Below, piece by piece: positions 1-64,000 of a DNA stretch of 64,000 nucleotides. Location: assembly GCA_002717245.1 (NCBI GenBank), contig PBCY01000018.1, positions 1,135 through 65,134 on the forward strand, in the 5' to 3' direction. The notes under the pieces are model-generated. The model made no database searches. It was not told the origin of the DNA and saw only the letters and a list, made by a program, of their open reading frames with translations. Within the stretch, counting starts at the first letter, position 1. The number at the start of each line of letters is the position of its first letter. The stretch comes from Pelagibacteraceae bacterium. Lineage in GTDB: Bacteria; Pseudomonadota; Alphaproteobacteria; GCA-002720895. Made by a program: the position numbers and the translations under genes.

Positions 1-2
1 TT

Positions 3-350
3 TTTGAAAAAGCAAAATATTGGTTAAATAAAATAAGTTTAACTTTTAAAAATAATGAATTTCAATATTTACTATTATTAAGATTAATTCCGATACCTTT
101 TATTATTCAAAATGCAATTACTGTTTTATTAAATATTTCTGCAAAAAAATTTTTCTTTGCAACCTTGTTAGGCGTTATACCTTATGCAGTAATTTATTCA
201 TTAGCCGGTTTGCAATTAAGGAAAGTTATTGATAAAAGTGAATTTATAACAATAAAAGATATTTTAAATTATGAAAATTTTTTTGTAGTTTTTTTGTTAA
301 TATTTCTTATTTTAATGTCGATATTTTTTAAAAAAAAATTAATTAAATGA
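3..350 (+). CDS. TVP38/TMEM64 (SNARE-associated, DedA-related) family membrane protein, C-terminal part; ORF is open to the left window edge
   Basis: The frame starting at nt 3 has no stop. It translates to ...LLLRLIPIPFIIQNAITVLLNISAKKFFFATLLGVIPYAVIYSLAGLQL..., typical of this family. The 61-aa track ORF (165..350, TTG) is only its tail. Confidence 0.55.
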   Translation, partial: FEKAKYWLNKISLTFKNNEFQYLLLLRLIPIPFIIQNAITVLLNISAKKFFFATLLGVIPYAVIYSLAGLQLRKVIDKSEFITIKDILNYENFFVVFLLIFLILMSIFFKKKLIK

Positions 351-1186
351 TAAAAAATCTTTTTAACAAACTTTTTCAATTTTTTTACGCTACAAATAAA
401 AGTGAAGTAGTATTGCAATCTAAATTAAGACAAGAAATAAACTTTATAAAAAAGAGAGAATTTGAAAGAGATAATAAAAATTTAATTCCATTTGGTTATA
501 AAGTTTTTTCACAAACTGATGAAGATGGGATAATAAATGAAATCTTTAAAAGAATTGGCACAACTAATAAACAATTTTTAGAGTTTGGTGTAAATACTGA
601 TTTTAATAACACCACATATCTATTATTTAATGGTTGGAAAGGAGTATGGTTAGAGTCATCCAAAAAAAAAATTATAAAAATTGAAGAAAAGTATTCGTCT
701 TTTATTAAAAATAAAAAATTAAAGTTATTTAATAAAATTATTACTGCAGAGAATGTAAATGAAGAACTTAAATTTTCAAAACTCAATAAAAATTTAGATT
801 TATTATCTATAGATATAGATGGAAATGAATTATATGTTTTAAATGAACTAAGAATTATAAATCCTAGAGTTATTATTGTTGAATATAATGCTAAATTCCC
901 TCCACCAGTTGAAAAAACAATTAAGTACGATCCAAAATTTATTTGGGATTATGATGATTATTTTGGTTCTTCATTACAACTTTTAGAAAATACTTTGAAA
1001 AAAATAGGTTATGTATTAGTAGGGTGTAATGCGTTAGGAGTTAATGCATTTTTTATAAAAAAAGAATTGGTAAAAAATAAATTTCCAAAAAATTCTACCG
1101 CACAGTTTCATTATCAAGAATTTCGTATTGGGTTAAATAATATTAAATCTTCTCATATTAATAGCAATAAATGGTTGAATGAATGA
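347..1186 (+). CDS. FkbM-like methyltransferase-fold protein
   Basis: The segments FSQTDEDGIINEIF...FLEFGV and DLLSIDIDGNELYVL...IIVEYN parallel the FkbM-type ORF at 62041 (SQDLF...FVEFGA, IDYLSIDTEGSEYLIL...ITIEHN). Its start overlaps the upstream stop (ATGA). Confidence 0.45.
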   Translation: MIKNLFNKLFQFFYATNKSEVVLQSKLRQEINFIKKREFERDNKNLIPFGYKVFSQTDEDGIINEIFKRIGTTNKQFLEFGVNTDFNNTTYLLFNGWKGVWLESSKKKIIKIEEKYSSFIKNKKLKLFNKIITAENVNEELKFSKLNKNLDLLSIDIDGNELYVLNELRIINPRVIIVEYNAKFPPPVEKTIKYDPKFIWDYDDYFGSSLQLLENTLKKIGYVLVGCNALGVNAFFIKKELVKNKFPKNSTAQFHYQEFRIGLNNIKSSHINSNKWLNE

Positions 1187-2352
1187 GATTTTTAAAAGAA
1201 CTTATAAATAAAATTGATATTAAAAATATAATTTTTTTTAGTCTTTTAATAAGATTTTTATTTTTAATTTTTTTTGATTTACCAAATTTTGGAGATACTC
1301 AAACTCACAAACAAATTGGCGAAGAAATTTTTAGTGGCAACATAATATTTTCCTCTATCCACATGCCTGGTTATGGGATTTATATGCATATCTCAAATCT
1401 ATTAATGAAATCAAATTTTGGTGTTATCTTTTTTGATATAATATTATCTTGCTCTACCGTTTATATTATTTATCAAATCTCAAAAAAAATATTTAATGAT
1501 ATTAATATTGCTAAGATTTCAGCAATAATTTATTCAATATATCCTTTTTCAATTTTTTTTTCATTAAGTAGCTTAAATGAAAATTTATATATTTTTTTAT
1601 TATTTTCTTCAATTTGGTTTTTTTATAATAATAAATATTTATACGGAGTAATTTTCATAATTATAAGCATTTATGTTAAATCTATATCTTTTTTTATAGC
1701 TCCTATTTTAATTTTAAGTTTTTTATTTTTTTCAAAGAATTATTCTTCTAAAAACTTACTTAAATATATTTCAATTTATATTATTACTTTGTCTTTTTTA
1801 ATGACCCCTTGGTGGATTCATAATTTTAAGAAGTACGATACTTTTATACCGACCAATCTTTCTTATGGATATCATTTGTATTCAGGAAATAATGAAATGA
1901 ACAAAACAGGTGGAGGTATTGGTGGAAAAGATGTTAGTCATAAACTTATTTTAGATTCTCTTGAACATGATTATTTTAAAGCAGATAAAGTTTTTAAAGA
2001 ACATGCATATAATTACATAAAAAATAACCCGATGGAATTTGTGGGTATAACTTTTACAAAGTTACTAAGATTCTGGAGTTTTTATCCTGCAGATGAAAAG
2101 TATAGTAATTTTTTTTATAAATTTACTTCAATTTTTAGTTATGGTCCTATATTTTTTCTAAGTTTAATTTTTATATTCTTTTATTCGAGAAATTATATAA
2201 GAGAAATAATACCTTTAATTACAACATTATTTTTATTTACTGCTATATACAGTTTAACTATTGTTTCAATTAGATACAGATTCCCTATAGAACCTATATT
2301 AATTATCTTGTCTTCATATAGTTTAAAAAAAATATTATTTAGCTTGAAATAA
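1183..2352 (+). CDS. Polytopic GT-C fold glycosyltransferase (GT39/GT83, ArnT/PMT-like)
   Basis: 389 aa with many hydrophobic helices. An N-terminal loop precedes the helices, as in ArnT/PMT-type enzymes. It lies in a glycan-gene context. Confidence 0.55.
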   Translation: MRFLKELINKIDIKNIIFFSLLIRFLFLIFFDLPNFGDTQTHKQIGEEIFSGNIIFSSIHMPGYGIYMHISNLLMKSNFGVIFFDIILSCSTVYIIYQISKKIFNDINIAKISAIIYSIYPFSIFFSLSSLNENLYIFLLFSSIWFFYNNKYLYGVIFIIISIYVKSISFFIAPILILSFLFFSKNYSSKNLLKYISIYIITLSFLMTPWWIHNFKKYDTFIPTNLSYGYHLYSGNNEMNKTGGGIGGKDVSHKLILDSLEHDYFKADKVFKEHAYNYIKNNPMEFVGITFTKLLRFWSFYPADEKYSNFFYKFTSIFSYGPIFFLSLIFIFFYSRNYIREIIPLITTLFLFTAIYSLTIVSIRYRFPIEPILIILSSYSLKKILFSLK

Positions 2353-2379
2353 GTTATTTTTTATACTATTTTTTAGTTT

Positions 2380-2493
2380 GCCGGTGGTTATTGCGGGAGG
2401 CTCCCACCCGATCCCATTCCGAACTCGGTAGTGAAACTTCCCAGCGCCGATGGTACCTTATCTTAAGATACGGAAGAGTAGGTCGCTGCCGGT
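2380..2493 (+). rRNA. rrf: 5S ribosomal RNA
   Basis: The sequence gccggtggtt...cccacccgatcccattccgaactcggtagtgaaac...cagcgccgatggtac...agagtaggtcgctgccggt matches conserved alphaproteobacterial 5S blocks. The two ends pair as helix I. A T-run follows. Confidence 0.9.
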
Positions 2494-2550
2494 TTTTTTT
2501 TTAATACAAAACAATTCTTTTTTAATTTAAAATAGCTATACTTTAATTAC

Positions 2551-2627
<77 letters not shown>

Positions 2628-2706
2628 AATTAAATAATTTTAAATTTTTATTAATTTAATCATATAAAATCTTATATATTTAATAAGTAAAATTCTAAAA
2701 TTTTGT

Positions 2707-4437
2707 ATGTTTAGTAAAATTGGTCAAACTATAAAAGATTTATCTTTAACTAAAAATAAATCTTTCAATATTTCAGGAAAAGACCCTGGCTATCATGTTC
2801 ATGATGATATTTTTTATAAAATTAATAATGATAAAAAAGTTGAGTGGGTAATTAATAGAACTTGTGATCATGCAGGAGGAATGTTGATGTATAATCCTAA
2901 AGTTTTAGGAGATTGCATAGCAAAATGTCCAAATCATGGGTGGAAACTTGATTTAAAAAATCTGAGATATAAAAATGTTAATGTAAAAAAAAAAAAGATA
3001 AAATTTACACAAAAAAAAAATAAAGTTACTTATAAAAATGGTAAATTTTTTGTCGATTTACCAAAAAAAATAAAAAATACAAAACCAAAAGTAAAAATAC
3101 GTTTTTTAGCACATGCATGCATTTCTATTGATATTGATGGTTTTAAAATAGTTACTGATCCATGGTTAATAGGTCCTTGTTTCAATAATGGATGGTGGCA
3201 TAAATATCCACCTAAGTCAGATTCTTTTAAAATTTTAAAAGATGCAGATTTAATATATATATCTCATAATCACCCGGATCATTTACATCCAGAAACACTA
3301 AAATTTTTAAAAAATAAAAAAATGATTACCCCAAATTTTTCTTCTAAATCATCACAAAAAATGCTGAAAGCAATAGGTTGTAAAAACATAAATGCTTTAA
3401 ATTTTCAAGACGTATTTAAAATTAATTCAAAGAACATATTTTTTACTATATTTAAGTCAGGAGATTTTAGAGAAGACTCAGGGTTATTTATAAAATCAGG
3501 AGAATTTTCTGTTTTACTAGCTGTAGATTCAAAATTTCTAAATGGTGGGAATTTACCTAAAGAATCAACTGTTTTTTTAAGCTCTTTCGCAACCGGAGCC
3601 TCTGGGTTTCCGTTGTGTTTTTCAAATTATTCTAAAAATGAAAAAAAGAAAATTTTAAGAAACACAAGAATATCAAAAAGTATTGAAATAGAAATGATAT
3701 TAAAAAATTTGAACACAAAATTTTTTTTACCATACGCAGGATTTTTTGAAGAATCTTCAATAAGGGACAAATATATAAAGAATAATAATGCAAAAAATTC
3801 TATAGACGATATAAAAAAAAGACTAAATAAAAAGTATCCAAAAGTTAAAGTTCTTAATCCTATAGAATTTGATGAATATTTTTTTCAAGGAAATAAATTA
3901 ATCGAAAGAAAGAAAATTATTTATAGAAAACTTTATAAAGTTAATAAAAAATATATTTCTTCATACATAGATACAATCAAACAAAATTACAAAAATTTTA
4001 ATGAAAAAAAAGTAATTTCATATTTTAAGAAATCAAAGTTTAAAGATAAATTAAAACTTTTTTTAGAATTAACTGACGATAACTTTAAATCTAATAAAAA
4101 TGGTTATTTAGTAGATTTTACTTCAAATACGGTACAAGTCAAAAAGCTTAAAAGCTCAATGTTAAATAAATTGTTTAAAAATTTTAATTATGAAGAAAAA
4201 ATAAATTATTTAAATTTAAAGGTTAGAAAAGAGTCTTTTTTTATGACTGTTGATAATTTTTTACCATTTGAAGATTTGTTAATAGGATTTCAATGTAGAG
4301 TAAATAGAATTCCTAACTTATATAATAATAATTTTTGGCATTATTTTTCTAATGTTTATGTTGCACGAAAACATTTTAGATCTGAAAAAATTTGTTTTAG
4401 TTGTGATACTTTGAATCAAACTATTTTAAATTTATAA
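2707..4437 (+). CDS. CMP-N-acetylneuraminate hydroxylase (CMAH)-like protein: N-terminal Rieske [2Fe-2S] domain plus metallo-beta-lactamase-fold domain
   Basis: It carries the Rieske motif CDHAGGM...CPNHGW. Blocks along the whole length match my recollection of vertebrate CMAH: DPWLIGP, GWW, ADLIYISHNHPDH, GASGFP, PYAGFFEES..DKYIK, YLVDF, LIGFQ..FWHYF. At 576 aa it is close to the animal enzyme in size. Confidence 0.78.
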   Translation: MFSKIGQTIKDLSLTKNKSFNISGKDPGYHVHDDIFYKINNDKKVEWVINRTCDHAGGMLMYNPKVLGDCIAKCPNHGWKLDLKNLRYKNVNVKKKKIKFTQKKNKVTYKNGKFFVDLPKKIKNTKPKVKIRFLAHACISIDIDGFKIVTDPWLIGPCFNNGWWHKYPPKSDSFKILKDADLIYISHNHPDHLHPETLKFLKNKKMITPNFSSKSSQKMLKAIGCKNINALNFQDVFKINSKNIFFTIFKSGDFREDSGLFIKSGEFSVLLAVDSKFLNGGNLPKESTVFLSSFATGASGFPLCFSNYSKNEKKKILRNTRISKSIEIEMILKNLNTKFFLPYAGFFEESSIRDKYIKNNNAKNSIDDIKKRLNKKYPKVKVLNPIEFDEYFFQGNKLIERKKIIYRKLYKVNKKYISSYIDTIKQNYKNFNEKKVISYFKKSKFKDKLKLFLELTDDNFKSNKNGYLVDFTSNTVQVKKLKSSMLNKLFKNFNYEEKINYLNLKVRKESFFMTVDNFLPFEDLLIGFQCRVNRIPNLYNNNFWHYFSNVYVARKHFRSEKICFSCDTLNQTILNL

Positions 4438-5813
4438 TTTTTTATTTTTTTTTTAAAATTCTTTAATCCAAGAATTGTTATTATAAAAAGAAATGGTTCC
4501 ATAGGAATTCTATATCTAAAATTTCCAATACCTATTGTTGTTACTAAGAAGCTTAAACTAACTAGCGTTAAAAAAATTATTACCCAAATATTTTTTTTAT
4601 TATAAAAACTTATATGGAATATAGAGTACAATTGAAAAAATCTTAAAAAAAATAATGATATTTGAAATATAAACCAAATAACATGATATGCTTTTATTTC
4701 AAAATCTGTTTTTGAATAGGATTTATAAGAAAATTCGGAATACTTAACACCGTGTTTTTGTAGAATTGATATAACAGATGTATGAAATAAAGTTTTTATA
4801 TATGAACCAGTAACAGAAGTTATTATTTGTTCTTTTTCAATATCTTCATTCAAAAGTTTAATAAATAATTCTGTTTGTATATCAGATTCAATTATAGATT
4901 TTTTATGCTTGTTACCAGAAGACTCTATTTCAATTAAATCTTTATTTTTTTCAAAAGCTTCTTCTTGTAAATTTAAAGCTTTTTTAAGAGCTATTTTATT
5001 TCTTTCACCACAACCCCATTTATTAGATAAACATGGGTAAACATATTGCAAAAGATGCCCACCTTTTTGGTAGGTTAGATTTAGCTTATTTGTATTTAAA
5101 TAATTATAATAATAAATAGGGGAAGCTAATAAATAAATTATTATTAATGGAATAGTTGAAAATATTAAGCTTCTTAAAAAATTAGATTTATTTCTAAAAA
5201 AAAATATTAAAAAAACAAATAAAGATATAGAAGTAGGTAAAAATATAGCAGATGGTTTGGTTATATAAGACAATCCAAAGAAAAATGAACTAAAAATTAA
5301 ATATTTAATAAGGTTTTTTTTAATTAGAAAGACAAGCATAAAATAAATTCCTAAAGCAATAAATAAAACCATTAAAGTTTCTGGAAGAATTATTCCGGTT
5401 TGCCAAAAAATATTTGGATTAAGAGCAATTAAAAAGAAACTGATTAAAAAAAATTTTTTTGTAAACAGTTCAACAGTTTTTAATAAAACTACAGTTGTAA
5501 TTCCATGGATAAAACATTGGAATAATAAAATAGATAAATAGTTATTTTCTCCAAAGATTTTAAATAAAAAAGATATTAACAGAGGATAGGTAGGTAATCT
5601 GGCTGATAATGAATTAAAAAATTCTATAAACGATGCTTCATTGTTTAGTGTTAAAGCTGGTCTTATATAATCTAAACTTTCGTAGTTTTTGTCTAATATA
5701 TTAAAATTTATGTTTAAATATAGAGTTAATAAAGAAGATAAAGTAAAGCTTATTAGGAAAACGAAAAAAAATTTTTTTTTTTTTATTTTTTCTAAATTTA
5801 TAATTTTATTCAT
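4416..5813 (-). CDS. Polytopic GT-C fold glycosyltransferase (GT39/GT83, ArnT/PMT-like)
   Basis: 465 aa with about 10 or more TM helices. The ArnT-like N-terminal region reads RLPTYPLLISFLFKIFGENNY. The middle holds a soluble loop. The 3' end overlaps the convergent CMAH-like gene by 22 nt. Confidence 0.55.
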   Translation of the reverse strand: MNKIINLEKIKKKKFFFVFLISFTLSSLLTLYLNINFNILDKNYESLDYIRPALTLNNEASFIEFFNSLSARLPTYPLLISFLFKIFGENNYLSILLFQCFIHGITTVVLLKTVELFTKKFFLISFFLIALNPNIFWQTGIILPETLMVLFIALGIYFMLVFLIKKNLIKYLIFSSFFFGLSYITKPSAIFLPTSISLFVFLIFFFRNKSNFLRSLIFSTIPLIIIYLLASPIYYYNYLNTNKLNLTYQKGGHLLQYVYPCLSNKWGCGERNKIALKKALNLQEEAFEKNKDLIEIESSGNKHKKSIIESDIQTELFIKLLNEDIEKEQIITSVTGSYIKTLFHTSVISILQKHGVKYSEFSYKSYSKTDFEIKAYHVIWFIFQISLFFLRFFQLYSIFHISFYNKKNIWVIIFLTLVSLSFLVTTIGIGNFRYRIPMEPFLFIITILGLKNFKKKIKNYKFKIV

Positions 5814-5871
5814 TTTAAACTTTAACTTTTATTTGATATATTTTATATCACTTTAAATTTTCTATTACACA

Positions 5872-7191
5872 ATGATTTTATACTCAAAATTTACGCCTAA
5901 TGAAAATAATAATTTTTATTTTAAAAAATATCTTTTTATTTCAATTATAACTTATTTTTTAACAATTTTTTTTTTAAGTTATTTGCTATCAATTGATGTT
6001 AATCAATTTTGGTTTTTTTTAGGGGTTCCTGCTAAAGAAAAAATTTTTTCAGATATTTATCCTTTTTTTGTAACTAGTGATTGTAAGTTAATTAGTAATA
6101 CTCTAACTGACTATTATGATCAGTTTAGGAGTTGTGACCCATGGAATAGAATATTTAATTATATGCCTATATGGCTCAATTTTCTTAAAATGGGTATTAA
6201 TCTAAAATATTTATATTTTTTTGGGATCCTATTCGTTTTATTGTTTTATTTTAGTCTTTTTAAATTAATTAATATTAAAACAAAGAAAAATTTCTATATT
6301 TATTTATTTTTAATTTTGTCACCTGTAACAATGCTTGCAGTTGAAAGAGGTAATAGTGATTTATTAATTTTTAGTTTAGTTTTATTTTTTTTATATTTAT
6401 GTAGATTTGATAATATCTATAAAGTTTTTTTTGGATACTTAATTTTATTTACTGCAGCGTTAATTAAGTTTTATCCTATATTTGCAGTTTTTGTTTTCTT
6501 TAAAAAGAACTTTTACAACAAAATTTTTTCTTTAATAACTTTCATATTATTTATTTTTTATTTTATTTTTAATTTTGATCAAATTAATTTAATTAAACAA
6601 AATACATTAGAATCTCCTTTTTTTTCTTATGGTTATAACGTTTTTGAAGCTAATTTATTTAATTTTTATAATAAAATTGAAGCTTATAGAGATTTTTTTT
6701 TAAATTTTGATATAAGTTTGATTTCTTTAAGAGAAACAATTGATCCTTTTATATTTCCATTAGAATTAAAAAATAATAACTTTATTATTTCTAAAATATT
6801 TTTTATTTCGTCAATTCTTTTATTAGTAATTATTTTTTTTAAAAAAAAGAGAAATATCATTAATTATAAATTAATTAATTATAATAATTCTTATCCAGAA
6901 ATGATTGCAGGAGCATTTATTTTTTCTGGAAGTTTTATTTTAGGTGCTAATTGGGATTATAGATTAATTTTTTTACTTTTAGTAATTCCATATTTAACAT
7001 CTATCTCTTCTACTGAAAAAAAATATTCTAGATTTATTATTTTAGTAATTCTTTTTGTTTTTTGGTTAAGCCCTATCTCTATTTTTCTTTTTGGAATTGA
7101 TGAAGTTTTTTTATGGTTAATTTTTGTTTTTTTATCTTTTTTAGTTATCAATCATACTTTTTTTTGTTTCTTTCCAAAATTAGTTAAATAA
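5872..7191 (+). CDS. Polytopic inner-membrane protein, possible GT-C glycosyltransferase or polymerase/ligase-like protein
   Basis: 439 aa, highly hydrophobic throughout, with no soluble catalytic motif I can recognise. It is adjacent to GT-C-like genes. Confidence 0.3.
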   Translation: MILYSKFTPNENNNFYFKKYLFISIITYFLTIFFLSYLLSIDVNQFWFFLGVPAKEKIFSDIYPFFVTSDCKLISNTLTDYYDQFRSCDPWNRIFNYMPIWLNFLKMGINLKYLYFFGILFVLLFYFSLFKLINIKTKKNFYIYLFLILSPVTMLAVERGNSDLLIFSLVLFFLYLCRFDNIYKVFFGYLILFTAALIKFYPIFAVFVFFKKNFYNKIFSLITFILFIFYFIFNFDQINLIKQNTLESPFFSYGYNVFEANLFNFYNKIEAYRDFFLNFDISLISLRETIDPFIFPLELKNNNFIISKIFFISSILLLVIIFFKKKRNIINYKLINYNNSYPEMIAGAFIFSGSFILGANWDYRLIFLLLVIPYLTSISSTEKKYSRFIILVILFVFWLSPISIFLFGIDEVFLWLIFVFLSFLVINHTFFCFFPKLVK

Positions 7192-8526
7192 ATTTTTCGT
7201 TTTGTTTATAAACCATCTTAAAGGTTTAGTAATTTTCCATGAAGTTGAAGTTTTTATTTCTTCTAATTCATAATATGATCCAAATGCTGCGCTGCTAAAC
7301 ATAGGTATAGCTTCTTTCCAAACAATATTTTTTTGTTCGTTATCTAAATTTAATTTATAAATATTTCCTGTCAATCTATCTGATAAATATATAACACCTT
7401 TTATTGAAGACATAGAATGCGGGTGAATTTCATCAACATCATTTAATATTTCAGATCCATGCCATATATTATTAATTTTTTTTAATCCAAAAACTTGACC
7501 ATTACACCAATCTGTAAATATGTATGAGTTATTTAAATTCTTATTTTTACCTCTGTACATTCCTCCTCCAATAACTGAACATCCTCCCATTCCATGACTA
7601 TATTCTATTACTGGCCAGTCTATATTACTTTTATAACAAGGGATATTATTTTTAGATATTTTACAATGTGTACCTTCAGTCATAGGATAACCATAATTAT
7701 GTCCTCCTTTACTAGAATTATTTTGGAAATTTATTTCTTCCCAAGACGAATCTCCAGTATCTGTTATATATAAATCACCAGTTATATTATCAAAATGAAG
7801 AGATGATTTTGCTGGGTTTCTTAGTCCATATGACCAAATCTCTTTTTTTGCATCTTTTATATCAATGAAAGGATTATCATTAGGGATTTTGTATTTTGAT
7901 TTGTGATCACCAACATCTATTCTTAATATTTTACCCCATAAATTTGACAGATCTTGAGCAAGCGCCGTGTCTTCAGTTTGATTAAACTCACCTGCTACAG
8001 AACCGATTGCTATATATAGAAAGTTATCTTTAGGGCTAAATTCTAATTGCCCGGCATGATGAGCAGTTGTATTTTTTTCTAATTTAAATAATATTTCTTC
8101 AGTTTCAGGTAATACCTTTTTAAGATCATTTGATATATTAAACCTACTTATTATTAAAAAATTACCATCATCTTCTTTTTTTGGAATTGTATAAGAAACA
8201 TAAACTTTTTTAGTTTCTTCAAGATTTTTTGGAAATGCTAAATCTAACAAACCCTCTTCATGGTCTGAGTAAGATTCATTTCTTAGTTTATGTTTAATAT
8301 CTAAAAAAATTTCTTTTTCATACTTTTCATTAACAACTTTATATGCTTTTCCTTCATATCTGCTTATTACATAAAAATTGCTTGAGTTTTTATTTTCTTC
8401 AATAATGCTAGAATATTTTGCGAATCCATTTAAAATTTTTTCTATTTTAAAGCTTAGTTCTTCAGCATTTACATCACTGTATAAAAGACAAAATAATGGT
8501 AAATATTTAATAATTGAAGTTTTCAT
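7180..8526 (-). CDS. Secreted beta-propeller protein of the PQQ-dependent sugar (glucose/sorbosone) dehydrogenase-like family
   Basis: It has a signal-like N-terminus (LPLFCLLYSDVNA). Family-like blocks are HHAGQLEFSPKDNFLYIAIG, GKILRIDV, NPF, EIWSYGLRNP and GGxNYGYP. It is a paralogue of 39936..41336. Confidence 0.6.
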   Translation of the reverse strand: MKTSIIKYLPLFCLLYSDVNAEELSFKIEKILNGFAKYSSIIEENKNSSNFYVISRYEGKAYKVVNEKYEKEIFLDIKHKLRNESYSDHEEGLLDLAFPKNLEETKKVYVSYTIPKKEDDGNFLIISRFNISNDLKKVLPETEEILFKLEKNTTAHHAGQLEFSPKDNFLYIAIGSVAGEFNQTEDTALAQDLSNLWGKILRIDVGDHKSKYKIPNDNPFIDIKDAKKEIWSYGLRNPAKSSLHFDNITGDLYITDTGDSSWEEINFQNNSSKGGHNYGYPMTEGTHCKISKNNIPCYKSNIDWPVIEYSHGMGGCSVIGGGMYRGKNKNLNNSYIFTDWCNGQVFGLKKINNIWHGSEILNDVDEIHPHSMSSIKGVIYLSDRLTGNIYKLNLDNEQKNIVWKEAIPMFSSAAFGSYYELEEIKTSTSWKITKPLRWFINKTKNLFN

Positions 8527-8623
8527 TTAATTTAAAAGTACTTTATTTATTTAATTAATATTAAAAAATAATATAGTTATTTTTTTTATTTTTTTCTTGT
8601 ATTAAAAGCATTTATAGTTAAAT

Positions 8624-8661
8624 TGTTCATTATATGAACATTATTGTTCATAATATGAATA
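8624..8661. promoter_or_regulatory. Candidate operator: two tandem inverted repeats, TGTTCAT-N3-ATGAACA then TGTTCAT-N3-ATGAATA
   Basis: Read directly at 8624-8640 (perfect 7+7 palindrome) and 8645-8661 (one mismatch). The centres are 21 bp apart, and the array ends 10 nt before the ATG of the winged-helix regulator. Confidence 0.4.
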
Positions 8662-8670
8662 CATGTAATT

Positions 8671-9279
8671 ATGAAAGTTTTTCCTAATCTTAAATCAACC
8701 ACAGATAAAAAGAATATTTTAAAAATTTTAACAGATATTCAGAGTGGGGTTAATTCTTCTCAAAGAAATATTTCTTTCAAATTAGGTATTTCCGCAGGTT
8801 TGGCTAACTCTTATATAAAAAGATGTGTGTCGAAAGGTTGGGTTAAAATTAGGTCGGTTCCTAAGAAAAGATATATTTATTATTTAACTCCTAAAGGTTT
8901 TATAGAAAAAAGTAAATTAACTGCTGAATATCTTAGCTCTTCTTTTTCATTGTATAGAAATATGAGAAACGAATGTAATCAAATTCTTTCTAATTGTAAG
9001 AAAAAAGGAATAAAGAAAATATATTTATATGGGCAAAGTGAACTAGCAGAAGTGCTAATTTTAACTGCCAAAGAGCTTAATATTAATTTTGGCGGAATAT
9101 ATATTTCGGCTACTAATAAAAAAGAATTTTTTGGATTAGAAATTTGTAATTATTTACCGGTAAAAAAAATAGATAAAATAATTTTATGTGATATGAAAAA
9201 TTCTTTTAAATCATTAGATTTTTTAAAAAGAAATTTAGATAAAGAAAAAATAATTATACCAAAAATATTAAATATTTAG
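8671..9279 (+). CDS. Winged-helix (MarR-like, EPS-locus type) transcriptional regulator with a C-terminal Rossmann-like domain
   Basis: The N-terminal segment SQRNISFKLGISAGLANSYIKRCVSKGWVKIRSVPKKRYIYYLTPKGFIEKSKLT has an HTH-plus-wing pattern. It is the first gene of the long + strand array. Confidence 0.55.
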   Translation: MKVFPNLKSTTDKKNILKILTDIQSGVNSSQRNISFKLGISAGLANSYIKRCVSKGWVKIRSVPKKRYIYYLTPKGFIEKSKLTAEYLSSSFSLYRNMRNECNQILSNCKKKGIKKIYLYGQSELAEVLILTAKELNINFGGIYISATNKKEFFGLEICNYLPVKKIDKIILCDMKNSFKSLDFLKRNLDKEKIIIPKILNI

Positions 9280-9292
9280 AGAGGGGGATCAA

Positions 9293-9793
9293 ATGCTTAA
9301 TTGGTATGTTGTAAAAACAAAACGCTTAAAGGAAGATTTTGCTAAGATTAATTTAATTAATCAAAATTTTAAAGTTTATTCTCCAATTATAAAAACAATT
9401 AAAAAGATGGGCGATAAAATAATTCATTTAAAAAAACCATTATTTCCTGGATATTTATTTGTTCAATTTGATTTGAATAACAGCAATTGGTCAAAAATTA
9501 ATAATACATTGGGTGTCACATCTTTACTTTCTATATCTAACACTCTATCATCAGTTAATCTTTCTGATATAGACAGCTTGAAAGCAGCTGAAGATGAAAA
9601 TAACTTTATTATAATATCAAAGATACAAAAACCGATTATGGGAAGGTTGTATCAGATTTTAGAAGGTCCTTTCAAAGGAAAACAAGCTAAATTTAAAAAG
9701 AAAATAGATAGTAAAAATGTTTTTTTAATTGTGAGTTTGTTAGGTAGGGAAATAAATTTAAATTTACCTTATAATAGTATTGAGCCTGTATAG
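9293..9793 (+). CDS. NusG-family specialised paralogue (RfaH-like transcription antiterminator)
   Basis: The NGN-domain pattern is NWYVVKTKRLKEDFAKINL...KPLFPGYLFVQF...W..INNTLGV. A KOW-like segment YQILEGPFKGKQAKF follows. At 166 aa it is RfaH-sized. A strong GAGGGGGA ribosome-binding site lies upstream. Confidence 0.8.
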   Translation: MLNWYVVKTKRLKEDFAKINLINQNFKVYSPIIKTIKKMGDKIIHLKKPLFPGYLFVQFDLNNSNWSKINNTLGVTSLLSISNTLSSVNLSDIDSLKAAEDENNFIIISKIQKPIMGRLYQILEGPFKGKQAKFKKKIDSKNVFLIVSLLGREINLNLPYNSIEPV

Positions 9794-9840
9794 AAAATTA
9801 GAAGTATTTTTTTTCTCTATTCCTTCTTTCGGGTTAGAGT

Positions 9841-9848
9841 GCGGTAGC
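9841..9848 (+). promoter_or_regulatory. ops-like element GCGGTAGC in the leader of the glycan super-operon
   Basis: The sequence tGCGGTAGCtatg compares with the E. coli ops consensus GGCGGTAGnnTG. This GC-rich 8-mer sits in a very AT-rich 56-nt gap between the RfaH-like gene and the first biosynthetic gene. Confidence 0.35.
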
Positions 9849-9849
9849 T

Positions 9850-10887
9850 ATGAAGGAAAAACTTATGAAATTTAATTTTTACAATTCAAATTTAAATTTA
9901 AATAATAAGTCAATTTTAGTAACTGGTGGTACTGGATCTTTTGGGAAAGCATTTACAAAAAAAATTCTTAATTTATATAAACCAAAAAGATTAATTATTT
10001 TTTCAAGGGACGAACATAAACAAAATGAAATGGCTAATGAACTAAAGAAATATTCTAATATTTTACGTTTCTTTATTGGAGATGTAAGAGACAGAGAAAG
10101 ATTGATAATGGCTACAAAAGGAGTAGATTTTATAATTCATGCCGCCGCTTTAAAACACGTTCCTTCAACTGAATATAATCCATTTGAATGTATAAGAACA
10201 AATATATTTGGAGCAGAAAATATTATCCATGCAGCTATCAATTCAAATGTAAAGAAAACAATTGCTTTATCTACTGATAAAGCAGCAAATCCAATTAATA
10301 TATATGGAGCTAGCAAATTAGCAGCTGATAAAATTTTTATTTCAGGAAATCATTTAGCAGCAAATGTAAAATCTAGGTTTTCTGTTGTTAGGTATGGAAA
10401 TGTAATTGGATCTAGGGGAAGTATTTATTGGATTATTAAAAATGTAATTGAAAAAAAATTAAAGAAAGTGCCAATAACTGATAAAAGAATGACTAGATTT
10501 TGGATAACTTTAGATCAAGGAGTAGAATTTGTTTTATCTTCGTTAGATTTAATGAGTGGGGGAGAAATTTATGTTCCTAAAATTCCAAGCATGAAAATTA
10601 CTGATTTTATAAATTCATTTTGTTCTGACAAAAAATTAGAGGAAATAGGTATTAGACCAGGTGAAAAACTACACGAAACAATGATAACAAAAGAAGATTC
10701 CAGATATACTTATGATTGTAAAGATAGATATGTTATAGAGCCAAATATTCATCAATGGGATAGCGAAAGATTAAAAAAAAATAAAATAAAAGGTAATAAG
10801 GTTCAAGAAAATTTTGAATATACTAGCAATTTAAATAAAACATGGTTAACAAGAAAAGATCTTTTATCTTTAGAGAAATTTTTTTAA
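9850..10887 (+). CDS. pseB: UDP-N-acetylglucosamine 4,6-dehydratase (inverting), PseB/FlaA1 type (CapD-like short form)
   Basis: Motifs ILVTGGTGSFGKAF, DVRD, YGASKLAADK. PseG- and PseI-like genes lie downstream. The true start may be ATG 9865, which is preceded by AAGGA. Confidence 0.75.
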   Translation: MKEKLMKFNFYNSNLNLNNKSILVTGGTGSFGKAFTKKILNLYKPKRLIIFSRDEHKQNEMANELKKYSNILRFFIGDVRDRERLIMATKGVDFIIHAAALKHVPSTEYNPFECIRTNIFGAENIIHAAINSNVKKTIALSTDKAANPINIYGASKLAADKIFISGNHLAANVKSRFSVVRYGNVIGSRGSIYWIIKNVIEKKLKKVPITDKRMTRFWITLDQGVEFVLSSLDLMSGGEIYVPKIPSMKITDFINSFCSDKKLEEIGIRPGEKLHETMITKEDSRYTYDCKDRYVIEPNIHQWDSERLKKNKIKGNKVQENFEYTSNLNKTWLTRKDLLSLEKFF

Positions 10888-10897
10888 AAAAAATTTA

Positions 10898-11779
10898 ATG
10901 AAAAAAAAATTAGTTCTAACTGGAGCAAGTGGGAAACTAGGAAGCACTTTAATAAATTTTCTTAATAAAGAATATAATTTATTTCCAATAGGAAATAAAA
11001 AAAAACCTAAGAATGGTTATAAATTAGATTTAACAAATAAGAATAAAGTAGAAAATTTTTTAAATAAAATTAAACCTGAAATCATTATTCATTTAGTAGC
11101 TATTACGAAAGTAGATTTTTGTGAGGAAAATTTTAATAAAGCACATGAAATAAATTTTTTAACTACAAAAAATTTAGTCGATTGGTCAGAAAAAAAGAAA
11201 ATAAGATTTATTTATTTATCAACTGATCAATTGTATGATAATTCTAATTTAAGTGATGAAAAAAGTGCGAATCCAAAAAATTTTTACGCTATAACAAAAT
11301 TTCTTTCTGAAGGAGTGGTATTATCTTTAAAAAACAGTTTAGTTGTTAGAACTAATTTTTATGGTTTTTTTCCTAAGCATAAAGACTCTTTAATAGATTG
11401 GTTTATTAATGAAATTAAAGAAAAAAGACAAGTAAGTCTTATAAAGGATATTTTTTTTAATCCGGTATATGTTAAACATTTATGTGATTATATTGTTAAG
11501 TTAATTAAAGCTAGAAAAGCTCATGGTATAGTAAATTTAGGAGCAAAAAATAGTATTTCAAAAGGTATGTTTTTATATAAAGTAGCAAAAGAATTAAATT
11601 TAAAAAAATTTAAGTCTAAATTTACTAATGTTAAAAATATTAAATTAAAAGCTTATCGTCCAAAAAATATGTCAATGTCTGTTAAAAAGATAGAAAATAT
11701 TTTTAATAAACCTATGCCTACTATAGAAGATGGTATTTTTTATTTAGTTAATGATTTAAAAAGTTGCAATGAATTTTGA
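10898..11779 (+). CDS. NAD(P)-dependent sugar-nucleotide reductase, RmlD-like
   Basis: It has LVLTGASGKLGSTL as a Rossmann motif and YAITK as the YxxxK catalytic motif. At 293 aa it is RmlD-sized. Confidence 0.6.
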   Translation: MKKKLVLTGASGKLGSTLINFLNKEYNLFPIGNKKKPKNGYKLDLTNKNKVENFLNKIKPEIIIHLVAITKVDFCEENFNKAHEINFLTTKNLVDWSEKKKIRFIYLSTDQLYDNSNLSDEKSANPKNFYAITKFLSEGVVLSLKNSLVVRTNFYGFFPKHKDSLIDWFINEIKEKRQVSLIKDIFFNPVYVKHLCDYIVKLIKARKAHGIVNLGAKNSISKGMFLYKVAKELNLKKFKSKFTNVKNIKLKAYRPKNMSMSVKKIENIFNKPMPTIEDGIFYLVNDLKSCNEF

Positions 11780-12479
11780 AAAAAAAGATAAAGTTTTAAT
11801 TGTTGCCGCACACCCAGATGATGATGTTTTAGGATGCGGCGGTACAATAGCATTTCTTAGAGAAAAAAAAATAAAAGTTAGAGTAGTTTTTTTAGCTGAA
11901 GGTATAAGTGCAAGATATTTACAAAAAGATATTGGTTCGTTTAAAGTGAAAAAGGAAATTGATTATAGAAACAAATGCGCTTTAAAAGCTTTAAAAATTC
12001 TAGGTGTTAATAAAGAAGAAATTTTTTTTAACAATTATCAATGTTTAAATTTAGATCAAATTTCTTTTTTAGACATAACAAAAACAATAGAAAAACAAGT
12101 TTATGATTTTATGCCAACAAATATATTTACTCACGCACAAAACGATGTAAACAATGATCATACTATAATTAACAAAGCAATGTTGGCGGCGACAAGACCT
12201 TTTGATAAAATTTTTTTAAAAAATATTTATTCCTTCGAAATATTATCTAGTTCAGAGTGGAATTATTTAAATGCATTTAATGCAAATTGTTTTTTTGATA
12301 TTTCTAAAACATTAAAAAAGAAAATATTAGCAATAAAAGCATATAAGAAAGAATTTAAAAAAAGTCCTCATCCAAGATCTATTGAGACTATTAAAGCTCT
12401 TGCAACTTTTAGAGGAAGTCAGTCAGGTCTCAAATACGCTGAGTCTTTTAATTTAATTAGATCAATAAAAAAAAATTAA
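11769..12479 (+). CDS. PIG-L/LmbE family N-acetyl-sugar deacetylase
   Basis: It carries the signature VAAHPDDDVLGCGGT and a downstream DVNNDH motif. Confidence 0.8.
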   Translation: MNFEKKDKVLIVAAHPDDDVLGCGGTIAFLREKKIKVRVVFLAEGISARYLQKDIGSFKVKKEIDYRNKCALKALKILGVNKEEIFFNNYQCLNLDQISFLDITKTIEKQVYDFMPTNIFTHAQNDVNNDHTIINKAMLAATRPFDKIFLKNIYSFEILSSSEWNYLNAFNANCFFDISKTLKKKILAIKAYKKEFKKSPHPRSIETIKALATFRGSQSGLKYAESFNLIRSIKKN

Positions 12480-12504
12480 AAATATCTAATAATAAGATAA
12501 AGAT

Positions 12505-14085
12505 TTGAAATATAGAATTATATTACAATCGAGAACAACATCTAAAAGATTACCCGGTAAATCCTTAATTTCTTTATGTAATACACCGTTAACAGTTTTA
12601 TGTGCAAAAAGGCTAAAAAATAAGAAAAATTTAATTATAGCAACATCAAATAATAAAAGTGACGACAAGCTTTGTAAAATTTTAGAAAAAAATAGAATTA
12701 AGTTTTTTAGAGGAAGTTTAAATAATGTGCTTTCTAGATTTTATTATTCATCATTAGACCTTAAAGATGAAGATATTATAATTAGGGCAACTGCGGATAA
12801 CCCAATACCTGATGCAAATTTAGTAAAGAAATGTTTAAAAATATTTAAAGAAAAAAAATATAAATATTTATATTTTGATTCACCAAAAAACGGATTAGCT
12901 TTTGGATTATGTATAGAGATTTTTTTTGTCAAAGAATTAAGAAAAGCTTATTATAATTCTAAATCATCATATGATAAAGAACATGTAGCAACGTGGATTA
13001 AAAGAAATATTAAAAATAAAAAAAATTTATCTTATTCAGATCTAAAAGTAAAAAAAACAAATAATTTAAAATGTTCAATCGACACATTCGATGATTATTT
13101 AAGAATGTTAAATTTATTTAAGTTTTATAAAAATGATTTTACTGAAGTTAGTTGGAAAAATTTATTAACCAAATTATTAGAATTAGATAAGTTATCAAAT
13201 TTAAGTAGGATTGGAATAGGAACTGCCAATTTTGGAATGAATTACGGTATTAAAAAAAAAAAAATTGATAGTCATAAAACAAATAAAATTTTAAGATTTG
13301 CTGAGAAAAAAGGAATAAATTTTATTGATACTGCTAGAATTTATGGAGAAGCGGAGACAAAAATAAAAAGTTTTAAATATAATATTTTTACTAAACTTGA
13401 CACCTTCGGTACAATAAATAATTATAGCTCCTTATCTAATAAAATAATTAAACAAAAAGTTTCTGAAAGCATTTCTAAATCATTAGAATGTTTAGGAAAA
13501 AAAAGTATCGAAGTTGTTTTTTTACATGACTGGAAACAATATAGTTTGAAAAAAAAGATTATGTGGAAGGAACTTATTAGATTAAAAAGAGGTGGTATAA
13601 TCAATAGTTTAGGGGCATCTGTTGATAATATTAAGGAGGCGACACAAGCATTAAATGAGAAAAATATTAAACATTTGCAAATTCCTTTTAATATTCTTGA
13701 CTATAGATGGCATAACATAAAATTCCGAAAGTTGTTAGATAATAGACCTGATGTAAAAATTTACGCAAGGAGTATTTTTTTACAAGGTCTTCTTTTATCT
13801 AAGAAAAATTTTTGGCCAAGTTGGGTAGATTCAAATAAAATATTAACAAATATAAATAATTTAAAAAAAAAATTTAATTTTAGATCAAATTTAGAATTAT
13901 GTTTAAGATATGCTTTATCTACAAATTGGATTTCACATATAATTCTAGGGATAGATAATAAAAAACAATTAGAAAATATCTTAAGTATTTCAAAAAAACC
14001 ACACATGTCTGAAGAAATGATTTATAAGATAAAAAAAACATTTGTTAATATTCCAGATAGATTAATAAAACCTTACGAATGGTAA
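12505..14085 (+). CDS. Fusion protein: SpsF/PseF-like cytidylyltransferase (N-terminal) plus aldo/keto reductase (C-terminal)
   Basis: The N-terminus reads IILQSRTTSKRLPGKSL...VLSRFY (CTP_transf_3 type). The C-terminus reads IGIGTANFGMNYG...FIDTARIYGEAE...LQIPFN (AKR type). It is one uninterrupted 526-aa ORF with a TTG start. Confidence 0.7.
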   Translation: MKYRIILQSRTTSKRLPGKSLISLCNTPLTVLCAKRLKNKKNLIIATSNNKSDDKLCKILEKNRIKFFRGSLNNVLSRFYYSSLDLKDEDIIIRATADNPIPDANLVKKCLKIFKEKKYKYLYFDSPKNGLAFGLCIEIFFVKELRKAYYNSKSSYDKEHVATWIKRNIKNKKNLSYSDLKVKKTNNLKCSIDTFDDYLRMLNLFKFYKNDFTEVSWKNLLTKLLELDKLSNLSRIGIGTANFGMNYGIKKKKIDSHKTNKILRFAEKKGINFIDTARIYGEAETKIKSFKYNIFTKLDTFGTINNYSSLSNKIIKQKVSESISKSLECLGKKSIEVVFLHDWKQYSLKKKIMWKELIRLKRGGIINSLGASVDNIKEATQALNEKNIKHLQIPFNILDYRWHNIKFRKLLDNRPDVKIYARSIFLQGLLLSKKNFWPSWVDSNKILTNINNLKKKFNFRSNLELCLRYALSTNWISHIILGIDNKKQLENILSISKKPHMSEEMIYKIKKTFVNIPDRLIKPYEW

Positions 14086-14876
14086 AAAATATTTTTTCAT
14101 TAAAAAATAAAGTTGTATTGGTTACAGGTGCAACTGGACATCTAGGATTAGAAATATCAAAAAGTATTTTAGATAGTGATGCGCATGTAATATTGACATC
14201 AAAAAATTTAAATAAGTTAAAAAAAGTAAAGAATAATTTTTTTAAGGATAATAAGAAAGTTGATATTTATAAAATGGATGTAACTAATAGCTCATCAATA
14301 AAAAATTGTATAAATTATGTAAAAAAAAAACATAAAGTTATAAATGGCTTAATTAATAACGCATATAGTGGTAAAGATGGATCAATAGAAAATATTGACG
14401 AAGAGGATTTTTTATTAGCTACGAAATATAATTTAATTGCTCCTTTTATATTAATTAAAAATATAATTAAAACTTTTCAAAATTTTAAAAAAAATAATAC
14501 TTTAAGTGTAATTAATATTGCTTCCATGTACGGAATAACTATCCCTAATTTTAGTGTATATGATGAAAATGTTTTAACTAATCCTGTACATTATGGCGCA
14601 ACTAAAGCTGGATTAATACATATGACTAAATATCTTGCAAGCTATTTAGCAAAAAAAAATATAAGGGTAAATTCAATATCTCCTGGAGCTTTTCCTAAAG
14701 AAAGTATTTTAAAAAAAAATAAAAATTTCAAAAGAAGGTTAATTAAAAACATCCCAATTGGAAGAGTGGGTAATCCAAAAGAAATAACTGGAGCAATAAT
14801 TTATTTACTTTCTGATTCATCAAGTTACGTAACAGGAGCAAATTTTAGCATTGATGGTGGCTGGACTTCTAAATAA
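14079..14876 (+). CDS. Short-chain dehydrogenase/reductase (SDR)
   Basis: Motifs VLVTGATGHLG, NNAY, YGATKAG, PGAF, GANFSIDGGW. Confidence 0.85.
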   Translation: MVKNIFSLKNKVVLVTGATGHLGLEISKSILDSDAHVILTSKNLNKLKKVKNNFFKDNKKVDIYKMDVTNSSSIKNCINYVKKKHKVINGLINNAYSGKDGSIENIDEEDFLLATKYNLIAPFILIKNIIKTFQNFKKNNTLSVINIASMYGITIPNFSVYDENVLTNPVHYGATKAGLIHMTKYLASYLAKKNIRVNSISPGAFPKESILKKNKNFKRRLIKNIPIGRVGNPKEITGAIIYLLSDSSSYVTGANFSIDGGWTSK

Positions 14877-15885
14877 AAATGTTTTTTTTAGATGTGATGG
14901 CGGGTCTGATTTAGGACTTGGTCATATCACTAGATCTATCGAATTAGCATTAGGTTTTAAAAAATTAGGTTTAAAAAAAATTATTTTTTTTGTTTTTTCA
15001 GATAATCATAATGTTTTTAAAAGAATAAAAAAAAATGGTTTTAAGTTTTATAAATGTCCATTTTCATTAGGAACAAAAAAAGATTTACTTTTTATGAAAA
15101 AATTTTCTAATTTAGAAGATAATAATAACTCTATATTGATTTGCGATACCTTTTGCCTAAAAGATTATTACTTAAAAGAATATTCAAAATACTTTTTTCT
15201 AGTTTTAATAAATGAGTTAAAGAAGAATAAAAGCTATTCAAATATATTAATTGGTACTTCTGAAAAAAATAATAAATCAATTATCCCTTTGTATGGAAAA
15301 AAGACTAATTTGATTAGAAAGGAATTTATAAATAGTAACAATAAAAAAGTAAATAATAATCAAAGCAAAATTCTTATCACTATGGGAGCAGGGGATCCTG
15401 ATAATGTTACTTCTTGGTTTTTAAGTAACTTTGTTAATGAGTTAAAAAATGAAGAAATTTATGTTTTGTTAGGGGGAGCATATAAATATAAAAAACAAAT
15501 ATATAAAAAATTTTCAAAATTATATAAAAATATTAAAATATTTTATGATTTAGAAAAACCTTCAAATGTAATGAAGAAATCTTATTTTGCTATTAGTTCT
15601 TCTGGAAATATGTCTTTAGAATTAGCTGCTTTAGGAATACCACAGCTTTTAGTTTCACTTGATAAGACGCAAAGAATTATAACTAAATTTTTGGTTAAAA
15701 AAAAATGTGCTTTAAATTTAGGTTTTTACAAAAATTTAAAAAAAAGAAAAGTTGGTTCTTTAATAAAAGATTTTATTAATAAAAAATCTTTTAGAAATAA
15801 ATATAAAATAAACAATCCAAATATATTTCATTCTGAGGGAAGTTTAAATATAGCAAAGTTAATAATTAAGAAATTTGATGAATAA
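14851..15885 (+). CDS. pseG: PseG-like UDP-2,4-diacetamido-2,4,6-trideoxy-hexose hydrolase (GT28-related)
   Basis: The N-terminal FRCDGGSDLGLGHITRSIELA is typical of PseG. It has a GT-B-like C-terminus and sits immediately upstream of the PseI-like gene. Confidence 0.65.
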   Translation: MMVAGLLNKNVFFRCDGGSDLGLGHITRSIELALGFKKLGLKKIIFFVFSDNHNVFKRIKKNGFKFYKCPFSLGTKKDLLFMKKFSNLEDNNNSILICDTFCLKDYYLKEYSKYFFLVLINELKKNKSYSNILIGTSEKNNKSIIPLYGKKTNLIRKEFINSNNKKVNNNQSKILITMGAGDPDNVTSWFLSNFVNELKNEEIYVLLGGAYKYKKQIYKKFSKLYKNIKIFYDLEKPSNVMKKSYFAISSSGNMSLELAALGIPQLLVSLDKTQRIITKFLVKKKCALNLGFYKNLKKRKVGSLIKDFINKKSFRNKYKINNPNIFHSEGSLNIAKLIIKKFDE

Positions 15886-16932
15886 ATTTATAAAAATAGG
15901 AAAAAAAAAATAGGAGCGGGATACCCATGTTTTATAATTGCTGAAGCAAGCATAAATCATAACGGTAGGGTTTCTTTAGCAAAAAAAATGGCTAATGAGG
16001 CTAAAAAAGCTGGCGCTGATTGTATTAAATTTCAAACTTTTACTGCTAGTGAATTTTGTGCAGATAAAAAACAAAAAATTGAACTTTATTCAAATGGAAA
16101 GAAAAAGATTTGGAATTTATATAATTTGTATAAAAAACATGAATTTTCAGTTTCTCAATGGAAAGAAATTAAAAAATATTGCGATAAAATTGGAATTATA
16201 TTTATGTCAACAGTTCAAGATCCTATAAATTTTAAATTATTAAAGAAAATTGGCATAAAGGCTATAAAAGTTGGATCAGATGATTTTGATAATATAAGTA
16301 ATTTAAAATATTATGCTAAAACTAAACTCCCCATGATTATTTCAAGAGGCATGTCAGATATAAAAGAAATTAAAAATATAATTGATAAAATATATAAAAT
16401 AAATAAAAAACTGGCAGTTTTACACTGTGTTTCTATATATCCAAGCTCTTCTAGTGAATTAAATTTAAAACAAATCTTAAGTTTACAAAAGGTTTTTCCA
16501 AAAGTAATTTGGGGATATTCAGATCATTCACTAGGAACATTAGCTCCAGCGATAGCTGTAACCCTTGGATCAAAAATAATAGAAAAACATTTTACATTAG
16601 ATAATAAATTATTAGGCCCTGATCATTCCTTTTCTGTCAATCCAAAGCAATTAAAAGAATTAGTTGATAATATAAGGTTTACAGAAAATTCATTAGGTAC
16701 TGAAAAAATATTTAATTCAAAAAAAGAAATAAAAAATAAAAATTTTATGAGAAGAAGGATTGTAGCAAAAAAAGACTTATCTTCTGGAACTAAAATAAAT
16801 AATTTAAATATAAGTTTTAAAAGATCTAGTTCAGGTTTATTTATAAATCAATTAAATAAAATTAAAGGTAAAACATTAAAAGTTGCAAAAAAAAAAGATG
16901 CTTCAATATTAATAAGGGATATTAAAATATGA
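15878..16932 (+). CDS. pseI: NeuB/PseI-family nonulosonic acid synthase, interrupted by a frameshift in an A10 tract
   Basis: ATG 15878 overlaps the pseG stop and gives MNKFIKIGKKK*. The next frame continues IGAGYPCFIIAEASINHNG...KFQTF...SDHS plus a C-terminal SAF domain. The frames meet at the A10 run 15901-15910. Confidence 0.75.
15901..15910 (+). repeat. A10 homopolymer at the frameshift site of the pseI-like gene
   Basis: Counted directly. A length of 11 (or 8) would fuse the two frames. Confidence 0.9.
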
Positions 16933-17591
16933 ATGATAAATATATATTTAAATCAATAAATACGAATAAAGAAAAGAAATCTTTTAAAGAATTTTTAAGG
17001 CATCAAACAAATTCTGAATATGGGGGATATAAAATTTATGATGGAAGTAGAAATCATTTATTACAAATTCCAGAAGAACTATCTGAGTTAGTTTTTTTTC
17101 TTAATAAATTTCAAAAAAAAAAATCTAATTTTAAAAGTTTTTTAGAAATTGGTTTTGCTAGTGGAAAGACAAACACTATTTTTAATAGATTTTTTAAATT
17201 TAATCAAATAGTTGCAGTTGATAATTTTGCATGCGATATCAACGCTAATGATTTATTTGCGAATGTTCAGAGAAAAAAATTAATTTTATTATGCGGTAGT
17301 TCTAGTTCTAAAGAAATTAAAAATAATTTAAAAAAGTTTAGCCCCTTTGATTTAATTTTAATAGATGGAAGCCATGAATATAAAGATGTCATAAACGATA
17401 TTAATATATCAACTAATTTAATAAATAATAAAGGCATTATTGTTATGCACGATATTTATAACAAAGAGTACCCTGGCGTTGGTAAAGCATGGTCTACTTT
17501 GAAAAAAAATAAAAAATTTTCATTTAAAGAAATAGTTTGCAAAAAATATTACTTTAATTGCGGGTTTGGAATAGCAATAAAAAGAAAATAG
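16929..17591 (+). CDS. Class I SAM-dependent methyltransferase
   Basis: LEIGFASGKT is the SAM-binding motif I. It is followed by VAVDNF and LILIDGSHEYKDV...VMHDI. Confidence 0.7.
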   Translation: MNDKYIFKSINTNKEKKSFKEFLRHQTNSEYGGYKIYDGSRNHLLQIPEELSELVFFLNKFQKKKSNFKSFLEIGFASGKTNTIFNRFFKFNQIVAVDNFACDINANDLFANVQRKKLILLCGSSSSKEIKNNLKKFSPFDLILIDGSHEYKDVINDINISTNLINNKGIIVMHDIYNKEYPGVGKAWSTLKKNKKFSFKEIVCKKYYFNCGFGIAIKRK

Positions 17592-18665
17592 TTTCTAGTA
17601 TAATTTCATTGAAAAAAAAAATAGTTGTTTTAGTTACTTGTGGTGGCGCATACCATGCGCCAGGCGTTATAAATCATTTAAAAAATTTAAAAAGAATTAA
17701 TACAAAAGTTATATCTACAGATATTAATGATGACGCATTAGGAAAATATTTTGCAGATTTATTTTTTAAAGTCAGCAATGGAGGTTCAAGCTCATTTATT
17801 AAGGAATTAATAAATATTTGTAAAAAAAATAAAGTAGATATAATTATCCCATTTTCTGATGAAGAGGCTTTAAATCTATCAAAAAATATAAATAAATTTA
17901 ATAAGCTAGGAGTAAAAGTTTTAGTTTCTAATTACAAAATAACAAAATTTGTTTCTAATAAATTAAATTTAATGGAATTTATAAAAAAGGAAAAAATAGA
18001 TTATCCAAAATTTTTTTCTCCAAAAAGTATTAAACAATTAAATTATTCATTAAAAAAACTTGGTTATCCAAAAAAAAAAGTTGTGTTTAAACCAGTAGAT
18101 CAAAGAGGGGGAAGGGGATTTAGAATATTAAATGCTAACTTTGACGAATATGATGAAGTTACAAAACAAAAGAAAGAATTATTTATAACTAAAGAAAGAT
18201 TAGAAAAAATCATTTTAGAAAAAAATTTTTCTAAAAATTTTATTTTGATGGAATATTTAGAAGGAGAAGATTTCAATATTGACGTATTAGCTAATAATGG
18301 TGAAATCATAAATTATTTAGCGCAAAAAAGGTTACTTCCTAAACACGGTTCTTTAGAAAAAGGATCAGTAGATAAAGATTTAAAAATTAAAAAATATTTA
18401 CTAACTATTTTTTCTAAAATTAAATTTAATAATTTAGTAAATTTAGAAATGGCATATCAAAAAAAAAAATAAAAAAGGAAAATTATTATTATATGAAATT
18501 AATGTAAGACCAAGCGCACCAATTATAATTTCTGCAAGAGCTGGGTATTCATTATTAGAAAATGCCATTTATTTAAATATTGGTATAAAAAATATTAATA
18601 AAAAAATATCAAAAATTAAAATGATGAGATATTGGGGAGAAATTTTTGTAAAAACAAATGAATGA
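17558..18665 (+). CDS. ATP-grasp family ligase, interrupted by a frameshift in an A11 tract
   Basis: The first frame reads ...VFKPVDQRGGRGFRIL...LMEYLEGEDFNIDVL...LEMAYQKKK*. The next frame continues KGKLLLYEINVRPSAPIIIS..., the ATP-grasp C-terminal EINxR block, and ends at 18665 overlapping the next ATG. The start may be TTG 17609. Confidence 0.7.
18459..18469 (+). repeat. A11 homopolymer at the frameshift site of the ATP-grasp gene
   Basis: Counted directly. A length of 10 would give ...AYQKKNKKGKLLLYEIN... in a single frame. Confidence 0.9.
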
Positions 18666-19902
18666 GAAAAAACTAAATACTATTTTAATTAATTCTAAGG
18701 TTAAAAATATAATAAAAGCTCATGACACCCCTTTTTTTATTTTTTTTCCTAATATCATGAAAAAGAAAATTGATGATTTAAAAGCATCTTTAAAAAAAAA
18801 TTATTCAAATTCACAAATTACTTACTCTGTAAAAACTAATTATTTACCATTTGTAGTAAAAAAAGCTTATAGTTTTGGAGCTTATCCTGAATGCATCTCT
18901 GGATTTGAGATTCTTATTGTAAAAAAATTAAACTTATTAAATAAAGACGTTGTTATAAATGGGCCATTAAAATCAGAAGAAGATTTAATAAAACTTTCTA
19001 AATTAGGATGCAGAATTAATATCGATAATTTTACTGAATTAGAAATTGTACAGAAAGTTGCAATGAAATTAAATTTAATTTTAGAAATAGGAATAAGAAT
19101 TTACACGAAGTTAGGAAAAAAAACGTGGTCTAGATTTGGCTTTAATTTAGATAATCAAGAAGCAACTAAGGTTGCAAAAATAGTAAAAAAGAAAATGCCA
19201 AATTTAAAGATTGTTGGTCTTCATATGCATATAGGAACAAATATTTTAGATACAAAAATTTATAAAAATGCTTCATCGGCAGTATCAAAGTTTGCATATT
19301 TTTTAGGGAAAAATGATTTAATCGATTTAAAATATTTAGATTTAGGTGGTGGTTTTGCAACAAATTTGCCATTCAAAGATTACAAAAAAAAAATATGGAA
19401 TGTTCCTACAACAAATCAGTATATAAAAGCTATTTCAAATCCAATAAAAAAGATTTTTAAGAATAAGTTGCCAAAATTAATTTTAGAACCAGGTAGATTT
19501 TTAGTAGATGAAAGTTTCTTTTTAGTAACAAAAGTAAAAAGATTAAGAGGCAAAACTTTAGATTCTGTGATATTAGATGCAGGTGTTAATATTTTACCAT
19601 CTGGAAAATATAGAAAACATAATTTTTTTAAAATTAATAATAAAAATAAAAAAATTAAGAAATATAATTTGTATGGACCATTGTGTATGCAATCTGATTG
19701 TTTTAGAAATAATATAAAATTAAATGAATTAAATAAAGATGATGTGTTATACACTTCTTATGCGGGAGCATATAGTTTCTCTCAGTCATGGAATTTTATA
19801 CAATTTTCGCCTCCTGTACTAGCATTTGAAAAGAAAAAATTTATTTTAATTAAAAGAAAACAAAATTTAAAAGATTTACTATCTAGAGATATTAATGAAT
19901 AA
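18658..19902 (+). CDS. PLP-dependent decarboxylase, Orn/DAP/Arg decarboxylase family (fold type III)
   Basis: Motifs YSVKTNYLPFV (PLP lysine region), GLHMHIGT, LDLGGGF, EPGRFLV, YGPLCMQSD. Confidence 0.85.
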   Translation: MNEKKLNTILINSKVKNIIKAHDTPFFIFFPNIMKKKIDDLKASLKKNYSNSQITYSVKTNYLPFVVKKAYSFGAYPECISGFEILIVKKLNLLNKDVVINGPLKSEEDLIKLSKLGCRINIDNFTELEIVQKVAMKLNLILEIGIRIYTKLGKKTWSRFGFNLDNQEATKVAKIVKKKMPNLKIVGLHMHIGTNILDTKIYKNASSAVSKFAYFLGKNDLIDLKYLDLGGGFATNLPFKDYKKKIWNVPTTNQYIKAISNPIKKIFKNKLPKLILEPGRFLVDESFFLVTKVKRLRGKTLDSVILDAGVNILPSGKYRKHNFFKINNKNKKIKKYNLYGPLCMQSDCFRNNIKLNELNKDDVLYTSYAGAYSFSQSWNFIQFSPPVLAFEKKKFILIKRKQNLKDLLSRDINE

Positions 19903-20737
19903 ACAATTTATACTTAGTAAAGAGCAAAAAAAAATAATAGATAAAGATGGATTTATTATTTTTCCTCCTAATAATTTTGTTTTAAAGAATTTAAAAAAGA
20001 TTCATAAAATCTTAGAGAATTTGATTACTAAAGAAAAAAGTAAAGCAGGATGGGAAGGCAAAGAAGAATATTATAAAAAAGGCAAGCCATTTGAAAAAGG
20101 AGCTAGAAGATTAGGAAATTTAATTAATAAAAATGATATTTTTAAAGAATTAATAGTATTACCCGAAATAGCCCAAACTTCTGAATATATGGTAAATAAT
20201 GATATAAAAATTGGAGCTGTTGATTTTAGAGATCCTTTGATTGGTACTGGAAATCAAATTTTACATATTGATTGGTTGCCAAGAACTAAACATAAAGACC
20301 CTTTTGAATCTGTTTTAGTGCAAATAGTATTAGATAATACAAACAAAACAAATGGCCCTTTAAGGGTTGTGCCAGGAACTCATAAAAAATTAGGTTGGCC
20401 AGATGATCATATTAAAAATGTTAATTTAACGCACAAAAAAGAAAAATTAGTTTTTCTTAAAAAAGGTAGCATTGTTGTTATTAATGGAAATCTTTGGCAT
20501 GGTGGTACAGGAAATATTTCAGGAAATAAAAGAAGAATAATACTTATTGATATAAGAAATAGAAATTTACCACAGTTATTAAATCAAAAAAAATATATTG
20601 ATAAAAAAGTATTAAATAATTTAAACGAATACCAAAAATATTTGTTAGGCGTTAGAGATATTGATAAAAATCAAAAGGAAAAAAGTTTTGGTTCAGGTCA
20701 AGCGTACAGAATGAAATATGGTAGAAAAAGAGACTAG
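19895..20737 (+). CDS. Phytanoyl-CoA dioxygenase (PhyH) family Fe(II)/2-oxoglutarate oxygenase
   Basis: LHIDW is the HxD motif. It is followed by NGPLRVVPGTH and NLWHGGTGN. Confidence 0.8.
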   Translation: MNKQFILSKEQKKIIDKDGFIIFPPNNFVLKNLKKIHKILENLITKEKSKAGWEGKEEYYKKGKPFEKGARRLGNLINKNDIFKELIVLPEIAQTSEYMVNNDIKIGAVDFRDPLIGTGNQILHIDWLPRTKHKDPFESVLVQIVLDNTNKTNGPLRVVPGTHKKLGWPDDHIKNVNLTHKKEKLVFLKKGSIVVINGNLWHGGTGNISGNKRRIILIDIRNRNLPQLLNQKKYIDKKVLNNLNEYQKYLLGVRDIDKNQKEKSFGSGQAYRMKYGRKRD

Positions 20738-22202
20738 AACTATAAATAAGATTTTAAAAAAAAATTTAATAGAAAATTATCTACATGAAAGAAAAATAAT
20801 AGATAATTTTAGGATTAATTACTCTTCTTTTTTAAATCAAAAGAATAATAAATTTAATTTTGATAAAGATTTAATGAAATTAATATTTACCGATGTAACT
20901 ATTTTAATATCTGAGATTTTTTCTTTAAAAAAAAAAATAAATAAAAAAACAATTTTACCAAGAATAAAAATTTTGCAAAAGATTCCTAAAGGGAAAAGTT
21001 ATTTTTTTTTTCAAATATTAAGGTATTTAAAAAGTCTTTTTTATATAGACAATTTTTATAAACCAAAACTATTTTTTCATTCTCAAGAATCTTTAACATT
21101 TTCACCAACAGATTTATTAATTTCTTATTTTAAAAAAAAGAAAAAAAAGTTTTATTTAAGTAATTTCAACGAATGGTTTATTAAAAAAAAAATTAGAATT
21201 CAAGATTCAGATAGAGAACTTTCAAAGTTTATTGAAAATATTTATAAAAGAAATTTATTTTGTTTTTCAAAAAGAGAAATAAATAAATTATCAAATATTT
21301 TTTTTATTAACACTTCATTATTAGTTGCTTGGTATAGACAACATAAAGAACATATTGAGAAACAAAAAACTCCTTTATTTTTTTATTCAGGAACAATGGG
21401 AATACCGTTAAATAGACTTTTTGCGTATGGAGTAAAGAAAAATAAAGGCAAAGTAGTAGTTTTTGATCATGGTATGGGAAGTGGTTATTTTAAAACAGAC
21501 TTAGATTGTTCTTATGAATTTGATTTTGCAGATAAATTTGTAACCTTTGGCCCGTATGAAGCAAAAGGTATGGTAAAGAATTCTAAAATAAGTTTTAAGT
21601 TTAGAGGAAATCAAAGTAATAAAACAAAAGTTGATTGGGCGACAACATTAATAAAGAATAGTGGTTCAGGAAAAAAAATAATTAATTTTGATTTAGTCTA
21701 TGTTACGTCTAAGTATATTGAAGATAGTTCAAATTTAGAATATTTTTATCCTGATAATTTATTAATTCCGTTTCAAAGGAAAATAATTAGAAATTTACAA
21801 AAACAAAAGATGAAATTTGCTTTGAAACCACATCCGGATTCTTCAAATCTAATAATAAATAAAGTATCAAATGGATTAAAAGTTAATATTATTAATAATA
21901 ATTTTAATGAAATAAGTTGGAGCAAACAAATAATAATATTTGATTCTCCAAATTCAACTGCATTTAAAACTGCTTTACGATTAGATTTGCCAATTATTCT
22001 TTTTAGTTTTCCAAGATTAAAATTACATGCTGAAGCATTAAACTTACTTAAGAAAAGATGCAAGATTGTAAATATAAACTTAAATAAAGATGATCAAATA
22101 GATTTTAAAGAATTAAATTTTTTCAATTTGATAAAAGAAGCTAAATTTTTATCTAAAAATAAATTATTTATTAATAAATATTTTCCTTTCAAAAAAATAT
22201 AA
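20718..22202 (+). CDS. Hypothetical protein; possible GT-B glycosyltransferase with an HP motif (sialyl/Kdo-transferase-like)
   Basis: The C-terminal half has FALKPHPDSS, followed about 40 aa later by FDSPNSTAFKTAL..LPIILF. I recognise no other family. Confidence 0.3.
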   Translation: MVEKETRTINKILKKNLIENYLHERKIIDNFRINYSSFLNQKNNKFNFDKDLMKLIFTDVTILISEIFSLKKKINKKTILPRIKILQKIPKGKSYFFFQILRYLKSLFYIDNFYKPKLFFHSQESLTFSPTDLLISYFKKKKKKFYLSNFNEWFIKKKIRIQDSDRELSKFIENIYKRNLFCFSKREINKLSNIFFINTSLLVAWYRQHKEHIEKQKTPLFFYSGTMGIPLNRLFAYGVKKNKGKVVVFDHGMGSGYFKTDLDCSYEFDFADKFVTFGPYEAKGMVKNSKISFKFRGNQSNKTKVDWATTLIKNSGSGKKIINFDLVYVTSKYIEDSSNLEYFYPDNLLIPFQRKIIRNLQKQKMKFALKPHPDSSNLIINKVSNGLKVNIINNNFNEISWSKQIIIFDSPNSTAFKTALRLDLPIILFSFPRLKLHAEALNLLKKRCKIVNINLNKDDQIDFKELNFFNLIKEAKFLSKNKLFINKYFPFKKI

Positions 22203-22207
22203 TATTC

Positions 22208-23920
22208 ATGATTAGCAGTTATTTCAGCAAACTTAAATCAGTAAAAAGCATGTACGGTATTATTTTTGATACAGTTAAAAATTTTCCTACAGCAACATTA
22301 ATTAATGTTTTTGTTATTATTCTTGCAACTTTTGTAGAAGCAATAGGTTTTGGGTTATTGTTGCCTTTTTTAGAAATAATATTAAATAACGATTTAAATG
22401 AAATTTCTGGATTTAGTAAATATATACTTAAAGTATTTAATTATATTGGGCTAGACTTTGAAGTAAGAACATTTTTACTTTTATTTGGATCGTTATTAAT
22501 TCTAAAACATATATTTTTATCATTTTCAACTTGGCAAATAACCAGAGTATGGTCAGAATTAATTTCATTATCACGTAAGAAATTTCTTAATAATTTGATA
22601 TCTACAAAATTTAATTTTTTTAATTCATTATCTTTAGGCGCTCTCGTTAATTCTATAAATAGAGAAGCAGAGTCTCCCGCAAACGCTTATTCTATAACTT
22701 GCCATATAATAGTTTCTTTTCTTCAGTGTTTAATGTTAATTACTTTAAGTTTTTTTGTTTCATGGGAAATAACATTTGCAGCAATTACGATAAGTTTTTT
22801 AATTATTTTTATTTTAAAACGATTTATTGATGCTACTAAAAAATTAGGAAAAAAAGACACTGTAGTAAGGTCAGTTTTTAATAAAAAATTTGTTGAAATA
22901 ATGAGCAGTTTGAAACATTTAAAAGTTTCGGGAGAAGAAAACAGAATAAAAAAAATACTTTTTACAAATATTGAGAATATTAATAAAAATACAAAGAAGT
23001 TTGTTTTTTTCCAAGAAAATATTATTTGTTTCCAAAATATCTTTTTTACAACAAGCTTATTGTTTGGAATATATTATTTGTTAGTAAACATAAGTTTTCC
23101 GATAGAAAGAATAGCAGTTTTATCTGCATTATTTCTAAGACTTACCCAGGGTATGGGAAGAATTCAAAAGTTTTCACATAAACTTGCCCAATGTGAAGCT
23201 CCTTATAAAAAAATAACTAATTTAAATAAAGTTTTAAAAATAAATTATGACAAGAAAGAAGTTGAGGTTAAAAATATTTCTAATTCTATAGAATTAAAGA
23301 ATATTTTTTTTTCATATGATAAAAAAGAAATTATAAAAAATATTTCTTTAAAACTAAGAATAGGCCAAATTACTTTATTAAAAGGTTCTTCAGGAATAGG
23401 GAAAACAACTTTAGTTGATATTATTTGTGGTTTACTAAATCCAACTAAAGGTGAGATTTTAATTGATAATAGGATAGTTAAACCTGAAATAACAAAGTTA
23501 AAGAAAGACTTAGTTGGTTATATACCACAAGATTATTTTCTTTATAACGATACTATTTTAAATAATTTAACTTTAGGTAATTCTAAAAAGTTAAATAAAA
23601 ATTTAATTAATGATTCATTAAGAGTTGCAGAAGCCGATAAATTTGTTTTTAATTTAAAAAATGGTTTAAATACAAAATTAGGTGAAAAAGGAACAAAAAT
23701 TTCTGGTGGTCAAAGACAAAGAATTGCTTTAGCCATTACATTATTAAAACAACCTAGAATTTTAATATTAGATGAGGCAACTTCAGCATTAGATATAAAT
23801 ACTGAGAATAAAATTTTAAATAATATAAAGAAATGTAAAAAAAAGTTTGCTGTAATTATTATTTCTCATAGGAATAATGTTACAAAATTTGCTGACAAAA
23901 TAATTAATTTAAATAAATGA
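22208..23920 (+). CDS. ABC exporter, fused permease and ATPase (MsbA/PglK-like)
   Basis: An N-terminal 6-TM domain is followed by Walker A GSSGIGKTT, signature SGGQRQRIALA and Walker B ILILDEATSALD. Confidence 0.9.
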   Translation: MISSYFSKLKSVKSMYGIIFDTVKNFPTATLINVFVIILATFVEAIGFGLLLPFLEIILNNDLNEISGFSKYILKVFNYIGLDFEVRTFLLLFGSLLILKHIFLSFSTWQITRVWSELISLSRKKFLNNLISTKFNFFNSLSLGALVNSINREAESPANAYSITCHIIVSFLQCLMLITLSFFVSWEITFAAITISFLIIFILKRFIDATKKLGKKDTVVRSVFNKKFVEIMSSLKHLKVSGEENRIKKILFTNIENINKNTKKFVFFQENIICFQNIFFTTSLLFGIYYLLVNISFPIERIAVLSALFLRLTQGMGRIQKFSHKLAQCEAPYKKITNLNKVLKINYDKKEVEVKNISNSIELKNIFFSYDKKEIIKNISLKLRIGQITLLKGSSGIGKTTLVDIICGLLNPTKGEILIDNRIVKPEITKLKKDLVGYIPQDYFLYNDTILNNLTLGNSKKLNKNLINDSLRVAEADKFVFNLKNGLNTKLGEKGTKISGGQRQRIALAITLLKQPRILILDEATSALDINTENKILNNIKKCKKKFAVIIISHRNNVTKFADKIINLNK

Positions 23921-25005
23921 TAAATTTTACTGAACCATATCATTCTTATAATCAAGATAAAAAAAATCTTGAAAAAGCAATTACAAAAGTACTAAAAGAC
24001 GGATCTTATATTTTAGGAAAAAATGTAAAGCTTTTTGAAAAAAATTTTTCAAGATATCTTAATATTAAATATTCTGTAGCTGTAGCAAACGGCACAGACG
24101 CAATTCATTTAGGATTAAAAGCTTTAAATATAGGAAAAGGAGATGAGGTAATAGTTCCTTCCCATACAGCAATAGGAACTGTTTATGCGGTTGAGATGGT
24201 AGGAGCAAAAGTTGTATTTGCTGATATTGAAAAGAATTTTTTTACAATAGATCCAGAAAGTATAAAAAAAAAAATTACAAAAAAAACTAAAGCAATTATT
24301 TGTGTTCATTTATATGGACAGAGTTGCGATTTAAATGAAATTATTAAAATTTCAGAGAAAAACAAAATAAATTTAATTGAAGATTGTTCGCAAGCTCACG
24401 GAGCATTTTATAATAATAAAAAATTAGGAAATTTTGGTATTTTGTCATGTTTTAGTTTGTATCCTACAAAGAATTTAGGCGCATTTGGAGATGCAGGAAT
24501 TATTTCAACAAATAATAAAAAAATAGCTAATAAATTAGAGTTATTAAGACAATACGGTTGGAACAATAAAAGAGAAAGTCAATTGATAGGAATTAATTCT
24601 AGAATGGATGAAATACAAGCAGCTGTATTGAATGTAAAAATAAAAAAACTTAATATAAATAATAATAAGAGAAAAAAAGTTGCCGCAACTTATAATAAAC
24701 ATTTAAACACTTATAACGTTCAAATCCCGGAAATAAGAAATAATAATGATCATGTATTTTATTTATATGTAATTAGATGCAAACAAAGAAATAAACTAAA
24801 ACAATTTTTAAAAAAAAATGGAGTTAATACAGGAATACATTATTTAAAACCTGTTCATAAAGAAAAAGTATACTTAAATAAAAAAATAATTTTACAAGAA
24901 ACAGAAAAAGCTTCTAAAGAAATTTTAAGTTTACCTTGTTATCCAGAATTAAAATTAAAAGACCAGAAAAAAGTTATTTATTTGATAAATTCCTTTTTTA
25001 AATAA
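23917..25005 (+). CDS. DegT/DnrJ/EryC1/StrS family sugar aminotransferase (PseC-like candidate)
   Basis: Motifs ANGTDAIHL, GDEVIVPSHT, FSLYPTKNLGAFGDAG (PLP lysine). Confidence 0.88.
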   Translation: MINFTEPYHSYNQDKKNLEKAITKVLKDGSYILGKNVKLFEKNFSRYLNIKYSVAVANGTDAIHLGLKALNIGKGDEVIVPSHTAIGTVYAVEMVGAKVVFADIEKNFFTIDPESIKKKITKKTKAIICVHLYGQSCDLNEIIKISEKNKINLIEDCSQAHGAFYNNKKLGNFGILSCFSLYPTKNLGAFGDAGIISTNNKKIANKLELLRQYGWNNKRESQLIGINSRMDEIQAAVLNVKIKKLNINNNKRKKVAATYNKHLNTYNVQIPEIRNNNDHVFYLYVIRCKQRNKLKQFLKKNGVNTGIHYLKPVHKEKVYLNKKIILQETEKASKEILSLPCYPELKLKDQKKVIYLINSFFK

Positions 25006-25013
25006 AAGAATTA

Positions 25014-26703
25014 GTGAAAAATAAAAAAATATATCTTTCTTTCTCAAATCAAATTCAGGCCGCTGCCGCTTTAGCTATTAATGATGATATCGTAGAATTT
25101 GTCCAAGAAGAAAGATTTAATAGGAAAAAAATGTATAGAGGTTTTCCATATAGATCAATTAAATATTTATTATCAAAGTATAAAATTAACCCAAAAGATA
25201 TAAATAAAATAATATACTGTTACGCAGATAAAATTTATCCAAAAAATGAAATAAAAAAGAATATTTCTTTAAGAATTGATGAAGGTTTAAAGCAGCAGCA
25301 ATATAATAAGATAAAATATAATCAAAGATTAAATAGCGAGATTAAACTTCAAAAAAAATTATTTAGTAATGCTAATTTATTTTTAAAAAAATTTAAATTA
25401 TCAAAAAAAAAAATTAATTTGTTTTGACCATCACGCATGCCATGCTGCAAGTGCATTTTATTTTAATAATTTTAAAGATGAAATTACTTTTACATGCGAT
25501 GGTAAAGGTAATTATTTAAGTAGCGCTGTTTGGTTGTATAAAGGAAAAAAATTAAAAATGAAGAGTTTTTCAACCACTTTTGACAGTATTGGATATTTTT
25601 ATGGAAATATTACTAGGGTATTAGGATTTACTCCGGAGAAGCACGAAGGAAAAGTTACAGGGTTAGCAGCATATGGAAAATATAAAGCTATAATTAAGAT
25701 TTTTAGAAATTTTTTTTTTGTAGAAGAAGGTAAGATTAAAAGTATATGGTCAAAATATCACATTCCGTGGTTTGCAGAAAAGTCAGATTTACCTGAATTA
25801 TTTAAGTTAAAAAAAAAATATTCCGATAAAGATTTGGCATCAGGTGTACAAAAATTATTAGAAGAAGTAATTTGTAAATGGATTTCAGAAAATATAAATA
25901 TTTATAAAAAAAAAAGAGTTAACATAAGTTTAGCTGGTGGAGTTTTCGGTAATGTTAAATTGATACATGAAATTAAAAAATTAAAAAAAGTAGACAGTTT
26001 ATTTATCCAACCAGCAACTGGTGATGCAGGTTTACCATTAGGCGGTTTGAAATTATTAATTAATAAAAAAAGTAATTTAGCGAATACATTTCTTGGTTCA
26101 TCGTATTCAAATAGAGAAGTAGTTAATTTATTAAAAAAAAGGAATAAAAAATATAGGTATATAAGTAACGTAGAAGAAGTTTTAATTGATTTGTTTAAAA
26201 GAAAAAAAGTAGTAGGTTTTTTTAAAGGTCGAATGGAATTTGGTTATAGAGCTCTTTGTAATAGAACAATTTTATATCATGCTAAAGATAGAACTGTAAA
26301 TAAATGGTTAAACAAGAGATTAAATAGAACAGAATTTATGCCATTTGCTCCCGTGACTATTTCTTCTTTAGCAAAGAAATGTTTTTTGAATTGGAAGGCA
26401 AATGATAAAACTTCTAAATTTATGTTAAGCGTGTATGAATGTTCAAACTTTTTAAAGAAAAAGGCTCCTGCAGTAGTTCACGTTGACGGCACAGCTAGGC
26501 CGCAAGTTATTGATAAAGCAGATGACCCAATAATGTACCAGATACTAGAAAATTATTTTAAAAAAACAGGAGAAGTTGTACTTATTAACACATCTTTTAA
26601 TAATCACGAAGAGCCAATTGTTGAAAGTCCATTAGATGCAATTAAATCTATGTCCATTAAAAATGTTGATAATGTTATTTTTAATAGCTCGATTTTAATT
26701 TAA
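25014..26703 (+). CDS. NodU/CmcH-family carbamoyltransferase, interrupted by a frameshift in an A11 tract
   Basis: The first frame reads ...AAAALAINDDIVEFVQEERFNRKK... and stops at 25427. The next frame is open from 25387 and reads ...LICFDHHACHAASAFYF...TCDGKG...EGKVTGLAAYG...VHVDGTARPQ...NTSFN. The combined length of about 560 aa is typical of the family. Confidence 0.8.
25403..25413 (+). repeat. A11 homopolymer at the frameshift site of the carbamoyltransferase gene
   Basis: Counted directly. A length of 10 would give ...LSKKKLICFDHHACHAAS... in a single frame. Confidence 0.9.
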
Positions 26704-26727
26704 ATTATTTTTTTAAATTTATTAATT

Positions 26728-27870
26728 ATGAAGATAAAAAAATTACCAATTGAAGTTTCAGGACCATCGATATCAAATCTTGAAAAAAAATATATTTTAG
26801 ATGCATTATCAAACGGTTGGTATGGAAAAAATAAATATTATTATGTAGAAAAATTTGAAAAAAGTTTTGCCAAGTTTCATAAAAGAAATTTTGCGTTAAT
26901 GACAACTAATTGCACAAGTGCAATTCATCTACTTCTTTTAGCATTAGGTATAAAAAAAGGTGATGAAGTTATAGTTCCGGAAACAACATGGATTGCTACC
27001 GCATCACCAATAAAATATGTTGATGCTAAACCGGTATTTTGTGATGTTGAGAAAGATAGCTGGTGTTTATGTCCTAATCAATTAAAGAAAAATATTACTA
27101 AAAAAACAAAAGCAGTAATTGTTGTTGGTGTATATGGCAATATGCCTAAGATGGATGAAATAAAGAAAATAGTTAAGCAAAAAAGAATTCATTTAATTGA
27201 AGATGCCGCGGAATCGTTAGGTTCAAAATATAAGAATATAAAATCAGGTAAATTTGGAATTGCTTCAGTTTTTAGTTTTCATAGAACAAAAACTTTAACT
27301 ACTGGTGAAGGAGGAATGTTAACAACAGATAATAAAAAAATATATGAAAGGTGTAAATTTTTAAGAGATCATGGAAGAAAGCCAGGATCATATTATTTTG
27401 ATGAACTTGCCTATAAATACATGCCTTTTAATCTTCAAGCAGCTTTAGGATATGCTCAATTTAAAAGACTGAAACAATTAGTTAATAAAAAAAGATGGAT
27501 TTTTAAAGAGTATAAAAAAAATTTAAAAGAAATAAGTGATATCCAATTTAATATAGAAACTAAAGACACATATAATAGTTTTTGGCATACACATATAGTT
27601 TTAGGAGACTCATATAAAATAGATTCAAAAAAATTAGCTAAGGAATTATATAAAATAAATATTCCTACAAGGCCTTTTTTTTATCCTTTAAGTTCTATGC
27701 CTGTTTTTAAAGAAAGAAGTTTAAAAACAAAAAATAAAATTTCTTACTTATTAAATAATAAAGGTATCGGACTACCAAATGCATTAGATTTATCGAAAGA
27801 AAGTATAAGAAATGTATGTAAAGGTCTTAAAAGAGTATTAAAAAAATATAAAATTGAACATAAAAAATAA
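26728..27870 (+). CDS. DegT/DnrJ/EryC1/StrS family sugar aminotransferase
   Basis: Motifs TNCTSAIHL, GDEVIVPETTW, FSFHRTKTLTTGEGGM (PLP lysine). Confidence 0.88.
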   Translation: MKIKKLPIEVSGPSISNLEKKYILDALSNGWYGKNKYYYVEKFEKSFAKFHKRNFALMTTNCTSAIHLLLLALGIKKGDEVIVPETTWIATASPIKYVDAKPVFCDVEKDSWCLCPNQLKKNITKKTKAVIVVGVYGNMPKMDEIKKIVKQKRIHLIEDAAESLGSKYKNIKSGKFGIASVFSFHRTKTLTTGEGGMLTTDNKKIYERCKFLRDHGRKPGSYYFDELAYKYMPFNLQAALGYAQFKRLKQLVNKKRWIFKEYKKNLKEISDIQFNIETKDTYNSFWHTHIVLGDSYKIDSKKLAKELYKINIPTRPFFYPLSSMPVFKERSLKTKNKISYLLNNKGIGLPNALDLSKESIRNVCKGLKRVLKKYKIEHKK

Positions 27871-28594
27871 AAAAAAAATATTGTGGAAGGGAAAATTTCA
27901 TAAGTTTCCTGAAAATAAAATTAATTTTTTTGAAACCGATTTATGGATAAAAAAATTAAAAAAAAATATGAAATTTATAAAAGAAAATAATTTATTTTAT
28001 GATTATTTGATTTATCCAATTATTTTATCTGAACTTAAAATTAATAAAAAAACTAAAATTTTAGATTTTGGGGGTGGACTTGGAGAATTATATTTTAAAT
28101 TAGATAACTTTATTGAAAAAAAGTTTAAATTTGATTTGACAATTGTTGAGAATAAAAAAATTTGTAAAATAGCAAATAAATCTTTTAAAAATAGAAAAAA
28201 TATTAAATTTTATGAGAATCTAAATAAAATTAATTACAAAAACTTTCAAATTGTTCATTTAGGTAGTTGCATTCAGTATATAAATTTATGGAAGGATTTA
28301 ATTAAAAGTGTTTCTAATTTTAAACCAAAATATATAGTTTTTTCTGATGTACCACTTATTAAAAAAAAAAATTTTATATCAAAACAAGTTTTTAATAAGA
28401 CTAAAATAATTCCTTACAGATTTATAAATAATAAAGAATTAATAGATTGTTTAAAAAATAATAATTATGATTTAGTATCAATTGTTCCATTTAAAAACCC
28501 TACATATTACTTACAAAAAGTTTTACCTATGAGAAATTTTAAAAAAGAAAATAGAATTAAAAATACATCAAATTTATTATTTAAAAGAAAATGA
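27854..28594 (+). CDS. SAM-dependent methyltransferase (LIC12133/TIGR04325-like)
   Basis: It has a SAM motif ILDFGGGLGELY and a VHLGSCIQYI block, with size and layout typical of this glycan-locus family. Confidence 0.5.
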   Translation: MNIKNKKKILWKGKFHKFPENKINFFETDLWIKKLKKNMKFIKENNLFYDYLIYPIILSELKINKKTKILDFGGGLGELYFKLDNFIEKKFKFDLTIVENKKICKIANKSFKNRKNIKFYENLNKINYKNFQIVHLGSCIQYINLWKDLIKSVSNFKPKYIVFSDVPLIKKKNFISKQVFNKTKIIPYRFINNKELIDCLKNNNYDLVSIVPFKNPTYYLQKVLPMRNFKKENRIKNTSNLLFKRK

Positions 28595-29328
28595 CATTTA
28601 ATAGAAAAAAATTTGAGTTACAAAGAAGAAAATACCTAACATCTGTTGGTAAATCTAAGAAATTAAAATTATATTCTCAAAAGTTTAATGAAGCTGCCGT
28701 CAATTTGAGTTATGTTTATTTATGGGATTGGTTAGGTGAACCGATACTACAATCTCCTTCAGACATTATGATAATTCAAGAAAAACTTTTTGAAATACAG
28801 CCAGATATCTTAGTAGAAACAGGAGTTGCATGGGGAGGTAGCATATTATTTTATGCGACTATATTAGATAATATAAATAAAGGTAAGGTTTTAGGAATAG
28901 ATTTAAATTTAGATAAAAAAATCATTAATAAATTAAAAAAAAGTAAATTTTCAAAAAGAATTAAACTAATCAAAAATAATTCAGTTGATATAAAAATTGA
29001 TGAAATTTTAAAAAAAGAGATTAAAAAAAAGAAAAAAATTATGGTTATTTTAGATTCAAACCATACACATGAACATGTATTAAATGAGCTTAATTTTTAT
29101 TCTCAGTATATAACTAAAGGTTCTTATTTAATAGTCTGCGATACTATACTTAACTTTGTTGGAGGAAAAATCAAAGGTAGAAAAAGACCATGGAATTCAA
29201 AAAAAAATCCTATGTCAGCAGTAAATTATTTCCTTAAAGAAAATAAAAATTTTCAAATAGACAAAAATATAGATAAAAAGTTATTTTTTTCTAATAACCA
29301 ATCTGGATACATAAAGAAAATTAGATAA
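28591..29328 (+). CDS. CmcI (cephalosporin hydroxylase) family methyltransferase-like protein
   Basis: WDWLGEPILQSPSDIMIIQEKLFEIQPDILVETGVAWGGSILFYA closely follows the CmcI family core. LDSNHTHEHV lies downstream. Confidence 0.75.
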   Translation: MTFNRKKFELQRRKYLTSVGKSKKLKLYSQKFNEAAVNLSYVYLWDWLGEPILQSPSDIMIIQEKLFEIQPDILVETGVAWGGSILFYATILDNINKGKVLGIDLNLDKKIINKLKKSKFSKRIKLIKNNSVDIKIDEILKKEIKKKKKIMVILDSNHTHEHVLNELNFYSQYITKGSYLIVCDTILNFVGGKIKGRKRPWNSKKNPMSAVNYFLKENKNFQIDKNIDKKLFFSNNQSGYIKKIR

Positions 29329-29331
29329 TAA

Positions 29332-30345
29332 GTGCACAATCTTCCAAAAGTTTCAGTTTGCTTTCTCACATATAATAGTGAAAGAGATAATTTAAAAGAA
29401 AGTTTAAAGAATTTATTAAAGTTAAAATATAAAAATATAGAATTTATAATATCAGACGATAATTCAACTGACAAAAGTTTCGAAATTTGCAAAGAAGTTA
29501 AAAAAAAAAGTAAAAAAATAATTTTTTTAAATAAAAATAAACAAAATTTAGGTAGTTGGATGAATTATTACAAAGCGATAAATTTATCTAAAGGTGATTA
29601 TGTATTTTGGGCATGCCCAAATGATTTTTATGCAAAAAATTTTGTTTCCGAGTCTGTCAACAAACTAATTAAAAAAGATAAATTTGTAGCATGTGGAACA
29701 ACTGTTTATGACATTAATGAAAAAGGGCATGTTTTGCAAAAAAGAGATTATAAAGGAGAAAAATTACCTGATAAATTATCGCTATTTAATTTAATATCTA
29801 TGTTTTTAGTAAGAAAAAGAAAAATAAACCCTTTATTATATCCTTCTTATGGATCTTTAATTCATTCTTTAAATAAAAAGGACACGTTACTTAAAGTTAT
29901 AAATTCATATATAAAAACAGGCCCAATAATTAATGAAAGAGTTATTAATTCTAGTATGGCACTGATGGGAGATATTACTTACAGTACAAAAACTTCGCTA
30001 AAAAAAACAATTCACAAGCAAGATTATTTAGAAAGAAAGTCTAATGATCCAAATATTTTATCAGCTATGTCCAAAATTAATTTTTTGAAAGTTTCTTATA
30101 AATTTTTTGTTTCTACGATTTTTTTACCAATAGGTTTTAAAAGATTGATTATTTTTCCTGTTATTTGGAGAATAATAATTAATTCTTTAATACATTTAAC
30201 TTTAAATTTTATAACTAAGGTTTTATTAAAATTATTACCAAATAGACTTTATGCTTATTTAAAAAAACTATATAGAAATTTTTATCCTGAATATGAGGAA
30301 TATGATGAATATAAAAGAAAGATTAATTTAAAAATAAAAAAATGA
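29332..30345 (+). CDS. Glycosyltransferase family 2 with a C-terminal membrane segment
   Basis: The GT-A N-terminal signature is VSVCFLTYNSERDNLKESLKNLL...IEFIISDDNSTDKS. It has a GTG start. Confidence 0.8.
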   Translation: MHNLPKVSVCFLTYNSERDNLKESLKNLLKLKYKNIEFIISDDNSTDKSFEICKEVKKKSKKIIFLNKNKQNLGSWMNYYKAINLSKGDYVFWACPNDFYAKNFVSESVNKLIKKDKFVACGTTVYDINEKGHVLQKRDYKGEKLPDKLSLFNLISMFLVRKRKINPLLYPSYGSLIHSLNKKDTLLKVINSYIKTGPIINERVINSSMALMGDITYSTKTSLKKTIHKQDYLERKSNDPNILSAMSKINFLKVSYKFFVSTIFLPIGFKRLIIFPVIWRIIINSLIHLTLNFITKVLLKLLPNRLYAYLKKLYRNFYPEYEEYDEYKRKINLKIKK

Positions 30346-31277
30346 ATTTTTATATAATAGGCGGGTTAGGTCATATAGGCTCTTATTTAATTAGAAATTT
30401 ACCTAAATTTTTTCCGAAATCTAATTTTATTATTATTGATAATCTAAGCACGCAAAAGTATTCTTCACTTTTTAATTTGAATAAGAAATATAAGTATAAA
30501 TTTATATATTCAGATATAAAAGATTTGAACTTACAAAAAATATTAAAAAAAGAAGATATAGTTATTCATTTAGCGGCATTAACTAATGCTTGGGAAAGTT
30601 TTAAAATACCAAAAATATATAAAAAAAAAAATTTTGGAAATACAAAGTTTATTGTCGAAGCATGTTTAAAAAAAAAATCTAACTTAATTTTTATGTCTTC
30701 TACTAGCGTTTATAATACAAAAAATAAATTTATCAGTGAAGATTGCCAAAAAAAAGAACTAAAACCTGATAGTCCTTATTCTAAGATAAAGTTGGAAGAA
30801 GAAAATTTAATAAAAATAAATTCAAAAAAGTTTAATTTAAATTATTTAATTCTTCGCTTAGGTACTATAGCTGGAACCTCTCCTGGTATGCAATTTCATA
30901 CAGCAGTAAATAAATTCTGTCTACAAGCAGTACAAGGTATTCCTTTATCTTTATGGAAAAATTTTCGTTTAATATCTAAGCCATATTTAGATTTAAAAGA
31001 TTTAAATTTAGCTTTAGTTTTTTTGATAAAAAATAAAATCAATAAAGAAACATTAAATTTAGTAACTAATAATATGACTACTATAGAATTAATAAAAATA
31101 ATAAAAAAATTTTTACCTAAAATTAAAATTATTTCAAAAAATAAAAATGGATTAAAACCAAATTCTTTTATTGTTAATAATGAAAAAATATCAAAACTTA
31201 AATTTAAATTTAAAGGAAATATAAAAAATAGAATTTCAGATACAATTTCTTTATTAAGAAATTCAAATAATATTTAA
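30342..31277 (+). CDS. NAD-dependent epimerase/dehydratase family protein
   Basis: YIIGGLGHIGSYL is the Rossmann motif and YSKIK is the YxxxK motif. Confidence 0.72.
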   Translation: MNFYIIGGLGHIGSYLIRNLPKFFPKSNFIIIDNLSTQKYSSLFNLNKKYKYKFIYSDIKDLNLQKILKKEDIVIHLAALTNAWESFKIPKIYKKKNFGNTKFIVEACLKKKSNLIFMSSTSVYNTKNKFISEDCQKKELKPDSPYSKIKLEEENLIKINSKKFNLNYLILRLGTIAGTSPGMQFHTAVNKFCLQAVQGIPLSLWKNFRLISKPYLDLKDLNLALVFLIKNKINKETLNLVTNNMTTIELIKIIKKFLPKIKIISKNKNGLKPNSFIVNNEKISKLKFKFKGNIKNRISDTISLLRNSNNI

Positions 31278-31278
31278 A

Positions 31279-32253
31279 ATGAAAGTTATATATAAAAATC
31301 CAAAAAGAATTAGAGATATAATAGTTTATAAACCCGACGTTTTTTTAGACAATAGAGGTTTTTTTTATGAAACTTTTCAAAAAAAGAAATTGGTTCATTT
31401 GGGAATAAATGAAGATTTTGTTCAAGATAATAGATCATATTCAAAAAAAGGCGTATTAAGAGGAATACATTTTTTAGAAGGGAAACAACAAGCCCAATTA
31501 CTTTCTGTGGTAGAAGGAAAAATATTAGATGTAATTGTAGATTTAAGGAAAAATTCAAAAACTTTTAAAAAATGGTTTTCTATAGAGTTATCAGACAAAA
31601 ATCATTATCATTTATATATTCCTCGAGGTTTTGGACATGGTTTTTATGTATTAAGTGATAAAGCGAAAATTAATTATAAAACAACTGAATATTTTAATAA
31701 AAAAAATGAAAAAGGCATTATATGGAATGACAAAGATCTAAATATAAAATGGCCTGTTAAAAATCCCATTCTTAGTTTAAGAGATAAGAAATTTTCTAAT
31801 TTAAAAACCGTTTTTAAGAATTTAAATAATGAAAAAAATAAATCTTTTAAAAAAAAAAATAAACCTTTTTTAATCAACGTTCCTTTTTTTCCAGGTAAAA
31901 AAGCATCACTTTATTATTTTGAACCAAAAATTTTTAAAATGAAAAGTATAAAAAGAATTTTTTATATTAATGGAAACAAAAATGTTAAAAGAGGTTCACA
32001 TGCTCATAAAAAATGCAATCAAGTACTTATTTGTCAAAAAGGTAAAGTTAGAGTTAACTGCACTTATTCTAATAAAGATAAAAAATCTTTTTTATTAAAA
32101 AGCTGCAAAACCGCGCTGTTTATAAATAAAATGACTTGGACTGATATTGAATATTTAGAAAATGAAACAATTATTAGCGTGATATGCGATAGAAAATACG
32201 AAGTCCATGATTATATTCATGATTATGAAAAATTTATTGAAAGTTTTAAGTAA
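31279..32253 (+). CDS. Fusion: dTDP-4-dehydrorhamnose 3,5-epimerase (RmlC) domain plus FdtA/WxcM-like sugar 3,4-ketoisomerase cupin domain
   Basis: The N-terminus reads FLDNRGFFYETF, RGIHF, DVIVDLRKNS, RGFGHGF (RmlC). The C-terminus reads RIFYINGNKNVKRGSHAHKKCNQVLICQKG...YEVHDYIHDY (FdtA-like). Confidence 0.75.
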   Translation: MKVIYKNPKRIRDIIVYKPDVFLDNRGFFYETFQKKKLVHLGINEDFVQDNRSYSKKGVLRGIHFLEGKQQAQLLSVVEGKILDVIVDLRKNSKTFKKWFSIELSDKNHYHLYIPRGFGHGFYVLSDKAKINYKTTEYFNKKNEKGIIWNDKDLNIKWPVKNPILSLRDKKFSNLKTVFKNLNNEKNKSFKKKNKPFLINVPFFPGKKASLYYFEPKIFKMKSIKRIFYINGNKNVKRGSHAHKKCNQVLICQKGKVRVNCTYSNKDKKSFLLKSCKTALFINKMTWTDIEYLENETIISVICDRKYEVHDYIHDYEKFIESFK

Positions 32254-33004
32254 TAAATTGAATAAAAAAAAAGAAATTTTAGCAATTATCCCTGCAAGGT
32301 CTGGTAGTAAAGGAATAAAAAATAAAAATATAAAATTATTGAACGGGCATCCATTGTTATCGTATGCCATCGCTGCAGGATTAAATTCTAAATTAGTAAG
32401 TAGAGTTATTTGTAGCACTGATGCAAAAAAAATTGCGGTTATTGCAAAGAAATATGGAGCTGAAGTTCCTTTTTTAAGGCCAAAAAATATTGCAAAAGAT
32501 TTATCAACAGATTTTGAGGTTTTTTTTCATGCATTAAAATTTTTAAAGAAAAAATTTAATTATAATCCTGATTATGTAGTGAATTTAAGGCCAACCTCAC
32601 CAATAAGAAAAAAAAATACTTTAGATGTAGCAATAGATAAGTTCATAAATTCTAATAAATATGATTCTATAAGATCCGTTTGTTTAAATGAAAAAACTCC
32701 TTATAAAATGTGGTTTATTAAGAATAATAATTTATCTCCTATTATAAATTCTAAAAAAATTAAAGAGGCTTTTAATTTACCAAGACAACTTTTACCTAAT
32801 ACTTATTGGCAAACAGCAGAAATTGATATAACTAAAACATCAACTATTTTGAAAAAAAAAAGTATGACAGGAAAAAAGATTTTACCATTTGTTCTTAATA
32901 ATAAAATTTCTATAGATATTGATAGTCATAAAGATTTTAAGCATGCCGCCAAAATTTTGAAAACAAATAAAAAATTTATAAAACCAAATTTAAATAATAT
33001 TTAA
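32207..33004 (+). CDS. neuA: Acylneuraminate cytidylyltransferase (CMP-nonulosonate synthetase)
   Basis: Motifs AIIPARSGSKGIKNKNI, NLRPTSPIR, PRQ. A more likely start is TTG 32258 or ATG 32225, because the track start overlaps the upstream gene. Confidence 0.85.
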   Translation: MIIFMIMKNLLKVLSNKLNKKKEILAIIPARSGSKGIKNKNIKLLNGHPLLSYAIAAGLNSKLVSRVICSTDAKKIAVIAKKYGAEVPFLRPKNIAKDLSTDFEVFFHALKFLKKKFNYNPDYVVNLRPTSPIRKKNTLDVAIDKFINSNKYDSIRSVCLNEKTPYKMWFIKNNNLSPIINSKKIKEAFNLPRQLLPNTYWQTAEIDITKTSTILKKKSMTGKKILPFVLNNKISIDIDSHKDFKHAAKILKTNKKFIKPNLNNI

Positions 33005-33005
33005 T

Positions 33006-33989
33006 ATGGAAATAATTGCTGAAATAGGTTCTGTGCATAATGGCTCTCTAAAATTAGCATTTAGACTAATTGATACAGCGAAAGATTGTGGAGCAACAAC
33101 TGTAAAGTTTCAAACTCATATTGCTGAGGCAGAAACTTTAAAGGATGCGCCTTCTCCAAAGTATTTTAGTAAAGAAAAAAGATATAATTATTTTAAAAGA
33201 ACAAGTTTTAATATAAATCAGTGGAAAAAATTAAAAGATTATTCAGAAAAAAGAAAAATTAAGTTTTTGTCTTCACCTTTTTCTTTAGAGGCAGTAGATT
33301 TGTTAGAAAAAATAAATATAAGAGGTTATAAAATTCCATCTGGGGAAATTACAAATATACCTTTAATTGAAAAAATTAATAAAATTAATAAACCTACTTT
33401 TATATCTTCAGGAATGTCAAACTGGAAAGAGTTAGATTTAGCAATAAAAAAATTAAAAAATGTTAAAAAATTAACAATAATGCAATGCACTTCATTATAC
33501 CCGTGTCCCGCAAATAAAGTTGGCTTAAATATAATTAATAAAATGAGAAGCAGATATAAAAGGCCTATAGGGTTTTCAGATCATACTATTGGTATAACAG
33601 CATCTATACTTTCTATATTTTATAACGTTAGTTCAATTGAAAAACATTTAACATTATCAAGAAAAATGTATGGAAGTGATGCATTTAATGCTTTAGAGCC
33701 TAATGAATTTAAGCTCATGGTTGACTCTATTAAAGAAACTAAAATTATTTTAGATAATAAAGTTAATAAAAATGATTTAAAAGAACTAAAAGGTATGAAA
33801 AGAATATTTGAAAAAAGTATTGTTATTAAAAATAAATTAAAAAAAGGTGAAATAATAAGATTTGATGATATAACTTTTAAAAAACCAGGTAATGGTATTA
33901 GTCCAAAAAATTATAAAGAAGTAATTGGAAAAAAAACAAAAAAGAATTTAAATATCGAACACATTTTAAAAAAAGGGGATTATTATTAA
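33006..33989 (+). CDS. neuB: N-acetylneuraminate (nonulosonate) synthase
   Basis: Motifs IIAEIGSVHNGS, VKFQTH, KIPSGE, FSDHT, plus a C-terminal SAF domain. Confidence 0.9.
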   Translation: MEIIAEIGSVHNGSLKLAFRLIDTAKDCGATTVKFQTHIAEAETLKDAPSPKYFSKEKRYNYFKRTSFNINQWKKLKDYSEKRKIKFLSSPFSLEAVDLLEKINIRGYKIPSGEITNIPLIEKINKINKPTFISSGMSNWKELDLAIKKLKNVKKLTIMQCTSLYPCPANKVGLNIINKMRSRYKRPIGFSDHTIGITASILSIFYNVSSIEKHLTLSRKMYGSDAFNALEPNEFKLMVDSIKETKIILDNKVNKNDLKELKGMKRIFEKSIVIKNKLKKGEIIRFDDITFKKPGNGISPKNYKEVIGKKTKKNLNIEHILKKGDYY

Positions 33990-33990
33990 A

Positions 33991-35142
33991 ATGAGAAAAA
34001 TTTGTGCAGTAGTATCTTCAAGGGCAAACTATAGTAGTATAAAATCTGTTTTAAGAAGTGTATCACAAAATAAAAATCTTATTTTACAAATAGTAGTAGG
34101 AGCCTCTGCTTTGATAGATAGGTTTGGATCAGCTGTTGATTTGATTAAGAAGGATGGTTTTAAAATTAATAATAGAGTGCATATGCTTATTGAAGGAGAG
34201 ACAGTTGAAACAATGGCTAAATCAACCGGTATGGGTTTATTGGAATTTCCTACGGTTTTTAGGCATTTAAAACCAGACATTGTTTTAATTGTAGGTGATA
34301 GATTTGAAAATATGGCAGCATCTATTGCAGCTAGTTATATGAATATTCCAATAGCACACACAATGGGAGGAGAAGTTTCAGGTACAATTGATGAAAGTAT
34401 AAGACATGCAATTACAAAATTTTCTCATATTCATTTTCCAGCTAGTAAGAGTGCAAAAGAGAGAATAATAAAATTAGGGGAAAGAAAAGAAAATGTTTTT
34501 TTAGTTGGTTGCCCTAGAATTGATTTAGCAAAGAAAGTATTAAGTGATAAAAAATCTATTTTAAATGAAAAGTTTTTAAATGCTGGAGTTGGAGATAAAA
34601 TTAACTTCTCAAAACCATTTATAATTGTTTCACAACATTCAGTTACTACTGAATATAATGATACAAGACATCAAATTGAGTCGACTATGAAAGCAGTTAA
34701 TAAAATAAATATTCAAAAAATAATTCTTTGGCCAAATCCAGACGCAGGTTCAGATGAAATTTCTAGAGTATTTAGAAAATTTAGAGAAAAAAATTTAATA
34801 AGTAATGTAAGATTTTATAAAAATTTTCCACCAGAGGTTTATATGAAATTAATGTCAAAAACTAGTTGTTTGGTTGGTAATTCTTCTAGTGGTATAAGAG
34901 AAGGGGCCTACATAGGAACACCTGTAGTTAATATTGGTACCAGACAATCTAATAGAGATCGAGGAAAAAACACATTAGATTGTAGTTACAATGAAAATGA
35001 CATATTTAAATCAGTTAATAAACAAATCAAAAAGAATAAGTATAAAAAAGAATATTTATATGGTGATGGAAGTTCTGGTAAAAAAATTGCTAAAATTTTA
35101 GAAAAAGTAAAAGTTAAAATACAAAAACAAATTTCATATTAG
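33991..35142 (+). CDS. neuC: UDP-N-acetylglucosamine 2-epimerase (hydrolysing)
   Basis: GDRFENMAASIAASYMNIPIAHTMGGEVSGTIDESIRHAITKFSHIHF is the NeuC-type signature. Confidence 0.9.
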   Translation: MRKICAVVSSRANYSSIKSVLRSVSQNKNLILQIVVGASALIDRFGSAVDLIKKDGFKINNRVHMLIEGETVETMAKSTGMGLLEFPTVFRHLKPDIVLIVGDRFENMAASIAASYMNIPIAHTMGGEVSGTIDESIRHAITKFSHIHFPASKSAKERIIKLGERKENVFLVGCPRIDLAKKVLSDKKSILNEKFLNAGVGDKINFSKPFIIVSQHSVTTEYNDTRHQIESTMKAVNKINIQKIILWPNPDAGSDEISRVFRKFREKNLISNVRFYKNFPPEVYMKLMSKTSCLVGNSSSGIREGAYIGTPVVNIGTRQSNRDRGKNTLDCSYNENDIFKSVNKQIKKNKYKKEYLYGDGSSGKKIAKILEKVKVKIQKQISY

Positions 35143-36527
35143 TGAAAATACTCAAATTAATTTTGAAAAATAAATTTTTTGGATTTATTTTAGGAATCTT
35201 TATTAGTTTATTTTTTATAAAGTTATTTATTTATAAAAAAAAAAATAATTTAAAAATTATAGTATTTAGCGAACATAGGTGGAGAGATAGTTTAAAAATA
35301 ATTAATAAAGATAAGAATATTTGTTTAATTAAAATACCTGACTTTATTTATAATAGAATTAATTCTTTATTTTTCACAAATCCTGTTAGCAAAATAAAAA
35401 GAGAAAAAAATTATAAAAAAATCAAATTTGATAATTTAGGTTTTTGGGGAAAATCAGCAGATCAATATTATTATTTAAAAAAAGATGATGATGCTTTAAA
35501 AGAAAGAGAAAGAAAATTTATATATATAAAAAATATAGCTAAAACAATTAAATATTTAACAAATATTGATTGTGCTCTAACTTGTGCCGTTCATTATAAT
35601 CAAGAGCAAGAATGGGCATCAGGATTTAATAAAGGAGGAATACCCTTTATTTGTCTTCATAAAGAGCAGTCTTTAATTGAAAAAAATCATATTAATTTTA
35701 GAGTAAAACATCTCAAAAGAATTAAACAAATCTTTCAAGGGACAGCAGTTGTTGCACCAAATAAAATAGTTAAAGATTTATTTATTAAATCTGGACTTAA
35801 AGATAAAAAGAATATTTATTCTTCAGGCATGCTTAAGTTTCAAGGGATAAAAAAACAAACTGTAAAAAATAAGAAATTTTTTACATTATTTTCATTTGGA
35901 CATTATACAGGTAATATAGTTCCAAAAAAAAGAAGCTCACACTATTTTAGTAAAAATTATAATGAAGGATTTTCAAAACTTTTTTTTAATACTCATAAAG
36001 TTTTTATTAAAAGTGCATTAAAAAATAAAAATATAATTTTTTATATAAAACCTAAGAATTGGGAAGATTGGTGGATATTAGAAATAGAAAAAATTATAAA
36101 AGAAGTTACAGGTAAAAATAGCAAAAATATAAAGAATTTAATTATTACAAAAAAACCATCAATTTATTTAATAAAAAATTCTATTAATGTTATAGGGTTT
36201 AATTCTACAGTTTTATTAGAAGCACTTTTATTAGGATGTAAACCAATAATACCGAATTTTAATGAAGCAAAAGGAAATCAAAAAAAAAATGTTTATTTCA
36301 AAGATTTTAAGAAAATATTTCATATTGCAAATAGTGAATTTGATTTAGCAAAAAAAATAAATATTTCTATTAAAAAAATTAAGGATAGTAGTTTTAATTA
36401 CTTTTTTGGACCATATAAAATATTTGAACATTACTTTGATTCAAATCCAAAAAAAATTAAGGAAAAAACTTTAAATATTATAAATAAAATAATTTTTAAT
36501 TATAATAAAAATCAAAGAAAAATTTAA
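35142..36527 (+). CDS. Hypothetical protein; possible GT-B glycosyltransferase (candidate nonulosonate transferase)
   Basis: It has an N-terminal TM helix and a C-terminal GFNSTVLLEALLLGCKPIIP block. It lies directly downstream of neuABC. Confidence 0.28.
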   Translation: MKILKLILKNKFFGFILGIFISLFFIKLFIYKKKNNLKIIVFSEHRWRDSLKIINKDKNICLIKIPDFIYNRINSLFFTNPVSKIKREKNYKKIKFDNLGFWGKSADQYYYLKKDDDALKERERKFIYIKNIAKTIKYLTNIDCALTCAVHYNQEQEWASGFNKGGIPFICLHKEQSLIEKNHINFRVKHLKRIKQIFQGTAVVAPNKIVKDLFIKSGLKDKKNIYSSGMLKFQGIKKQTVKNKKFFTLFSFGHYTGNIVPKKRSSHYFSKNYNEGFSKLFFNTHKVFIKSALKNKNIIFYIKPKNWEDWWILEIEKIIKEVTGKNSKNIKNLIITKKPSIYLIKNSINVIGFNSTVLLEALLLGCKPIIPNFNEAKGNQKKNVYFKDFKKIFHIANSEFDLAKKINISIKKIKDSSFNYFFGPYKIFEHYFDSNPKKIKEKTLNIINKIIFNYNKNQRKI

Positions 36528-36537
36528 AAATTTAGAA

Positions 36538-37848
36538 TTGACCAAAACTAAAAAAAAGAAAATTTTTTTAGTTCCAAGACATGAAACTTCATGGTGGCAA
36601 CATTTATATCAATATAATTTATTAAAAAAAGACTTTTATCCTATTATTGTTCTAGCAACTAATAAAACAAGAGTCTTTAAAAGTTATTGTATTAAAAAAA
36701 AAATAAATTTTGTTTATTTAGAAACAAAAGAAATTCCGAGTATTTTAAATTTAAAAGATTTTTTTTTAACAATAAGAATATTAAAAAGAAATTATAAATT
36801 TTTTTTTAATTTATTCAATTATGCAAAACCAATAGCAGTTTTATTACCAGGAGACAGAGAATTAGGGCCAATACCTCCTATTTTAAAGGCAACAAAAGAA
36901 CTTAAAATTAGAACAATTATTACAACCACATCATCTTTATTGCCATCATTAGATATGGTTTCATGGACAAGAAAAAATGATAAAAAATTTAGTATTGGAA
37001 TAACGAGTTTTACTAGTTTTTTTAATCTACTTGTTTCTTTTTTTTTTAAGAATCAATTATGTGATACAAAATATGGAAAATTATTATTTTCTCCTGGTAC
37101 GTTAATTTTATCTTTGTTTTTAGTTGGGATGTTACCAAAAAAACCTTGGTGTGTAGGCGCTAGTAAAAGTGATTATATTATAGCTAAAGGAAAAAAGGAA
37201 ATTAGTTTAATGCTAAAATTAGGGTTAAAAAGAGAAAAAATTTTAGATTATGGCGCTTTGGAATATGATAATTTATTAAATTCAATAAATAATAAAGAAG
37301 ATATAAAAAAGAAACTTAATAATAGTAAAAATTTTTCAAATAATAAGAAAATTATTTTATTTTCTGTACCACACAATCCTGAACATAATATTATTACTAT
37401 GGATAAGCAGTTAGAACAATTGAGAATTATTTTTAAAACATTAAACAAAATAGATGAAAATATAATTTTAATATTCCATCCGAAAACAAAGTTAAGTTAT
37501 TATAAAAAATTACTAAAAAATTATGATTTTATTATTTCCAAAGAGTCTTATATAAAACTCATACCAATTTCTGATTTGTATTTATGTGGGAATTCAACAA
37601 CTGTTTCTGTTGCCGAGATTTGTAATATACCAATACTTAATTTAGATTTTGTTAATTTAAAATTTTCTTGGATTAAAAGTAAGAAATTAAAGAATATAAT
37701 TAATATGAATGATTTACAGTTAGTTTTAAAGCAAGAGTTGAGTAAAATTAAAAAGAATGGTGTAAAAACATCTACATTAAATCAAGATTATACAATAGAT
37801 GGAAAATCTAAAGAAAAGTTTATAAATTTTTTACATCAGATTATTTAA
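36538..37848 (+). CDS. Hypothetical protein; possible HP-motif GT-B glycosyltransferase (candidate nonulosonate transferase)
   Basis: IILIFHPKTK is followed about 45 aa later by CGNSTTVSVAEICNIPILNL. TTG start. Confidence 0.3.
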   Translation: MTKTKKKKIFLVPRHETSWWQHLYQYNLLKKDFYPIIVLATNKTRVFKSYCIKKKINFVYLETKEIPSILNLKDFFLTIRILKRNYKFFFNLFNYAKPIAVLLPGDRELGPIPPILKATKELKIRTIITTTSSLLPSLDMVSWTRKNDKKFSIGITSFTSFFNLLVSFFFKNQLCDTKYGKLLFSPGTLILSLFLVGMLPKKPWCVGASKSDYIIAKGKKEISLMLKLGLKREKILDYGALEYDNLLNSINNKEDIKKKLNNSKNFSNNKKIILFSVPHNPEHNIITMDKQLEQLRIIFKTLNKIDENIILIFHPKTKLSYYKKLLKNYDFIISKESYIKLIPISDLYLCGNSTTVSVAEICNIPILNLDFVNLKFSWIKSKKLKNIINMNDLQLVLKQELSKIKKNGVKTSTLNQDYTIDGKSKEKFINFLHQII

Positions 37849-37850
37849 AA

Positions 37851-38969
37851 ATGGAAAAATTTTATCATCCTTCAGGTTTAAGATTTTTAGAAAATAAAGA
37901 TTTACCCTTTATTAGTTTGAATAAAATTATTGAGTTATCAAAAGATTTAAAACTTGATATCGAAGATAAAAATATTGTTAAAAATTTTATAGTTAGTTTG
38001 AAAAAAAAAAAATTTCCTTTTATTTTAACATCTCAAGAATATTTTCATTTAAAAAGAATGAGTGAAAAGAATTGGATTAAATATTTAATTTATAGATATA
38101 AATTAAAAATTTATCCAAAAAAAAAGATCGTATCTAAATTTCCAGTGTATTTGTTGGTAGAACCCACATCAGTATGTAATTTAAGATGTGTTATGTGTTT
38201 TCAGATTGATAAATCATTTACAAAAAAACCTTATATGGGGTTTATGGATTTTAATCTTTTTAAGAAAATTATTGATGAAGCAGCAAATAATGGCACTTCA
38301 GCCATTACTCTTGCAAGTAGAGGAGAGCCTTTGTTACATCCTAAAATTTCTGAAATGATAAAATATGTTTCAAAAAAAGAAAGTTTTATTGATATTAAAT
38401 TAAATACTAACGCTACGAGATTGAATGAGAAGTTATGTCATGAGATTTTAAAATCAAATATAAATATGGTTGTTGTTTCAATAGATTCACATGTAAAAAA
38501 ACAATACGAGGAGATAAGAAAAGGAGGAAAATTTGATGAGGTATTAAAAAACATTAAACTTTTAGTAGATACAAGAAAAAAATTTTATAAAAATTCAAAA
38601 TTAGAAATTAGAGTTTCAGGAGTAAAATTTAAGGAAGATCAAAATGAAAATAATTTTAGAAAGTTTTGGTCAAAAATTGTTGATAATGTTGCTTATGTTC
38701 AATATCAAAATAGATGGAATACATATAAAAATAAACCAAATAAAAAAATTAATCATCCTTGCGTTTATTTATGGGAAAGACTTTATGTTTGGTTTGATGG
38801 AGTTTGTAATCCATGTGATGCTGATTATAAAAGTTTTTTATCTCCAGGTAATTTAAATAATAAGTCTATAAAGGAAGTTTGGAATAGTGATCAGTTAAAT
38901 AAACTAAGAAATTTACATATAAGTAAAAAAAGACATAAATATAATCCTTGCGATAGATGTGGTTTATAA
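37851..38969 (+). CDS. Radical SAM enzyme with a SPASM-type C-terminal Cys-rich domain
   Basis: EPTSVCNLRCVMCF is the CxxxCxxC motif. The C-terminal cysteines are HPCVYLW...GVCNPCDADY...NPCDRCG. Confidence 0.85.
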   Translation: MEKFYHPSGLRFLENKDLPFISLNKIIELSKDLKLDIEDKNIVKNFIVSLKKKKFPFILTSQEYFHLKRMSEKNWIKYLIYRYKLKIYPKKKIVSKFPVYLLVEPTSVCNLRCVMCFQIDKSFTKKPYMGFMDFNLFKKIIDEAANNGTSAITLASRGEPLLHPKISEMIKYVSKKESFIDIKLNTNATRLNEKLCHEILKSNINMVVVSIDSHVKKQYEEIRKGGKFDEVLKNIKLLVDTRKKFYKNSKLEIRVSGVKFKEDQNENNFRKFWSKIVDNVAYVQYQNRWNTYKNKPNKKINHPCVYLWERLYVWFDGVCNPCDADYKSFLSPGNLNNKSIKEVWNSDQLNKLRNLHISKKRHKYNPCDRCGL

Positions 38970-39930
38970 AATGAAACTTAAAATTGGAGCTATAGGGTAT
39001 AGAAACCATGCAAAAAGAATTATAGATATTTTTGCAAAAAATAAAAAAGTTACAGTCGATAAAATATATTATCCAAAAAAAATTAAAGGAGATAAATATA
39101 CTAGCAATTTAAATAGCTTGGTTGATTGTGATATAATTTTAATATTATCTCCTAATCACACACATTATAAATATTTAAAATTTTTTGAAAAAAGATTTAA
39201 AGGATATATTTTTTGTGAAAAACCTCCAGCTTCTTCAATAAAAGAACTTAGCAATATAAATAACAATCCAAAGAAAACTTTTTTTAATTTTAATTTAAGA
39301 TATAGCAAAATTTTTAATATTCTTAAAAATTTAGTTAAGGAAAAAAAATTAGGAAATATTTATCATGCTTATATTTCTTCTTCACATTTATTTGGAAAAA
39401 ATATTAATTATAAAAATTCATGGAGATCAAAAAAAAATTTAAATAAATTAGGACTTATAGAGAATGTAGGCATACATTATATTGATATTTTCTCAGTTTT
39501 ATTTAATAAACCAGAAGAAATCACTCATTATTCAAGTAATGTGCTTAAAGATACAAGTTCATATGATAATTGTTCTGTTATTGTCACATATAAAAATAAT
39601 TTAAAATTATTTATATATCTTTCTTATGTTACTGCTTTTGATTTTAATATGAAATTGGTTGGCACTAATGGAATTTTTGAAATTTATGATAGTAAAGCAA
39701 AATTATTACTAGGTCATAAAAAAGATGCTAAAACAAAAAGATATTGCAGATCTTCTGTTTCTAAAGAATGGAAGTTATCAGAACAGGATATAATGAAGTA
39801 TTCTTTAGAAGAATCTATTAATTATTTTTTAAATATTTGTTTGAAAAAAAAAAATTTTTTGGAAAGTGATTTTAAAAATAGTATTGAAATAAATAAACAA
39901 ATTTTAAAATCAAAAAAAATCATTAATTAA
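38959..39930 (+). CDS. Gfo/Idh/MocA family oxidoreductase
   Basis: KIGAIGYRNHAKR is the N-terminal Rossmann region, and FCEKPPA is the family EKP motif. Confidence 0.75.
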   Translation: MVYKMKLKIGAIGYRNHAKRIIDIFAKNKKVTVDKIYYPKKIKGDKYTSNLNSLVDCDIILILSPNHTHYKYLKFFEKRFKGYIFCEKPPASSIKELSNINNNPKKTFFNFNLRYSKIFNILKNLVKEKKLGNIYHAYISSSHLFGKNINYKNSWRSKKNLNKLGLIENVGIHYIDIFSVLFNKPEEITHYSSNVLKDTSSYDNCSVIVTYKNNLKLFIYLSYVTAFDFNMKLVGTNGIFEIYDSKAKLLLGHKKDAKTKRYCRSSVSKEWKLSEQDIMKYSLEESINYFLNICLKKKNFLESDFKNSIEINKQILKSKKIIN

Positions 39931-39935
39931 TAAAT

Positions 39936-41336
39936 ATGTTTAAAAAATTAATAATAACTTTTTTTTGCTTTTGTTTATATTTAAGTAATTGTTTAGCAAA
40001 CCAAGTCGAATTTTCTTTTTATAAGAAAGGTTTATTCTCATTTTCGTCAATGGTTCCTTTTTCATTTGATTGCATTGGAAATGGGAAAAATAATTTTATT
40101 TTATTTGGTAGACACTCAGGTATCGCAAAATTGTTAATAGAAAAAAATAATAAACATTACGAATATAGAGGGGCATTTGCAGATTTAAGAGATAATGTTT
40201 TATTAGGAGGTGAAGATCAAGAAAATTCAATGGAAGAAGGTATATTAGATTTTGCATTTTCTTATGATTTTAATGATGAAAAGAAGGTTTATATAACTTA
40301 TACAAATAAATTTGGAAACTTTATTTTAAGTAGATTTAATTTAACAAGTAATTGTTCGAATGTAATTATTGATAGTGAAGAAATTCTAATTGATATTGAA
40401 AAGCATACTTATGAACACGCATCTGGATCATTAGATTTTAGTCCCAAGGATAAATTTCTTTATGTTGGGATTGGAGATGGTGATATAGCTGGAAATCCAA
40501 GTGGTACAGCTCAAAATAAAAAGAAATTAGAAGGAAAAATATTAAGAATTGATGTTAGTTCTAATGAGAATGGTTATTTAATTCCTACATCTAATCCTTT
40601 TTATAACAGTAAATCACGACCCGAAATATGGGCCTATGGGTTAAGAGCGACGTCTAAGTCGGGAATTATTTTTGATACAGAAATTGGAGACTTATATATA
40701 GCAGATACAGGATGGGATAATTTTGAAGAAATTAATTTTCAGGAATCTGAGAGTAAAGGAGGAGAAAATTATGGATGGAATAAAGTTGAAGGACTTCATT
40801 GTAGAGGAGATATATTTGATGATAAGGAAGATTGTTTAAATAAAGATTTTAAATGGCCAGTAATAGAGTGGGATCATCAAGAAGGGTGTTCAGTTATTGC
40901 TGGTGGAGTTTTTAGAGGTGATGATAAAGATTGGAACGGTACTTTTATTTTTTCAGATTTTTGTTCAGGAATTATTAAAGGTTTAAAAAAAATTGATAAT
41001 GAATGGTATTATTCAGATTTATATAAAACTTCTATAAATCCTCATAGTATTATAAGAACATTTGATAATTCTTTCTTTGTAACAGATAGATTTAGTGGTG
41101 ATATTTATAAAATAAATTTTCAAAATTTTAATAAAGATAATTGGATGAAGATAAATAATTTAATAAAAAAAGGCGAGTTATATTCTCCAAATACAGAAAT
41201 TCAAAATATTTTGAATTCTACTTCTTGGAAAATAACACAACCATTAAGAAATATAATTAGTTTTTTTAAATTTAATAAGAAAAATAATAATAAAGATGCA
41301 ATAGAAAAAACTGTTGAGAAATTAAAAGATGAATAA
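39936..41336 (+). CDS. Secreted beta-propeller protein of the PQQ-dependent sugar dehydrogenase-like family (paralogue of 7180..8526)
   Basis: It has a signal-like N-terminus. The blocks HASGSLDFSPKDKFLYVGIG, GKILRIDV, NPF, EIWAYGLR, GGENYGW and CSVIAGG are collinear with the 7180 paralogue. Both share the C-terminal STSWKITxPLR motif. Confidence 0.6.
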   Translation: MFKKLIITFFCFCLYLSNCLANQVEFSFYKKGLFSFSSMVPFSFDCIGNGKNNFILFGRHSGIAKLLIEKNNKHYEYRGAFADLRDNVLLGGEDQENSMEEGILDFAFSYDFNDEKKVYITYTNKFGNFILSRFNLTSNCSNVIIDSEEILIDIEKHTYEHASGSLDFSPKDKFLYVGIGDGDIAGNPSGTAQNKKKLEGKILRIDVSSNENGYLIPTSNPFYNSKSRPEIWAYGLRATSKSGIIFDTEIGDLYIADTGWDNFEEINFQESESKGGENYGWNKVEGLHCRGDIFDDKEDCLNKDFKWPVIEWDHQEGCSVIAGGVFRGDDKDWNGTFIFSDFCSGIIKGLKKIDNEWYYSDLYKTSINPHSIIRTFDNSFFVTDRFSGDIYKINFQNFNKDNWMKINNLIKKGELYSPNTEIQNILNSTSWKITQPLRNIISFFKFNKKNNNKDAIEKTVEKLKDE

Positions 41337-42816
41337 TTCAATATTTAAAAATTTATATATTTTTGAAATGGCAAACAACCATTCAGGAAGCATTTCTTCA
41401 GCTAAAAAAATTATTGATCAATGTGCATTAGTTGCAAAAAAATTTTCAATTAATGCTGCTATAAAACTTCAGTATAGAAATTTAAAGAATTTTATTCATC
41501 CAAAATATATAAATAATAATGAAAACAAACATGTGAGAAGATTTTTAGAAACTGAATTAAGCATAAAAGAATTTAATATCTTAGTTAATTACATAAAGAA
41601 AAAGGGACTAATTGCAATTTCAACGCCTTTTGATGAGTCTTCAGTAGACTTATGTATTAATCAAAAATTACCTATTATTAAAGTTGCTAGTTGTAGTATG
41701 TCTGATTGGCCATTATTAGAAAAAATTAGTTCTACTAAAAAACCTGTAATTATTTCAACTGGAGGGCATAGCTTAGAAAGTATTGATAAAGTTTATAATT
41801 TTTTTATTCATAGAAATGTTGATTTTGCATTGATGCATTGTGTAAGTATTTATCCAACACCAAAAAAAGATTTGAACTTAAATTTAATTAAAAAATTTAA
41901 AAATAGATATCCAAATATTTATATAGGTTATTCAGGTCATGAAAATCCAGAAGATTTTGAAACTGTAAAAATGGCTGTTAGTACAGGAGCTGAAATTTTA
42001 GAAAGACATGTTGGTATAGATGATATTAATCCTTTAAATAAATATTCATTAGATAAAATACAATTAGATAAATGGGTTAGCTCTTCTAAAGAAGCTAAGC
42101 AAATATTAGGTTTTGAAGACAAAAAAATTCTTACAAAGTTAGAAACAAATTCAATTAAAGAGTTAGCTAGAGGAGTTTATTGTAAAAAAGAAATAAAAAA
42201 AAATGAATTAATTACTAAAGATAAAATTTATTTTGCTATGCCAGTTCAAAAAAATCAATTAACTTCTGGAGATTATAATGTTTCTATTAAATCTTCAAAA
42301 ATTTATAAAAAAAATGACCCAATTATTGATTTACCTAAAAAACCAGATTTTTTTAAAATAAGAAGATTGATACATATTTTTAAAGGAATGTTTAATGAGG
42401 CTAATGTCACAATTGGAAATAATTATGAAATAGAGCTATCTCATCATTATGATATGGAAAAATTTGAAAAAGTCGGCGCTTTATTAATAACAATAATAAA
42501 TAGAGATTATTGCAAAAAATTAATTGCTCAATTGCCTGGTCAGTCTCATCCGTCACATTATCATGAGAAAAAAGAAGAAACTTTTCATATTTTATCAGGA
42601 AGTATGACTGTAAAAAGAAATGATGAGACATTTAATTTAAAAAAAGGTGATACATTATTGATACAAAGAAGGGATGTGCATTCGTTTAAAACCAAAACAG
42701 GAGTTATATTCGAAGAAATTTCAACAAAACATATTAAAAATGACTCTTTTTATATAGATAAGAATATACAAAGAGGCGACCCTATATTAAGAAAAACAGT
42801 TTTAGAAGATTGGTAA
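41329..42816 (+). CDS. NeuB-family ulosonic acid synthase fused to SAF and a C-terminal cupin domain
   Basis: The N-terminus reads IFEMANNHSGS...KLQYR...KVASCS...YSGHE (NeuB-like TIM barrel). The C-terminus reads SHPSHYHEKKEETFHILSGSMTV...GDTLLIQRRDVHSF (cupin HxH...E...H). Confidence 0.72.
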   Translation: MNNSIFKNLYIFEMANNHSGSISSAKKIIDQCALVAKKFSINAAIKLQYRNLKNFIHPKYINNNENKHVRRFLETELSIKEFNILVNYIKKKGLIAISTPFDESSVDLCINQKLPIIKVASCSMSDWPLLEKISSTKKPVIISTGGHSLESIDKVYNFFIHRNVDFALMHCVSIYPTPKKDLNLNLIKKFKNRYPNIYIGYSGHENPEDFETVKMAVSTGAEILERHVGIDDINPLNKYSLDKIQLDKWVSSSKEAKQILGFEDKKILTKLETNSIKELARGVYCKKEIKKNELITKDKIYFAMPVQKNQLTSGDYNVSIKSSKIYKKNDPIIDLPKKPDFFKIRRLIHIFKGMFNEANVTIGNNYEIELSHHYDMEKFEKVGALLITIINRDYCKKLIAQLPGQSHPSHYHEKKEETFHILSGSMTVKRNDETFNLKKGDTLLIQRRDVHSFKTKTGVIFEEISTKHIKNDSFYIDKNIQRGDPILRKTVLEDW

Positions 42817-42825
42817 AATCTAATA

Positions 42826-43707
42826 ATGTTAAAGAATAAGTGTTATTGCGGCAATAATAAGAATATAAACATAGTCTATAATGAAAAGATTAGAAGTGGA
42901 TCATATGGAAATTTAACAAAAAAGAAACATCGTATTTTAAATTGTAAAAAATGTGATTTAACATATTTAGAAAACCCAAAAGAAAAATTTTTTTACGAAA
43001 CAAGTGAGTATAGAAAAAAATTTAATAACTCATCAACTATTAAAACTCATCATAAATTACATGAGGATAGATTAAAGAAAAAAATATTTAAGATTGGAGA
43101 AAAAAAATTTAAAAAAAAAAAAGTAATTGATGTAGGCGCTGGGGCAGGAACTTTTTTAAATATAATAAAAAAACATAGTTCACAAACTATTGCTATTGAA
43201 CCAGCTTCTTTTTGGCACAATTATTTAAAAAAGAAACATTTAACTTTTTCTTATGCAGATGATTTAATTAAAAAAAATATTAAAGCGGATATAGTAGTAT
43301 CTTTTGATGTAATTGAGCATATAGATGATCCAATTAAATTTTTAAAAGATATTAAAAATATTCTAAATAAAAATGGAGTTGCTTATATTGCAACACCAAA
43401 TTATAACGATATTTTGATGAATTTGATTCCTAATACTTTTAGTCAGTTTAATTTCAGAACAGCACACACATTATATTTTAATGAAAAATCTATCAAATTT
43501 TTTTTAAAAAAAGCAGGAATAAAAAAATATAAGATAAATTATTACCATGAAATGGATTTTTCTAATTTATTAGTATGGTTAAAAGATAAAAAACCAAGTG
43601 GTTTAAATAAATTAAAAATATTTAATGATTCTTTTGAAAAATTTTATATAAGTTATTTAGAAAAAAAAAAATTATCTAGTCATTTATGGGTTGAAATAAA
43701 AAGATGA
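42826..43707 (+). CDS. Class I SAM-dependent methyltransferase with an N-terminal Cys4 zinc-ribbon
   Basis: The cysteines are CYCG...CKKCD. VIDVGAGAGTFL is the SAM motif, followed by SFDVIEHIDDP. Confidence 0.8.
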   Translation: MLKNKCYCGNNKNINIVYNEKIRSGSYGNLTKKKHRILNCKKCDLTYLENPKEKFFYETSEYRKKFNNSSTIKTHHKLHEDRLKKKIFKIGEKKFKKKKVIDVGAGAGTFLNIIKKHSSQTIAIEPASFWHNYLKKKHLTFSYADDLIKKNIKADIVVSFDVIEHIDDPIKFLKDIKNILNKNGVAYIATPNYNDILMNLIPNTFSQFNFRTAHTLYFNEKSIKFFLKKAGIKKYKINYYHEMDFSNLLVWLKDKKPSGLNKLKIFNDSFEKFYISYLEKKKLSSHLWVEIKR

Positions 43708-44705
43708 AAAAATTTTTAATAAAAGTTATTTCTTTATTGCCTAACTCTTTGCAATCATTCTTAGCAAGAATATTAAGTTTTATAAAAAAGCCAAATTATA
43801 TAGGCATGCATATAGTTCCAGATAATTTTGTTTTTTTAAAAATATATAACTTTTTTTCAATATTATTTAATTTCAGAATATTTAGTAAAAGAAAATTTAA
43901 AAACATAAAATCTAGATATTCGATAGATAAAAATAAAGGTTATTTAGTAGTAAACGACAATGATAAAAAATTTTTAAAGGCTGTAAACTGTGCAAAAAAA
44001 ATATTTAAAAAAAATAAAAAAAATTTACTAAATAAAAAATTTAAGAAAGATTTTTTAAGAAGTATAGTTTTAGATTATAACAATAGAGAAAATACCCCAA
44101 TTTTTGATTTTTCTTGTGACGAAAAGATAATAAATGTTATTTCAGAATATTTAGGATCAAAACCTGTTTTAAATACTGCTAATTTATGGTATTCCCCGAA
44201 TGAAAATTTTTCTATTGGAAATTCTCAAAGTTTTCATTTAGATGGAGAAGATTTAAGGCAAGTAAAAATTTTTATTAATTTGTATCCAGTAAATAAGTAT
44301 TCTGGTCCATTAACTATTTATCCCAGAGATATATCTGAAACTATATATAAAAAATTAAAAGAAACTAATTTAATAAAAAAAAGAAATGAGAAAATTCCTG
44401 ACTCGTATATAGAAAAACTAGATATTAAATCTAATCCTGTAGAATTAACTGGGCCAGAGAAGCAAATGGCTTTTGTTGACACATGTTCTTGTTATCATTA
44501 TGGAAGTAGACCTTTAAGAAATAAAAAAAATACACCAAGAATAATATTGTACTTACATTACACAACAGTTTTTCAAAAAAAATTACCTACTTTTTTTAAG
44601 AGAAAAATAAATGTTAAACTTCCAGGAAATTTTACTGAAAAAGAAAGAAATATGCATACAGATGTTTTAGGTTATCAACATGAATTGTATAGAAAAGTAA
44701 TTTAA
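43704..44705 (+). CDS. Hypothetical protein; divergent PhyH-like Fe(II)/2OG oxygenase candidate
   Basis: FHLDGEDLRQVKIFINLYPVNKYSGPLTIYPRD parallels the PhyH pattern HxD...NGPL..PGSH. A later CYHYGS block could supply the distal His. Confidence 0.35.
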   Translation: MKKFLIKVISLLPNSLQSFLARILSFIKKPNYIGMHIVPDNFVFLKIYNFFSILFNFRIFSKRKFKNIKSRYSIDKNKGYLVVNDNDKKFLKAVNCAKKIFKKNKKNLLNKKFKKDFLRSIVLDYNNRENTPIFDFSCDEKIINVISEYLGSKPVLNTANLWYSPNENFSIGNSQSFHLDGEDLRQVKIFINLYPVNKYSGPLTIYPRDISETIYKKLKETNLIKKRNEKIPDSYIEKLDIKSNPVELTGPEKQMAFVDTCSCYHYGSRPLRNKKNTPRIILYLHYTTVFQKKLPTFFKRKINVKLPGNFTEKERNMHTDVLGYQHELYRKVI

Positions 44706-45376
44706 TGATATTAGGTTTAATTCCAGCCAGATCAGGATCTAAAAGAATAAAAAATAAAAATATTTATGAGTTAAATGGGAAACCATTAATTCAATATACT
44801 ATAGAAGCTGCTAAAAATTCAAAGTTACTTGATGATGTGATAGTAAGTACAGATAGTAAAAGAATTGCAGAGATAGCAAATAATTTTAATATAAATGTTC
44901 CTTTTTTAAGACCAAAAAAACTATCAGGTGATAAAATTGAAATGATAGAAGTAATAAAACACGTTGTTAAAAAAAAAAAATTTAAAAAAATTAATTTAAT
45001 TATGTTGTTACAGCCAACCTCACCTTTAAGAACAAATATTGATATAGATAAATCAATTAAATTATTTAGTTTAAAAAGAGCTGACACACTTGTAAGTGTT
45101 ACAAACAAAAAAAATATAAAAAATAAAAAAAAAATAATGATTGAAAAAAATGGTTATTTAAGTTTTTTTAATGATAAGATCGATTTTTATAGTAGAAATA
45201 AAAATCATTTAATTAGGAATGGACCTGCGATATTAATAACTAAAAAGAGTTTAATTTTAAAAGATAAAATTTATGGCAAAAAGATTATTCCATATAAAAT
45301 GAAAAAAAATGTATCTGTCGATATTAATCAATCTTCTGATCTAAGAATTTTAAAGAAATATTTAAAAAAAAAATGA
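44705..45376 (+). CDS. Acylneuraminate cytidylyltransferase family protein (second NeuA-like)
   Basis: Motifs LIPARSGSKRIKNKNI and LLQPTSPLR. Confidence 0.8.
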   Translation: MILGLIPARSGSKRIKNKNIYELNGKPLIQYTIEAAKNSKLLDDVIVSTDSKRIAEIANNFNINVPFLRPKKLSGDKIEMIEVIKHVVKKKKFKKINLIMLLQPTSPLRTNIDIDKSIKLFSLKRADTLVSVTNKKNIKNKKKIMIEKNGYLSFFNDKIDFYSRNKNHLIRNGPAILITKKSLILKDKIYGKKIIPYKMKKNVSVDINQSSDLRILKKYLKKK

Positions 45377-46425
45377 AAAGAAATATTATAGTTTTTGGCG
45401 GAGCTGGCTTCATTGGATCTAATTTTATAAGGAAATTAGTAAATAAAGACTTTTTTTTTATAAACGTTGATGCGTTAACTTATGCTTCTTCAAAGAAGAA
45501 TTTAAATGATCTCAAAAAATTTAAAAATTATAAATTTATTAAGTTAAATATTATAAATTCTAATTCTGTAAAAAAAATTTTAAGATTATATAAACCGGTA
45601 TACGTTGTTAATTTTGCCGCTGAAACACATGTAGATAGATCTATAGACAATCCGATACCTTTTGTAAAAACAAATGTTTTTGGAGTTTCTAGCCTTATAA
45701 ATGAAATAAAAAAATATTGGAATAATTTAAATGGTAGTTTAAAAAAAAAATTTAAATTTATACAAATATCAACTGATGAAGTTTATGGCAGCATTGATAA
45801 AGGCGAAGCTAATGAAAATTCAAAATATTTGTCAAGTTCACCATATTCTGCTTCTAAGGCTGCAGCTGACGAAATAATAATGTCTTTCTTTAGAACTTAT
45901 AACTTTCCAATTATTATTACTAGATGCACAAACAATTATGGACCATTCCAATTTCCTGAAAAATTAATTCCTTTAATGATTGTAAATGCAATTCAAGGAA
46001 AAAAATTGCCGGTTTATGGAAAAGGAAATCAAATTAGAGATTGGATACATGTGGATGATCACGTTGAAGCAATATATGAAATTTTAAAATTTGGTAAAAA
46101 AGGAGAAATTTATAATATTGGAGGAAAAAGTAAGTTAAAAAATATTGATGTTGTTAAAAAGATTTGTTTGTTACTTGATAAAAAGAAGCCAAGAAAAGGT
46201 TCATCTTCATATTTATCATTAATTAAATACGTTAAAGACAGGCCTGCGCATGATAAAAGATATTCTATAAATATTAATAAAATTAAAAAAGAAATAAATT
46301 GGAAACCAAAGATTAGTTTTAATTCTGGGCTAGAAAATACTGTAGATTGGTACTTAGAGAATGAATTTTGGTGGAAATTTATATTAAGTAATTCTTATTC
46401 AGGTGAAAGATTAGGGAAGTTATGA
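45373..46425 (+). CDS. rmlB: dTDP-glucose 4,6-dehydratase
   Basis: Motifs FGGAGFIGSNF, AAETHVDRSI, STDEVYG, YSASKAAAD, RCTNNYGP, RDWIHVDDH. Confidence 0.92.
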   Translation: MKRNIIVFGGAGFIGSNFIRKLVNKDFFFINVDALTYASSKKNLNDLKKFKNYKFIKLNIINSNSVKKILRLYKPVYVVNFAAETHVDRSIDNPIPFVKTNVFGVSSLINEIKKYWNNLNGSLKKKFKFIQISTDEVYGSIDKGEANENSKYLSSSPYSASKAAADEIIMSFFRTYNFPIIITRCTNNYGPFQFPEKLIPLMIVNAIQGKKLPVYGKGNQIRDWIHVDDHVEAIYEILKFGKKGEIYNIGGKSKLKNIDVVKKICLLLDKKKPRKGSSSYLSLIKYVKDRPAHDKRYSININKIKKEINWKPKISFNSGLENTVDWYLENEFWWKFILSNSYSGERLGKL

Positions 46426-47297
46426 GCCAGTACAAAGGTATAGTATTAGCAGCTGGGAGTGCAACCCGTCTTTTTCCAACCACTTTAGCAGTTAATAAAC
46501 AATTATTGCCAATATATGATAAACCAATGATTTTTTTTTCTTTATCAGTTTTAATGTTAGCGGATATAAGAAAAATATTAATTATTGTTAGAGAAAAAGA
46601 TAAAAAAAATTTTTTTGAGTTACTAGGAAATGGTAAAGATTTAGGTGTAGATATTTCCTATGCAATACAAAAAAAACCAAAAGGTATAGCGGATGCCTTC
46701 AAAATTGGTAAAAATTTTATTAAAAAAGATAATGTAGCTTTAGTTTTAGGAGATAATATTTTTTATGGGAAAAATTTAAGTAATTTACTTTTTAATGCAA
46801 AAAAAAGAAGAATAGGAGCAACAATATTTTCATTTAGTGTAAAAGATCCTGAAAGATTTGGGGTTATAGAAATTAAAAATAAAAATAAAGTACTATCAAT
46901 AGTTGAGAAACCAAAGAAACCAAAATCTAATTTAGCAGCAACCGGATTATATTTTTATGATAATAGGGTTGTTGATATTGTTAAAAGATTAAAACCATCT
47001 AAGAGAGGCGAGTTAGAAATTACAGATGTAAATACTACTTATTTAAAAAATGAAGAACTTTTTGTTGAACATCTTGGTAAAGGTTTTTCATGGCTTGACA
47101 CTGGAACTTCTGAAACATTATTAGATGCAAACAATTTTATAAGCACTACTCAAAAAAATAATAAAAAACAAATAGCATGTTTAGAGGAGATAGCATTAAA
47201 AAAAAAATGGATAAAAAAAAGAAATATTGAAAATCGATTAAAAAAATTAACCAAAGGTAGTTATTCAGACTATTTAAGAAAATTAATAAAAAAATAA
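46422..47297 (+). CDS. rmlA: Glucose-1-phosphate thymidylyltransferase
   Basis: Motifs KGIVLAAGSATRLFP, NKQLLPIYDKPMI, LGDNIF, ERFGV, EITDVN, WLDTGT. Confidence 0.92.
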   Translation: MSQYKGIVLAAGSATRLFPTTLAVNKQLLPIYDKPMIFFSLSVLMLADIRKILIIVREKDKKNFFELLGNGKDLGVDISYAIQKKPKGIADAFKIGKNFIKKDNVALVLGDNIFYGKNLSNLLFNAKKRRIGATIFSFSVKDPERFGVIEIKNKNKVLSIVEKPKKPKSNLAATGLYFYDNRVVDIVKRLKPSKRGELEITDVNTTYLKNEELFVEHLGKGFSWLDTGTSETLLDANNFISTTQKNNKKQIACLEEIALKKKWIKKRNIENRLKKLTKGSYSDYLRKLIKK

Positions 47298-47298
47298 T

Positions 47299-49206
47299 AT
47301 GTGCGGAATTGTAGGATTTTGGAACCTTAGAAGTCAAGGTAGAGGAAATTTACAAAATATAATTTGTAATATGACCAACACTCTTGAAAGCAGGGGCCCA
47401 GATGATAAGGGTACTTGGATAGATAAAAAAAATAATATTTGTTTAGGTCATAGAAGGTTATCAATAATTGAGTTATCTAAATTGGGAAAACAACCAATGG
47501 TTAGTAGAAACAAAAGATACGTTATGTCTTTTAATGGAGAAATTTATAATTATAAAGAAATAAAAAAAGAATTAATTAAAAACAAAGTAAAATTAAAAAG
47601 TAATTCTGATACTGAAGTATTAATTGAATCGATATCTTTTTGGGGAATAAGAAAAACCTTAAGAATTATTTCAGGTATGTTTGCTTTTGCTTTATTCGAT
47701 TTAAAATATAAAAAAATTTATTTATTTAGAGATAGATTTGGTATTAAACCTTTATACTTTTCATTAAAAGATAATTTATTTTTATTTGGTTCTCAAACTA
47801 AAAGTTTTTTTAAGCACCCAGATTGGAATTATGAAATATCTTATAATTCATTAGCTTCTTTTTTTAAATATAGTTATATACCTTCAAGTCAAAGTATTTA
47901 CAAAAATACTTATCAAGTTCCTCCAGGAGGTTATATTGAGTTTTCATCTAATGGTAATTTAAAAAAAAAGCAATATTGGAATTTAAGTAATGAAATTGAA
48001 AATTTAAAAGAAAAAAATATCCAATATAATAATTTAGAAAATGAAGTTAATCTAAGATTAATTGAATCGGTAAAGAAACATATGGTATCTGATGTTTCTG
48101 TAGGATCTTTTTTATCAGGAGGTATTGATAGTTCATTAATTACCGCATTAATGCAAAATGTATCAAATAAAAGGATTAAGACATTTAATATAGGATTTGA
48201 AGATAAAACAATTGATGAGTCAAATTATGCAAATGATATTGCAAAACATCTTAGAACTGACCATCATAGTGTAATTTTTAGTAATAAAGATATTATTGAT
48301 TTAATTCCTAAGCTAAATAACATCTATGATGAACCTTTTGCGGATTCCTCTCAATTACCAACAATTTTATTATCTCATATAACTAGAGAGAAAGTTAAAG
48401 TAGCTTTATCAGGAGATGGAGGCGATGAATTATTTGGAGGATATAACAGATACAAATGGTCAAAAAATATTAAAAATTTATTTTTTTTACCATTTTTTCT
48501 TAGAAAAATTATTGGTAATTCTATGAGAATTCTAACACCACAACAGTGGCATAAAATATTATGTTTTCTACCTAAAATTAATAGATACCCTTTTATTGGA
48601 GATAAAATATATAAATTATCAGATATCTTTTTATTAGAAAAATTTTCTAATGTTTACCCTTATTTAATTTCTCAATGGCAAGAGCAGGAAATACCATTAA
48701 ATAAAGAAGTTCTATCAGACAATTCCTTAGCGCCCACAAAAGAAGCATCATTTTTAAATATAACTGAACAAATGCAATTAATGGATATGAATAATTATTT
48801 GCCAGACGATATTTTAACTAAAGTAGATAGAGCTAGTATGAATTTTGGTTTAGAAGTCAGAGTTCCTTATCTTGATAAAGATTTAGTTAAATTTGTTTGG
48901 TCTATAGATTCACAAAAAAAGGATTCAAAAAAAATTTTAAAAAACATTTTGTATAAATATATTCCAAAAAAACTAGTTTCAAGACCAAAAATGGGTTTTT
49001 CAGTTCCTTTAAATGATTGGTTAAAAGGACCGTTAAAAGATTGGGCAAGCGAATTAATAAAAAAAGAAAATCTTATTAAAAATAATATAGACGCAGATAA
49101 GGTTTTGTTAAAATGGAATGAGCATATTTCAGGTAAAAGAAATTGGCAATATAAATTATGGCCAATTTTAATATATCAATCTTGGAAACAAGAAATCAAT
49201 ATATAA
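47299..49206 (+). CDS. Asparagine synthase (glutamine-hydrolysing) family amidotransferase, glycan-locus (WbpS-like) type
   Basis: MCGIVG is the N-terminal nucleophile Cys. It also has HRRLSI and SFLSGGIDSS (PP-loop). Confidence 0.9.
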   Translation: MCGIVGFWNLRSQGRGNLQNIICNMTNTLESRGPDDKGTWIDKKNNICLGHRRLSIIELSKLGKQPMVSRNKRYVMSFNGEIYNYKEIKKELIKNKVKLKSNSDTEVLIESISFWGIRKTLRIISGMFAFALFDLKYKKIYLFRDRFGIKPLYFSLKDNLFLFGSQTKSFFKHPDWNYEISYNSLASFFKYSYIPSSQSIYKNTYQVPPGGYIEFSSNGNLKKKQYWNLSNEIENLKEKNIQYNNLENEVNLRLIESVKKHMVSDVSVGSFLSGGIDSSLITALMQNVSNKRIKTFNIGFEDKTIDESNYANDIAKHLRTDHHSVIFSNKDIIDLIPKLNNIYDEPFADSSQLPTILLSHITREKVKVALSGDGGDELFGGYNRYKWSKNIKNLFFLPFFLRKIIGNSMRILTPQQWHKILCFLPKINRYPFIGDKIYKLSDIFLLEKFSNVYPYLISQWQEQEIPLNKEVLSDNSLAPTKEASFLNITEQMQLMDMNNYLPDDILTKVDRASMNFGLEVRVPYLDKDLVKFVWSIDSQKKDSKKILKNILYKYIPKKLVSRPKMGFSVPLNDWLKGPLKDWASELIKKENLIKNNIDADKVLLKWNEHISGKRNWQYKLWPILIYQSWKQEINI

Positions 49207-49213
49207 AAATATT

Positions 49214-50185
49214 ATGAAATTAGTAAAAAATTTTTTTATTACGATTAATAGTAAGGGTTTTTTTGTAACTTTAAACGCTATAAAAAATTTTTTAATTATT
49301 TTAATAAATAATTTTTTTTCATTTTCAAAATTAATAAAAAAAAAAATATTTAATTTTGAAATGTATTTAGATCCAAAAGATAGAGGAATATCTAGAACTT
49401 TGCTTTTGTTTGGAAATAGAGAATTGGATCATAAAATAATATTAGAAACTGTTTTAAAGAAAGATATGAAAATATTTGATATCGGAGCAAATATAGGATA
49501 TTACGTTTTAATGCAGTCAAAATTAATAGGAAAAAAAGGAAAAATATTAGCGGTAGAGCCTGTTAGAAAAAATATGAAATTATTGAAAAAGAATTTAGAA
49601 CTAAATAAAAATAATATCACTAGAACAATCCAGGTCGCTGTAACTAATAAAAAGAAGTTTAAAAAATTTAATGGGTCAGAAATATTTTATACCACCTCTC
49701 ATTCGAATATTGGAAGATTAGATAATAAAATAAAGAATGATAAAAATAAAAAATTTATTACCAGTACACTTTATTTAGAAAGATTAATAAAAGATAATTT
49801 TAATCCTGATCTTATAAGAATGGATATAGAAGGCAGTGAGGTTGATATTTTAAATGATTTAACAGATATTAAACTAAAAAAATATCCTACTATATGTTTT
49901 GAAACACATATTTCTCAATATTTATTAAGAAATAAAAATAATAATTTACCTAAAATGGATAAAACATTAAGAAAAATGTTCAAAATAGGATATAGAGTAA
50001 GATTTGCTTCAACTTCATACGAATTAGGATCAAAAAAGTTAAAAAAATTAGGATATAAGCCATTCTATAAAAATATTAAAACAGATGATGTTAATAGAGA
50101 AATTTATATGAATTTAAAGAATAAAGATGCATTAAAATTAATTTGCTATGAAGGAGGATTGCGAACAATCTTAATGAGTCGTTAA
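49214..50185 (+). CDS. FkbM family methyltransferase
   Basis: Motifs FDIGANIGYY and LIRMDIEGSEVDIL. Confidence 0.8.
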   Translation: MKLVKNFFITINSKGFFVTLNAIKNFLIILINNFFSFSKLIKKKIFNFEMYLDPKDRGISRTLLLFGNRELDHKIILETVLKKDMKIFDIGANIGYYVLMQSKLIGKKGKILAVEPVRKNMKLLKKNLELNKNNITRTIQVAVTNKKKFKKFNGSEIFYTTSHSNIGRLDNKIKNDKNKKFITSTLYLERLIKDNFNPDLIRMDIEGSEVDILNDLTDIKLKKYPTICFETHISQYLLRNKNNNLPKMDKTLRKMFKIGYRVRFASTSYELGSKKLKKLGYKPFYKNIKTDDVNREIYMNLKNKDALKLICYEGGLRTILMSR

Positions 50186-50191
50186 AGTATA

Positions 50192-51262
50192 ATGAAAAAA
50201 ATTATTTTTTTAGTATCAGAGTTAACATATGGAGGTACGCAAAAAACAATCATAAAATTAGTAAAGAGATTTGTTAAAGATGGTTACTTTATAACAATAT
50301 TAACCTTTGAAAAAAAAAAAAATTATAATTTTTCTAATAAAAAAATTGAGTATATCCCATTAAATCTTTTAAAAGATTCTAATAATCTTGTTTCTTCTTT
50401 AATAGAGAATTTTAAAAGAATTATATTTGTCAGAAAAATATTAAAGAAAAAAAGTGGTAATTTAATTTGTTTTTTAACATCTACTAATATTATTGGTTTA
50501 ATTTCAAATATATTTTTAAAAAAAAAAGTAATTTTATGCGAAAGAAACGATATACAGAAACAACCGGTAGCTTTTTTATGGAGGATTTTAAGAGTACTTT
50601 TATATAGATTTGCCAATAAAATTACATGCAATAGTTCAAGAAGTTCTAACTATTTGAAAAATTACGTTCCAGAAAAAAAAATTTTTTACGTAAGAAATCA
50701 TATTGATATAAAAAAAAATTTAGTAACATTTCCAAAAAAAATAATTTTATCTGTCGGCAGAATGCATAATCAAAAGGGATTTGATATTTTAATCAATGGT
50801 TTTAAAAAGAGTAATACTTATAAATTTGGTTGGAAACTATTTTTAGTAGGCGATGGTTATGAGAAGAAAAATTTAATAAAATTAGTAAAAAAACTAAATT
50901 TAAATAAATATATAAAATTTTATAATTTTAGTAATCCTTATAAGTGGTATAAAAAAGCTGGAATATTTGCATTAACATCAAGATACGAAGGAATGCCTAA
51001 TGTTATTTTAGAAGCTTCATCATTAAAATTACCAATTATAATCTCTAGGGACACAGGTGGCGCAACAGATTTTATTATTAATAATAAATCAGGTATAGTT
51101 TTAAAAAAAAATTCATATGATGAATTAGGAAAAAAAATCAGTGAATTAACTAAAGATAAATATTTAAGATTAAAATTAGGCAATCAAGCATATAAAAATT
51201 TAAAATATTACAATAATTTTGAAAATATTTATAAAAATTGGGAAAAAATTATTATTAAATGA
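50192..51262 (+). CDS. Glycosyltransferase family 4 (GT-B, group 1)
   Basis: Motifs GGTQK, VGRMHNQKGFD, SRYEGMPNVILEASSLKLPIIIS (E-x7-E region). Confidence 0.85.
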   Translation: MKKIIFLVSELTYGGTQKTIIKLVKRFVKDGYFITILTFEKKKNYNFSNKKIEYIPLNLLKDSNNLVSSLIENFKRIIFVRKILKKKSGNLICFLTSTNIIGLISNIFLKKKVILCERNDIQKQPVAFLWRILRVLLYRFANKITCNSSRSSNYLKNYVPEKKIFYVRNHIDIKKNLVTFPKKIILSVGRMHNQKGFDILINGFKKSNTYKFGWKLFLVGDGYEKKNLIKLVKKLNLNKYIKFYNFSNPYKWYKKAGIFALTSRYEGMPNVILEASSLKLPIIISRDTGGATDFIINNKSGIVLKKNSYDELGKKISELTKDKYLRLKLGNQAYKNLKYYNNFENIYKNWEKIIIK

Positions 51263-51975
51263 AATCTATTATTATCATACCAGCTAGATGGAATTCAAAA
51301 AGATTTCCTGGAAAACCGCTTGCTAAAATTAATAATAAAGAGTTAATATTTCATGTTTGGGAAAGAGCAATTTTATCAAAACAAGCGGATCTTTGTATTG
51401 TTGCAACAGATGATAAAAGAATAAAAAAATTTTGTGAAAATAATGATATTAAAGTAATAATGACTTCTAAAAAACATTTAACGGGCACTGATAGAGTTCA
51501 TGAAGTTGCAAGAAAAATTAAGTCAGATATATATGTTAATTTACAGGGCGATGAACCTTTAATTGATCCAAAAAATATTGATAAAATAATACTGAATTTA
51601 AAAAAAAACATAAAAACAAAATTTGAAATTTCAACAGGATATTCTTTAATTAAAACTGGGCAGAATAAAAATAAATCAATTGTTTTTCTTTCAAAAACTA
51701 GTGAAGGAGAATTAAAATTCTTAACTAGATCAGAAAATTACATTAAAGATATAAAAAAATTAAAACATATCGGGATTTTTGCTTTTACTAAAGATGGATT
51801 AAAAAAGTTTGCTAAATTTAAATTAAAATTATTAGAAAAAAAAGAAAATATAGAATTATTAAGGTCAGTAGAAAATAATCAAAAAGTTTTTTGTGTAAAA
51901 TTAAATGATAACAACGTTTCAGTTGATTATCCTTCAGATATAGAAAAAGTAGAAAAACAAATTAAAAATCAATAA
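51259..51975 (+). CDS. kdsB: 3-deoxy-manno-octulosonate cytidylyltransferase (CMP-Kdo synthetase)
   Basis: Motifs IIIPARWNSKRFPGKPLAKI, TGTDRVHEVA, NLQGDEPLI. Confidence 0.85.
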   Translation: MKSIIIIPARWNSKRFPGKPLAKINNKELIFHVWERAILSKQADLCIVATDDKRIKKFCENNDIKVIMTSKKHLTGTDRVHEVARKIKSDIYVNLQGDEPLIDPKNIDKIILNLKKNIKTKFEISTGYSLIKTGQNKNKSIVFLSKTSEGELKFLTRSENYIKDIKKLKHIGIFAFTKDGLKKFAKFKLKLLEKKENIELLRSVENNQKVFCVKLNDNNVSVDYPSDIEKVEKQIKNQ

Positions 51976-51977
51976 TA

Positions 51978-53099
51978 ATGACAAAAATAAATATTTGTTT
52001 TCCATTTGTTGGAAATGATATAGGCGGAAGTAGTTTATCTGCGTTAGAAATTATTAATGCATTAGATAAAAAAAAATTCATGATACATTTACCAATACAT
52101 AATAAAGGTCAGTTTTATCAATTACTTAAGTCAAAAAATATGAATATAAATTTTTTACCAATTAAGACTTTTGTAGGACAAAAAAAGGGTTTATTAAGAA
52201 ATTTTATAATTTTAATAAAGAATTTTTTTAAAATTTATTTTTATATAAAAAAAAATAATATAAATTTTGTTCATTCTAATGATGGTTCAATACATCTTAC
52301 ATGGGTAGTACCGACAATTTTTACGAAATCAAAATTTTTTTGGCATCAAAGAAATAAATTTCCAAATTGGCCGCTTTATAAAATTTTTAGTATTTTTTCA
52401 GATAAAATTATTTGTATATCAAATTTTGTTTTTTCTTCTTTACCAAAATTCTTAAAAAAAAAAACAATAGTTATATATGATAAAGTGTCTTTAGTTAAAA
52501 ATAATACTGATACTAATGAAAAAATATTTTTTAATAAAATAAAAAAAATTAATAAAAAAAAAAGAATTCTTTTTTTTGCAAATATAATTGATACAAAAAA
52601 AATTAATATATTTTTAAAATCTGCCTTTTATATTTTCAAAAAAGATGAAAACTGTTTTTTTTTAATTATTGGTTCTGACAAATTTGGAATTTTTGAAAAG
52701 TTATTTAAAAAAATAAATAATAAAAAATTTAAAAAAAAAATTTTTTATCAAAAAAGGATTAATAATGTAAAAAAGTTATTTGATAATTCTAATGCTTTAA
52801 TTTCAACTTCAGTAAATGAGGGTTTAAACAGATCAATTATTGAAGCTATGCTGTGTAACTTGCCTGTTATAGCATCAAATTCCGGAGGACATAAAGAAAT
52901 TATTATTAATAGTAAAACCGGATGGTTAGTTGAAGCAAATAATTATAAAAAATTTTCAAAACAAACTTTAAAATTATTTAGTATGAAAAAAGAACAAATT
53001 TCATATTTAACTAATAATGCAAAAAGACATGCGGAAACTTTTTTTTCTTCTACTAAATTAAAAGAAAAATTAGAGAATTTATATATTAAAAATACTTAA
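51978..53099 (+). CDS. Glycosyltransferase family 4 (GT-B, group 1)
   Basis: Motifs IGGSSLS and SVNEGLNRSIIEAMLCNLPVIASNSGGHKEII. Confidence 0.8.
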   Translation: MTKINICFPFVGNDIGGSSLSALEIINALDKKKFMIHLPIHNKGQFYQLLKSKNMNINFLPIKTFVGQKKGLLRNFIILIKNFFKIYFYIKKNNINFVHSNDGSIHLTWVVPTIFTKSKFFWHQRNKFPNWPLYKIFSIFSDKIICISNFVFSSLPKFLKKKTIVIYDKVSLVKNNTDTNEKIFFNKIKKINKKKRILFFANIIDTKKINIFLKSAFYIFKKDENCFFLIIGSDKFGIFEKLFKKINNKKFKKKIFYQKRINNVKKLFDNSNALISTSVNEGLNRSIIEAMLCNLPVIASNSGGHKEIIINSKTGWLVEANNYKKFSKQTLKLFSMKKEQISYLTNNAKRHAETFFSSTKLKEKLENLYIKNT

Positions 53100-53101
53100 T
53101 T

Positions 53102-54718
53102 TTAAAATTGAAAATATAAGTATGGAGATGGCTTTATATTTGCTAGCGATAAAAGGCAATAAAAAAATAATATATAAATAAAGTAAATACCAAAACCATT
53201 AATTTTAAATCTTTGAAACTGTGGAAATATTAATTTATTTTTTTCAATTTTGACAAAATTATTACTATTTTGAAATACCCATACAATCATAAACGATAGG
53301 ATGATAAAAATAGAGCAATCTTGGATTTGAAAAACTTTAAGAGCATAGTTTCCTTCAAAATTAAATCTAAAATAAGGTATATAGTTTAAAAAATTTTCAA
53401 AGTAGTTTTGCCAATACCCAACTAATTCATTTGGTAAAATAATATCTTTTGTAGGTATTAATGAATTATAAAATGATAAAGCAGAGTCCATACTTTGTGT
53501 TCTAAAAGGTACAAAAGCTAAAGTAACGGATATAAAAGTTAAAATTATTGAAAAAATATTGTAAATGTTATTGTTAGAAAAGACTAGATCAAACTTTTTA
53601 CATATTATTCCCCAGGAATAGCAAATCACTATATACATTCCATGTAAAGTCCCCCATAAAAGAAAATTCCAGGAAGCTCCGTGCCATAATCCAGAAAGAG
53701 AAAAAGTAATAAGAACTGGTAATAATATAGATAATAGAAAGTTAAAATTATTTAATTTTTTCACCATTGAAAATCTTAAAAAAAACATTGCGATGTTAGT
53801 AAATAGATAATCGTTAATAAATCTGGATAATGTAATATGCCATTTTTTCCAGAACTCAATAATATTTCTAGATTTAAATGGCGAATTGAAATTAAAGGGT
53901 AGATTTATTCCAAAAATTTTTGCTAAACCGATAGCCATATCACTATATCCGCTAAAATCGAAGTACATTTGAAATGTGTATGATAAAATTCCTATCCAAG
54001 ATTCTATAAACACTAGATTGTTTCCTTGTTCGTTAGATAAAAATATAGGGTCAGCGTATATTGATAAACTATCGGCTATTATTACTTTTTTAAATAAACC
54101 AATAACAAAAATACATACGCCAAGCGTTATATTGTTATTAAAATTATTTTTTAAAAAAGATAAATTCTCATATTGTTTTTTCATTTCTGCATGATAAACA
54201 ATAGGTCCAGCTATTAGTTGTGGAAAGAAACTAACAAAAATTGAGTAATTTAATAAACTATATTCTTTAGTTTTATTATTTGAGACATCAACCAAATATG
54301 CTATTTGTTGAAAAGTAAAAAATGATATTGCTATAGGTAAAACAATTTTTTCCCAATTTATTGATTTATCGAAAATAATTTCAATGTTTTCTATAAAAAA
54401 ATTTGAGTATTTAAAATACCCAAGTAAAAATAAATTAAATAAAATACCTATAATTAATAATTTTTTTTTTGATTTATATTCTTCCTTATAAGAAATCTTT
54501 TTTGCTAAAAAAAAATTAAACAAAATTGACCCAGTAATTAGAAAAATATATTTAGGGTTCCAATACCCATAAAAGAAGAATGATGCTATTAGAAGTATAA
54601 TTATGTAGCAGTTATTTTTAGATAAATTTTTAAACTTTATAAATGAAGGAGATAAATAATAAAAACTTATTACCAATGGTAAAAAAAGCAAAATAAACAA
54701 GTAAGAGTTAAAAAGCAT
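53102..54718 (-). CDS. MBOAT family membrane-bound O-acyltransferase (AlgI/DltB-like)
   Basis: Motifs FTFQQIAYLVD, AGPIVYH, FWKKWHITLSRFINDYLF, SGLWHGASWNFLLWGTLHG (catalytic His region). Confidence 0.9.
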   Translation of the reverse strand: MLFNSYLFILLFLPLVISFYYLSPSFIKFKNLSKNNCYIIILLIASFFFYGYWNPKYIFLITGSILFNFFLAKKISYKEEYKSKKKLLIIGILFNLFLLGYFKYSNFFIENIEIIFDKSINWEKIVLPIAISFFTFQQIAYLVDVSNNKTKEYSLLNYSIFVSFFPQLIAGPIVYHAEMKKQYENLSFLKNNFNNNITLGVCIFVIGLFKKVIIADSLSIYADPIFLSNEQGNNLVFIESWIGILSYTFQMYFDFSGYSDMAIGLAKIFGINLPFNFNSPFKSRNIIEFWKKWHITLSRFINDYLFTNIAMFFLRFSMVKKLNNFNFLLSILLPVLITFSLSGLWHGASWNFLLWGTLHGMYIVICYSWGIICKKFDLVFSNNNIYNIFSIILTFISVTLAFVPFRTQSMDSALSFYNSLIPTKDIILPNELVGYWQNYFENFLNYIPYFRFNFEGNYALKVFQIQDCSIFIILSFMIVWVFQNSNNFVKIEKNKLIFPQFQRFKINGFGIYFIYILFFYCLLSLANIKPSPYLYFQF

Positions 54719-54726
54719 TTTTATAT

Positions 54727-54963
54727 TTATATTTTTTTCTTAATATTTTTAATTAGATCTCCAACATTCTTCATTTCCACTATTTCATCTGCATTAAATT
54801 TTATTTTAAATTTATTTTCTATCGTAATAATAAGCTTAACATGATTTAAGCTATCCCAACTCGGTATATCTTTAGCGCTTGTTGAATTCTTTAATTTATG
54901 GTTTTTTAAATTAAAAATATTATTAAATATCTCAGATATTTTTTCTAAAATTTTTTTATCCAT
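54727..54963 (-). CDS. Acyl/peptidyl carrier protein (DltC/ACP-like)
   Basis: 78 aa. The phosphopantetheine attachment motif is WDSLNHVKLIITIE. It lies 8 nt upstream of the MBOAT gene. Confidence 0.8.
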   Translation of the reverse strand: MDKKILEKISEIFNNIFNLKNHKLKNSTSAKDIPSWDSLNHVKLIITIENKFKIKFNADEIVEMKNVGDLIKNIKKKI

Positions 54964-55042
54964 TTTTGTATTTTATATTGTTAGTTGTTTTTTAAAAATA
55001 ATAAAAATATATTAAAGCTTATAACTTATTATTTATTCTTTT

Positions 55043-56095
55043 ATGTCTGTTAATTTAAAAAAAAATCATTTTATTGTAACTTTTAGTATTTTATTATTAT
55101 TAACTCCTTTTTTTTATTATATTTTTTCTATATTTGTAATAATTAATTGTGAAAGATCAAAAGTATTTAAATATATATTTTACCCTATTCATGAAATATA
55201 TAAACCAGATAGAAAAGTTTTTTGTAAATTATCTAAATTAAAAAAACATGAAATAGTTTTTTTAACTGATTCAACAAATTTGGGTAGAGTTGATCAATCT
55301 ACTAAAGGTATATCTGGGTATTTAGAATATTTTTCCAATAAAAAAACCATTAGTGTAGATTTAGGTGGGGGAAATGCTGAAACTTTTGGTTATTTCTTCG
55401 ATAAAAGCCCATTTATTAATTTTTCAAATGTTAAGTATGTAATCTTAACTCTCAATTTAAGATCTTTTGCTGTTACTTCATATACAGCCGCTGAGTTTTT
55501 AGATAGTAAAGATCGTTATTTTTCTAAAATTTTTTATCAGCCATATAAAATTAAAAATTTAATAGAATTGAATAAATTAATATTTAATAGTCAATTATTA
55601 GAAACAAGAATTATTAATTGGGAAAAAGAAGATGCATTAATTAATAATGTAAAAATAGAAAAAAAAATTAAAACTGATAATAATGTTTTGAAAATTGATG
55701 AATATTTTAAAACTTATATGGGAAAAGTAGATTCAAAACACCCTGTATTATTATCAATTCTTAAATTAAAAAAAAAATTAGATAATATGGATATTAAATT
55801 GCTAGTTTATTCTACGCCTATAAATATCAGCGAGGCAAAGCAAGAATTTAAATTTAATAATAAATATTTTGTAAGTAATAAATCTTTCGAAGATAGAGTA
55901 GTTTTTAATTTATCAAATATTAAAAATTATTTTTTTTTGAATAATATTCCTTTTTTAGATCTTACTTTCCAAATAAAAAATATTAAAACTTTTTATGATA
56001 GAGATTATAATATTTCTAGTGAACATATAGATTATAAAGGGAGAAAATTAGTTGCCGATAAATTGAATCAATTTATTAATTTAATTGAAATATAA
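55043..56095 (+). CDS. Membrane-anchored hypothetical protein, SGNH/DltD-like acyl-transfer candidate
   Basis: It has an N-terminal TM helix. VFLTDSTNLG resembles SGNH block I (GDS). SEHIDYKGRKLVA near the C-terminus resembles block V (DxxH..G....A). Confidence 0.4.
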   Translation: MSVNLKKNHFIVTFSILLLLTPFFYYIFSIFVIINCERSKVFKYIFYPIHEIYKPDRKVFCKLSKLKKHEIVFLTDSTNLGRVDQSTKGISGYLEYFSNKKTISVDLGGGNAETFGYFFDKSPFINFSNVKYVILTLNLRSFAVTSYTAAEFLDSKDRYFSKIFYQPYKIKNLIELNKLIFNSQLLETRIINWEKEDALINNVKIEKKIKTDNNVLKIDEYFKTYMGKVDSKHPVLLSILKLKKKLDNMDIKLLVYSTPINISEAKQEFKFNNKYFVSNKSFEDRVVFNLSNIKNYFFLNNIPFLDLTFQIKNIKTFYDRDYNISSEHIDYKGRKLVADKLNQFINLIEI

Positions 56096-57908
56096 ATTAA
56101 TATTCAACGAACATTGTATGAAAAATAAAGAAAAAAATTATTTTGTTAATTTAAAGAAAGACCCTTCAAAATATTACGAATTATCAAGAAAAATTAATTC
56201 TTTAACAAAAGGTTTTGATAATATTAAAGTTGTTTTTTTGTCTAATTTTACTTTAGAATTATTGGAACCTTTTATCAAAGTTGAGTTAGCAAAAAGAAAA
56301 TTTAAACCTAATATCTCTTTTGAGCCTTATGATCAAGTTGAGCAAACTATATATAATTTAGATAGTAATATATATAAAAAAACTGATGCTATTGTTATTG
56401 CGTTAAAGATTGAGAACTTTTTTCCTGATATATTTAATGAACTAATTTACAGTGTTTCAAAAATTAATATTAGAATAAATGAAGTAAAAAAAAGAATATT
56501 AAAAATTATTAGTCAAATAAGGAAAAATAATTCTTATTCAAGAATAATATTATTTAACTTTAGTTTTGTAGAAAATGATATTCAAGGTTTTACTTCGGCG
56601 TCTTCAAAGATTAATTTAAATTATCTTTTACAAGAAGTTAATTCTTATTTATCAACATTAACAAAGAAGTTTAGTTCTTTATTTATTTTTGATTTAAATA
56701 AAGTGACTCAAAAAGTTGGATTAAATAATTTTTTTGATAAAAAACTTTTTTTATTAAGTAAAATGCCATTTTCTTTAGACGGACAGATTGAAGTTTCAGA
56801 TTTATTATCAAGATTTATAAGCGCAACAATAAAAGTTCCAAAAAAATGTTTAGTTTTAGATGCAGATAATACAATTTGGGGAGGAATTATTGGAGAAGAT
56901 AATATAGATGGAATAAAATTAGGAGAAGATTTTCCTGGTAATATTTATAAAACATTTCAAAGATATATTTTAAGTTTAAGAAAAAAAGGTGTTCTGCTCG
57001 CACTTGCAAGTAAAAATAATGAATTAGATGTTTTAAAAGTTTTTAAAAATCATCAAGACTGTTTATTAAAAAAAAAACATTTTTCAGCTTTAGAAATTAA
57101 TTGGAATGACAAGGCTACAAATATAAAAAAAATTGCTAAACATTTAAACATAGGATTAAATTCGATGGTTTTTTTTGATGATAATCCCGCTGAAAGAGAT
57201 CTAATAAAGAAAACTTTGCCTGACGTTAATGTTATAGAAGTAGCAAAAGATCCATTGTTATACGAAGTGAATATTGAAAATTCTGAATTTTTTGATCATG
57301 TTTTTATAACTAATGATGATATGAAAAGACCTCAAATGTATGCTGAGGAAAATAAGAGAAAAAATTTTTTAAAAAAGAGTTCCAGCATAGATAATTATAT
57401 TAAGTCGTTGAAAATAATTTTAGAAATAGGTTTTATAAATAAAGATTTTATTAGAAGATGTTCTCAATTAATAAATAAAACAAATCAGTTTAATTTAACC
57501 GTTAAAAGAAAAAGTGAAGGAGAGTTAGATAATTTAATAAAAAATGAATCTATTTTAATGTGGGTAAGGGCTAAAGATAAATTTGGAGATAATGGTTTAG
57601 TAGGAGTTATTATAGCAGTAAAAAAAGATAATATTGATGAATGGGTTATTGAAAATTTTTTACTAAGTTGCAGAGTTATAGGAAGAAATATAGAAAATAT
57701 TTTATTATATGAGCTGGTTAAAGAGTTAAAAAAAAAAAAAAGTAAATTTATAGTAGGTGAATATATAAAAGGTGAAAAAAATTTAATTGTTAAAGATTTT
57801 TATAAATCTCAAGGTTTTAAAAAACAAAAAGAAAATTTTTGGATTAAGAGTATAAAAGATTTTAAAGAAGATAAATTGAGAAAATTTATAAAGGTTGTTA
57901 GGAAATAA
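56085..57908 (+). CDS. FkbH-like HAD-IIIC phosphatase/acyl-loading enzyme
   Basis: LVLDADNTIWGGIIGEDNIDGIKLGEDFPG...LALASKNNE...FFDDNP is the HAD-IIIC/FkbH core. The C-terminal FLLSCRVIGRNIE carries the conserved FkbH Cys. An in-frame alternative start is ATG 56118. Confidence 0.8.
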   Translation: MKYKLIFNEHCMKNKEKNYFVNLKKDPSKYYELSRKINSLTKGFDNIKVVFLSNFTLELLEPFIKVELAKRKFKPNISFEPYDQVEQTIYNLDSNIYKKTDAIVIALKIENFFPDIFNELIYSVSKINIRINEVKKRILKIISQIRKNNSYSRIILFNFSFVENDIQGFTSASSKINLNYLLQEVNSYLSTLTKKFSSLFIFDLNKVTQKVGLNNFFDKKLFLLSKMPFSLDGQIEVSDLLSRFISATIKVPKKCLVLDADNTIWGGIIGEDNIDGIKLGEDFPGNIYKTFQRYILSLRKKGVLLALASKNNELDVLKVFKNHQDCLLKKKHFSALEINWNDKATNIKKIAKHLNIGLNSMVFFDDNPAERDLIKKTLPDVNVIEVAKDPLLYEVNIENSEFFDHVFITNDDMKRPQMYAEENKRKNFLKKSSSIDNYIKSLKIILEIGFINKDFIRRCSQLINKTNQFNLTVKRKSEGELDNLIKNESILMWVRAKDKFGDNGLVGVIIAVKKDNIDEWVIENFLLSCRVIGRNIENILLYELVKELKKKKSKFIVGEYIKGEKNLIVKDFYKSQGFKKQKENFWIKSIKDFKEDKLRKFIKVVRK

Positions 57909-57913
57909 TTATT

Positions 57914-59593
<1,680 letters not shown>

Positions 59594-59881
59594 TTAATTT
59601 AAAATACCAATAACATCTTCTTCTTTAATAATTATAAGATCTTCACCGTCAACTTTAACCTCATCTCCTGAGTATTTACTAAATAATATTTTATCTCCTT
59701 CTTTAACATCTAATGCATTGCGTTTTCCTTCGCTATTAATTGATCCAGGTCCAACAGCAACAACTTTACCTTCAGATGGTTTTTCTTTTGCTGTATCTGG
59801 TATTATAATACCACCTTTTGTTTTTTCTGATTCTTCTAATCTTTTAACTAATATTCTATCGTGTAAAGGTTTAAATTTCAT
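59594..59881 (-). CDS. groES: Co-chaperonin GroES (Hsp10)
   Basis: [16 protein letters not shown]...[22 protein letters not shown]. 95 aa. Confidence 0.97.
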
Positions 59882-59934
59882 AATATGTTTAAATTTAACT
59901 TAAATTTGATAGCTGAAATATAATAGTAATTAAT

Positions 59935-60870
59935 TTATTTTTCAAGTGGTAAGGTGACTTTTTTTTCTGAATTTTCTGAGTTTTCTGAATATAGCTCTTC
60001 TTTGCTTTCAGATATTGCAGTTTCAAGGACTATTTTTTTTACTTTTTCAAAAGCTCTAACTTCTATTTGCCTGATCCGCTCTCTTGAAACTTTATAAATT
60101 TTACTTAATGTTTCTAGTGTAGAAGGGGGATCGTTTAAGCATCTTTTTACAAAAATATTTTTTTCTCTTTCATTTAAATCTTCTAAAGCTTTAATGAGTA
60201 ATTCTTTTCTTTTACTTTTCTCTTCACTTTGATTAAATTTTTTTTCTTGATTATCTTCATTACTTTTTAACATATTTATTGCTTCAGTCCCATCTTCATC
60301 AGAAATAGGAGCATTTAAAGATTTTTCCGGTCCACTTAATCTTCTATTCATTTCTATGACATCTTTTTCATTAACACTTAATTTTTTTGCTATTTTTTTT
60401 ACTATTTCGACAGGTAACTCTCCTTTTTCTATCTGGTTCATTTGATTTTTTAGCTTTTGAAGATTAAAAAAAAGCTTTTTTTGAGCAGCTGTAGTTCCTA
60501 ATTTAACCAAGGACCAAGAATTAAGTATAAATTCATTAATACTAGCTTTAATCCACCAAATAGCATAAGTCGACAATCTAAATCCTTTATCTGGATCAAA
60601 TTTTTTAACTGCTTTCATTAACCCAACATTTCCTTCTGATATTAGGTCTTCTATAGGTAATTTATATCCTCTATAACCAAATGCTATTTTAGCAACTAAA
60701 CGTAAATGGCTAGTAATAAGTTTTCTGGCAGCTTTAGCATCACCTTTGGTTTGCCATCTTTTTGCAAGCATATATTCGTCTTTTTCAGTTAATATTGGGT
60801 ATTTAGAAACTGCTGTTAGGTATTGCGAAATACCACTTGAGGTTAATGTTGGTAATGAAGTTGTTGCCAT
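59935..60870 (-). CDS. rpoH: RNA polymerase sigma-32 (heat-shock sigma factor RpoH)
   Basis: Sigma-70 regions 2-4 are present. The RpoH-box-like segment is TTAAQKKLFFNLQKLK, and LRLVAKIAFGYRGYKLPIEDLISEGNVGLMKAV is also present. Confidence 0.92.
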   Translation of the reverse strand: MATTSLPTLTSSGISQYLTAVSKYPILTEKDEYMLAKRWQTKGDAKAARKLITSHLRLVAKIAFGYRGYKLPIEDLISEGNVGLMKAVKKFDPDKGFRLSTYAIWWIKASINEFILNSWSLVKLGTTAAQKKLFFNLQKLKNQMNQIEKGELPVEIVKKIAKKLSVNEKDVIEMNRRLSGPEKSLNAPISDEDGTEAINMLKSNEDNQEKKFNQSEEKSKRKELLIKALEDLNEREKNIFVKRCLNDPPSTLETLSKIYKVSRERIRQIEVRAFEKVKKIVLETAISESKEELYSENSENSEKKVTLPLEK

Positions 60871-60939
60871 TCAATTAATAGTTTAAAAAAATATATATTT
60901 TAAATATAGTGTTTTTGTTTTTTTAAACAATATAAGCAA

Positions 60940-61887
60940 TTAATTATTTCCCATTTTTTGTTTTTTATTTATACAAAATATATCAACAACTTCAGCTTTA
61001 ATTATTTTTTCAATGTCTTTAAAATTAATTTCTTTTTTTAAATTGTAATTAAAATAAATTTCATAATTTAATTTTTTTAAATAACTAAATATTTTTTTTA
61101 TAGAATCTTTTCTTAAAGCGTATTGATTTATTTCTATAATTAATTTAGGTGAATATTTCTTTAAAATTTTTTTCATTCCTAATAATGAGTAATACTCATG
61201 ACCTTCAACATCAATTTTTATAAAACTAACTTTATGATTAATTATATTATCTAATTTTATTAATTTAATTTTTTCTGATTTAAATTTAATTTTTTTTTTT
61301 TCAAAAATTTTTTTAAAAAAACTATATTTGAAGAAACTATAATTAGAAAGGTAGTTTTTATTTGTCGAACTACTTGCAAGGTAATCTTCTCTTTTGTATA
61401 TATTCTTTTCTTCATTTTTGTTTGAACAACCTAAATTATATATTTTTATATTATTAAAAGAGTTTATTTCTTTGTTTATTTGATTTTGTAAATATAGTTT
61501 TTTTATAGGTTCAATTGATATAACTTTTCCATTTTTACCAACAATATTTGATGCTATTAATGAGAAATAACCTATGTTACTTCCAACATCAATAAAACAT
61601 TGTTTTTTTTTGAGATTCTTTTTTATTATTTCTGTATTTGTTTCATCCCAGTTTTTTTTTGCATAAATAAATCTGTCAATAAAGCCATTTTTAGGATCTA
61701 ATAAAATTTTAATTTTATTAAGGTTTAAATAAATATTTTTAATTTTAGGTTTATTAAAAAATAAGCAGTTTAAATTTATCCATAATTTTAAAAATATTAT
61801 GTATAAGTCATTTATAAATTTAATATTAATTTCTTTTTCAATTAAACCATATTTAATTTTAGATAAATTTGATTTCATACAACACAC
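60940..61887 (-). CDS. FkbM family methyltransferase
   Basis: Motifs FIDVGSNIGYFSL and FIKIDVEGHEYYSL. The start may be the internal Met at 61878. Confidence 0.8.
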   Translation of the reverse strand: MCCMKSNLSKIKYGLIEKEINIKFINDLYIIFLKLWINLNCLFFNKPKIKNIYLNLNKIKILLDPKNGFIDRFIYAKKNWDETNTEIIKKNLKKKQCFIDVGSNIGYFSLIASNIVGKNGKVISIEPIKKLYLQNQINKEINSFNNIKIYNLGCSNKNEEKNIYKREDYLASSSTNKNYLSNYSFFKYSFFKKIFEKKKIKFKSEKIKLIKLDNIINHKVSFIKIDVEGHEYYSLLGMKKILKKYSPKLIIEINQYALRKDSIKKIFSYLKKLNYEIYFNYNLKKEINFKDIEKIIKAEVVDIFCINKKQKMGNN

Positions 61888-61941
61888 TTTGAAATTTCAA
61901 AATATATATTACTATGTTAAAAAAGATTTTGCGATTATTTT

Positions 61942-62016
61942 TGGGTGCGTAGCTCAGTGGTAGAGCACTACGTTGACATCGTAGGGGTCGGAAGTTCAAC
62001 TCTTCTCGCACCCACC
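61942..62016 (+). tRNA. tRNA-Val (anticodon GAC)
   Basis: A 75-nt cloverleaf folds by hand: GGGTGCG/TA/GCTC-AGTGGTA-GAGC/A/CTACG-TTGACAT-CGTAG/GGGTC/GGAAG-TTCAACT-CTTCT/CGCACCC/A/CCA. Confidence 0.9.
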
Positions 62017-62040
62017 ATTTAACAAAGGAGATTATCCTAA

Positions 62041-62748
62041 ATGAATAAAAAAATTTATATAGATTTTTTGGAATATTTAGTAGCTCAAAGAATGTTTAGC
62101 ACTTCTCAATTATCTCAAGATTTATTTGTAAGTTATTTTACAGAATTAAAAAAAGATGGTTTTTTTGTTGAATTTGGTGCAACAGATGGCATTACGCTTA
62201 GTAATACATTTATATTTGAAAAATATTGTAATTGGAATGGCATACTGGCCGAGCCTTTATCTACATGGCATGATAATTTATTTAAAAATAGAAAATGTAT
62301 AATTGATAAAAGATGTGTTTTTTCCAAAAGTAATTTAAAAAAAAATTTTGTTAATACTTATGAGATGCCTGAACTTTCTGGGTTAGAAAACGAATTACAC
62401 ATTGCTGATTTTAACGCTGAAGCTAGAAAAAAAAAAGAAATAGTAACTGTTGATACAGTAACTCTTGAAGATCTTTTAAAAGAACATAAAGCACCAGAGA
62501 AAATTGATTATTTATCTATAGATACAGAAGGCTCGGAATATTTGATATTAGAAAATTTTAATTTTAAATTATATGAAATTTCTATAATTACTATCGAGCA
62601 TAATTTTATAGATGATTTAAGAAATAAAATTAAATCATTGCTAGAAAAAAATAACTTTGTCAGGGTTTTTGAAAAAATAAGTCGTATGGATGATTGGTAT
62701 GTTAATAAAAATAATCCTGTATTAAAAAAATTACAACTAAAAGACTAG
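62041..62748 (+). CDS. FkbM family methyltransferase
   Basis: Motifs FVEFGATDGITLSNT and IDYLSIDTEGSEYLIL...ITIEHN. Confidence 0.75.
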   Translation: MNKKIYIDFLEYLVAQRMFSTSQLSQDLFVSYFTELKKDGFFVEFGATDGITLSNTFIFEKYCNWNGILAEPLSTWHDNLFKNRKCIIDKRCVFSKSNLKKNFVNTYEMPELSGLENELHIADFNAEARKKKEIVTVDTVTLEDLLKEHKAPEKIDYLSIDTEGSEYLILENFNFKLYEISIITIEHNFIDDLRNKIKSLLEKNNFVRVFEKISRMDDWYVNKNNPVLKKLQLKD

Positions 62749-62839
62749 ATAAAAAAGACTAGATAATTAGTAATAAAAATTTAATATTATTTTTAAAGTT
62801 TATTGATATATTAATTCTTATTTTAATTATGTTTTAATT

Positions 62840-63820
62840 ATGTTTAAAAAATCATTACTAATTTTATTATTTTTTGTAGTTTTCAAGAATGCATATTCTA
62901 GTGAAAACTTAATTCTTGAAGGTAATTTTTTTCCAGAAGGAATAGCAATATCGAGAAATGGTGACATTTATGTTGGAAGTTTAAAACATAATAAAATAGT
63001 AAAATTTAAAAAGAAAAATTCAAACCATCAAGATTTTATAGAAGCAAATACAAATGGCTTAATGTCTGTAATTGGTATTTTGTCTGATGACCGTAATAAA
63101 ATTCTTTGGGCGTGTTCTTCTAGTCCAGGAGTATCTAATTATCCTAAAGGAGATAATGTTGTTTCTTTAAAGGCATTTGATTTAAATAATGGCTCTCTTC
63201 TTAATAGTTACCAATTTCCAAATGGTGGCTTTTGTAATGATATTACAATTGACTCAAATGATAATATTTACGCAACTGATTCATTTAATCCAAGAATATT
63301 AAGATTAAATAAGTCTTCATCAAGGCTTGAGGTATGGTATGAAAATGAAGCATTTAAAGGAGAAGGTTTTAATTTAAACGGTATTACTTTTATAGATGGA
63401 AAAATATATACTGTGAAAATGAATTCAGGCGAATTATTTAGAATTAATGTAGGAATAAATGGTAAACCAGAAAAATTTGCAAAAATTGATTTACAAAGAT
63501 CTTTAAATGCACCGGATGGAGTAAAAGCAATAGATAAAAATAATTTACTTGTTGTAGAAAATAGAAGTGAAGGTACTTGGAAAGGCGCTTTAACAAAAAT
63601 TAATCTAAAAGACAATTCTTTGAATATTCTTAAGGACAATCTAGATACCCCTACAACAGTTGCTATCAAAGGAAATAGTGCTTGGGTTTTACAAGCACAG
63701 TTCGATCACTTATTTGGTGATAAAAAAGATATTTCCCCAGATCCTTTTGAAATAGTTAAAGTTCAAGTCAAACCATCTTTCTTGACATCATTCAAAAAAC
63801 TATTAAATTTTCTTAAATAA
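62840..63820 (+). CDS. Secreted beta-propeller protein (SMP-30/gluconolactonase/LRE- or NHL-like)
   Basis: The signal peptide is [20 protein letters not shown]. Blade-like motifs repeat: [50 protein letters not shown]. Confidence 0.45.
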
Positions 63821-63833
63821 TAGTTTTATTTTT

Positions 63834-63959
63834 ATGAAAGTTTTAAGTTCATTAAAATCAGCAAAAAAAAGACATCTGCATTGCAAAGTAGTGCGTCGTA
63901 GAGGTAGAGTTTACGTTATAAACAAAACAAACCCTAGATTTAAAGCGCGTCAAGGATAA
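63834..63959 (+). CDS. rpmJ: 50S ribosomal protein L36
   Basis: This ORF is not in the track. My translation is [41 protein letters not shown], a 41-aa sequence of the canonical L36 type. Confidence 0.9.
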
Positions 63960-64000
63960 TTCCATGACAATATTCTATTCTGCCCCATTACATTTAAAGT

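Follow-up and report, generated by a model that had tools for sequence, protein, structure and literature searches.

An intact full-length CMAH relative at the edge of a SAR11 cell-surface sugar island and the probable synthesis of an N-glycolyl sialic-acid-like sugar

Our analyses show that a marine SAR11 bacterium carries, within a cell-surface sugar island, an intact and full-length relative of animal CMP-Neu5Ac hydroxylase (CMAH), and therefore this carrier probably makes an N-glycolyl sialic-acid-like sugar. The gene lies at positions 2707..4437 of the plus strand of the window, as we term the whole 64,000-nucleotide stretch of DNA analysed here, starts with ATG and encodes a protein of 576 aa that comprises a Rieske domain, a metallo-beta-lactamase (MBL)-fold catalytic domain and a CMAH-specific C-terminal domain. 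We favour with moderate confidence the view that the product is a CMAH-family iron monooxygenase, an O2-dependent hydroxylase that would turn the N-acetyl group of a CMP-activated nonulosonic acid into an N-glycolyl group. Only two relatives have been characterised, animal CMAH and mycobacterial NamH, and each acts on a nucleotide-activated sugar, where it converts N-acetyl to N-glycolyl (PMC6481270, PMC10050696). A 2019 review states Neu5Gc synthesis to be absent from all known microbes (PMC6481270); this was counted against the proposed function.

The similarity between the ORF product and vertebrate CMAH is far above chance and is not confined to generic motifs. In BLASTP comparisons, residues 56-561 of dingo CMAH (P0124) aligned to residues 53-548 of the ORF with 29% identity (E 1e-57), and gar CMAH (P0197) to residues 37-549, also with 29% identity (E 1e-63); altogether, the identity to vertebrate CMAH amounts to 27-29% across ~520 residues. 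The sequence-only reading had proposed a full-length homologue of nearly the same length from blocks of mouse CMAH, and comparison to database vertebrate sequences bears this out, since the collinear match takes in the Rieske domain, the MBL domain and the ~230-aa C-terminal domain, with the same length and three-domain layout. All of those blocks were found, each aligned with its vertebrate counterpart, including DPWLIGP, GWW, ADLIYISH and GASGFP, as well as the C-terminal PYAGFFxE, DKYIK, YLVDF and IGFQ..FWHYF. Pfam alone reported on the ORF just Lactamase_B_3 (E 1e-10); its Rieske model matched residues 46-88 below threshold (16.4 bits versus a cutoff of 20.3), and no specific NCBIfam model matched.

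Conservation was assessed in an alignment of 130 sequences (117 bacterial and 13 vertebrate) and also in a 19-sequence set. The N-terminal Rieske motif noted in the sequence-only reading corresponds to C53-D-H55 ... C74-P-N-H77 (2863..2937, plus strand), and its four [2Fe-2S] ligands were invariant in the 130 sequences. The MBL-fold catalytic domain, approximately residues 128-345 (3088..3741, plus strand), is the part recognised as Lactamase_B_3 and harbours the HxHxDH metal-binding motif H187-N-H189-P-D191-H192 (3265..3282, plus strand), which reads HMHSDH in vertebrates. Candidate iron ligands in this domain are H187, H189, D191, H192, D253/D257 and D274; H189, D191, H192, D257 and D274 were invariant in the 130 sequences and H187 nearly so. 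The C-terminal domain, approximately residues 346-558 (3742..4380, plus strand), is common to CMAH-family proteins only and runs collinear with vertebrate CMAH. In this domain D354, F460, F471, R507 and F547 were invariant in both alignments, while E349 appeared invariant among the 19 sequences and nearly invariant among the 130. Beyond it, a C563-x-x-C566 tail motif (4393..4404, plus strand) appeared in bacterial members only, being present in 75/117 bacterial homologues and in 0/13 vertebrate ones, in a region with AlphaFold pLDDT <50.

The AlphaFold model of the ORF product (pLDDT 92.2, pTM 0.89) showed high confidence throughout except for the last 18 residues. With this model as query, Foldseek returned MBL-fold matches at probability 1.0, topped by the diiron hydroxylases FrsH (8a90) and CmlA (4jo0). 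These O2-activating enzymes are the closest solved structures to the catalytic domain and, like it, possess the HxHxDH motif and an Asp downstream of it. The profile alignment pairs D274 with the Asp in the 'AADS' segment of CmlA and puts the Glu altered in the E377D mutant entry (5kil) next to the GDFRxD segment. However, the two enzymes align over residues 128-280 only, the MBL core, with ~15% identity, they lack the Rieske domain and the CMAH C-terminal domain, and their substrates are amino acids tethered to carrier proteins. The layout typical of CmlA/FrsH diiron beta-hydroxylases, with an N-terminal carrier-protein-interaction domain ahead of the MBL diiron domain and no Rieske domain, was not found in the window protein.

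Profile and tree analyses place the ORF product and vertebrate CMAH in one family. Against the 130-sequence profile, bacterial and vertebrate representatives both scored >500 bits (527 bits for the vertebrate one). Other solved families, CmlA and FrsH included, matched in the MBL core only, with <=58 bits; grouping with unrelated Rieske-MBL proteins was not observed. In a neighbour-joining tree built on Kimura distances (100 replicates, midpoint root), the window protein fell in a large bacterial clade, while a separate bacterial clade grouped with the vertebrates. Given this position outside the vertebrate-grouping clade and an identity to vertebrate CMAH in the high twenties, the substrate of the window protein may therefore differ from that of the animal enzyme.

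The family is widespread, with ~414 clusters (50% identity) at E<=1e-30 among 1.84 billion representatives, and many catalogued bacterial CMAH homologues are 36-47% identical to the window protein. Ten mid-scoring family representatives were either unnamed metagenome proteins or labelled CMP-N-acetylneuraminate monooxygenase, and none was NamH. Prokaryotic CMAH homologues are already on record (Simakov 2015, PMC4729200; Peri 2018, PMC5767959), and KEGG K08080 and IMG automatically annotate them as 'CMP-N-acetylneuraminate monooxygenase'; the novelty is consequently smaller than the sequence-only reading implied. Those earlier bacterial and algal homologues belong to the same family as the window protein and were reported in the literature searched as BLAST hits only, without SAR11 context, neighbourhoods or function. 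Our literature searches returned no characterised bacterial CMAH and nothing relevant on SAR11 nonulosonates.

A SAR11 glycosylation island of low GC content (20-26%) has the gene at its edge. As had been read from the sequence, the gene comes directly after a 5S rRNA (2380..2494, plus strand; Rfam RF00001, 85.4 bits), a landmark of the island edge, and a tRNA-Met (CAT) (2551..2627, plus strand; ARAGORN and Rfam) 80 nt upstream of the ORF. A GT-C (PMT_2) membrane glycosyltransferase (1183..2352, plus strand; Pfam PMT_2, E 4e-7) is encoded upstream of the 5S rRNA, an arrangement that recurs in loci L004 and L010, and a second, convergent one (4416..5813, minus strand; Pfam PMT_2, E 2e-12) shares 22 nt with the 3' end of the gene. 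Promoter and terminator counts over 2300-4700 were no higher than in shuffled controls.

Three sets of nonulosonate-type genes follow in the island. The pseudaminic-acid (Pse)-like set (9850..16932, plus strand) is made up, in order, of PseB (9850; 490 bits, above cutoff), an RmlD-like gene, a PIG-L deacetylase, a cytidylyltransferase-AKR fusion (12505), an SDR, a PseG-like gene (14851; 127.6 bits) and NeuB#1 (15988; 272 bits). The NeuA-NeuB-NeuC set (32207..35142, plus strand) includes a NeuA-like cytidylyltransferase (32207-33004), whose best solved relative is the CMP-Neu5Ac synthetase 1eyr, NeuB#2 (33006-33989; 343.5 bits on NeuB_NnaB) and NeuC (33991-35142), the latter with 405.6 bits on the equivalog TIGR03568 (cutoff 235.9). 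On the question of a NeuB, LegI or PseI assignment, a PDB sequence search gave NeuB#2 near-equal scores to PseI (8h2c) and NmNeuB (1xuu). The third nonulosonate/ulosonate set (41329..45376, plus strand; Pfam NeuB plus Cupin_2, CTP_transf_3) contains a NeuB#3-cupin fusion, a methyltransferase, an ORF of unknown type and a cytidylyltransferase. In total, the island encodes three NeuB-family ORFs (15988, 33006, 41329), four CTP_transf_3 cytidylyltransferases plus KdsB, and one NeuC, which agrees with the previously described neuA/neuB/neuC genes and two further NeuB-type synthases. The CMP-nonulosonate substrate would most likely come from the NeuA-NeuB-NeuC set, and the precursor genes are all found in the same island as the ORF. 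It weighs against the proposed function that, in the window, co-residence in the island is the gene's only link to nonulosonate synthesis: it forms no operon with those genes, it faces a neighbour on the opposite strand, and the distance is 5.4 kb to the closest nonulosonate gene and 27.8 kb to the NeuA-NeuB-NeuC set.

A tighter association emerged when the neighbourhoods of 82 homologue loci from 47 clades were surveyed within a radius of 10 kb. NeuB, cytidylyltransferase (CT) and NeuC all occurred within this distance at 24/82 loci, representing 14/47 clades, and at 19/48 loci when both flanks measured >=8 kb. In the family tree, loci with the link to NeuB, NeuC and NeuA occur on either side of the midpoint root. 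A Pelagibacter MAG (L002) carries a divergent CT-NeuB-NeuC operon ~300 bp from the homologue; in Reichenbachiella (L005) the homologue is part of a legionaminic-type operon ordered dehydratase, DegT, PglD, NeuB, NeuC, CMAH homologue, NTP-transferase and CT; and in a Chitinophagaceae locus (L091) it sits between NeuB and NeuC. The homologue also adjoins nonulosonate genes in a gammaproteobacterial clade (L090), is likewise linked to them in Myxococcota (L078) and Bdellovibrio (L079), and appears in a giant-virus MAG (L092) flanked by NeuC and a NeuB-CT fusion.

These neighbourhoods bear on a different reading, in which the chemistry is still that of a Rieske plus MBL oxygenase but the target is another nucleotide sugar or another position, for instance a UDP-N-acetyl-hexosamine, in the manner of NamH with UDP-MurNAc, or a 9-deoxy nonulosonate from the Pse-like set, attacked at its C9 methyl or at a different N-acyl chain. 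Such a specificity appears unlikely, though it deserves serious attention: the NamH architecture accepts UDP-MurNAc (PMC6481270, PMC10050696), identity to characterised CMAH is just 27-29%, in the window the PseB set and the pair of GT-C genes, not the NeuC set, are the sugar genes closest to the ORF, and more than half of the homologue loci (53/82), including those of Chitinophaga filiformis, Parasphingorhabdus, Helicobacter and Prochlorococcus, have none of NeuB, CT and NeuC within 10 kb. Yet where homologues are linked to nonulosonate genes, these are overwhelmingly NeuC-dependent NeuB and CMP-cytidylyltransferase genes, 23/25 of the linked NeuBs being most similar to the NeuC-dependent NeuB#2 of the window, and the link spans Alpha- and Gammaproteobacteria, Bacteroidota, Myxococcota, Bdellovibrio and the giant virus. 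Moreover, the whole C-terminal domain, likely the substrate-recognition part, is conserved with animal CMAH. Should another substrate be confirmed, it would represent a second bacterial specificity for the Rieske plus MBL oxygenase architecture.

A gene that is decaying or without function, carried as a passenger in the hypervariable island, seems very improbable to us, as does a hydrolytic MBL enzyme with a vestigial Rieske domain. The fast turnover of the island (PMC2217521) would fit such a passenger, as would the loss of part of the C-terminal domain in the homologue P0003 and the frameshift inside the gene of the closest genome representative (L010, SAT136). That frameshift, however, falls in a homopolymeric poly-A run of a MAG, which fits an assembly error, while the window ORF is intact and retains every invariant ligand and motif, relatives 70% identical to it are likewise 576 aa long, and the structural model is confident up to the final residues.

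According to the mechanism that we favour, the ORF product would belong to the CMAH family as a soluble iron monooxygenase with two centres. Its N-terminal Rieske [2Fe-2S] centre would take electrons from some cellular reductase or ferredoxin, and these would then reach a non-heme iron site with His/Asp ligands in the MBL-fold domain. The latter site, which may be diiron like those of CmlA and FrsH, would activate O2 and hydroxylate the N-acetyl methyl of a CMP-activated nonulosonic acid, the likeliest substrate being the Neu5Ac- or legionaminic-type product of the NeuC-NeuB-NeuA set of the island. The resulting N-glycolyl sugar would then be moved onto a SAR11 surface glycan. As regards the electron donor, the earlier remark that no cytochrome b5 or b5-reductase partner is visible in the window holds: a six-frame translation of the window yielded neither the cytochrome b5 (HPGG) motif nor a ferredoxin cysteine motif, the window ORFs >=120 aa scanned with Pfam contained no b5, FNR or other reductase domain, and clustering of the neighbours of the 82 loci gave no conserved ferredoxin or reductase. 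Dependence on b5 and b5 reductase is a property of the host system and not of the protein family.

Among characterised enzymes, the window protein groups with animal CMAH (EC 1.14.18.2), with which it shares the Rieske CxH...CxxH, the HxHxDH motif, the C-terminal blocks, the length and the order of domains, in a family that co-occurs with CMP-sialic-acid biosynthesis genes. In contrast to the animal enzyme, which uses cytochrome b5 and its reductase, it is bacterial, lies outside the vertebrate-grouping clade, bears the additional CxxC tail and may act on a legionaminic-type rather than a neuraminic substrate. NamH, the Mycobacterium UDP-N-acetylmuramic acid hydroxylase, has been described as a distant CMAH homologue (PMC6481270, PMC10050696); by published description it likewise joins a Rieske domain to one of the beta-lactamase superfamily and turns N-acetyl into N-glycolyl, but its substrate is UDP-MurNAc and its context peptidoglycan, instead of the surface polysaccharide of an alphaproteobacterium. 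Classical Rieske non-heme iron oxygenases, such as the naphthalene dioxygenase alpha subunit, also feed a non-heme iron from an N-terminal Rieske centre and require an external reductase, whereas they rely on the Ring_hydroxyl_A fold, a Pfam domain with no match in the window protein, and on a mononuclear iron held by a 2-His-1-carboxylate triad.

No bacterial lineage in the ocean is more abundant than SAR11, whose surface diversity is believed to drive escape from phages and grazers. If the proposed function is true, the hypervariable region of SAR11 would gain a new chemical axis, a surface variant relevant to both. In a broader scenario, to which we give slightly less than an even chance, SAR11, many other bacteria of sea and soil and one giant virus or more would make N-glycolyl nonulosonic acids de novo, either Neu5Gc itself or N-glycolyl legionaminic acid, through a b5-independent CMAH. 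A transfer of CMAH from microbes to deuterostomes has been proposed; the function suggested here, if true, would bear on it, and under the broader scenario the animal Neu5Gc pathway would have originated in marine microbes and viruses. N-glycolyl groups are held to be very rare in nature and known only from Neu5Gc and N-glycolylmuramic acid (PMC6481270). The occurrence of bacterial homologues in nonulosonate operons and in the SAR11 island makes the statement on the absence of microbial Neu5Gc directly testable in culturable marine bacteria, and that statement would be overturned if the broader scenario is true. If the proposed function is confirmed, a soluble enzyme independent of cytochrome b5 would also be available for chemoenzymatic synthesis of Neu5Gc or Leg-Gc.

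Finally, the top neighbour clusters over the 82 loci were NeuC, CT, NeuB, dehydratase, ABC ATPase, CBS-nucleotidyltransferase, SDR, methyltransferases, GFO/IDH and GT2. The genes flanking the ORF in the window, encoding GT-C (PMT_2), a membrane protein, GSDH and NusG, were considered as a family trait and discarded, as L010, the nearest relative, is the only locus to share them, apart from NusG, which also lies near a homologue in one Chitinophagaceae locus.

The open reading frame that the sequence-only reading had taken for a CMAH homologue is genuine: it runs from 2707 to 4437 on the forward strand, starts with ATG and encodes 576 amino acids. A 5S rRNA gene (2380-2494) and a tRNA-Met(CAT) gene (2551-2627, ending 80 nt before the start codon) precede it, and the gene is monocistronic, with a convergent membrane glycosyltransferase gene of the PMT_2 type opposite. 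Pfam recognised Lactamase_B_3 at residues 130-239 (E 1e-10), and its Rieske match, at 16.4 bits, stayed below the cutoff of 20.3; the NCBIfam scan gave no specific match. All comparisons with CMAH used database proteins, for whose retrieval a mouse CMAH sequence served solely as bait. The window protein shared 29% identity with both dingo CMAH (P0124; residues 53-548 against 56-561, E 1e-57) and gar CMAH (P0197; residues 37-549 against 35-558, E 1e-63). In a 19-sequence alignment from SAR11 to mammals, the Rieske ligands C53, H55, C74 and H77 were invariant, as were D151-P-W, G162-W-W, S186-H-x-H-x-D-H192, D257, D274, N279, P342-x-A-G-x-F-x-E349, D354, K363-N364, R507 and F547. Most of these positions remained invariant among 130 sequences, with W164, H187, N279, E349, K363 and N364 conserved in at least 90%. 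Judged from these alignments, the match to CMAH thus extends over all three parts of the protein, including a C-terminal domain without other known relatives, and the full-length homology proposed earlier goes beyond generic motifs. The bacterial proteins also carry a feature of their own: 75 of 117 bacterial homologues, but none of 13 vertebrate CMAHs, have a C-terminal CxxC tail (C563-x-x-C566, window 4393-4404). This tail, disordered in the structural model, could be a docking or metal site replacing the cytochrome b5 interaction.

The AlphaFold2 model, built on the 130-sequence alignment, reached a pLDDT of 92.2 and a pTM of 0.89, with disorder limited to the last 18 residues. A PDB search retrieved no CMAH structure, and its best sequence matches, the diiron hydroxylases FrsH and CmlA, were weak and confined to the MBL core. 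The same two proteins headed the Foldseek comparison with the PDB (8a90 for FrsH; 4jo0, 5kik and 5kil for CmlA), followed by NAPE-PLD and assorted MBL hydrolases, and the family profile matched FrsH at 8e-15 and CmlA at 8e-10. In the profile alignment the invariant D274 paired with the aspartate in CmlA's 'AADS' segment, the bridging ligand D403, and the Glu altered in the CmlA E377D mutant entry (5kil) adjoined a conserved G-D-F-R-x-D segment containing D253 and D257. With these fold matches and aligned ligands, the modelled catalytic domain looks like a putative O2-activating His/carboxylate iron site, possibly dinuclear if the metal stoichiometry follows that of the relatives.

The surroundings of the gene had been read correctly as a nonulosonate-rich island, and Pfam and NCBIfam scans recovered one set of NeuA-like cytidylyltransferase, NeuB and NeuC together with two more NeuB-type synthases. 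GC content is 20-26% over ∼0 to 58 kb, against 32% at GroEL, and this low-GC region is packed with glycosylation genes. By description (low GC, surface-glycan genes, 5S edge) it agrees with SAR11 HVR2, a low-GC cell-surface island flanked by 5S and 23S rRNA genes (PMC2217521; 10.64898/2026.04.03.716430). The 5S rRNA gene stands by itself behind protein genes, and the window includes no 23S rRNA gene (end segments 1-2494 and 57914-64000), in keeping with the split rRNA operon known from SAR11. A first, Pse-like set comprises PseB (9850; 490 bits, above cutoff), an RmlD-like ORF, a PIG-L deacetylase, an SDR, an unusual cytidylyltransferase-aldo/keto-reductase fusion (12505-14085), a PseG-like ORF (14851) and NeuB#1 (15988). 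The second contains the NeuA-like cytidylyltransferase (32207), whose best solved relative is the CMP-Neu5Ac synthetase 1eyr, NeuB#2 (33006) and NeuC (33991; equivalog, 405 bits against a cutoff of 236). An unusual NeuB#3-cupin fusion (41329-42816) and a cytidylyltransferase (44705) form the third, and KdsB lies at 51259. Behind NeuB#1 come a methyltransferase and, over 17558-20737, an ATP-grasp enzyme/ligase, a PLP-dependent decarboxylase of the Orn/DAP type and a PhyH dioxygenase; the NeuC set is followed by a radical SAM/SPASM enzyme (37851-38969). All but the methyltransferase probably serve further N-acyl or backbone tailoring of nonulosonates. The island further holds two paralogous glucose/sorbosone-dehydrogenase-like beta-propeller proteins (7180-8526 on the reverse strand, 39936-41336 on the forward strand) and a carbamoyltransferase divided between one ORF for its N-terminal 137 aa (25014-25427) and another for the other 389 aa (25534-26703), perhaps as a pseudogene or through a frameshift or sequencing error. 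Five FkbM-type methyltransferases were also observed (347, 49214, 60940, 62041 and one beyond GroEL).

Neighbourhoods of homologues in other genomes support a nonulosonate as the substrate class, as far as gene order can tell. In a Pelagibacter MAG the homologue lies ∼300 bp from a divergent cytidylyltransferase-NeuB-NeuC operon, and in Reichenbachiella carrageenanivorans it stands within a same-strand legionaminic-type operon (dehydratase, DegT, PglD, NeuB, NeuC, the homologue, nucleotidyltransferase, cytidylyltransferase). It is located between NeuB and NeuC in a Chitinophagaceae genome, after NeuB, NeuC and cytidylyltransferase in a gammaproteobacterial clade, and abutted by a cytidylyltransferase in Myxococcota. 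When phmmer was run with the window's own proteins as queries, all three genes were found within 10 kb at 24 of 82 loci, or 14 of 47 clades defined at 60% identity, and at 19 of the 48 loci whose flanks both extended to 8 kb or more. Unbiased clustering of neighbours ranked NeuC, cytidylyltransferase and NeuB top, followed by accessories of nonulosonate pathways (a GDP-mannose-dehydratase-like dehydratase, a CBS-nucleotidyltransferase, an SDR, a GFO/IDH oxidoreductase and methyltransferases), and of the three synthases in the window, the NeuC-dependent NeuB#2 was the closest to 23 of 25 linked NeuBs (NeuB#1 being of Pse type and NeuB#3 fused to a cupin). On these grounds, and by analogy to its relatives, we consider the window protein to be probably a CMP-nonulosonate N-acetyl hydroxylase. 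However, over half of the homologue loci lack a nonulosonate gene in their vicinity, and the protein shares less than 30% identity with the characterised enzyme, so that the same reaction at a different position or on a different substrate is an appreciable, though clearly less likely, possibility. The 10-kb limit undercounts links in SAR11, as in the window itself, where the nearest NeuB is 11.5 kb from the gene and the NeuC set 28 kb. A class I SAM methyltransferase, absent beside the window gene, stands directly upstream of the homologue in 7 clades (16 loci; L035:9171-9998 and equivalents, L008:8790-9581, L090:7094-7876), a hint that the newly formed glycolyl hydroxyl may be O-methylated.

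The conversion of N-acetyl to N-glycolyl is inferred from two characterised relatives, CMAH and the mycobacterial UDP-MurNAc hydroxylase NamH, both of which act so on nucleotide sugars (PMC6481270, PMC10050696). Tannerella forsythia UB4 has yielded a mass that fits N-glycolyl legionaminic acid, reported without an assigned enzyme (PMC5378307), which makes such nonulosonates chemically plausible in bacteria. In the CMP-nonulosonate hydroxylase that we favour, electrons would pass from NAD(P)H through a housekeeping reductase, ferredoxin or flavodoxin to the Rieske [2Fe-2S] cluster and on to the His/Asp non-heme iron site of the MBL domain, where activated O2 would hydroxylate the acetyl methyl of the CMP-nonulosonate; the N-glycolyl sugar would then be transferred to a surface glycan. 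As noticed earlier, the window offers no b5 partner: a six-frame motif check and Pfam scans revealed no cytochrome b5, ferredoxin or FNR-type protein, and no redox partner appeared among the clustered neighbours of homologue loci. The literature searched contained no assay of any bacterial member. A non-functional gene or a hydrolase appears very improbable, though the orthologue in the nearest species-representative genome, the Pelagibacterales MAG SAT136 (L010:3564-5295), is interrupted past about residue 363 by a frameshift within a poly-A (KKKK) stretch; it is a pseudogene unless the shift arose in assembly.

Prokaryotic CMAH homologues have been reported (Simakov et al. 2015, PMC4729200), in 60 prokaryotes according to Peri et al. 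2018 (PMC5767959), and IMG already labels many as 'CMP-N-acetylneuraminate monooxygenase', so the window protein adds another. The family is neither tiny nor large, with 567 matches among 90%-identity clusters and, at E≤1e-30, 414 of 1.84 billion 50%-identity cluster representatives. When the species representatives in GTDB were scanned by pattern, they yielded 80 loci from Pelagibacterales and other Alphaproteobacteria, Gammaproteobacteria, Bacteroidota, Helicobacter, Prochlorococcus, Marinimicrobia, Myxococcota, Bdellovibrio, Nitrospira and Nitrospinaceae, the nearest to the window protein being a Pelagibacterales MAG at 76% identity. An exact copy of the protein is encoded on a 62.6-kb metagenome contig in ENA. 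In a midpoint-rooted neighbour-joining tree (48 sequences, Kimura distances, 100 bootstraps), vertebrate CMAH grouped at 100% with a bacterial clade of Myxococcota, Nitrospira, Nitrospinaceae, Bdellovibrio and one Enterobacterales MAG. The window protein fell in the other, larger bacterial clade, tight with homologues P0002 and P0003 (100%) and P0004 (91%). The deep topology is provisional, since the tree leaves out NamH, algal sequences and maximum likelihood. SAR11 sequences occupied at least two separate, unrelated clades, consistent with repeated exchange within the hypervariable island, and nonulosonate linkage appears to either side of the midpoint root, an observation in favour of its being ancestral to the family. 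The searched literature did not mention the SAR11 hypervariable-island location, a quantified, operon-level association with NeuB/NeuC/NeuA across phyla, the predicted diiron-hydroxylase-like catalytic fold, the bacterial-only CxxC tail or the giant-virus cluster described below. The main interest is that the claim that microbes cannot make Neu5Gc becomes testable.

A giant-virus MAG (L092, IMGVR_UViG_GVMAG-M-3300020185-35_000001; 24% GC) carries a homologue at 7842-9617 that is far nearer to vertebrate CMAH than any bacterial sequence examined, with 39-40% identity over the full length (E 1e-130 to 1e-148). This cluster may bear on the proposed microbe-to-deuterostome transfer of CMAH. Flanked by NeuC and a fused NeuB-cytidylyltransferase (L092:5824-11289), the gene looks, by its sequence and neighbours, like part of a compact CMP-Neu5Gc pathway.

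Follow-up and report, generated by a model that had tools for sequence, protein, structure and literature searches.

Organization of the locus

The window analysed here, a stretch of 64,000 nucleotides from an assembly of 1.14 Mb with 25.7% GC, contains a regulatory cassette that leads into a long array of glycan genes. Read from 5' to 3', the cassette consists of a TGTTCA-N5-TGAACA operator, a gene for a MarR_EPS-like wHTH regulator, a gene for an RfaH-like protein, a hairpin followed directly by an ops-like box (hairpin-ops), and the array itself, which lies on one strand. Two palindromes of the form TGTTCA-N5-TGAACA (TGTTCATTATATGAACA and TGTTCATAATATGAATA) are read in the sequence at positions 8625-8662 and recur in relatives. 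The first cassette gene (8671-9279, + strand) encodes the wHTH regulator, a protein of 202 aa that was assigned using NCBIfam TIGR04176 and Pfam HTH_24, its TIGR04176 score of 66 bits being under the cutoff of 88. A homologue of this gene is found directly 5' of the RfaH-like gene in nearly all related loci, mostly with a 4-nt overlap, and a TGTTCA-N5-TGAACA palindrome lies just 5' of the wHTH gene in about 50 of 80 of them. The palindromes are the probable operator of the wHTH protein and would mark the promoter region of the cassette.

The initial annotation had the coordinates of the next gene right: the open reading frame of the RfaH-like protein (9293-9793, + strand) runs from ATG 9293 to a stop codon ending at 9793, encodes 166 aa, and is followed by a 56-nt gap. 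Beyond this gap, the ORF map shows about 43 co-directional genes over 43 kb (9850-53099, + strand), which form the glycan array and presumed target of the cassette. Apart from two reported frameshift sites, these genes overlap or have gaps no larger than about 106 nt between them. The + strand of the array has just two weak terminator-like sites, and shuffled sequences give no fewer.

The first biosynthetic gene, pseB (9850-10887, + strand), encodes an inverting UDP-GlcNAc 4,6-dehydratase (TIGR03589, 490 bits; cutoff 408). Its alternative starts are ATG 9850, which is in frame and part of the ops-like box, and ATG 9865. The AAGGA that had been proposed to precede the latter is present at 9853-9857. 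At two related loci (L003 and L004), the sole in-frame ATG start for pseB is the one inside the box, so at these loci the box must belong to the mRNA. Elsewhere in the genome of the window, a housekeeping NusG (C11:63797-64234) and Rho are encoded.

An RfaH-like paralogue of NusG

The 166-aa protein is a specialised NusG paralogue with an NGN domain and a predicted beta-barrel KOW domain, as assessed with Pfam, NCBIfam, AlphaFold2 and Foldseek. Residues 3-94 match the NGN domain PF02357 with 67.7 bits (cutoff 22.2), and in the predicted model this domain superposes on the RfaH structures 5ond and 2oug with an rmsd of 1.8-1.9 Å. The Pfam KOW match is sub-threshold (13.8 versus 22.3). The AlphaFold2 model, with a mean pLDDT of 87, forms five beta-strands in the C-terminal domain (residues 119-165, pLDDT 80-89), and its full-length Foldseek matches include active RfaH (8phk_P and 6c6s_D) as well as NusG. 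Among the NCBIfam models, RfaH TIGR01955 scores best with 99 bits, followed by UpxY and LoaP with 63 each and NusG with 54. The cutoffs of UpxY NF033644 (63.2 versus 100) and LoaP NF033641 (63.2 versus 125) were not reached. The earlier description as an RfaH-like NGN-plus-KOW protein is upheld by the best family match, with the qualification that the score stays below the RfaH equivalog cutoff of 144.5 and that the C-terminal domain is predicted to be a beta-barrel.

The alignment of the paralogue to E. coli RfaH spans residues 1-157. F56, which RfaH requires for tight polymerase binding as part of a hydrophobic patch that outcompetes NusG (PMC7593976), is found in all 69 family members, the window protein included. 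Q24, T72, G74 and V75 show little or no variation across the family and are kept in the window protein. Of the four side chains by which E. coli RfaH contacts ops (K10, H20, R23 and R73), the window protein keeps K10, along with Q24, and has lost three, positions 20, 23 and 73 being N, N and L; in the 69 family members, H20 occurs 40 times, R23 46 times, Q24 68 times, R73 19 times and K10 9 times. At the position of the NusG Rho-binding loop, the alignment gives L-L-G-R in the window (family consensus LLGR), I-F-G-R in NusG and L-I-N-K in RfaH. Position 48 is a lysine in the window and a glutamate in no family member; residues equivalent to I93 and F130 are retained. The autoinhibited alpha-helical C-terminal domain of RfaH with its E48/I93/F130 lock is not predicted here, the best AlphaFold2 model, as a prediction only, being a beta-barrel. 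Because of this modelled beta-barrel and the lack of E48, autoinhibition of the paralogue appears unlikely.

An ops-like box at the head of the array

The ops-like box TGCGGTAGCTATG occupies positions 9840-9852 on the + strand, with the core GCGGTAGC at 9841-9848 and a pause-type TG at 9851-9852. The sequence tGCGGTAGCt, noted earlier in the 56-nt gap, was found at 9840-9849, and the reported match of seven in eight positions is correct for TGCGGTAG against GGCGGTAG. The core is moreover identical to positions 2-9 of E. coli ops. Compared with the ops consensus GGCGGTAGnnTG, G1 is replaced by T, and the TG stands at positions 12-13 and not 11-12, a shift of one base towards 3' relative to E. 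coli. In this consensus, the central C3-G8 serve factor binding and T11-G12 serve pausing; substitutions in C3-G8 cut RfaH recruitment in E. coli, with C3G and T6A causing 3-fold reductions and G4C, G5A, A7T and G8C abolishing it (PMC5995543). All six of these bases are present in the window core. In orientation and position, the box fits a non-template-strand element in the leader of a long operon.

How improbable such a word is depends on how much of it is considered. The assembly of 1.14 Mb contains the 12-mer TGCGGTAGCTAT a single time, and all matches with one or two mismatches lie inside long ORFs; the genome search that had been suggested thus finds the full box nowhere else. From base composition, about 0.03 exact 12-mers would be expected per genome and about 3e-5 copies of GCGGTAGC per 56-nt gap. 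The bare 7-mer GCGGTAG, in contrast, is found 26 times in the genome, nearly always in coding sequence, and 5 times in the window, where 0.33 are expected. The claim that the word is improbable by chance therefore holds for the full box and not for the 7-mer, which is not rare and is thus weak evidence on its own; it is conservation that carries the case. A chance GC-rich word is ruled out by the uniqueness of the 12-mer together with the conservation of the box.

Conservation of the box in related genomes

In five paralogue-bearing genomes of the same family, the box is present in all five, 42-90 nt after the paralogue stop codon. The motif is thus kept in orthologous leaders, as the proposed leader alignment was meant to reveal, despite paralogues that are only 31-46% identical to the window protein and despite differing downstream genes. 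Further loci with the box are found in Alpha- and Gammaproteobacteria, at about 50 of 80. Of the refuting conditions that had been set for the initial interpretation, a lack of conservation in orthologous leaders and frequent occurrence elsewhere were both checked and do not hold. In 44 of the 46 exact-box loci, including all five same-family genomes, the box lies on the sense strand and again 42-90 nt after the paralogue stop; five more loci have variant boxes. In 28 of the 46 loci, belonging to high-GC relatives, the exact sequence is GCGGTAGCNTG. Copies in the AT-rich family were found by exact word, as the covariance model R1 is biased to high GC and misses them at E ≤ 1. Two class-wide R1 matches (G069 and G126) proved false on inspection.

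Because the cassette recurs across the Alphaproteobacteria, the site after the paralogue gene is very probably the loading site of the factor, as a lineage variant of a known system. The recurrence also bears on the suggestion that such a factor would be notable in a streamlined genome: a dedicated RfaH-like factor and its box are indeed there, but they are not peculiar to such a genome and belong to a widespread cassette with a wHTH regulator and operator.

A predicted, covarying RNA hairpin 5' of the box

The signal has a second half besides the box, a covarying RNA hairpin that lies before it. Local folding and comparison predict a nascent-RNA hairpin, CUCUA.UCC(7 nt)GGG.UAGAG, at 9815-9839 on the + strand, directly 5' of the box. 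Its local minimum free energy of -7.6 kcal/mol (z = -1.9) is weak by itself, and the whole 111-nt intergenic region folds no better than shuffled sequences (z = +0.98). The comparison across loci is more informative. With a shift-optimised pair count, the helix length is 8.5 bp versus 6.35 in shuffles, which is 12 SD above. Covariation is 0.229 versus 0.105; no shuffle among 500 reaches this value, slid controls stay at or below 0.125, and compensatory changes occur at 6 of 11 pairs. MAFFT had left the 5' arms of the hairpin out of register, with end gaps in place of loop gaps; a covariance model derived from six sequences in register was therefore used, with the caveat that the covariation alignment was itself fitted to this model. 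A chimera test, in which 3' arms were paired with the upstream parts of other loci, was confounded by GC content and is excluded from the evidence. The loop varies in length from 3 to 12 nt across loci, and many of the pairs are U-G wobbles, which on the opposite strand would turn into A-C mismatches; the wobbles indicate a structure of the sense-strand RNA.

The spacing between the two halves is also conserved. In the window, the last pair of the hairpin lies 12 nt from the predicted pause T9851, and in 28 of 42 loci the distance from the hairpin end to the predicted pause T is 10-12 nt, the geometry of a type-1 pause hairpin. Where operator and hairpin-ops adjoin in relatives, the palindrome lies 15-110 nt upstream, which would place hairpin-ops in a transcribed leader.

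A run of eight T residues (9807-9814, + strand) was read between the paralogue stop codon and the hairpin, and T-runs stand at the equivalent place in four related loci (L002, L003, L008 and L011). This run could mark a termination or an initiation signal. A terminator scan found no terminator-like hairpin at the run and no intrinsic terminator between the paralogue and the box. Promoter scans gave fewer sigma-70 consensus matches than in shuffles, and such scans are uninformative because the DNA is so AT-rich.

Co-occurrence and covariation with the paralogue

Nine of ten genomes that bear the genuine element also encode the paralogue, and in a 50-genome subset the co-occurrence is significant (Fisher p = 0.0025). 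The exception is a genome of 99% completeness (G043), in which operator and hairpin-ops are present and the paralogue is undetectable. Genome G058 carries two modules of wHTH gene and hairpin-ops and a single, distant paralogue, and G025 and G011 are similar. Since in some relatives a single paralogue serves sites retained at distant operons, recruitment appears to be site-specific.

Box and protein also change together. We take residue 23 to be the counterpart of R23 in E. coli RfaH, in the T6 pocket. Base 6 of the box is C in 7 loci, and residue 23 is Asp or Glu in 7 of 7 of these, compared with 2 of 32 loci in which base 6 is T, an association with only 2-3 independent lineages behind it.

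Which factor reads the element

Taken together, we consider it likely that these parts form a self-contained elongation-control cassette heading a 43-kb glycan array, in which the hairpin-box loads the RfaH-like factor. Linkage alone cannot tell which protein reads hairpin-ops, because the wHTH gene is linked to it as tightly as the paralogue. The wHTH protein could read hairpin and box, as a DNA operator or as an RNA ligand, with the ops likeness being a relic or coincidence and the NusG paralogue being recruited otherwise, for example co-translationally in cis, a route that has been put forward for monomorphic RfaH homologues. The hairpin arms form an inverted repeat that a dimer could bind, and the wHTH gene stays with the element where the paralogue is not adjacent (twice in G058, and in G025) and in G043, where none is detectable. 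A 2026 preprint also argues for ops-free action of cis-encoded beta-type RfaH homologues (PMC13015549). We nevertheless find this quite unlikely: the separate TGTTCA-N5-TGAACA palindrome already fills the promoter-proximal operator place and accompanies the element as a unit of its own, the variable loop and frequent U-G wobbles suit RNA and not a duplex operator, and the box, which is asymmetric, lies on the sense strand without exception. The eight-base ops identity and the covariation of residue 23 with base 6 would be hard to account for, and the trans cases require site-specific loading of the paralogue.

Alternatively, hairpin-ops could be a factor-independent RNA signal, such as an attenuator or pause, a processing site or a 5'-stabilising hairpin, that parts expression of the regulator from that of the glycan operon with no contact to the paralogue. 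Its place at the boundary between regulator and biosynthetic genes would suit such a role, as would the T-runs (in the AT-rich family) or GC-rich hairpins (in high-GC relatives) after the paralogue stop, and ops-like sequences are factor-free consensus pauses for many polymerases (PMC5995543). However, the invariant G4-G8 are the bases that E. coli RfaH needs for binding and that are dispensable for pausing (PMC5995543), and a bare pause would not keep them. The co-occurrence of element and paralogue genome by genome, and the covariation of the element with a pocket residue of the paralogue, also argue against it. An intrinsic terminator is rejected, as no U-tract follows the hairpin. Overall, this explanation is very improbable.

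That the box is a promoter element for the glycan array, for instance for an alternative sigma factor with a start at or after the box, is extremely unlikely: the element does stand directly before the first biosynthetic gene and overlaps the first ATG in the window and in L003 and L004, but its distance to the start codon varies between loci, from 0 to over 60 nt, the sole in-frame ATG of L003 and L004 puts it in the mRNA, there is no -10/-35 arrangement, the covarying wobble-paired stem indicates transcribed RNA, and the palindromic operator region, where it is adjacent, lies upstream.

Comparison with known systems

The hairpin-ops cassette is a variant of the kind represented by RfaH/ops, JUMPstart and UpxY/opsX. 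E. coli RfaH is a NusG paralogue of equal size and layout, provides the best family match, and shares F56 and Q24/T72/G74/V75 with the window protein. The E. coli ops element (GGCGGTAGCGTG), found in leaders of LPS, capsule, haemolysin and F-tra operons, is identical over positions 2-9 and has all recruitment bases in common with the window. In both systems, the box is on the non-template strand where a very long envelope-glycan operon begins, and in some relatives of the window one factor serves several trans sites, as in E. coli. In contrast to E. coli RfaH, the window protein scores 99 bits against the 144.5 of the equivalog cutoff, has N20, N23 and L73 for H20, R23 and R73, and, without E48 and with a predicted beta-barrel C-terminal domain, would not be expected to show fold-switch autoinhibition. 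The element differs in that the TG is displaced by 1 nt in AT-rich lineages and that an RNA hairpin of 8-13 bp precedes the box in window-type loci, whereas the pause at E. coli ops has been classed as type 2 and lacking a pause hairpin (PMC11685472).

JUMPstart (Rfam RF01707) is closer in layout, with a stem-loop, 1-3 nt and then GCGGUAGC(N)UG in polysaccharide operon leaders. It was reportedly described by Hobbs and Reeves in 1994 and by Weinberg et al. in 2010. In JUMPstart, 2 nt separate the hairpin from ops (PMC2864571). Searches with Rfam, including RF01707, gave no match in window positions 9700-9950 at E ≤ 10, none in 12 related loci at the gathering threshold and none in 6 whole loci at E ≤ 5; the E. 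coli rfb leader, as positive control for RF01707, scored 60 bits. Unlike JUMPstart, the window-type stem is longer and of another sequence, with the consensus GUCYGGGUGA...UCACCCGGAC, its range covers Alphaproteobacteria, Coxiellaceae and Legionella-like Gammaproteobacteria, and the element is fixed just after the factor gene.

Bacteroides UpxY/opsX (Saba et al. 2024, PMC11685472) resembles the cassette in having a locus-dedicated NusG paralogue, whose gene lies inside the glycan operon that it serves, and in the build of the recruitment site: a non-template DNA hairpin, its stem of the GCG...AGC type, together with a nascent-RNA pause hairpin. At opsX, experiments have demonstrated that NusA-stabilised pause hairpins prolong pausing and aid UpxY recruitment (PMC11685472). 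The window-type hairpin, 10-12 nt before the predicted pause 3' end, matches the type-1 pause at opsX, and its geometry suggests pausing here as well. On the other hand, the UpxY family model gives only 63 bits on the window protein (cutoff 100), opsX lies upstream of upxY while the window site lies downstream of the factor gene, and the box is an E. coli-type word and not one of the locus-specific opsX variants. The window has no UpxZ-like inhibitor and carries the wHTH regulator with its own operator in the partner position.

Earlier work has shown that RfaH-like genes are common among Alphaproteobacteria (PMC13015549, PMC7593976). The monomorphic cis-encoded RfaH homologues (PMC13015549) and the HTH-associated cluster CL4 (Wang et al. 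2020, PMC7593976) share with the window protein a predicted beta-barrel C-terminal domain, a gene position adjoining a long LPS or polysaccharide operon, and an HTH regulator as neighbour. These studies propose ops-free cis recruitment and report no conserved site, whereas window-type hairpin-ops is conserved and also occurs at distant operons.

Proposed mechanism and implications

The existence and conservation of the parts, their conserved order and spacing, the covariation of the hairpin, the joint occurrence of site and paralogue, and the presence of Rho are established by the analysis; for the transcription start, pausing, binding and antitermination at the cassette, we infer the following course. 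Transcription would start at the operator region (8625-8662) and proceed through the wHTH and RfaH-like genes. About 50 nt past the paralogue stop, the polymerase would produce the hairpin (9815-9839) and then the box (9840-9852), and the hairpin, 10-12 nt behind the predicted pause T, would lengthen the pause in the manner of a type-1 pause hairpin. By homology, the non-template GCGGTAGC would fold into a small ops-type DNA hairpin with a C3:G8 pair and a G4-A7 loop, to be read by the NGN domain of the paralogue in the paused complex. As known for E. coli RfaH, the factor may then stay bound to the polymerase and exclude the housekeeping NusG, by which pausing and Rho-dependent polarity would be suppressed over the array; the beta-barrel KOW domain may tether the lead ribosome. 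The need for such a factor is supported by the presence of Rho and by a one-strand target of 43 kb. In this way, one small factor and a 40-nt loading site could stand in for many promoters and let a marine genome that is very AT-rich and only 1.1 Mb in size transcribe a 43-kb glycan array as one unit despite Rho.

More tentatively, the clade may lie between NusG and the fold-switching enteric RfaH, as an open factor (beta-barrel KOW, no E48 lock) that is loaded by sequence. Its signal would then be bipartite, a NusA-type RNA pause hairpin joined to the GCGGTAGC non-template DNA hairpin, with a code in which Arg or Asn at residue 23 goes with T and Asp or Glu with C. If so, ops recognition would be older than autoinhibition and trans action, and the view of cis-encoded monomorphic RfaH homologues as ops-free would need revision. 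A joint swap of residue 23 and base 6 should change specificity.

Hairpin-ops, which no Rfam model finds, could serve to mark the starts of long glycan operons. The RfaH/ops word is kept well outside the enteric bacteria, where it forms part of a portable cassette, along with a regulator, an operator and a pause hairpin, that stands before variable glycan operons.

Organization of the locus

The RfaH-like NusG paralogue is a 166-aa ORF on the + strand (9293-9793), followed by a 56-nt gap before the first biosynthetic gene. The gap holds a T8 run (9807-9814), an inverted repeat (CTCTA...TAGAG, 9815-9839) and, directly 3' of the repeat, the ops-like box TGCGGTAGCTATG (9840-9852); ORF, gap and box all lie where the initial annotation had placed them. 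The gene downstream of the box is pseB (PseB model, 490 bits, over cutoff), with a first in-frame ATG at 9850-9852 and a second, preceded by AAGGA, at 9865. Upstream of the paralogue lies a winged-helix regulator gene of the MarR_EPS type (wHTH gene, 8671-9279; TIGR04176, 66 bits, under its cutoff).

From 8671 to 53099, all ORFs of at least 110 aa lie on the + strand, with an antisense shadow ORF (19416-19754) as the single exception, and the ORF map shows the glycan genes of the array overlapping or separated by short gaps. Because this one-strand run reaches 53099, the array past the box spans ~43 kb and ~43 genes. Its + strand has only two terminator-like sites, both weak, and shuffled sequences yield at least as many. 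The genome encodes Rho (682 bits).

Conservation of the box

The order to which the genome belongs comprises only 11 species genomes, from which the same-family comparison was drawn. Five other genomes of the family carry the paralogue (31-46% identical to the window protein), and all five contain TGCGGTAGCTAT 42-47 nt past its stop. The gene after the box is pseB in two of them and a different one, ABC transporter included, in the other three. A wider survey, in which one genome per species was scanned, yielded 80 further loci from Rhodospirillales, Hyphomicrobiales (Bradyrhizobium), Holosporales, a 'Pelagibacterales' MAG, Coxiellaceae, Legionella and others. Counting the family loci, exact sense-strand GCGGTAG follows the stop in 46 loci, at a distance of 42-90 nt in 44 and ~200 nt in two. 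The conserved box has the consensus TCACCCGGAcTGCGGTAGCnTG, with the exact ops spacing GCGGTAGC-N-TG in 28 of the 46; in AT-rich lineages, TG is preceded by one extra base. Variant boxes were recovered with the covariance model in five more loci (GCGGCAGC in Holosporales-like loci, another variant in L101). The initial annotation had proposed a conserved box, and the leaders of relatives bear this conservation out. Second copies of the hairpin-ops element, i.e., the hairpin with the box directly 3' of it, occur 240 nt downstream of the first in locus L083 (3772-3823, variant box GTGCTGTAGCCTG) and 1.9 kb downstream in L034 (5422).

The GC-rich word had also been considered improbable by chance. 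This does not hold for bare GCGGTAG, which occurs 26 times in the 1.14-Mb assembly (25.7% GC), nearly always within genes, and five times in the window, where shuffles predict 0.33, but it does hold for the full TGCGGTAGCTAT. The latter has a single exact copy in the genome, and throughout the assembly, sites that differ from it at one or two positions all fall within long ORFs. The four other GCGGTAG copies in the window, at 1095(-), 17293(+), 26996(-) and 49550(+), are all intragenic, two of them in the sense orientation of the array, and none has C9, TG or a hairpin.

A predicted RNA hairpin adjoins the box

Directly 5' of the box, a stem-loop can form at every locus, with a stem sequence that varies by lineage: CTCTA/TAGAG in the window, and CTAGG/CCTAG, CAGTAGC/GCTACTG, ACAATAGTTA/TAACTATTGT or GTCYGGGTGA/TCACCCGGAC elsewhere. 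Shift-optimised helices average 8.5 pairs, compared with 6.35 ± 0.18 after shuffling of the 5' part. Covariation was assessed in an alignment of 33 model matches (32 distinct), which is fitted to the model and hence biased towards structure; here, both partners have changed at 6 of 11 pairs, and 81% of cells are paired. None of 500 shuffles attained as high a covariation, and sliding the partners lowers the score strongly. U-G wobbles are common among the pairs and loop length ranges from 3 to 12 nt, features that fit a sense-strand RNA and not a protein site on duplex DNA. Three comparative tests support a covarying sense-strand RNA hairpin 5' of the box. The hairpin of the window itself has modest stability (-7.6 kcal/mol, z = -1.9), and the fold of the window's whole gap is no better than shuffles. 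The T of TG follows the last pair of the hairpin at a distance of 12 nt in the window, and 28 of the 42 loci show a distance of 10-12 nt. A spacing of 10-12 nt is that of type-1 pause hairpins, as at his-type pauses.

The paralogue and its possible contact with the box

The window protein contains a Pfam NusG NGN domain (67.7 bits), and NCBIfam ranks RfaH first (99 bits), ahead of UpxY and LoaP (63 each) and NusG (54). E. coli RfaH was aligned over residues 1-157 by phmmer, and a housekeeping NusG is encoded separately, on another contig. The initial reading as an RfaH-like NusG paralogue is thus upheld by domain and top score, but the protein stays under the RfaH equivalog cutoff of 144.5 bits. 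E48, which is required for autoinhibition of E. coli RfaH (PMC7593976), occurs in none of the 69 family sequences compared, and AlphaFold2 (69-sequence alignment, pLDDT 87) predicts a beta-barrel C-terminal domain; together with the score, these features rule out identity as an RfaH equivalog. Foldseek aligned the model over its full length to active, polymerase-bound RfaH (8phk_P, 6c6s_D) and to autoinhibited RfaH over the NGN domain only. As modeled, the protein fits best among the RfaH-like specialised NusG paralogues of monomorphic type.

E. coli RfaH takes up the flipped-out ops base T6 in a pocket of H20, R23, Q24 and R73 (PMC5995543). Across the family, F56 (69/69) is invariant and Q24 (68/69) nearly so, T72, G74 and V75 are also conserved, H20 (40/69) and R23 (46/69) are majority residues, and R73 (19/69) and K10 (9/69) are poorly kept; the window protein has K10, N20, N23, Q24 and L73. 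Residue 23 is Asp or Glu in all seven loci with C at box base 6 (L031, L047, L063, L067, L081, G011 and G059), compared with only 2 of 32 with T. The window combines T (9845) with Asn. A carboxylate could hydrogen-bond the cytosine amino group, where Arg would donate to the thymine carbonyl. Since the seven C loci represent two or three independent lineages, this covariation is suggestive, not proof, of box base 6 being recognised via residue 23.

Co-occurrence of element and paralogue

A covariance-model search of a sample of 151 genomes of the class matched the element in 12, two of which proved false on inspection. Nine of the ten real carriers encode the paralogue, adjacent to the element in four and elsewhere in five, and the association is significant among the 50 genomes examined for both (Fisher p = 0.0025). 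The sole exception, G043 (99% complete), has no RfaH-like paralogue by family profile; it carries operator palindromes and a good hairpin-ops element (L117, G043:C16:275886-275936). In genome G058, two modules of wHTH gene and hairpin-ops precede different operons; the single paralogue of this genome lies 31 kb away from one module and 770 kb away from the second, and a similar layout occurs in G025 and G011. A paralogue that serves such distant sites would need site-specific loading. In both G058 modules (L113, L114) and in that of G025 (L115), the element directly follows the wHTH gene, with no paralogue in between.

The wHTH gene and its putative operator

A wHTH homologue precedes the paralogue in nearly all loci, usually with a 4-nt overlap. 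Upstream of the window's wHTH gene lie two copies of the palindrome TGTTCA-N5-TGAACA (8625-8662), which is found directly upstream of the wHTH gene in ~50 of 80 loci. As the palindrome adjoins this gene across loci, the wHTH protein appears to have an operator of its own, and the double palindrome is probably the operator of this MarR_EPS-like regulator. In L033, L066, L071, G011 and G043, the palindrome lies 15-110 nt upstream of hairpin-ops, which would place the element downstream of the operator/promoter region, in the transcribed leader. The palindrome is kept from the 26% GC window genome to Alphaproteobacteria of 65-70% GC, and L031-L110 have it ~650-800 nt before the paralogue. The C-terminal ~120 residues of the wHTH protein are conserved, their sole family match being a weak one to PF24409 (wHTH-PRTase associated).

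Comparison with known systems and proposed mechanism

RfaH-like genes are common in Alphaproteobacteria; one cluster, CL4, goes together with an HTH regulator, and the mode of recruitment is known for E. coli RfaH only (PMC7593976). A 2026 preprint argues that monomorphic, cis-encoded homologues work without ops (PMC13015549). The JUMPstart of Gammaproteobacteria consists of a hairpin followed by ops (PMC2864571); RF01707 on the E. coli rfb leader reads CUGGU...GCCAG-GG-GCGGUAGCGUG, and scans with this model gave no match in the window region or in the related loci scanned. The UpxY factors of Bacteroides load at opsX sites, where a non-template DNA hairpin is combined with an RNA pause hairpin that NusA stabilises (PMC11685472). 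The window cassette shares the ops word with E. coli RfaH/ops and a pause-type RNA hairpin with Bacteroides UpxY/opsX. Both stand directly past the factor gene, under a wHTH regulator that probably has an operator to itself. None of the papers searched describes this arrangement.

What is observed (the parts, how they are conserved and spaced, their covariation, their co-occurrence and a Rho gene) most likely fits together as a course from initiation through pausing and paralogue loading to antitermination. Transcription from the operator region would pass through the wHTH and paralogue genes, and the polymerase would pause at the box with the assistance of the hairpin. The paralogue would then read the non-template GCGGTAGC and remain bound, possibly tethering the ribosome as well. 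Because the bound paralogue would exclude NusG, Rho-dependent polarity would be suppressed across the 43 kb.

In L003 and L004 of a sister genus (both at 2043-2056), the ATG within the box (GCTATG) is the sole in-frame ATG start of pseB and lacks a Shine-Dalgarno sequence, which would put the predicted pause site right at the start codon. T-runs like that of the window, between the paralogue stop and the hairpin, are also present in L002, L003, L008 and L011, and in high-GC relatives a GC-rich hairpin often takes this position, sometimes followed by T-runs (e.g., L064 and L088). Such a T-run or hairpin after the paralogue may act as a leaky terminator or stabilise the regulator transcript.

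What the first reader, a model, noticed from the sequence alone, without database searches (positions are those of the whole stretch)
53102..57908. Dlt-like acyl-transfer cassette with an FkbH-type loader in place of a D-alanine ligase
Four adjacent genes in a divergent pair look like one machine:
- an MBOAT (53102-54718, -)
- a 78-aa carrier protein with a DSL phosphopantetheine site (54727-54963, -)
- a membrane-anchored protein with SGNH-like blocks I and V (55043-56095, +)
- a 607-aa FkbH-like HAD-IIIC enzyme that keeps the SCR cysteine motif (56085-57908, +)

In the Dlt pathway, DltA loads DltC, the MBOAT DltB passes the acyl group across the membrane, and DltD delivers it to teichoic acid. 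FkbH enzymes dephosphorylate 1,3-bisphosphoglycerate and load a glyceryl unit onto a dedicated ACP.

The combination predicts an ACP-dependent route that esterifies a periplasmic or surface glycan with a glycerate-derived (or other non-D-Ala) acyl group in a Gram-negative cell. I know of no characterised example of this four-part arrangement. It sits at the very edge of the glycan island, abutting groEL.
Basis: partly seen in the sequence, partly recalled or inferred. Interest (0 to 1): 0.8.

Follow-up and report, generated by a model that had tools for sequence, protein, structure and literature searches.

The report
FkbH-loaded, carrier-protein-dependent envelope acylation cassette
A marine Pelagibacteraceae genome carries a compact four-gene machine, also found in many other bacteria and some archaea, that looks built to load a small acid made from a glycolysis intermediate onto a carrier protein and pass it across the membrane to decorate a cell-surface polymer; this route has not been described experimentally.

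Summary
All four genes are real and sit at the stated coordinates.
- **MBOAT:** it has both conserved histidines and ends in YLYFQF, which matches the FXYXXF "acyl-shuttle" tyrosine motif.
- **Carrier protein:** a 78-aa ACP with an invariant WDS38 site.
- **Anchored protein:** it has an N-terminal membrane anchor and a confidently predicted SGNH fold, with conserved Ser77, Asn138 and His328.
- **Loader:** a full FkbH-family enzyme with intact HAD aspartates and the SCR cysteine.

The combination is not a local accident. I looked at the 80 genomic loci most similar to this FkbH.
- All 80 have an adjacent ACP.
- 37 have a same-strand MBOAT within 6 kb, usually followed by an SGNH-like gene.
- 35 of those 37 carry the shuttle motif, fused to the MBOAT in 26 and on a DltX-like microprotein in 9.

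Sinorhizobium meliloti and Stutzerimonas both carry the cassette.

The closest Pelagibacter-like relatives add a dehydratase-reductase gene at the same site. This suggests a glyceroyl version here and a lactyl version there.

The best reading is a Dlt-like acylation pathway with FkbH in place of DltA. The acyl group and the target polymer are inferred, not shown. I found no paper describing this system. It is a new variant of a known kind.

The parts
53102..54718 (-). MBOAT membrane acyltransferase, 538 aa, of the AlgI/PatA/DltB type. It has a C-terminal two-helix extension.
   Evidence: PF03062 at 1.3e-24; TIGR04091 (DltB) at 2e-52 but below its cut-off. H294 (WxxWH) and H346 (GLWHG) are invariant in 10 cassette MBOATs.
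53105..53122 (-). Last six codons of the MBOAT, Y-L-Y535-F-Q-F538. This is the predicted acyl-shuttle hexapeptide, with Tyr535 as the acyl acceptor.
   Evidence: The motif FXYXXF and its role are described in PMC12148441. Y535 and F538 are invariant. 26 of 37 cassette MBOATs end in FxYxxF.
54727..54963 (-). Dedicated acyl carrier protein, 78 aa. Ser38, in the WDS motif, is the phosphopantetheine attachment site. The gene ends 8 nt before the MBOAT start.
   Evidence: NCBIfam ACP models reach 7e-11; PP-binding scores 20.5 bits, which is borderline. W36-D37-S38 are invariant in 10 cassette ACPs. An ACP is adjacent to FkbH in all 80 census loci.
54964..55042 (.). 79-bp divergent intergenic region between the ACP-MBOAT pair and the SGNH-FkbH pair. 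In the closest relatives a MaoC-SDR gene sits upstream of the ACP gene on this side; it is absent here.
   Evidence: tblastn finds no MaoC gene anywhere in the window.
55043..56095 (+). N-terminally membrane-anchored SGNH-fold protein, 350 aa, predicted to be the periplasmic transferase. The helix spans about residues 7-34. Ser77 is the candidate nucleophile, Asn138 belongs to block III, and His328 to block V.
   Evidence: No curated family matches. It belongs to a family of 189 cluster representatives. S77 is invariant and D76, N138, R140, E327 and H328 are at least 90% conserved. The AlphaFold model has pLDDT 83 and pTM 0.83. Foldseek returns SGNH/GDSL esterases and DltD with probability about 1. 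A distant family member passes the Pfam DltD cut-off.
56085..57908 (+). FkbH-family loader, 607 aa from the TTG start or 596 aa from the ATG at 56118. Domains are FkbH_N (48-232), a HAD-IIIC phosphatase (253-376; D259, D261, S309, K343, D365, D366) and a C-terminal acyl-transfer domain with Cys529 in the SCR motif.
   Evidence: TIGR01686 at 2.5e-90 and 302.9 bits against a 146.65-bit cut-off; TIGR01681 at 2.8e-22; PF21211 at 2.2e-15. PDB 3slr matches at 1.7e-48 over the N-terminal and HAD domains.

Best explanation
The four genes encode one pathway that moves an acyl group across the inner membrane. It follows the Dlt/PatAB logic but uses a different loader. Every step below is inferred; none has been shown experimentally.

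1. The FkbH-like enzyme takes 1,3-bisphosphoglycerate. Its HAD domain (Asp259/Asp261) removes a phosphate, the glyceryl unit is held on Cys529, and it is then transferred to the phosphopantetheine arm on Ser38 of the dedicated ACP. This is inferred from family membership, because FkbH enzymes are described as making glyceryl-ACP.
2. Glyceryl-ACP docks on the cytoplasmic face of the MBOAT. His346 catalyses transfer of the acyl group to Tyr535 in the C-terminal YLYFQF hexapeptide on the periplasmic side. This is inferred from DltB/DltX and PatA.
3. The membrane-anchored SGNH protein takes the acyl group onto Ser77 and esterifies an extracytoplasmic polymer. Given the location in a glycan island, the target is most likely an LPS-type or capsule-type glycan, but it is unknown.

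Sister Pelagibacter-like lineages carry an extra MaoC dehydratase-SDR gene. That enzyme would convert glyceryl-ACP through pyruvoyl-ACP to lactyl-ACP. On this reading the window encodes a glyceroyl version and its relatives a lactyl version of the same decoration.
For: - **Gene identities and catalytic residues:**
- **Tight organisation:** the ACP stop lies 8 nt from the MBOAT start, and the SGNH and FkbH genes overlap or abut.
- **Same block in relatives:** the cassette sits at the same site beside groEL in related contigs.
- **Distant colinear operon:** FkbH-ACP-MaoC-SDR-MBOAT-SGNH is found in a contig whose SGNH protein is only 22% identical.
- **Census of the 80 nearest FkbH loci:** these span Verrucomicrobiota, Acidobacteriota, Planctomycetota, Pseudomonadota, Clostridia, Cyanobacteria and archaea. 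An ACP is adjacent in 80 of 80. A same-strand MBOAT lies within 6 kb in 37 of 80. About 26 of 30 examined loci have a 300-450 aa neighbour with a G-x-S block and a DxxH block.
- **Shuttle motif:** 26 of the 37 MBOATs end in FxYxxF. The 9 short MBOATs that lack it each have an adjacent microprotein of roughly 35-50 aa (measured stop to stop, 44-94 codons) ending in that motif. Only 22 of 25,649 small ORFs (0.086%) end that way by chance.
- **Complementary distribution:** loci with an MBOAT have heterogeneous flanks and rarely another acyltransferase. Loci without one sit among glycosyltransferases together with hexapeptide, GNAT or NAT acyltransferases.
- **Stand-alone operons:** the cassette is a self-contained four-gene unit in Stutzerimonas and on S. 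meliloti pSymB.
- **Chemical precedent:** glycerate esters on a bacterial exopolysaccharide exist in gellan (PMC9104527).
Against: - No biochemistry exists for any member of this cassette.
- The substrate of this FkbH clade is assumed from polyketide and non-ribosomal-peptide homologues.
- 42 of the 80 nearest FkbH-ACP pairs work without an MBOAT, so FkbH-ACP is not tied to this route.
- The SGNH protein departs from the canonical motifs. It has T-D-S rather than G-D-S and has no Asp three residues before His328.
- Sequence profiles do not link it to most of the partner proteins in other cassettes.
- Foldseek TM-scores are modest, at 0.5-0.67 against small SGNH enzymes and 0.34-0.39 against DltD.
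- Flanking genes give no consistent clue to the acceptor.
- The PP-binding score is just under the Pfam cut-off.
Confidence: 0.6

Rival explanations
1. There are two unrelated modules that happen to be neighbours. The MBOAT and SGNH pair is an ordinary acetyl-CoA-dependent O-acetyltransferase like PatA/PatB or AlgI/AlgJ. FkbH and the ACP feed a cytoplasmic N- or O-acyltransferase elsewhere in the glycan island, which acylates a nucleotide sugar.
For: 42 of the 80 nearest FkbH-ACP pairs have no MBOAT. They lie among glycosyltransferases with hexapeptide, GNAT or NAT acyltransferases. The window is a glycan island with many such genes. PMC12148441 reports that fused-motif MBOATs such as PatA use acetyl-CoA.
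Against: The four genes stay together as a contiguous same-strand block across phyla in 37 of 80 loci. They also do so outside glycan clusters, in Stutzerimonas and on S. meliloti pSymB. The ACP gene directly abuts the MBOAT gene in the window and in many loci. Loci with an MBOAT rarely contain another acyltransferase.
Confidence: 0.15
2. The machine works as proposed, but the acyl group is not glycerate-derived. This clade of FkbH-like enzymes would load a different small acyl phosphate, or another acid, onto the ACP.
For: No member of this clade has been assayed. The window FkbH is only about 30-38% identical to other homologues. The N-terminal FkbH_N domain has no known function.
Against: The protein scores twice the curated cut-off of the FkbH model and keeps every HAD and Cys motif. 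The FkbH enzymes and domains described in the papers read here are all assigned glycerate loading. The accessory MaoC dehydratase plus SDR in variant cassettes is what a 2,3-dihydroxyacyl-ACP would need to become lactyl-ACP; a comparable dehydratase-ketoreductase pair in FR901464 biosynthesis is recalled from my own knowledge and was not checked here.
Confidence: 0.15
3. The machine works as proposed, but the acceptor is not a surface glycan. It would instead be a membrane lipid or glycolipid, lipid A or core, peptidoglycan, or periplasmic glucans.
For: Many cassettes lie outside glycan clusters. An LPG_synthase_TM gene follows the cassette in L006 and lies nearby in Stutzerimonas, where LpxR is the next gene.
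Against: In the window and its close relatives the cassette borders glycosyltransferase, cytidylyltransferase and methyltransferase genes. This rival changes only the last step of the best explanation and is not exclusive of it.
Confidence: 0.1

Closest known systems
Dlt pathway (DltA, DltC, DltB, DltX, DltD) for D-alanylation of teichoic acids in Gram-positive bacteria
   Same: Both use a dedicated carrier protein as the cytoplasmic acyl donor, an MBOAT as the transmembrane transferase, a tyrosine in an FXYXXF hexapeptide as the shuttle, and an N-terminally anchored SGNH-fold protein as the final transferase. Nine cassette variants in other genomes even have a separate DltX-like microprotein.
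   Different: The loader is an FkbH/HAD-IIIC enzyme rather than an adenylating DltA ligase, so the predicted cargo is a hydroxy acid rather than D-alanine. The MBOAT, ACP and SGNH proteins all fall below the DltB, DltC and DltD model cut-offs. In the window the shuttle motif is fused to the MBOAT. The host is a Gram-negative alphaproteobacterium.
PatA/PatB, and also AlgI/AlgJ/AlgX and WssH/WssI: MBOAT-SGNH O-acetylation of peptidoglycan, alginate and cellulose
   Same: Both have an MBOAT with two extra C-terminal helices ending in FXYXXF, a separate periplasmic SGNH transferase, and a Gram-negative envelope.
   Different: PMC12148441 states that those systems lack a carrier protein and use acyl-CoA. 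Here a dedicated ACP and its loader are part of the operon.
FkbH/FkbJ-type glyceryl-ACP formation in polyketide pathways (methoxymalonyl-ACP, tetronates) and FkbH domains in aeruginosin-type NRPS
   Same: Both have an FkbH-family enzyme with HAD aspartates and an active-site cysteine next to a stand-alone ACP. The predicted product in both is glyceryl-S-ACP made from 1,3-bisphosphoglycerate.
   Different: The cassette has no ketosynthase, FabH-like enzyme, or FkbI/FkbK/FkbG partners. The predicted consumer of the acyl-ACP is a membrane MBOAT rather than a PKS or NRPS.
FkbH-ACP pairs in cytoplasmic glycan-decoration loci, for example the FkbH-domain gene cj1302 in the Campylobacter jejuni flagellar glycosylation locus
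   Same: An FkbH-type loader sits in a glycan locus rather than a polyketide cluster.
   Different: Those loci have no MBOAT or SGNH pair, and delivery is presumably through soluble acyltransferases. The link to the di-O-methylglyceroyl group on pseudaminic acid is from my own knowledge and was not tested here.

Membership tests
FkbH family (TIGR01686 / HAD-IIIC) | Score above the curated cut-off of the FkbH domain model | tested here: met
   302.9 bits against 146.65; TIGR01681 scores 80 against 35.75
FkbH family (TIGR01686 / HAD-IIIC) | HAD motif I DxDxT together with motifs II-IV | tested here: met
   D259, D261, T263, S309, K343 and D365/D366 are invariant in four cassette FkbHs that are as little as 31% identical
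FkbH family (TIGR01686 / HAD-IIIC) | Active-site cysteine in the C-terminal domain (SCR motif) | tested here: met
   S528-C529-R530 are invariant
FkbH family (TIGR01686 / HAD-IIIC) | Forms glyceryl-S-ACP from 1,3-bisphosphoglycerate | not testable with these tools
   This needs an enzyme assay. The only support here is that a dedicated ACP is adjacent in all 80 census loci.
Dlt pathway | DltA adenylating ligase that loads the carrier protein | tested here: not met
   None of the four proteins or the ten flanking genes shows an AMP-binding domain. The rest of the window was not scanned for one.
Dlt pathway | DltB orthologue (TIGR04091 equivalog cut-off) | tested here: not met
   178.7 bits against 375. 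It is a homologue, not an orthologue.
Dlt pathway | DltC orthologue | tested here: not met
   The DltC model NF003464 scores 17.8 bits against 68. Generic ACP models score higher.
Dlt pathway | DltD family protein (PF04914) | tested here: not met
   The window protein has no Pfam DltD match. DltD structures appear only at Foldseek ranks 16-25. One distant family member does pass the DltD cut-off.
Dlt pathway | Separate DltX microprotein carrying FXYXXF | tested here: not met
   In the window the motif is fused to the MBOAT C-terminus. Separate microproteins occur only in nine other cassettes.
MBOAT-SGNH envelope acylation systems (PatAB type) | MBOAT with a conserved catalytic histidine | tested here: met
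   H346 in GLWHG and H294 in WxxWH are invariant
MBOAT-SGNH envelope acylation systems (PatAB type) | C-terminal FXYXXF hexapeptide with an invariant Tyr | tested here: met
   The sequence is YLYFQF, with Tyr in place of Phe at the first position. Y535 and F538 are invariant. The motif definition comes from PMC12148441.
MBOAT-SGNH envelope acylation systems (PatAB type) | Separate extracytoplasmic SGNH-fold partner with a catalytic Ser and His | tested here: met
   The fold is, and S77 and H328 conservation. The extracytoplasmic location is inferred from the N-terminal helix and the Lys residues that precede it.
MBOAT-SGNH envelope acylation systems (PatAB type) | Acyl-CoA donor with no carrier protein | tested here: not met
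   A dedicated ACP and its loader are in the operon, in the window and in 37 census loci. The actual donor has not been assayed.
SGNH/GDSL hydrolase superfamily (350-aa protein) | Blocks I (GDS), III (GxN) and V (DxxH) | tested here: inconclusive
   The block I Ser (T-D-S77), block III Asn138 and block V His328 are present and conserved. The Gly of block I and the Asp three residues before the His are missing. No Pfam GDSL match reaches its cut-off for the window protein.

The most novel reading that the evidence does not exclude
This cassette would represent an unrecognised and phylogenetically widespread third branch of the MBOAT-SGNH envelope-acylation machinery.

- An FkbH loader diverts the glycolytic intermediate 1,3-bisphosphoglycerate onto a dedicated ACP.
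- The acyl group is exported through the tyrosine acyl shuttle.
- It then esterifies extracytoplasmic polymers with glyceroyl groups (four-gene form) or lactyl groups (form with dehydratase and reductase).

This would supply the missing enzymology for glycerate esters on bacterial polysaccharides such as gellan. In SAR11-type bacteria, gain or loss of the dehydratase-reductase gene would be a simple switch that changes surface chemistry between strains.
Probability: 0.45. Interest if true: 0.78.

Novelty: new variant of a known kind. Interest (0 to 1): 0.66.

Why it matters
Acyl decorations on cell-envelope polymers affect phage recognition, antimicrobial resistance, biofilm properties and host interactions. 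Only two donor routes are established for MBOAT-SGNH systems. One is acyl-CoA, as in PatAB and Alg. The other is D-alanyl-DltC loaded by DltA. A 2025 mechanistic paper states that the non-Dlt systems lack a carrier protein.

This cassette implies a third route. It is carrier-dependent but loaded from central glycolysis, and it would install hydroxy-acid esters. It is present from Pelagibacteraceae, among the most abundant marine bacteria, to Sinorhizobium, Stutzerimonas, Acidobacteriota, Planctomycetota, Clostridia and archaea.

It gives a concrete gene set to test for glycerate and lactate esters on polysaccharides, whose biosynthesis is, to my knowledge, unassigned. It can be tested directly in genetically tractable hosts.

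Tried and rejected
- **Curated families for the 350-aa protein:** Pfam and NCBIfam found nothing. A profile of 50 relatives against PDB sequences gave only one weak GDSL hit at 0.0063. The fold search was needed to place the protein.
- **Linking the SGNH-like partners:** iterative HMM searches recruited only L028. The partners are very divergent. Their likeness rests on the conserved G-x-S and DxxH blocks in a MAFFT alignment and on scattered GDSL, DltD, AlgX and DUF1574 hits.
- **Inferring the acceptor from flanking genes:** the flanks of 30 MBOAT-containing cassettes are heterogeneous and show no consistent neighbour.
- **Looking for a lost MaoC-SDR gene:** there is none in the window and no room for one in the 79-bp spacer.
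- **Polyketide, tetronate or methoxymalonyl reading:** rejected. No ketosynthase, FabH-like or FkbI/FkbK-type dehydrogenase was seen among the ten flanking genes scanned, which encode glycosyltransferases, a cytidylyltransferase, an asparagine synthase homologue, methyltransferases, GroEL, an RpoH-like sigma factor and an NHL-repeat protein.
- **Literature:** nine of the ten full-text searches probed for prior art or precedents (FkbH+MBOAT, FkbH+O-antigen, HAD-IIIC+polysaccharide, FkbH+polysaccharide, MBOAT+SGNH+ACP, HAD-IIIC and others). None found a description of this cassette. The tenth located the mechanism paper used above.
- **Paper I could not read:** Schultz et al. 2023 (Nat Microbiol), which may list MBOAT operon types, is not held.

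Full report
**Observation**

- 53102-54718(-), 538 aa
- 54727-54963(-), 78 aa
- 55043-56095(+), 350 aa
- 56085-57908(+), 607 aa

The ACP stop lies 8 nt from the MBOAT start. A 79-bp spacer separates the two divergent pairs. The 350-aa gene overlaps the TTG start of the FkbH gene by 11 nt. Relatives begin at the position of the ATG at 56118, which is the likelier start. Exact-sequence look-up shows that the window comes from a marine Pelagibacteraceae MAG. The public annotation there reads "membrane-bound O-acyltransferase family protein", "acyl carrier protein" and "hypothetical protein". G+C content is about 20-25% across the region.

**What the proteins are**

*MBOAT.* It matches PF03062 at 1.3e-24. 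The DltB equivalog model scores 2e-52 but stays below its cut-off, at 178.7 against 375 bits. In an alignment of ten cassette MBOATs, both signature histidines are invariant: H294 in WxxWH and H346 in GLWHG. So are Tyr535 and Phe538 in the last six residues, YLYFQF.

That hexapeptide corresponds to the FXYXXF "acyl shuttle" motif. In DltX and PatA, its tyrosine is acylated by the MBOAT and then hands the acyl group to the SGNH partner (PMC12148441).

*ACP.* It is borderline for Pfam PP-binding, at 20.5 against 20.8 bits. It matches NCBIfam ACP models down to 7e-11. It shares an invariant W-D-S38 site with ACPs from nine other cassettes.

*FkbH-like protein.* It passes the curated FkbH model at twice the cut-off, with 302.9 against 146.65 bits. 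It has an FkbH_N domain related to PDB 3slr at 1.7e-48. It keeps D259/D261/T263, S309, K343, D365/D366 and S528-C529-R530.

*350-aa protein.* It matches no curated family.
- An exhaustive profile search found 189 cluster representatives of similar length.
- Across 50 of them Ser77 is invariant, and Asp76, Asn138, Arg140, Glu327 and His328 are at least 90% conserved.
- With that alignment the AlphaFold model reaches mean pLDDT 83 and pTM 0.83.
- Foldseek against the PDB returns almost only SGNH/GDSL esterases, with DltD structures at ranks 16-25 and probabilities near 1. An earlier, weaker model gave the same picture.
- Individual family members touch Lipase_GDSL, DltD, AlgX and DUF1574.
- It has one N-terminal helix (about residues 7-34) preceded by lysines. 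This is the DltD/PatB topology, with the catalytic domain outside the cytoplasm. The topology is inferred.

Its motifs are atypical: T-D-S rather than G-D-S, and S-S-E-H rather than DxxH.

**Do the genes belong together?**

*Close relatives.* Proteins 50-81% identical to the 350-aa protein lie on Pelagibacter-like metagenome contigs at the same site, next to groEL-groES-rpoH. The order there is MBOAT, ACP, a 465-aa MaoC dehydratase-SDR fusion, then divergently the SGNH protein and FkbH. The window lacks the MaoC-SDR gene entirely.

*A distant relative.* A contig whose SGNH protein is only 22% identical carries a colinear operon: FkbH, ACP, MaoC, SDR, MBOAT, SGNH/DltD-like protein, and an LPG_synthase_TM protein.

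*Census.* I scanned one genome per GTDB species with the FkbH alignment. At least 587 loci encode a relative. The best 80 come from Verrucomicrobiota, Myxococcota, Acidobacteriota, Planctomycetota, Alpha-, Beta- and Gammaproteobacteria, Nitrospinota, Cyanobacteria, Clostridia, and Thor- and Woesearchaeota. Scripted searches of their ORFs gave these counts:

| Feature | Count |
|---|---|
| ACP adjacent to FkbH | 80 of 80 |
| Same-strand MBOAT within 6 kb | 37 of 80 |
| Of those 37, with MaoC and/or SDR genes | 10 |
| Of those 37, without (four-gene form, as in the window) | 27 |

In about 26 of 30 loci examined, a 300-450 aa ORF next to the MBOAT aligns with a G-x-S block and a DxxH block at the positions of Ser77 and His328. 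These partners are too divergent to be joined by HMM iteration.

*Shuttle motif.*
- 26 of the 37 MBOATs end in FxYxxF, typically FLYFQF.
- The nine short MBOATs (about 400-420 aa, DltB-sized) that lack it each have a same-strand single-helix micro-ORF beside them. These micro-ORFs are about 35-50 aa (stop-to-stop ORFs of 44-94 codons) and end in FIYQGF, FVYTGF, IVYKAF, VLYQSF, FAYQNF or FFYGAF.
- Only 22 of 25,649 small ORFs in these loci end with such a pattern, and nine of those 22 are these micro-ORFs.
- One further MBOAT is cut off by a contig end, and one shows no motif.

So FkbH-ACP cassettes exist in both the "DltX-separate" and the "motif-fused" architectures. This is hard to explain unless they use the tyrosine-shuttle mechanism.

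*Cultured hosts.* The cassette also occurs in cultured, tractable bacteria.
- In Stutzerimonas kunmingensis DSM 25974 it is a stand-alone MBOAT-FkbH-ACP-354 aa unit next to lpxR.
- In Sinorhizobium meliloti it lies on the 1.6-1.7 Mb megaplasmid. In strain 1021 that is NC_003078.1, positions 631,205-636,239. It is conserved at 95% identity or more in about 39 records.
- There the MBOAT ends in FLYQGF. The partner protein, mis-annotated as a "TonB-dependent receptor", has one membrane helix plus GGS and DPGH blocks.

**Mechanism proposed**

All steps are inferred from homology and context.
1. FkbH converts 1,3-bisphosphoglycerate to glyceryl-S-Cys529 and then to glyceryl-S-ACP on Ser38. FkbH enzymes with stand-alone ACPs are described as doing this in polyketide pathways (PMC7489565). 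FkbH domains are assigned glycerate loading in aeruginosin-type NRPS (PMC10143770).
2. The MBOAT, through His346, moves the acyl group to Tyr535 on the periplasmic side.
3. The SGNH protein takes the acyl group on Ser77 and esterifies a polymer.

The MaoC dehydratase and SDR in variant cassettes fit a conversion of glyceryl-ACP to pyruvoyl-ACP by beta-elimination, followed by reduction to lactyl-ACP. A dehydratase-ketoreductase pair doing this on glyceryl-ACP is known to me from FR901464 and bryostatin starter-unit biosynthesis. That rests on my own knowledge, and I could not retrieve a paper for it here.

The window would therefore encode a glyceroyl decoration and its sister lineages a lactyl one. 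Glycerate esters on a bacterial exopolysaccharide are chemically established in gellan (PMC9104527). I know of no assigned transferase for them, again from my own knowledge.

**Rivals**

The main rival is that the MBOAT-SGNH pair is an ordinary acetyl-CoA O-acetyltransferase, while FkbH-ACP feeds a soluble acyltransferase.
- In its favour, 42 of the 80 nearest FkbH-ACP pairs have no MBOAT. Their flanks are rich in GT4 and GT2 glycosyltransferases, polysaccharide deacetylases, and hexapeptide, GNAT and Antibiotic_NAT acyltransferases. FkbH-ACP clearly can serve cytoplasmic glycan decoration. The C. jejuni flagellar glycosylation locus also has an FkbH-domain gene, cj1302.
- Against it, the MBOAT-containing cassettes are contiguous same-strand units. 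They occur outside glycan clusters too, and their flanks are heterogeneous and rarely contain another acyltransferase.

Two weaker rivals concern only the first or the last step of the model.
- One is that the acyl group is not glycerate-derived.
- The other is that the acceptor is not a glycan. An LPG_synthase_TM gene next to or near two cassettes, and lpxR next to the Stutzerimonas cassette, hint at lipid targets.

**Comparison with known systems**

It works like Dlt, with a carrier-protein donor, an MBOAT, a tyrosine shuttle and an anchored SGNH transferase. It is not a Dlt system:
- there is no DltA;
- the MBOAT, ACP and SGNH proteins all fail the DltB, DltC and DltD models;
- the shuttle motif is fused to the MBOAT.

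Structurally it looks like PatA/PatB or AlgI/AlgJ, but those systems are described as lacking a carrier protein and using acyl-CoA. It shares its loader with polyketide glyceryl-ACP pathways but has no PKS partners. It is therefore a recombination of known modules into an arrangement that has not been described.

**Novelty and limits**

Nine of the ten full-text searches probed for prior art or precedents. None found a paper that describes FkbH, ACP and MBOAT as an envelope-acylation system. The tenth search found the mechanism paper. The one paper most likely to have catalogued MBOAT operon types, Schultz et al. 2023, could not be read, so prior mention cannot be excluded.

No biochemical step is shown. 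The acceptor is unknown. The census is biased towards the FkbH homologues most similar to the query.

I rate this a new variant of a known kind, with interest 0.66. My confidence is 0.6 that the four genes act as one FkbH-loaded, ACP-dependent MBOAT-SGNH acylation pathway. My confidence is somewhat lower that the cargo is glycerate.

Noticed in passing
L001 331-1728, L002 890-2287, L003 1112-2509, L004 1-795 (all minus strand): The closest Pelagibacter-like relatives carry a 465-aa MaoC dehydratase-SDR fusion upstream of the ACP gene, facing the divergent SGNH gene, at the same groEL-adjacent site. The window lacks it completely. This looks like strain-level variation in the acyl group within one glycan island.
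   Followed up: partly
L021 13991-14122, L028 5969-6118, L031 13993-14136, L037 6712-6849, L042 7130-7411, L056 9166-9327, L076 6304-6453, L077 13115-13258, L084 5008-5151: DltX-like single-helix micro-ORFs ending in FxYxxF lie beside every short cassette MBOAT that has no fused motif. The background rate of such endings is 0.086% of small ORFs. These micro-ORFs are probably unannotated in most genomes.
   Followed up: yes
L087 5733-10767 (S. meliloti megaplasmid); NC_003078.1 631205-636239 in strain 1021: Sinorhizobium meliloti carries the full four-gene cassette, conserved in about 39 megaplasmid records. The SGNH-like partner is annotated as a 'TonB-dependent receptor', which looks like a mis-annotation. 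The cassette lies next to the lsr (AI-2 uptake) genes.
   Followed up: partly
L007-L086 (the 42 loci with no MBOAT hit): About half of the nearest FkbH-ACP pairs have no MBOAT. They sit in glycan loci with GT4 and GT2 glycosyltransferases, polysaccharide deacetylases, hexapeptide, GNAT and Antibiotic_NAT acyltransferases, NeuB and Wzx-type flippases. Several have a large gene of about 400-440 aa, with similarity to the cassette SDR, directly after the ACP. This is probably a cytoplasmic route for the same acyl group.
   Followed up: partly
window 56085-56118: The listed TTG start of the FkbH gene overlaps the preceding gene by 11 nt. Relatives align from the ATG at 56118, so the protein is probably 596 aa.
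   Followed up: partly
window 57908-57914: The stop codons of the convergent FkbH and groEL genes are only 5 bp apart, which leaves no room for separate terminators. This fits a streamlined genome.
   Followed up: no
window 49214-50185, 60940-61887, 62041-62748: There are three FkbM-family methyltransferase genes, two of them beyond groESL-rpoH. Glycan-type genes therefore continue past the supposed edge of the island. Methyltransferases are also the most frequent flank family of MBOAT cassettes elsewhere (5 of 106 ORFs), so O-methylation of the glyceroyl group is conceivable.
   Followed up: no
L044 11923-17751 (Woesearchaeota MAG): One FkbH-ACP pair, with MaoC and SDR genes, is followed by two tandem MBOATs. 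Each ends in FIY(F/A)QF, and SGNH-like ORFs accompany them. This suggests one loader serving two transferase pairs in an archaeon.
   Followed up: no
L006 5877-6830; L053 3536-4528: An LPG_synthase_TM (PF03706) membrane protein directly follows the cassette in L006. One also lies nearby in Stutzerimonas, together with DUF2334 and a GT4 glycosyltransferase, and lpxR is the cassette's next gene. These are possible hints at a lipid or glycolipid acceptor.
   Followed up: no
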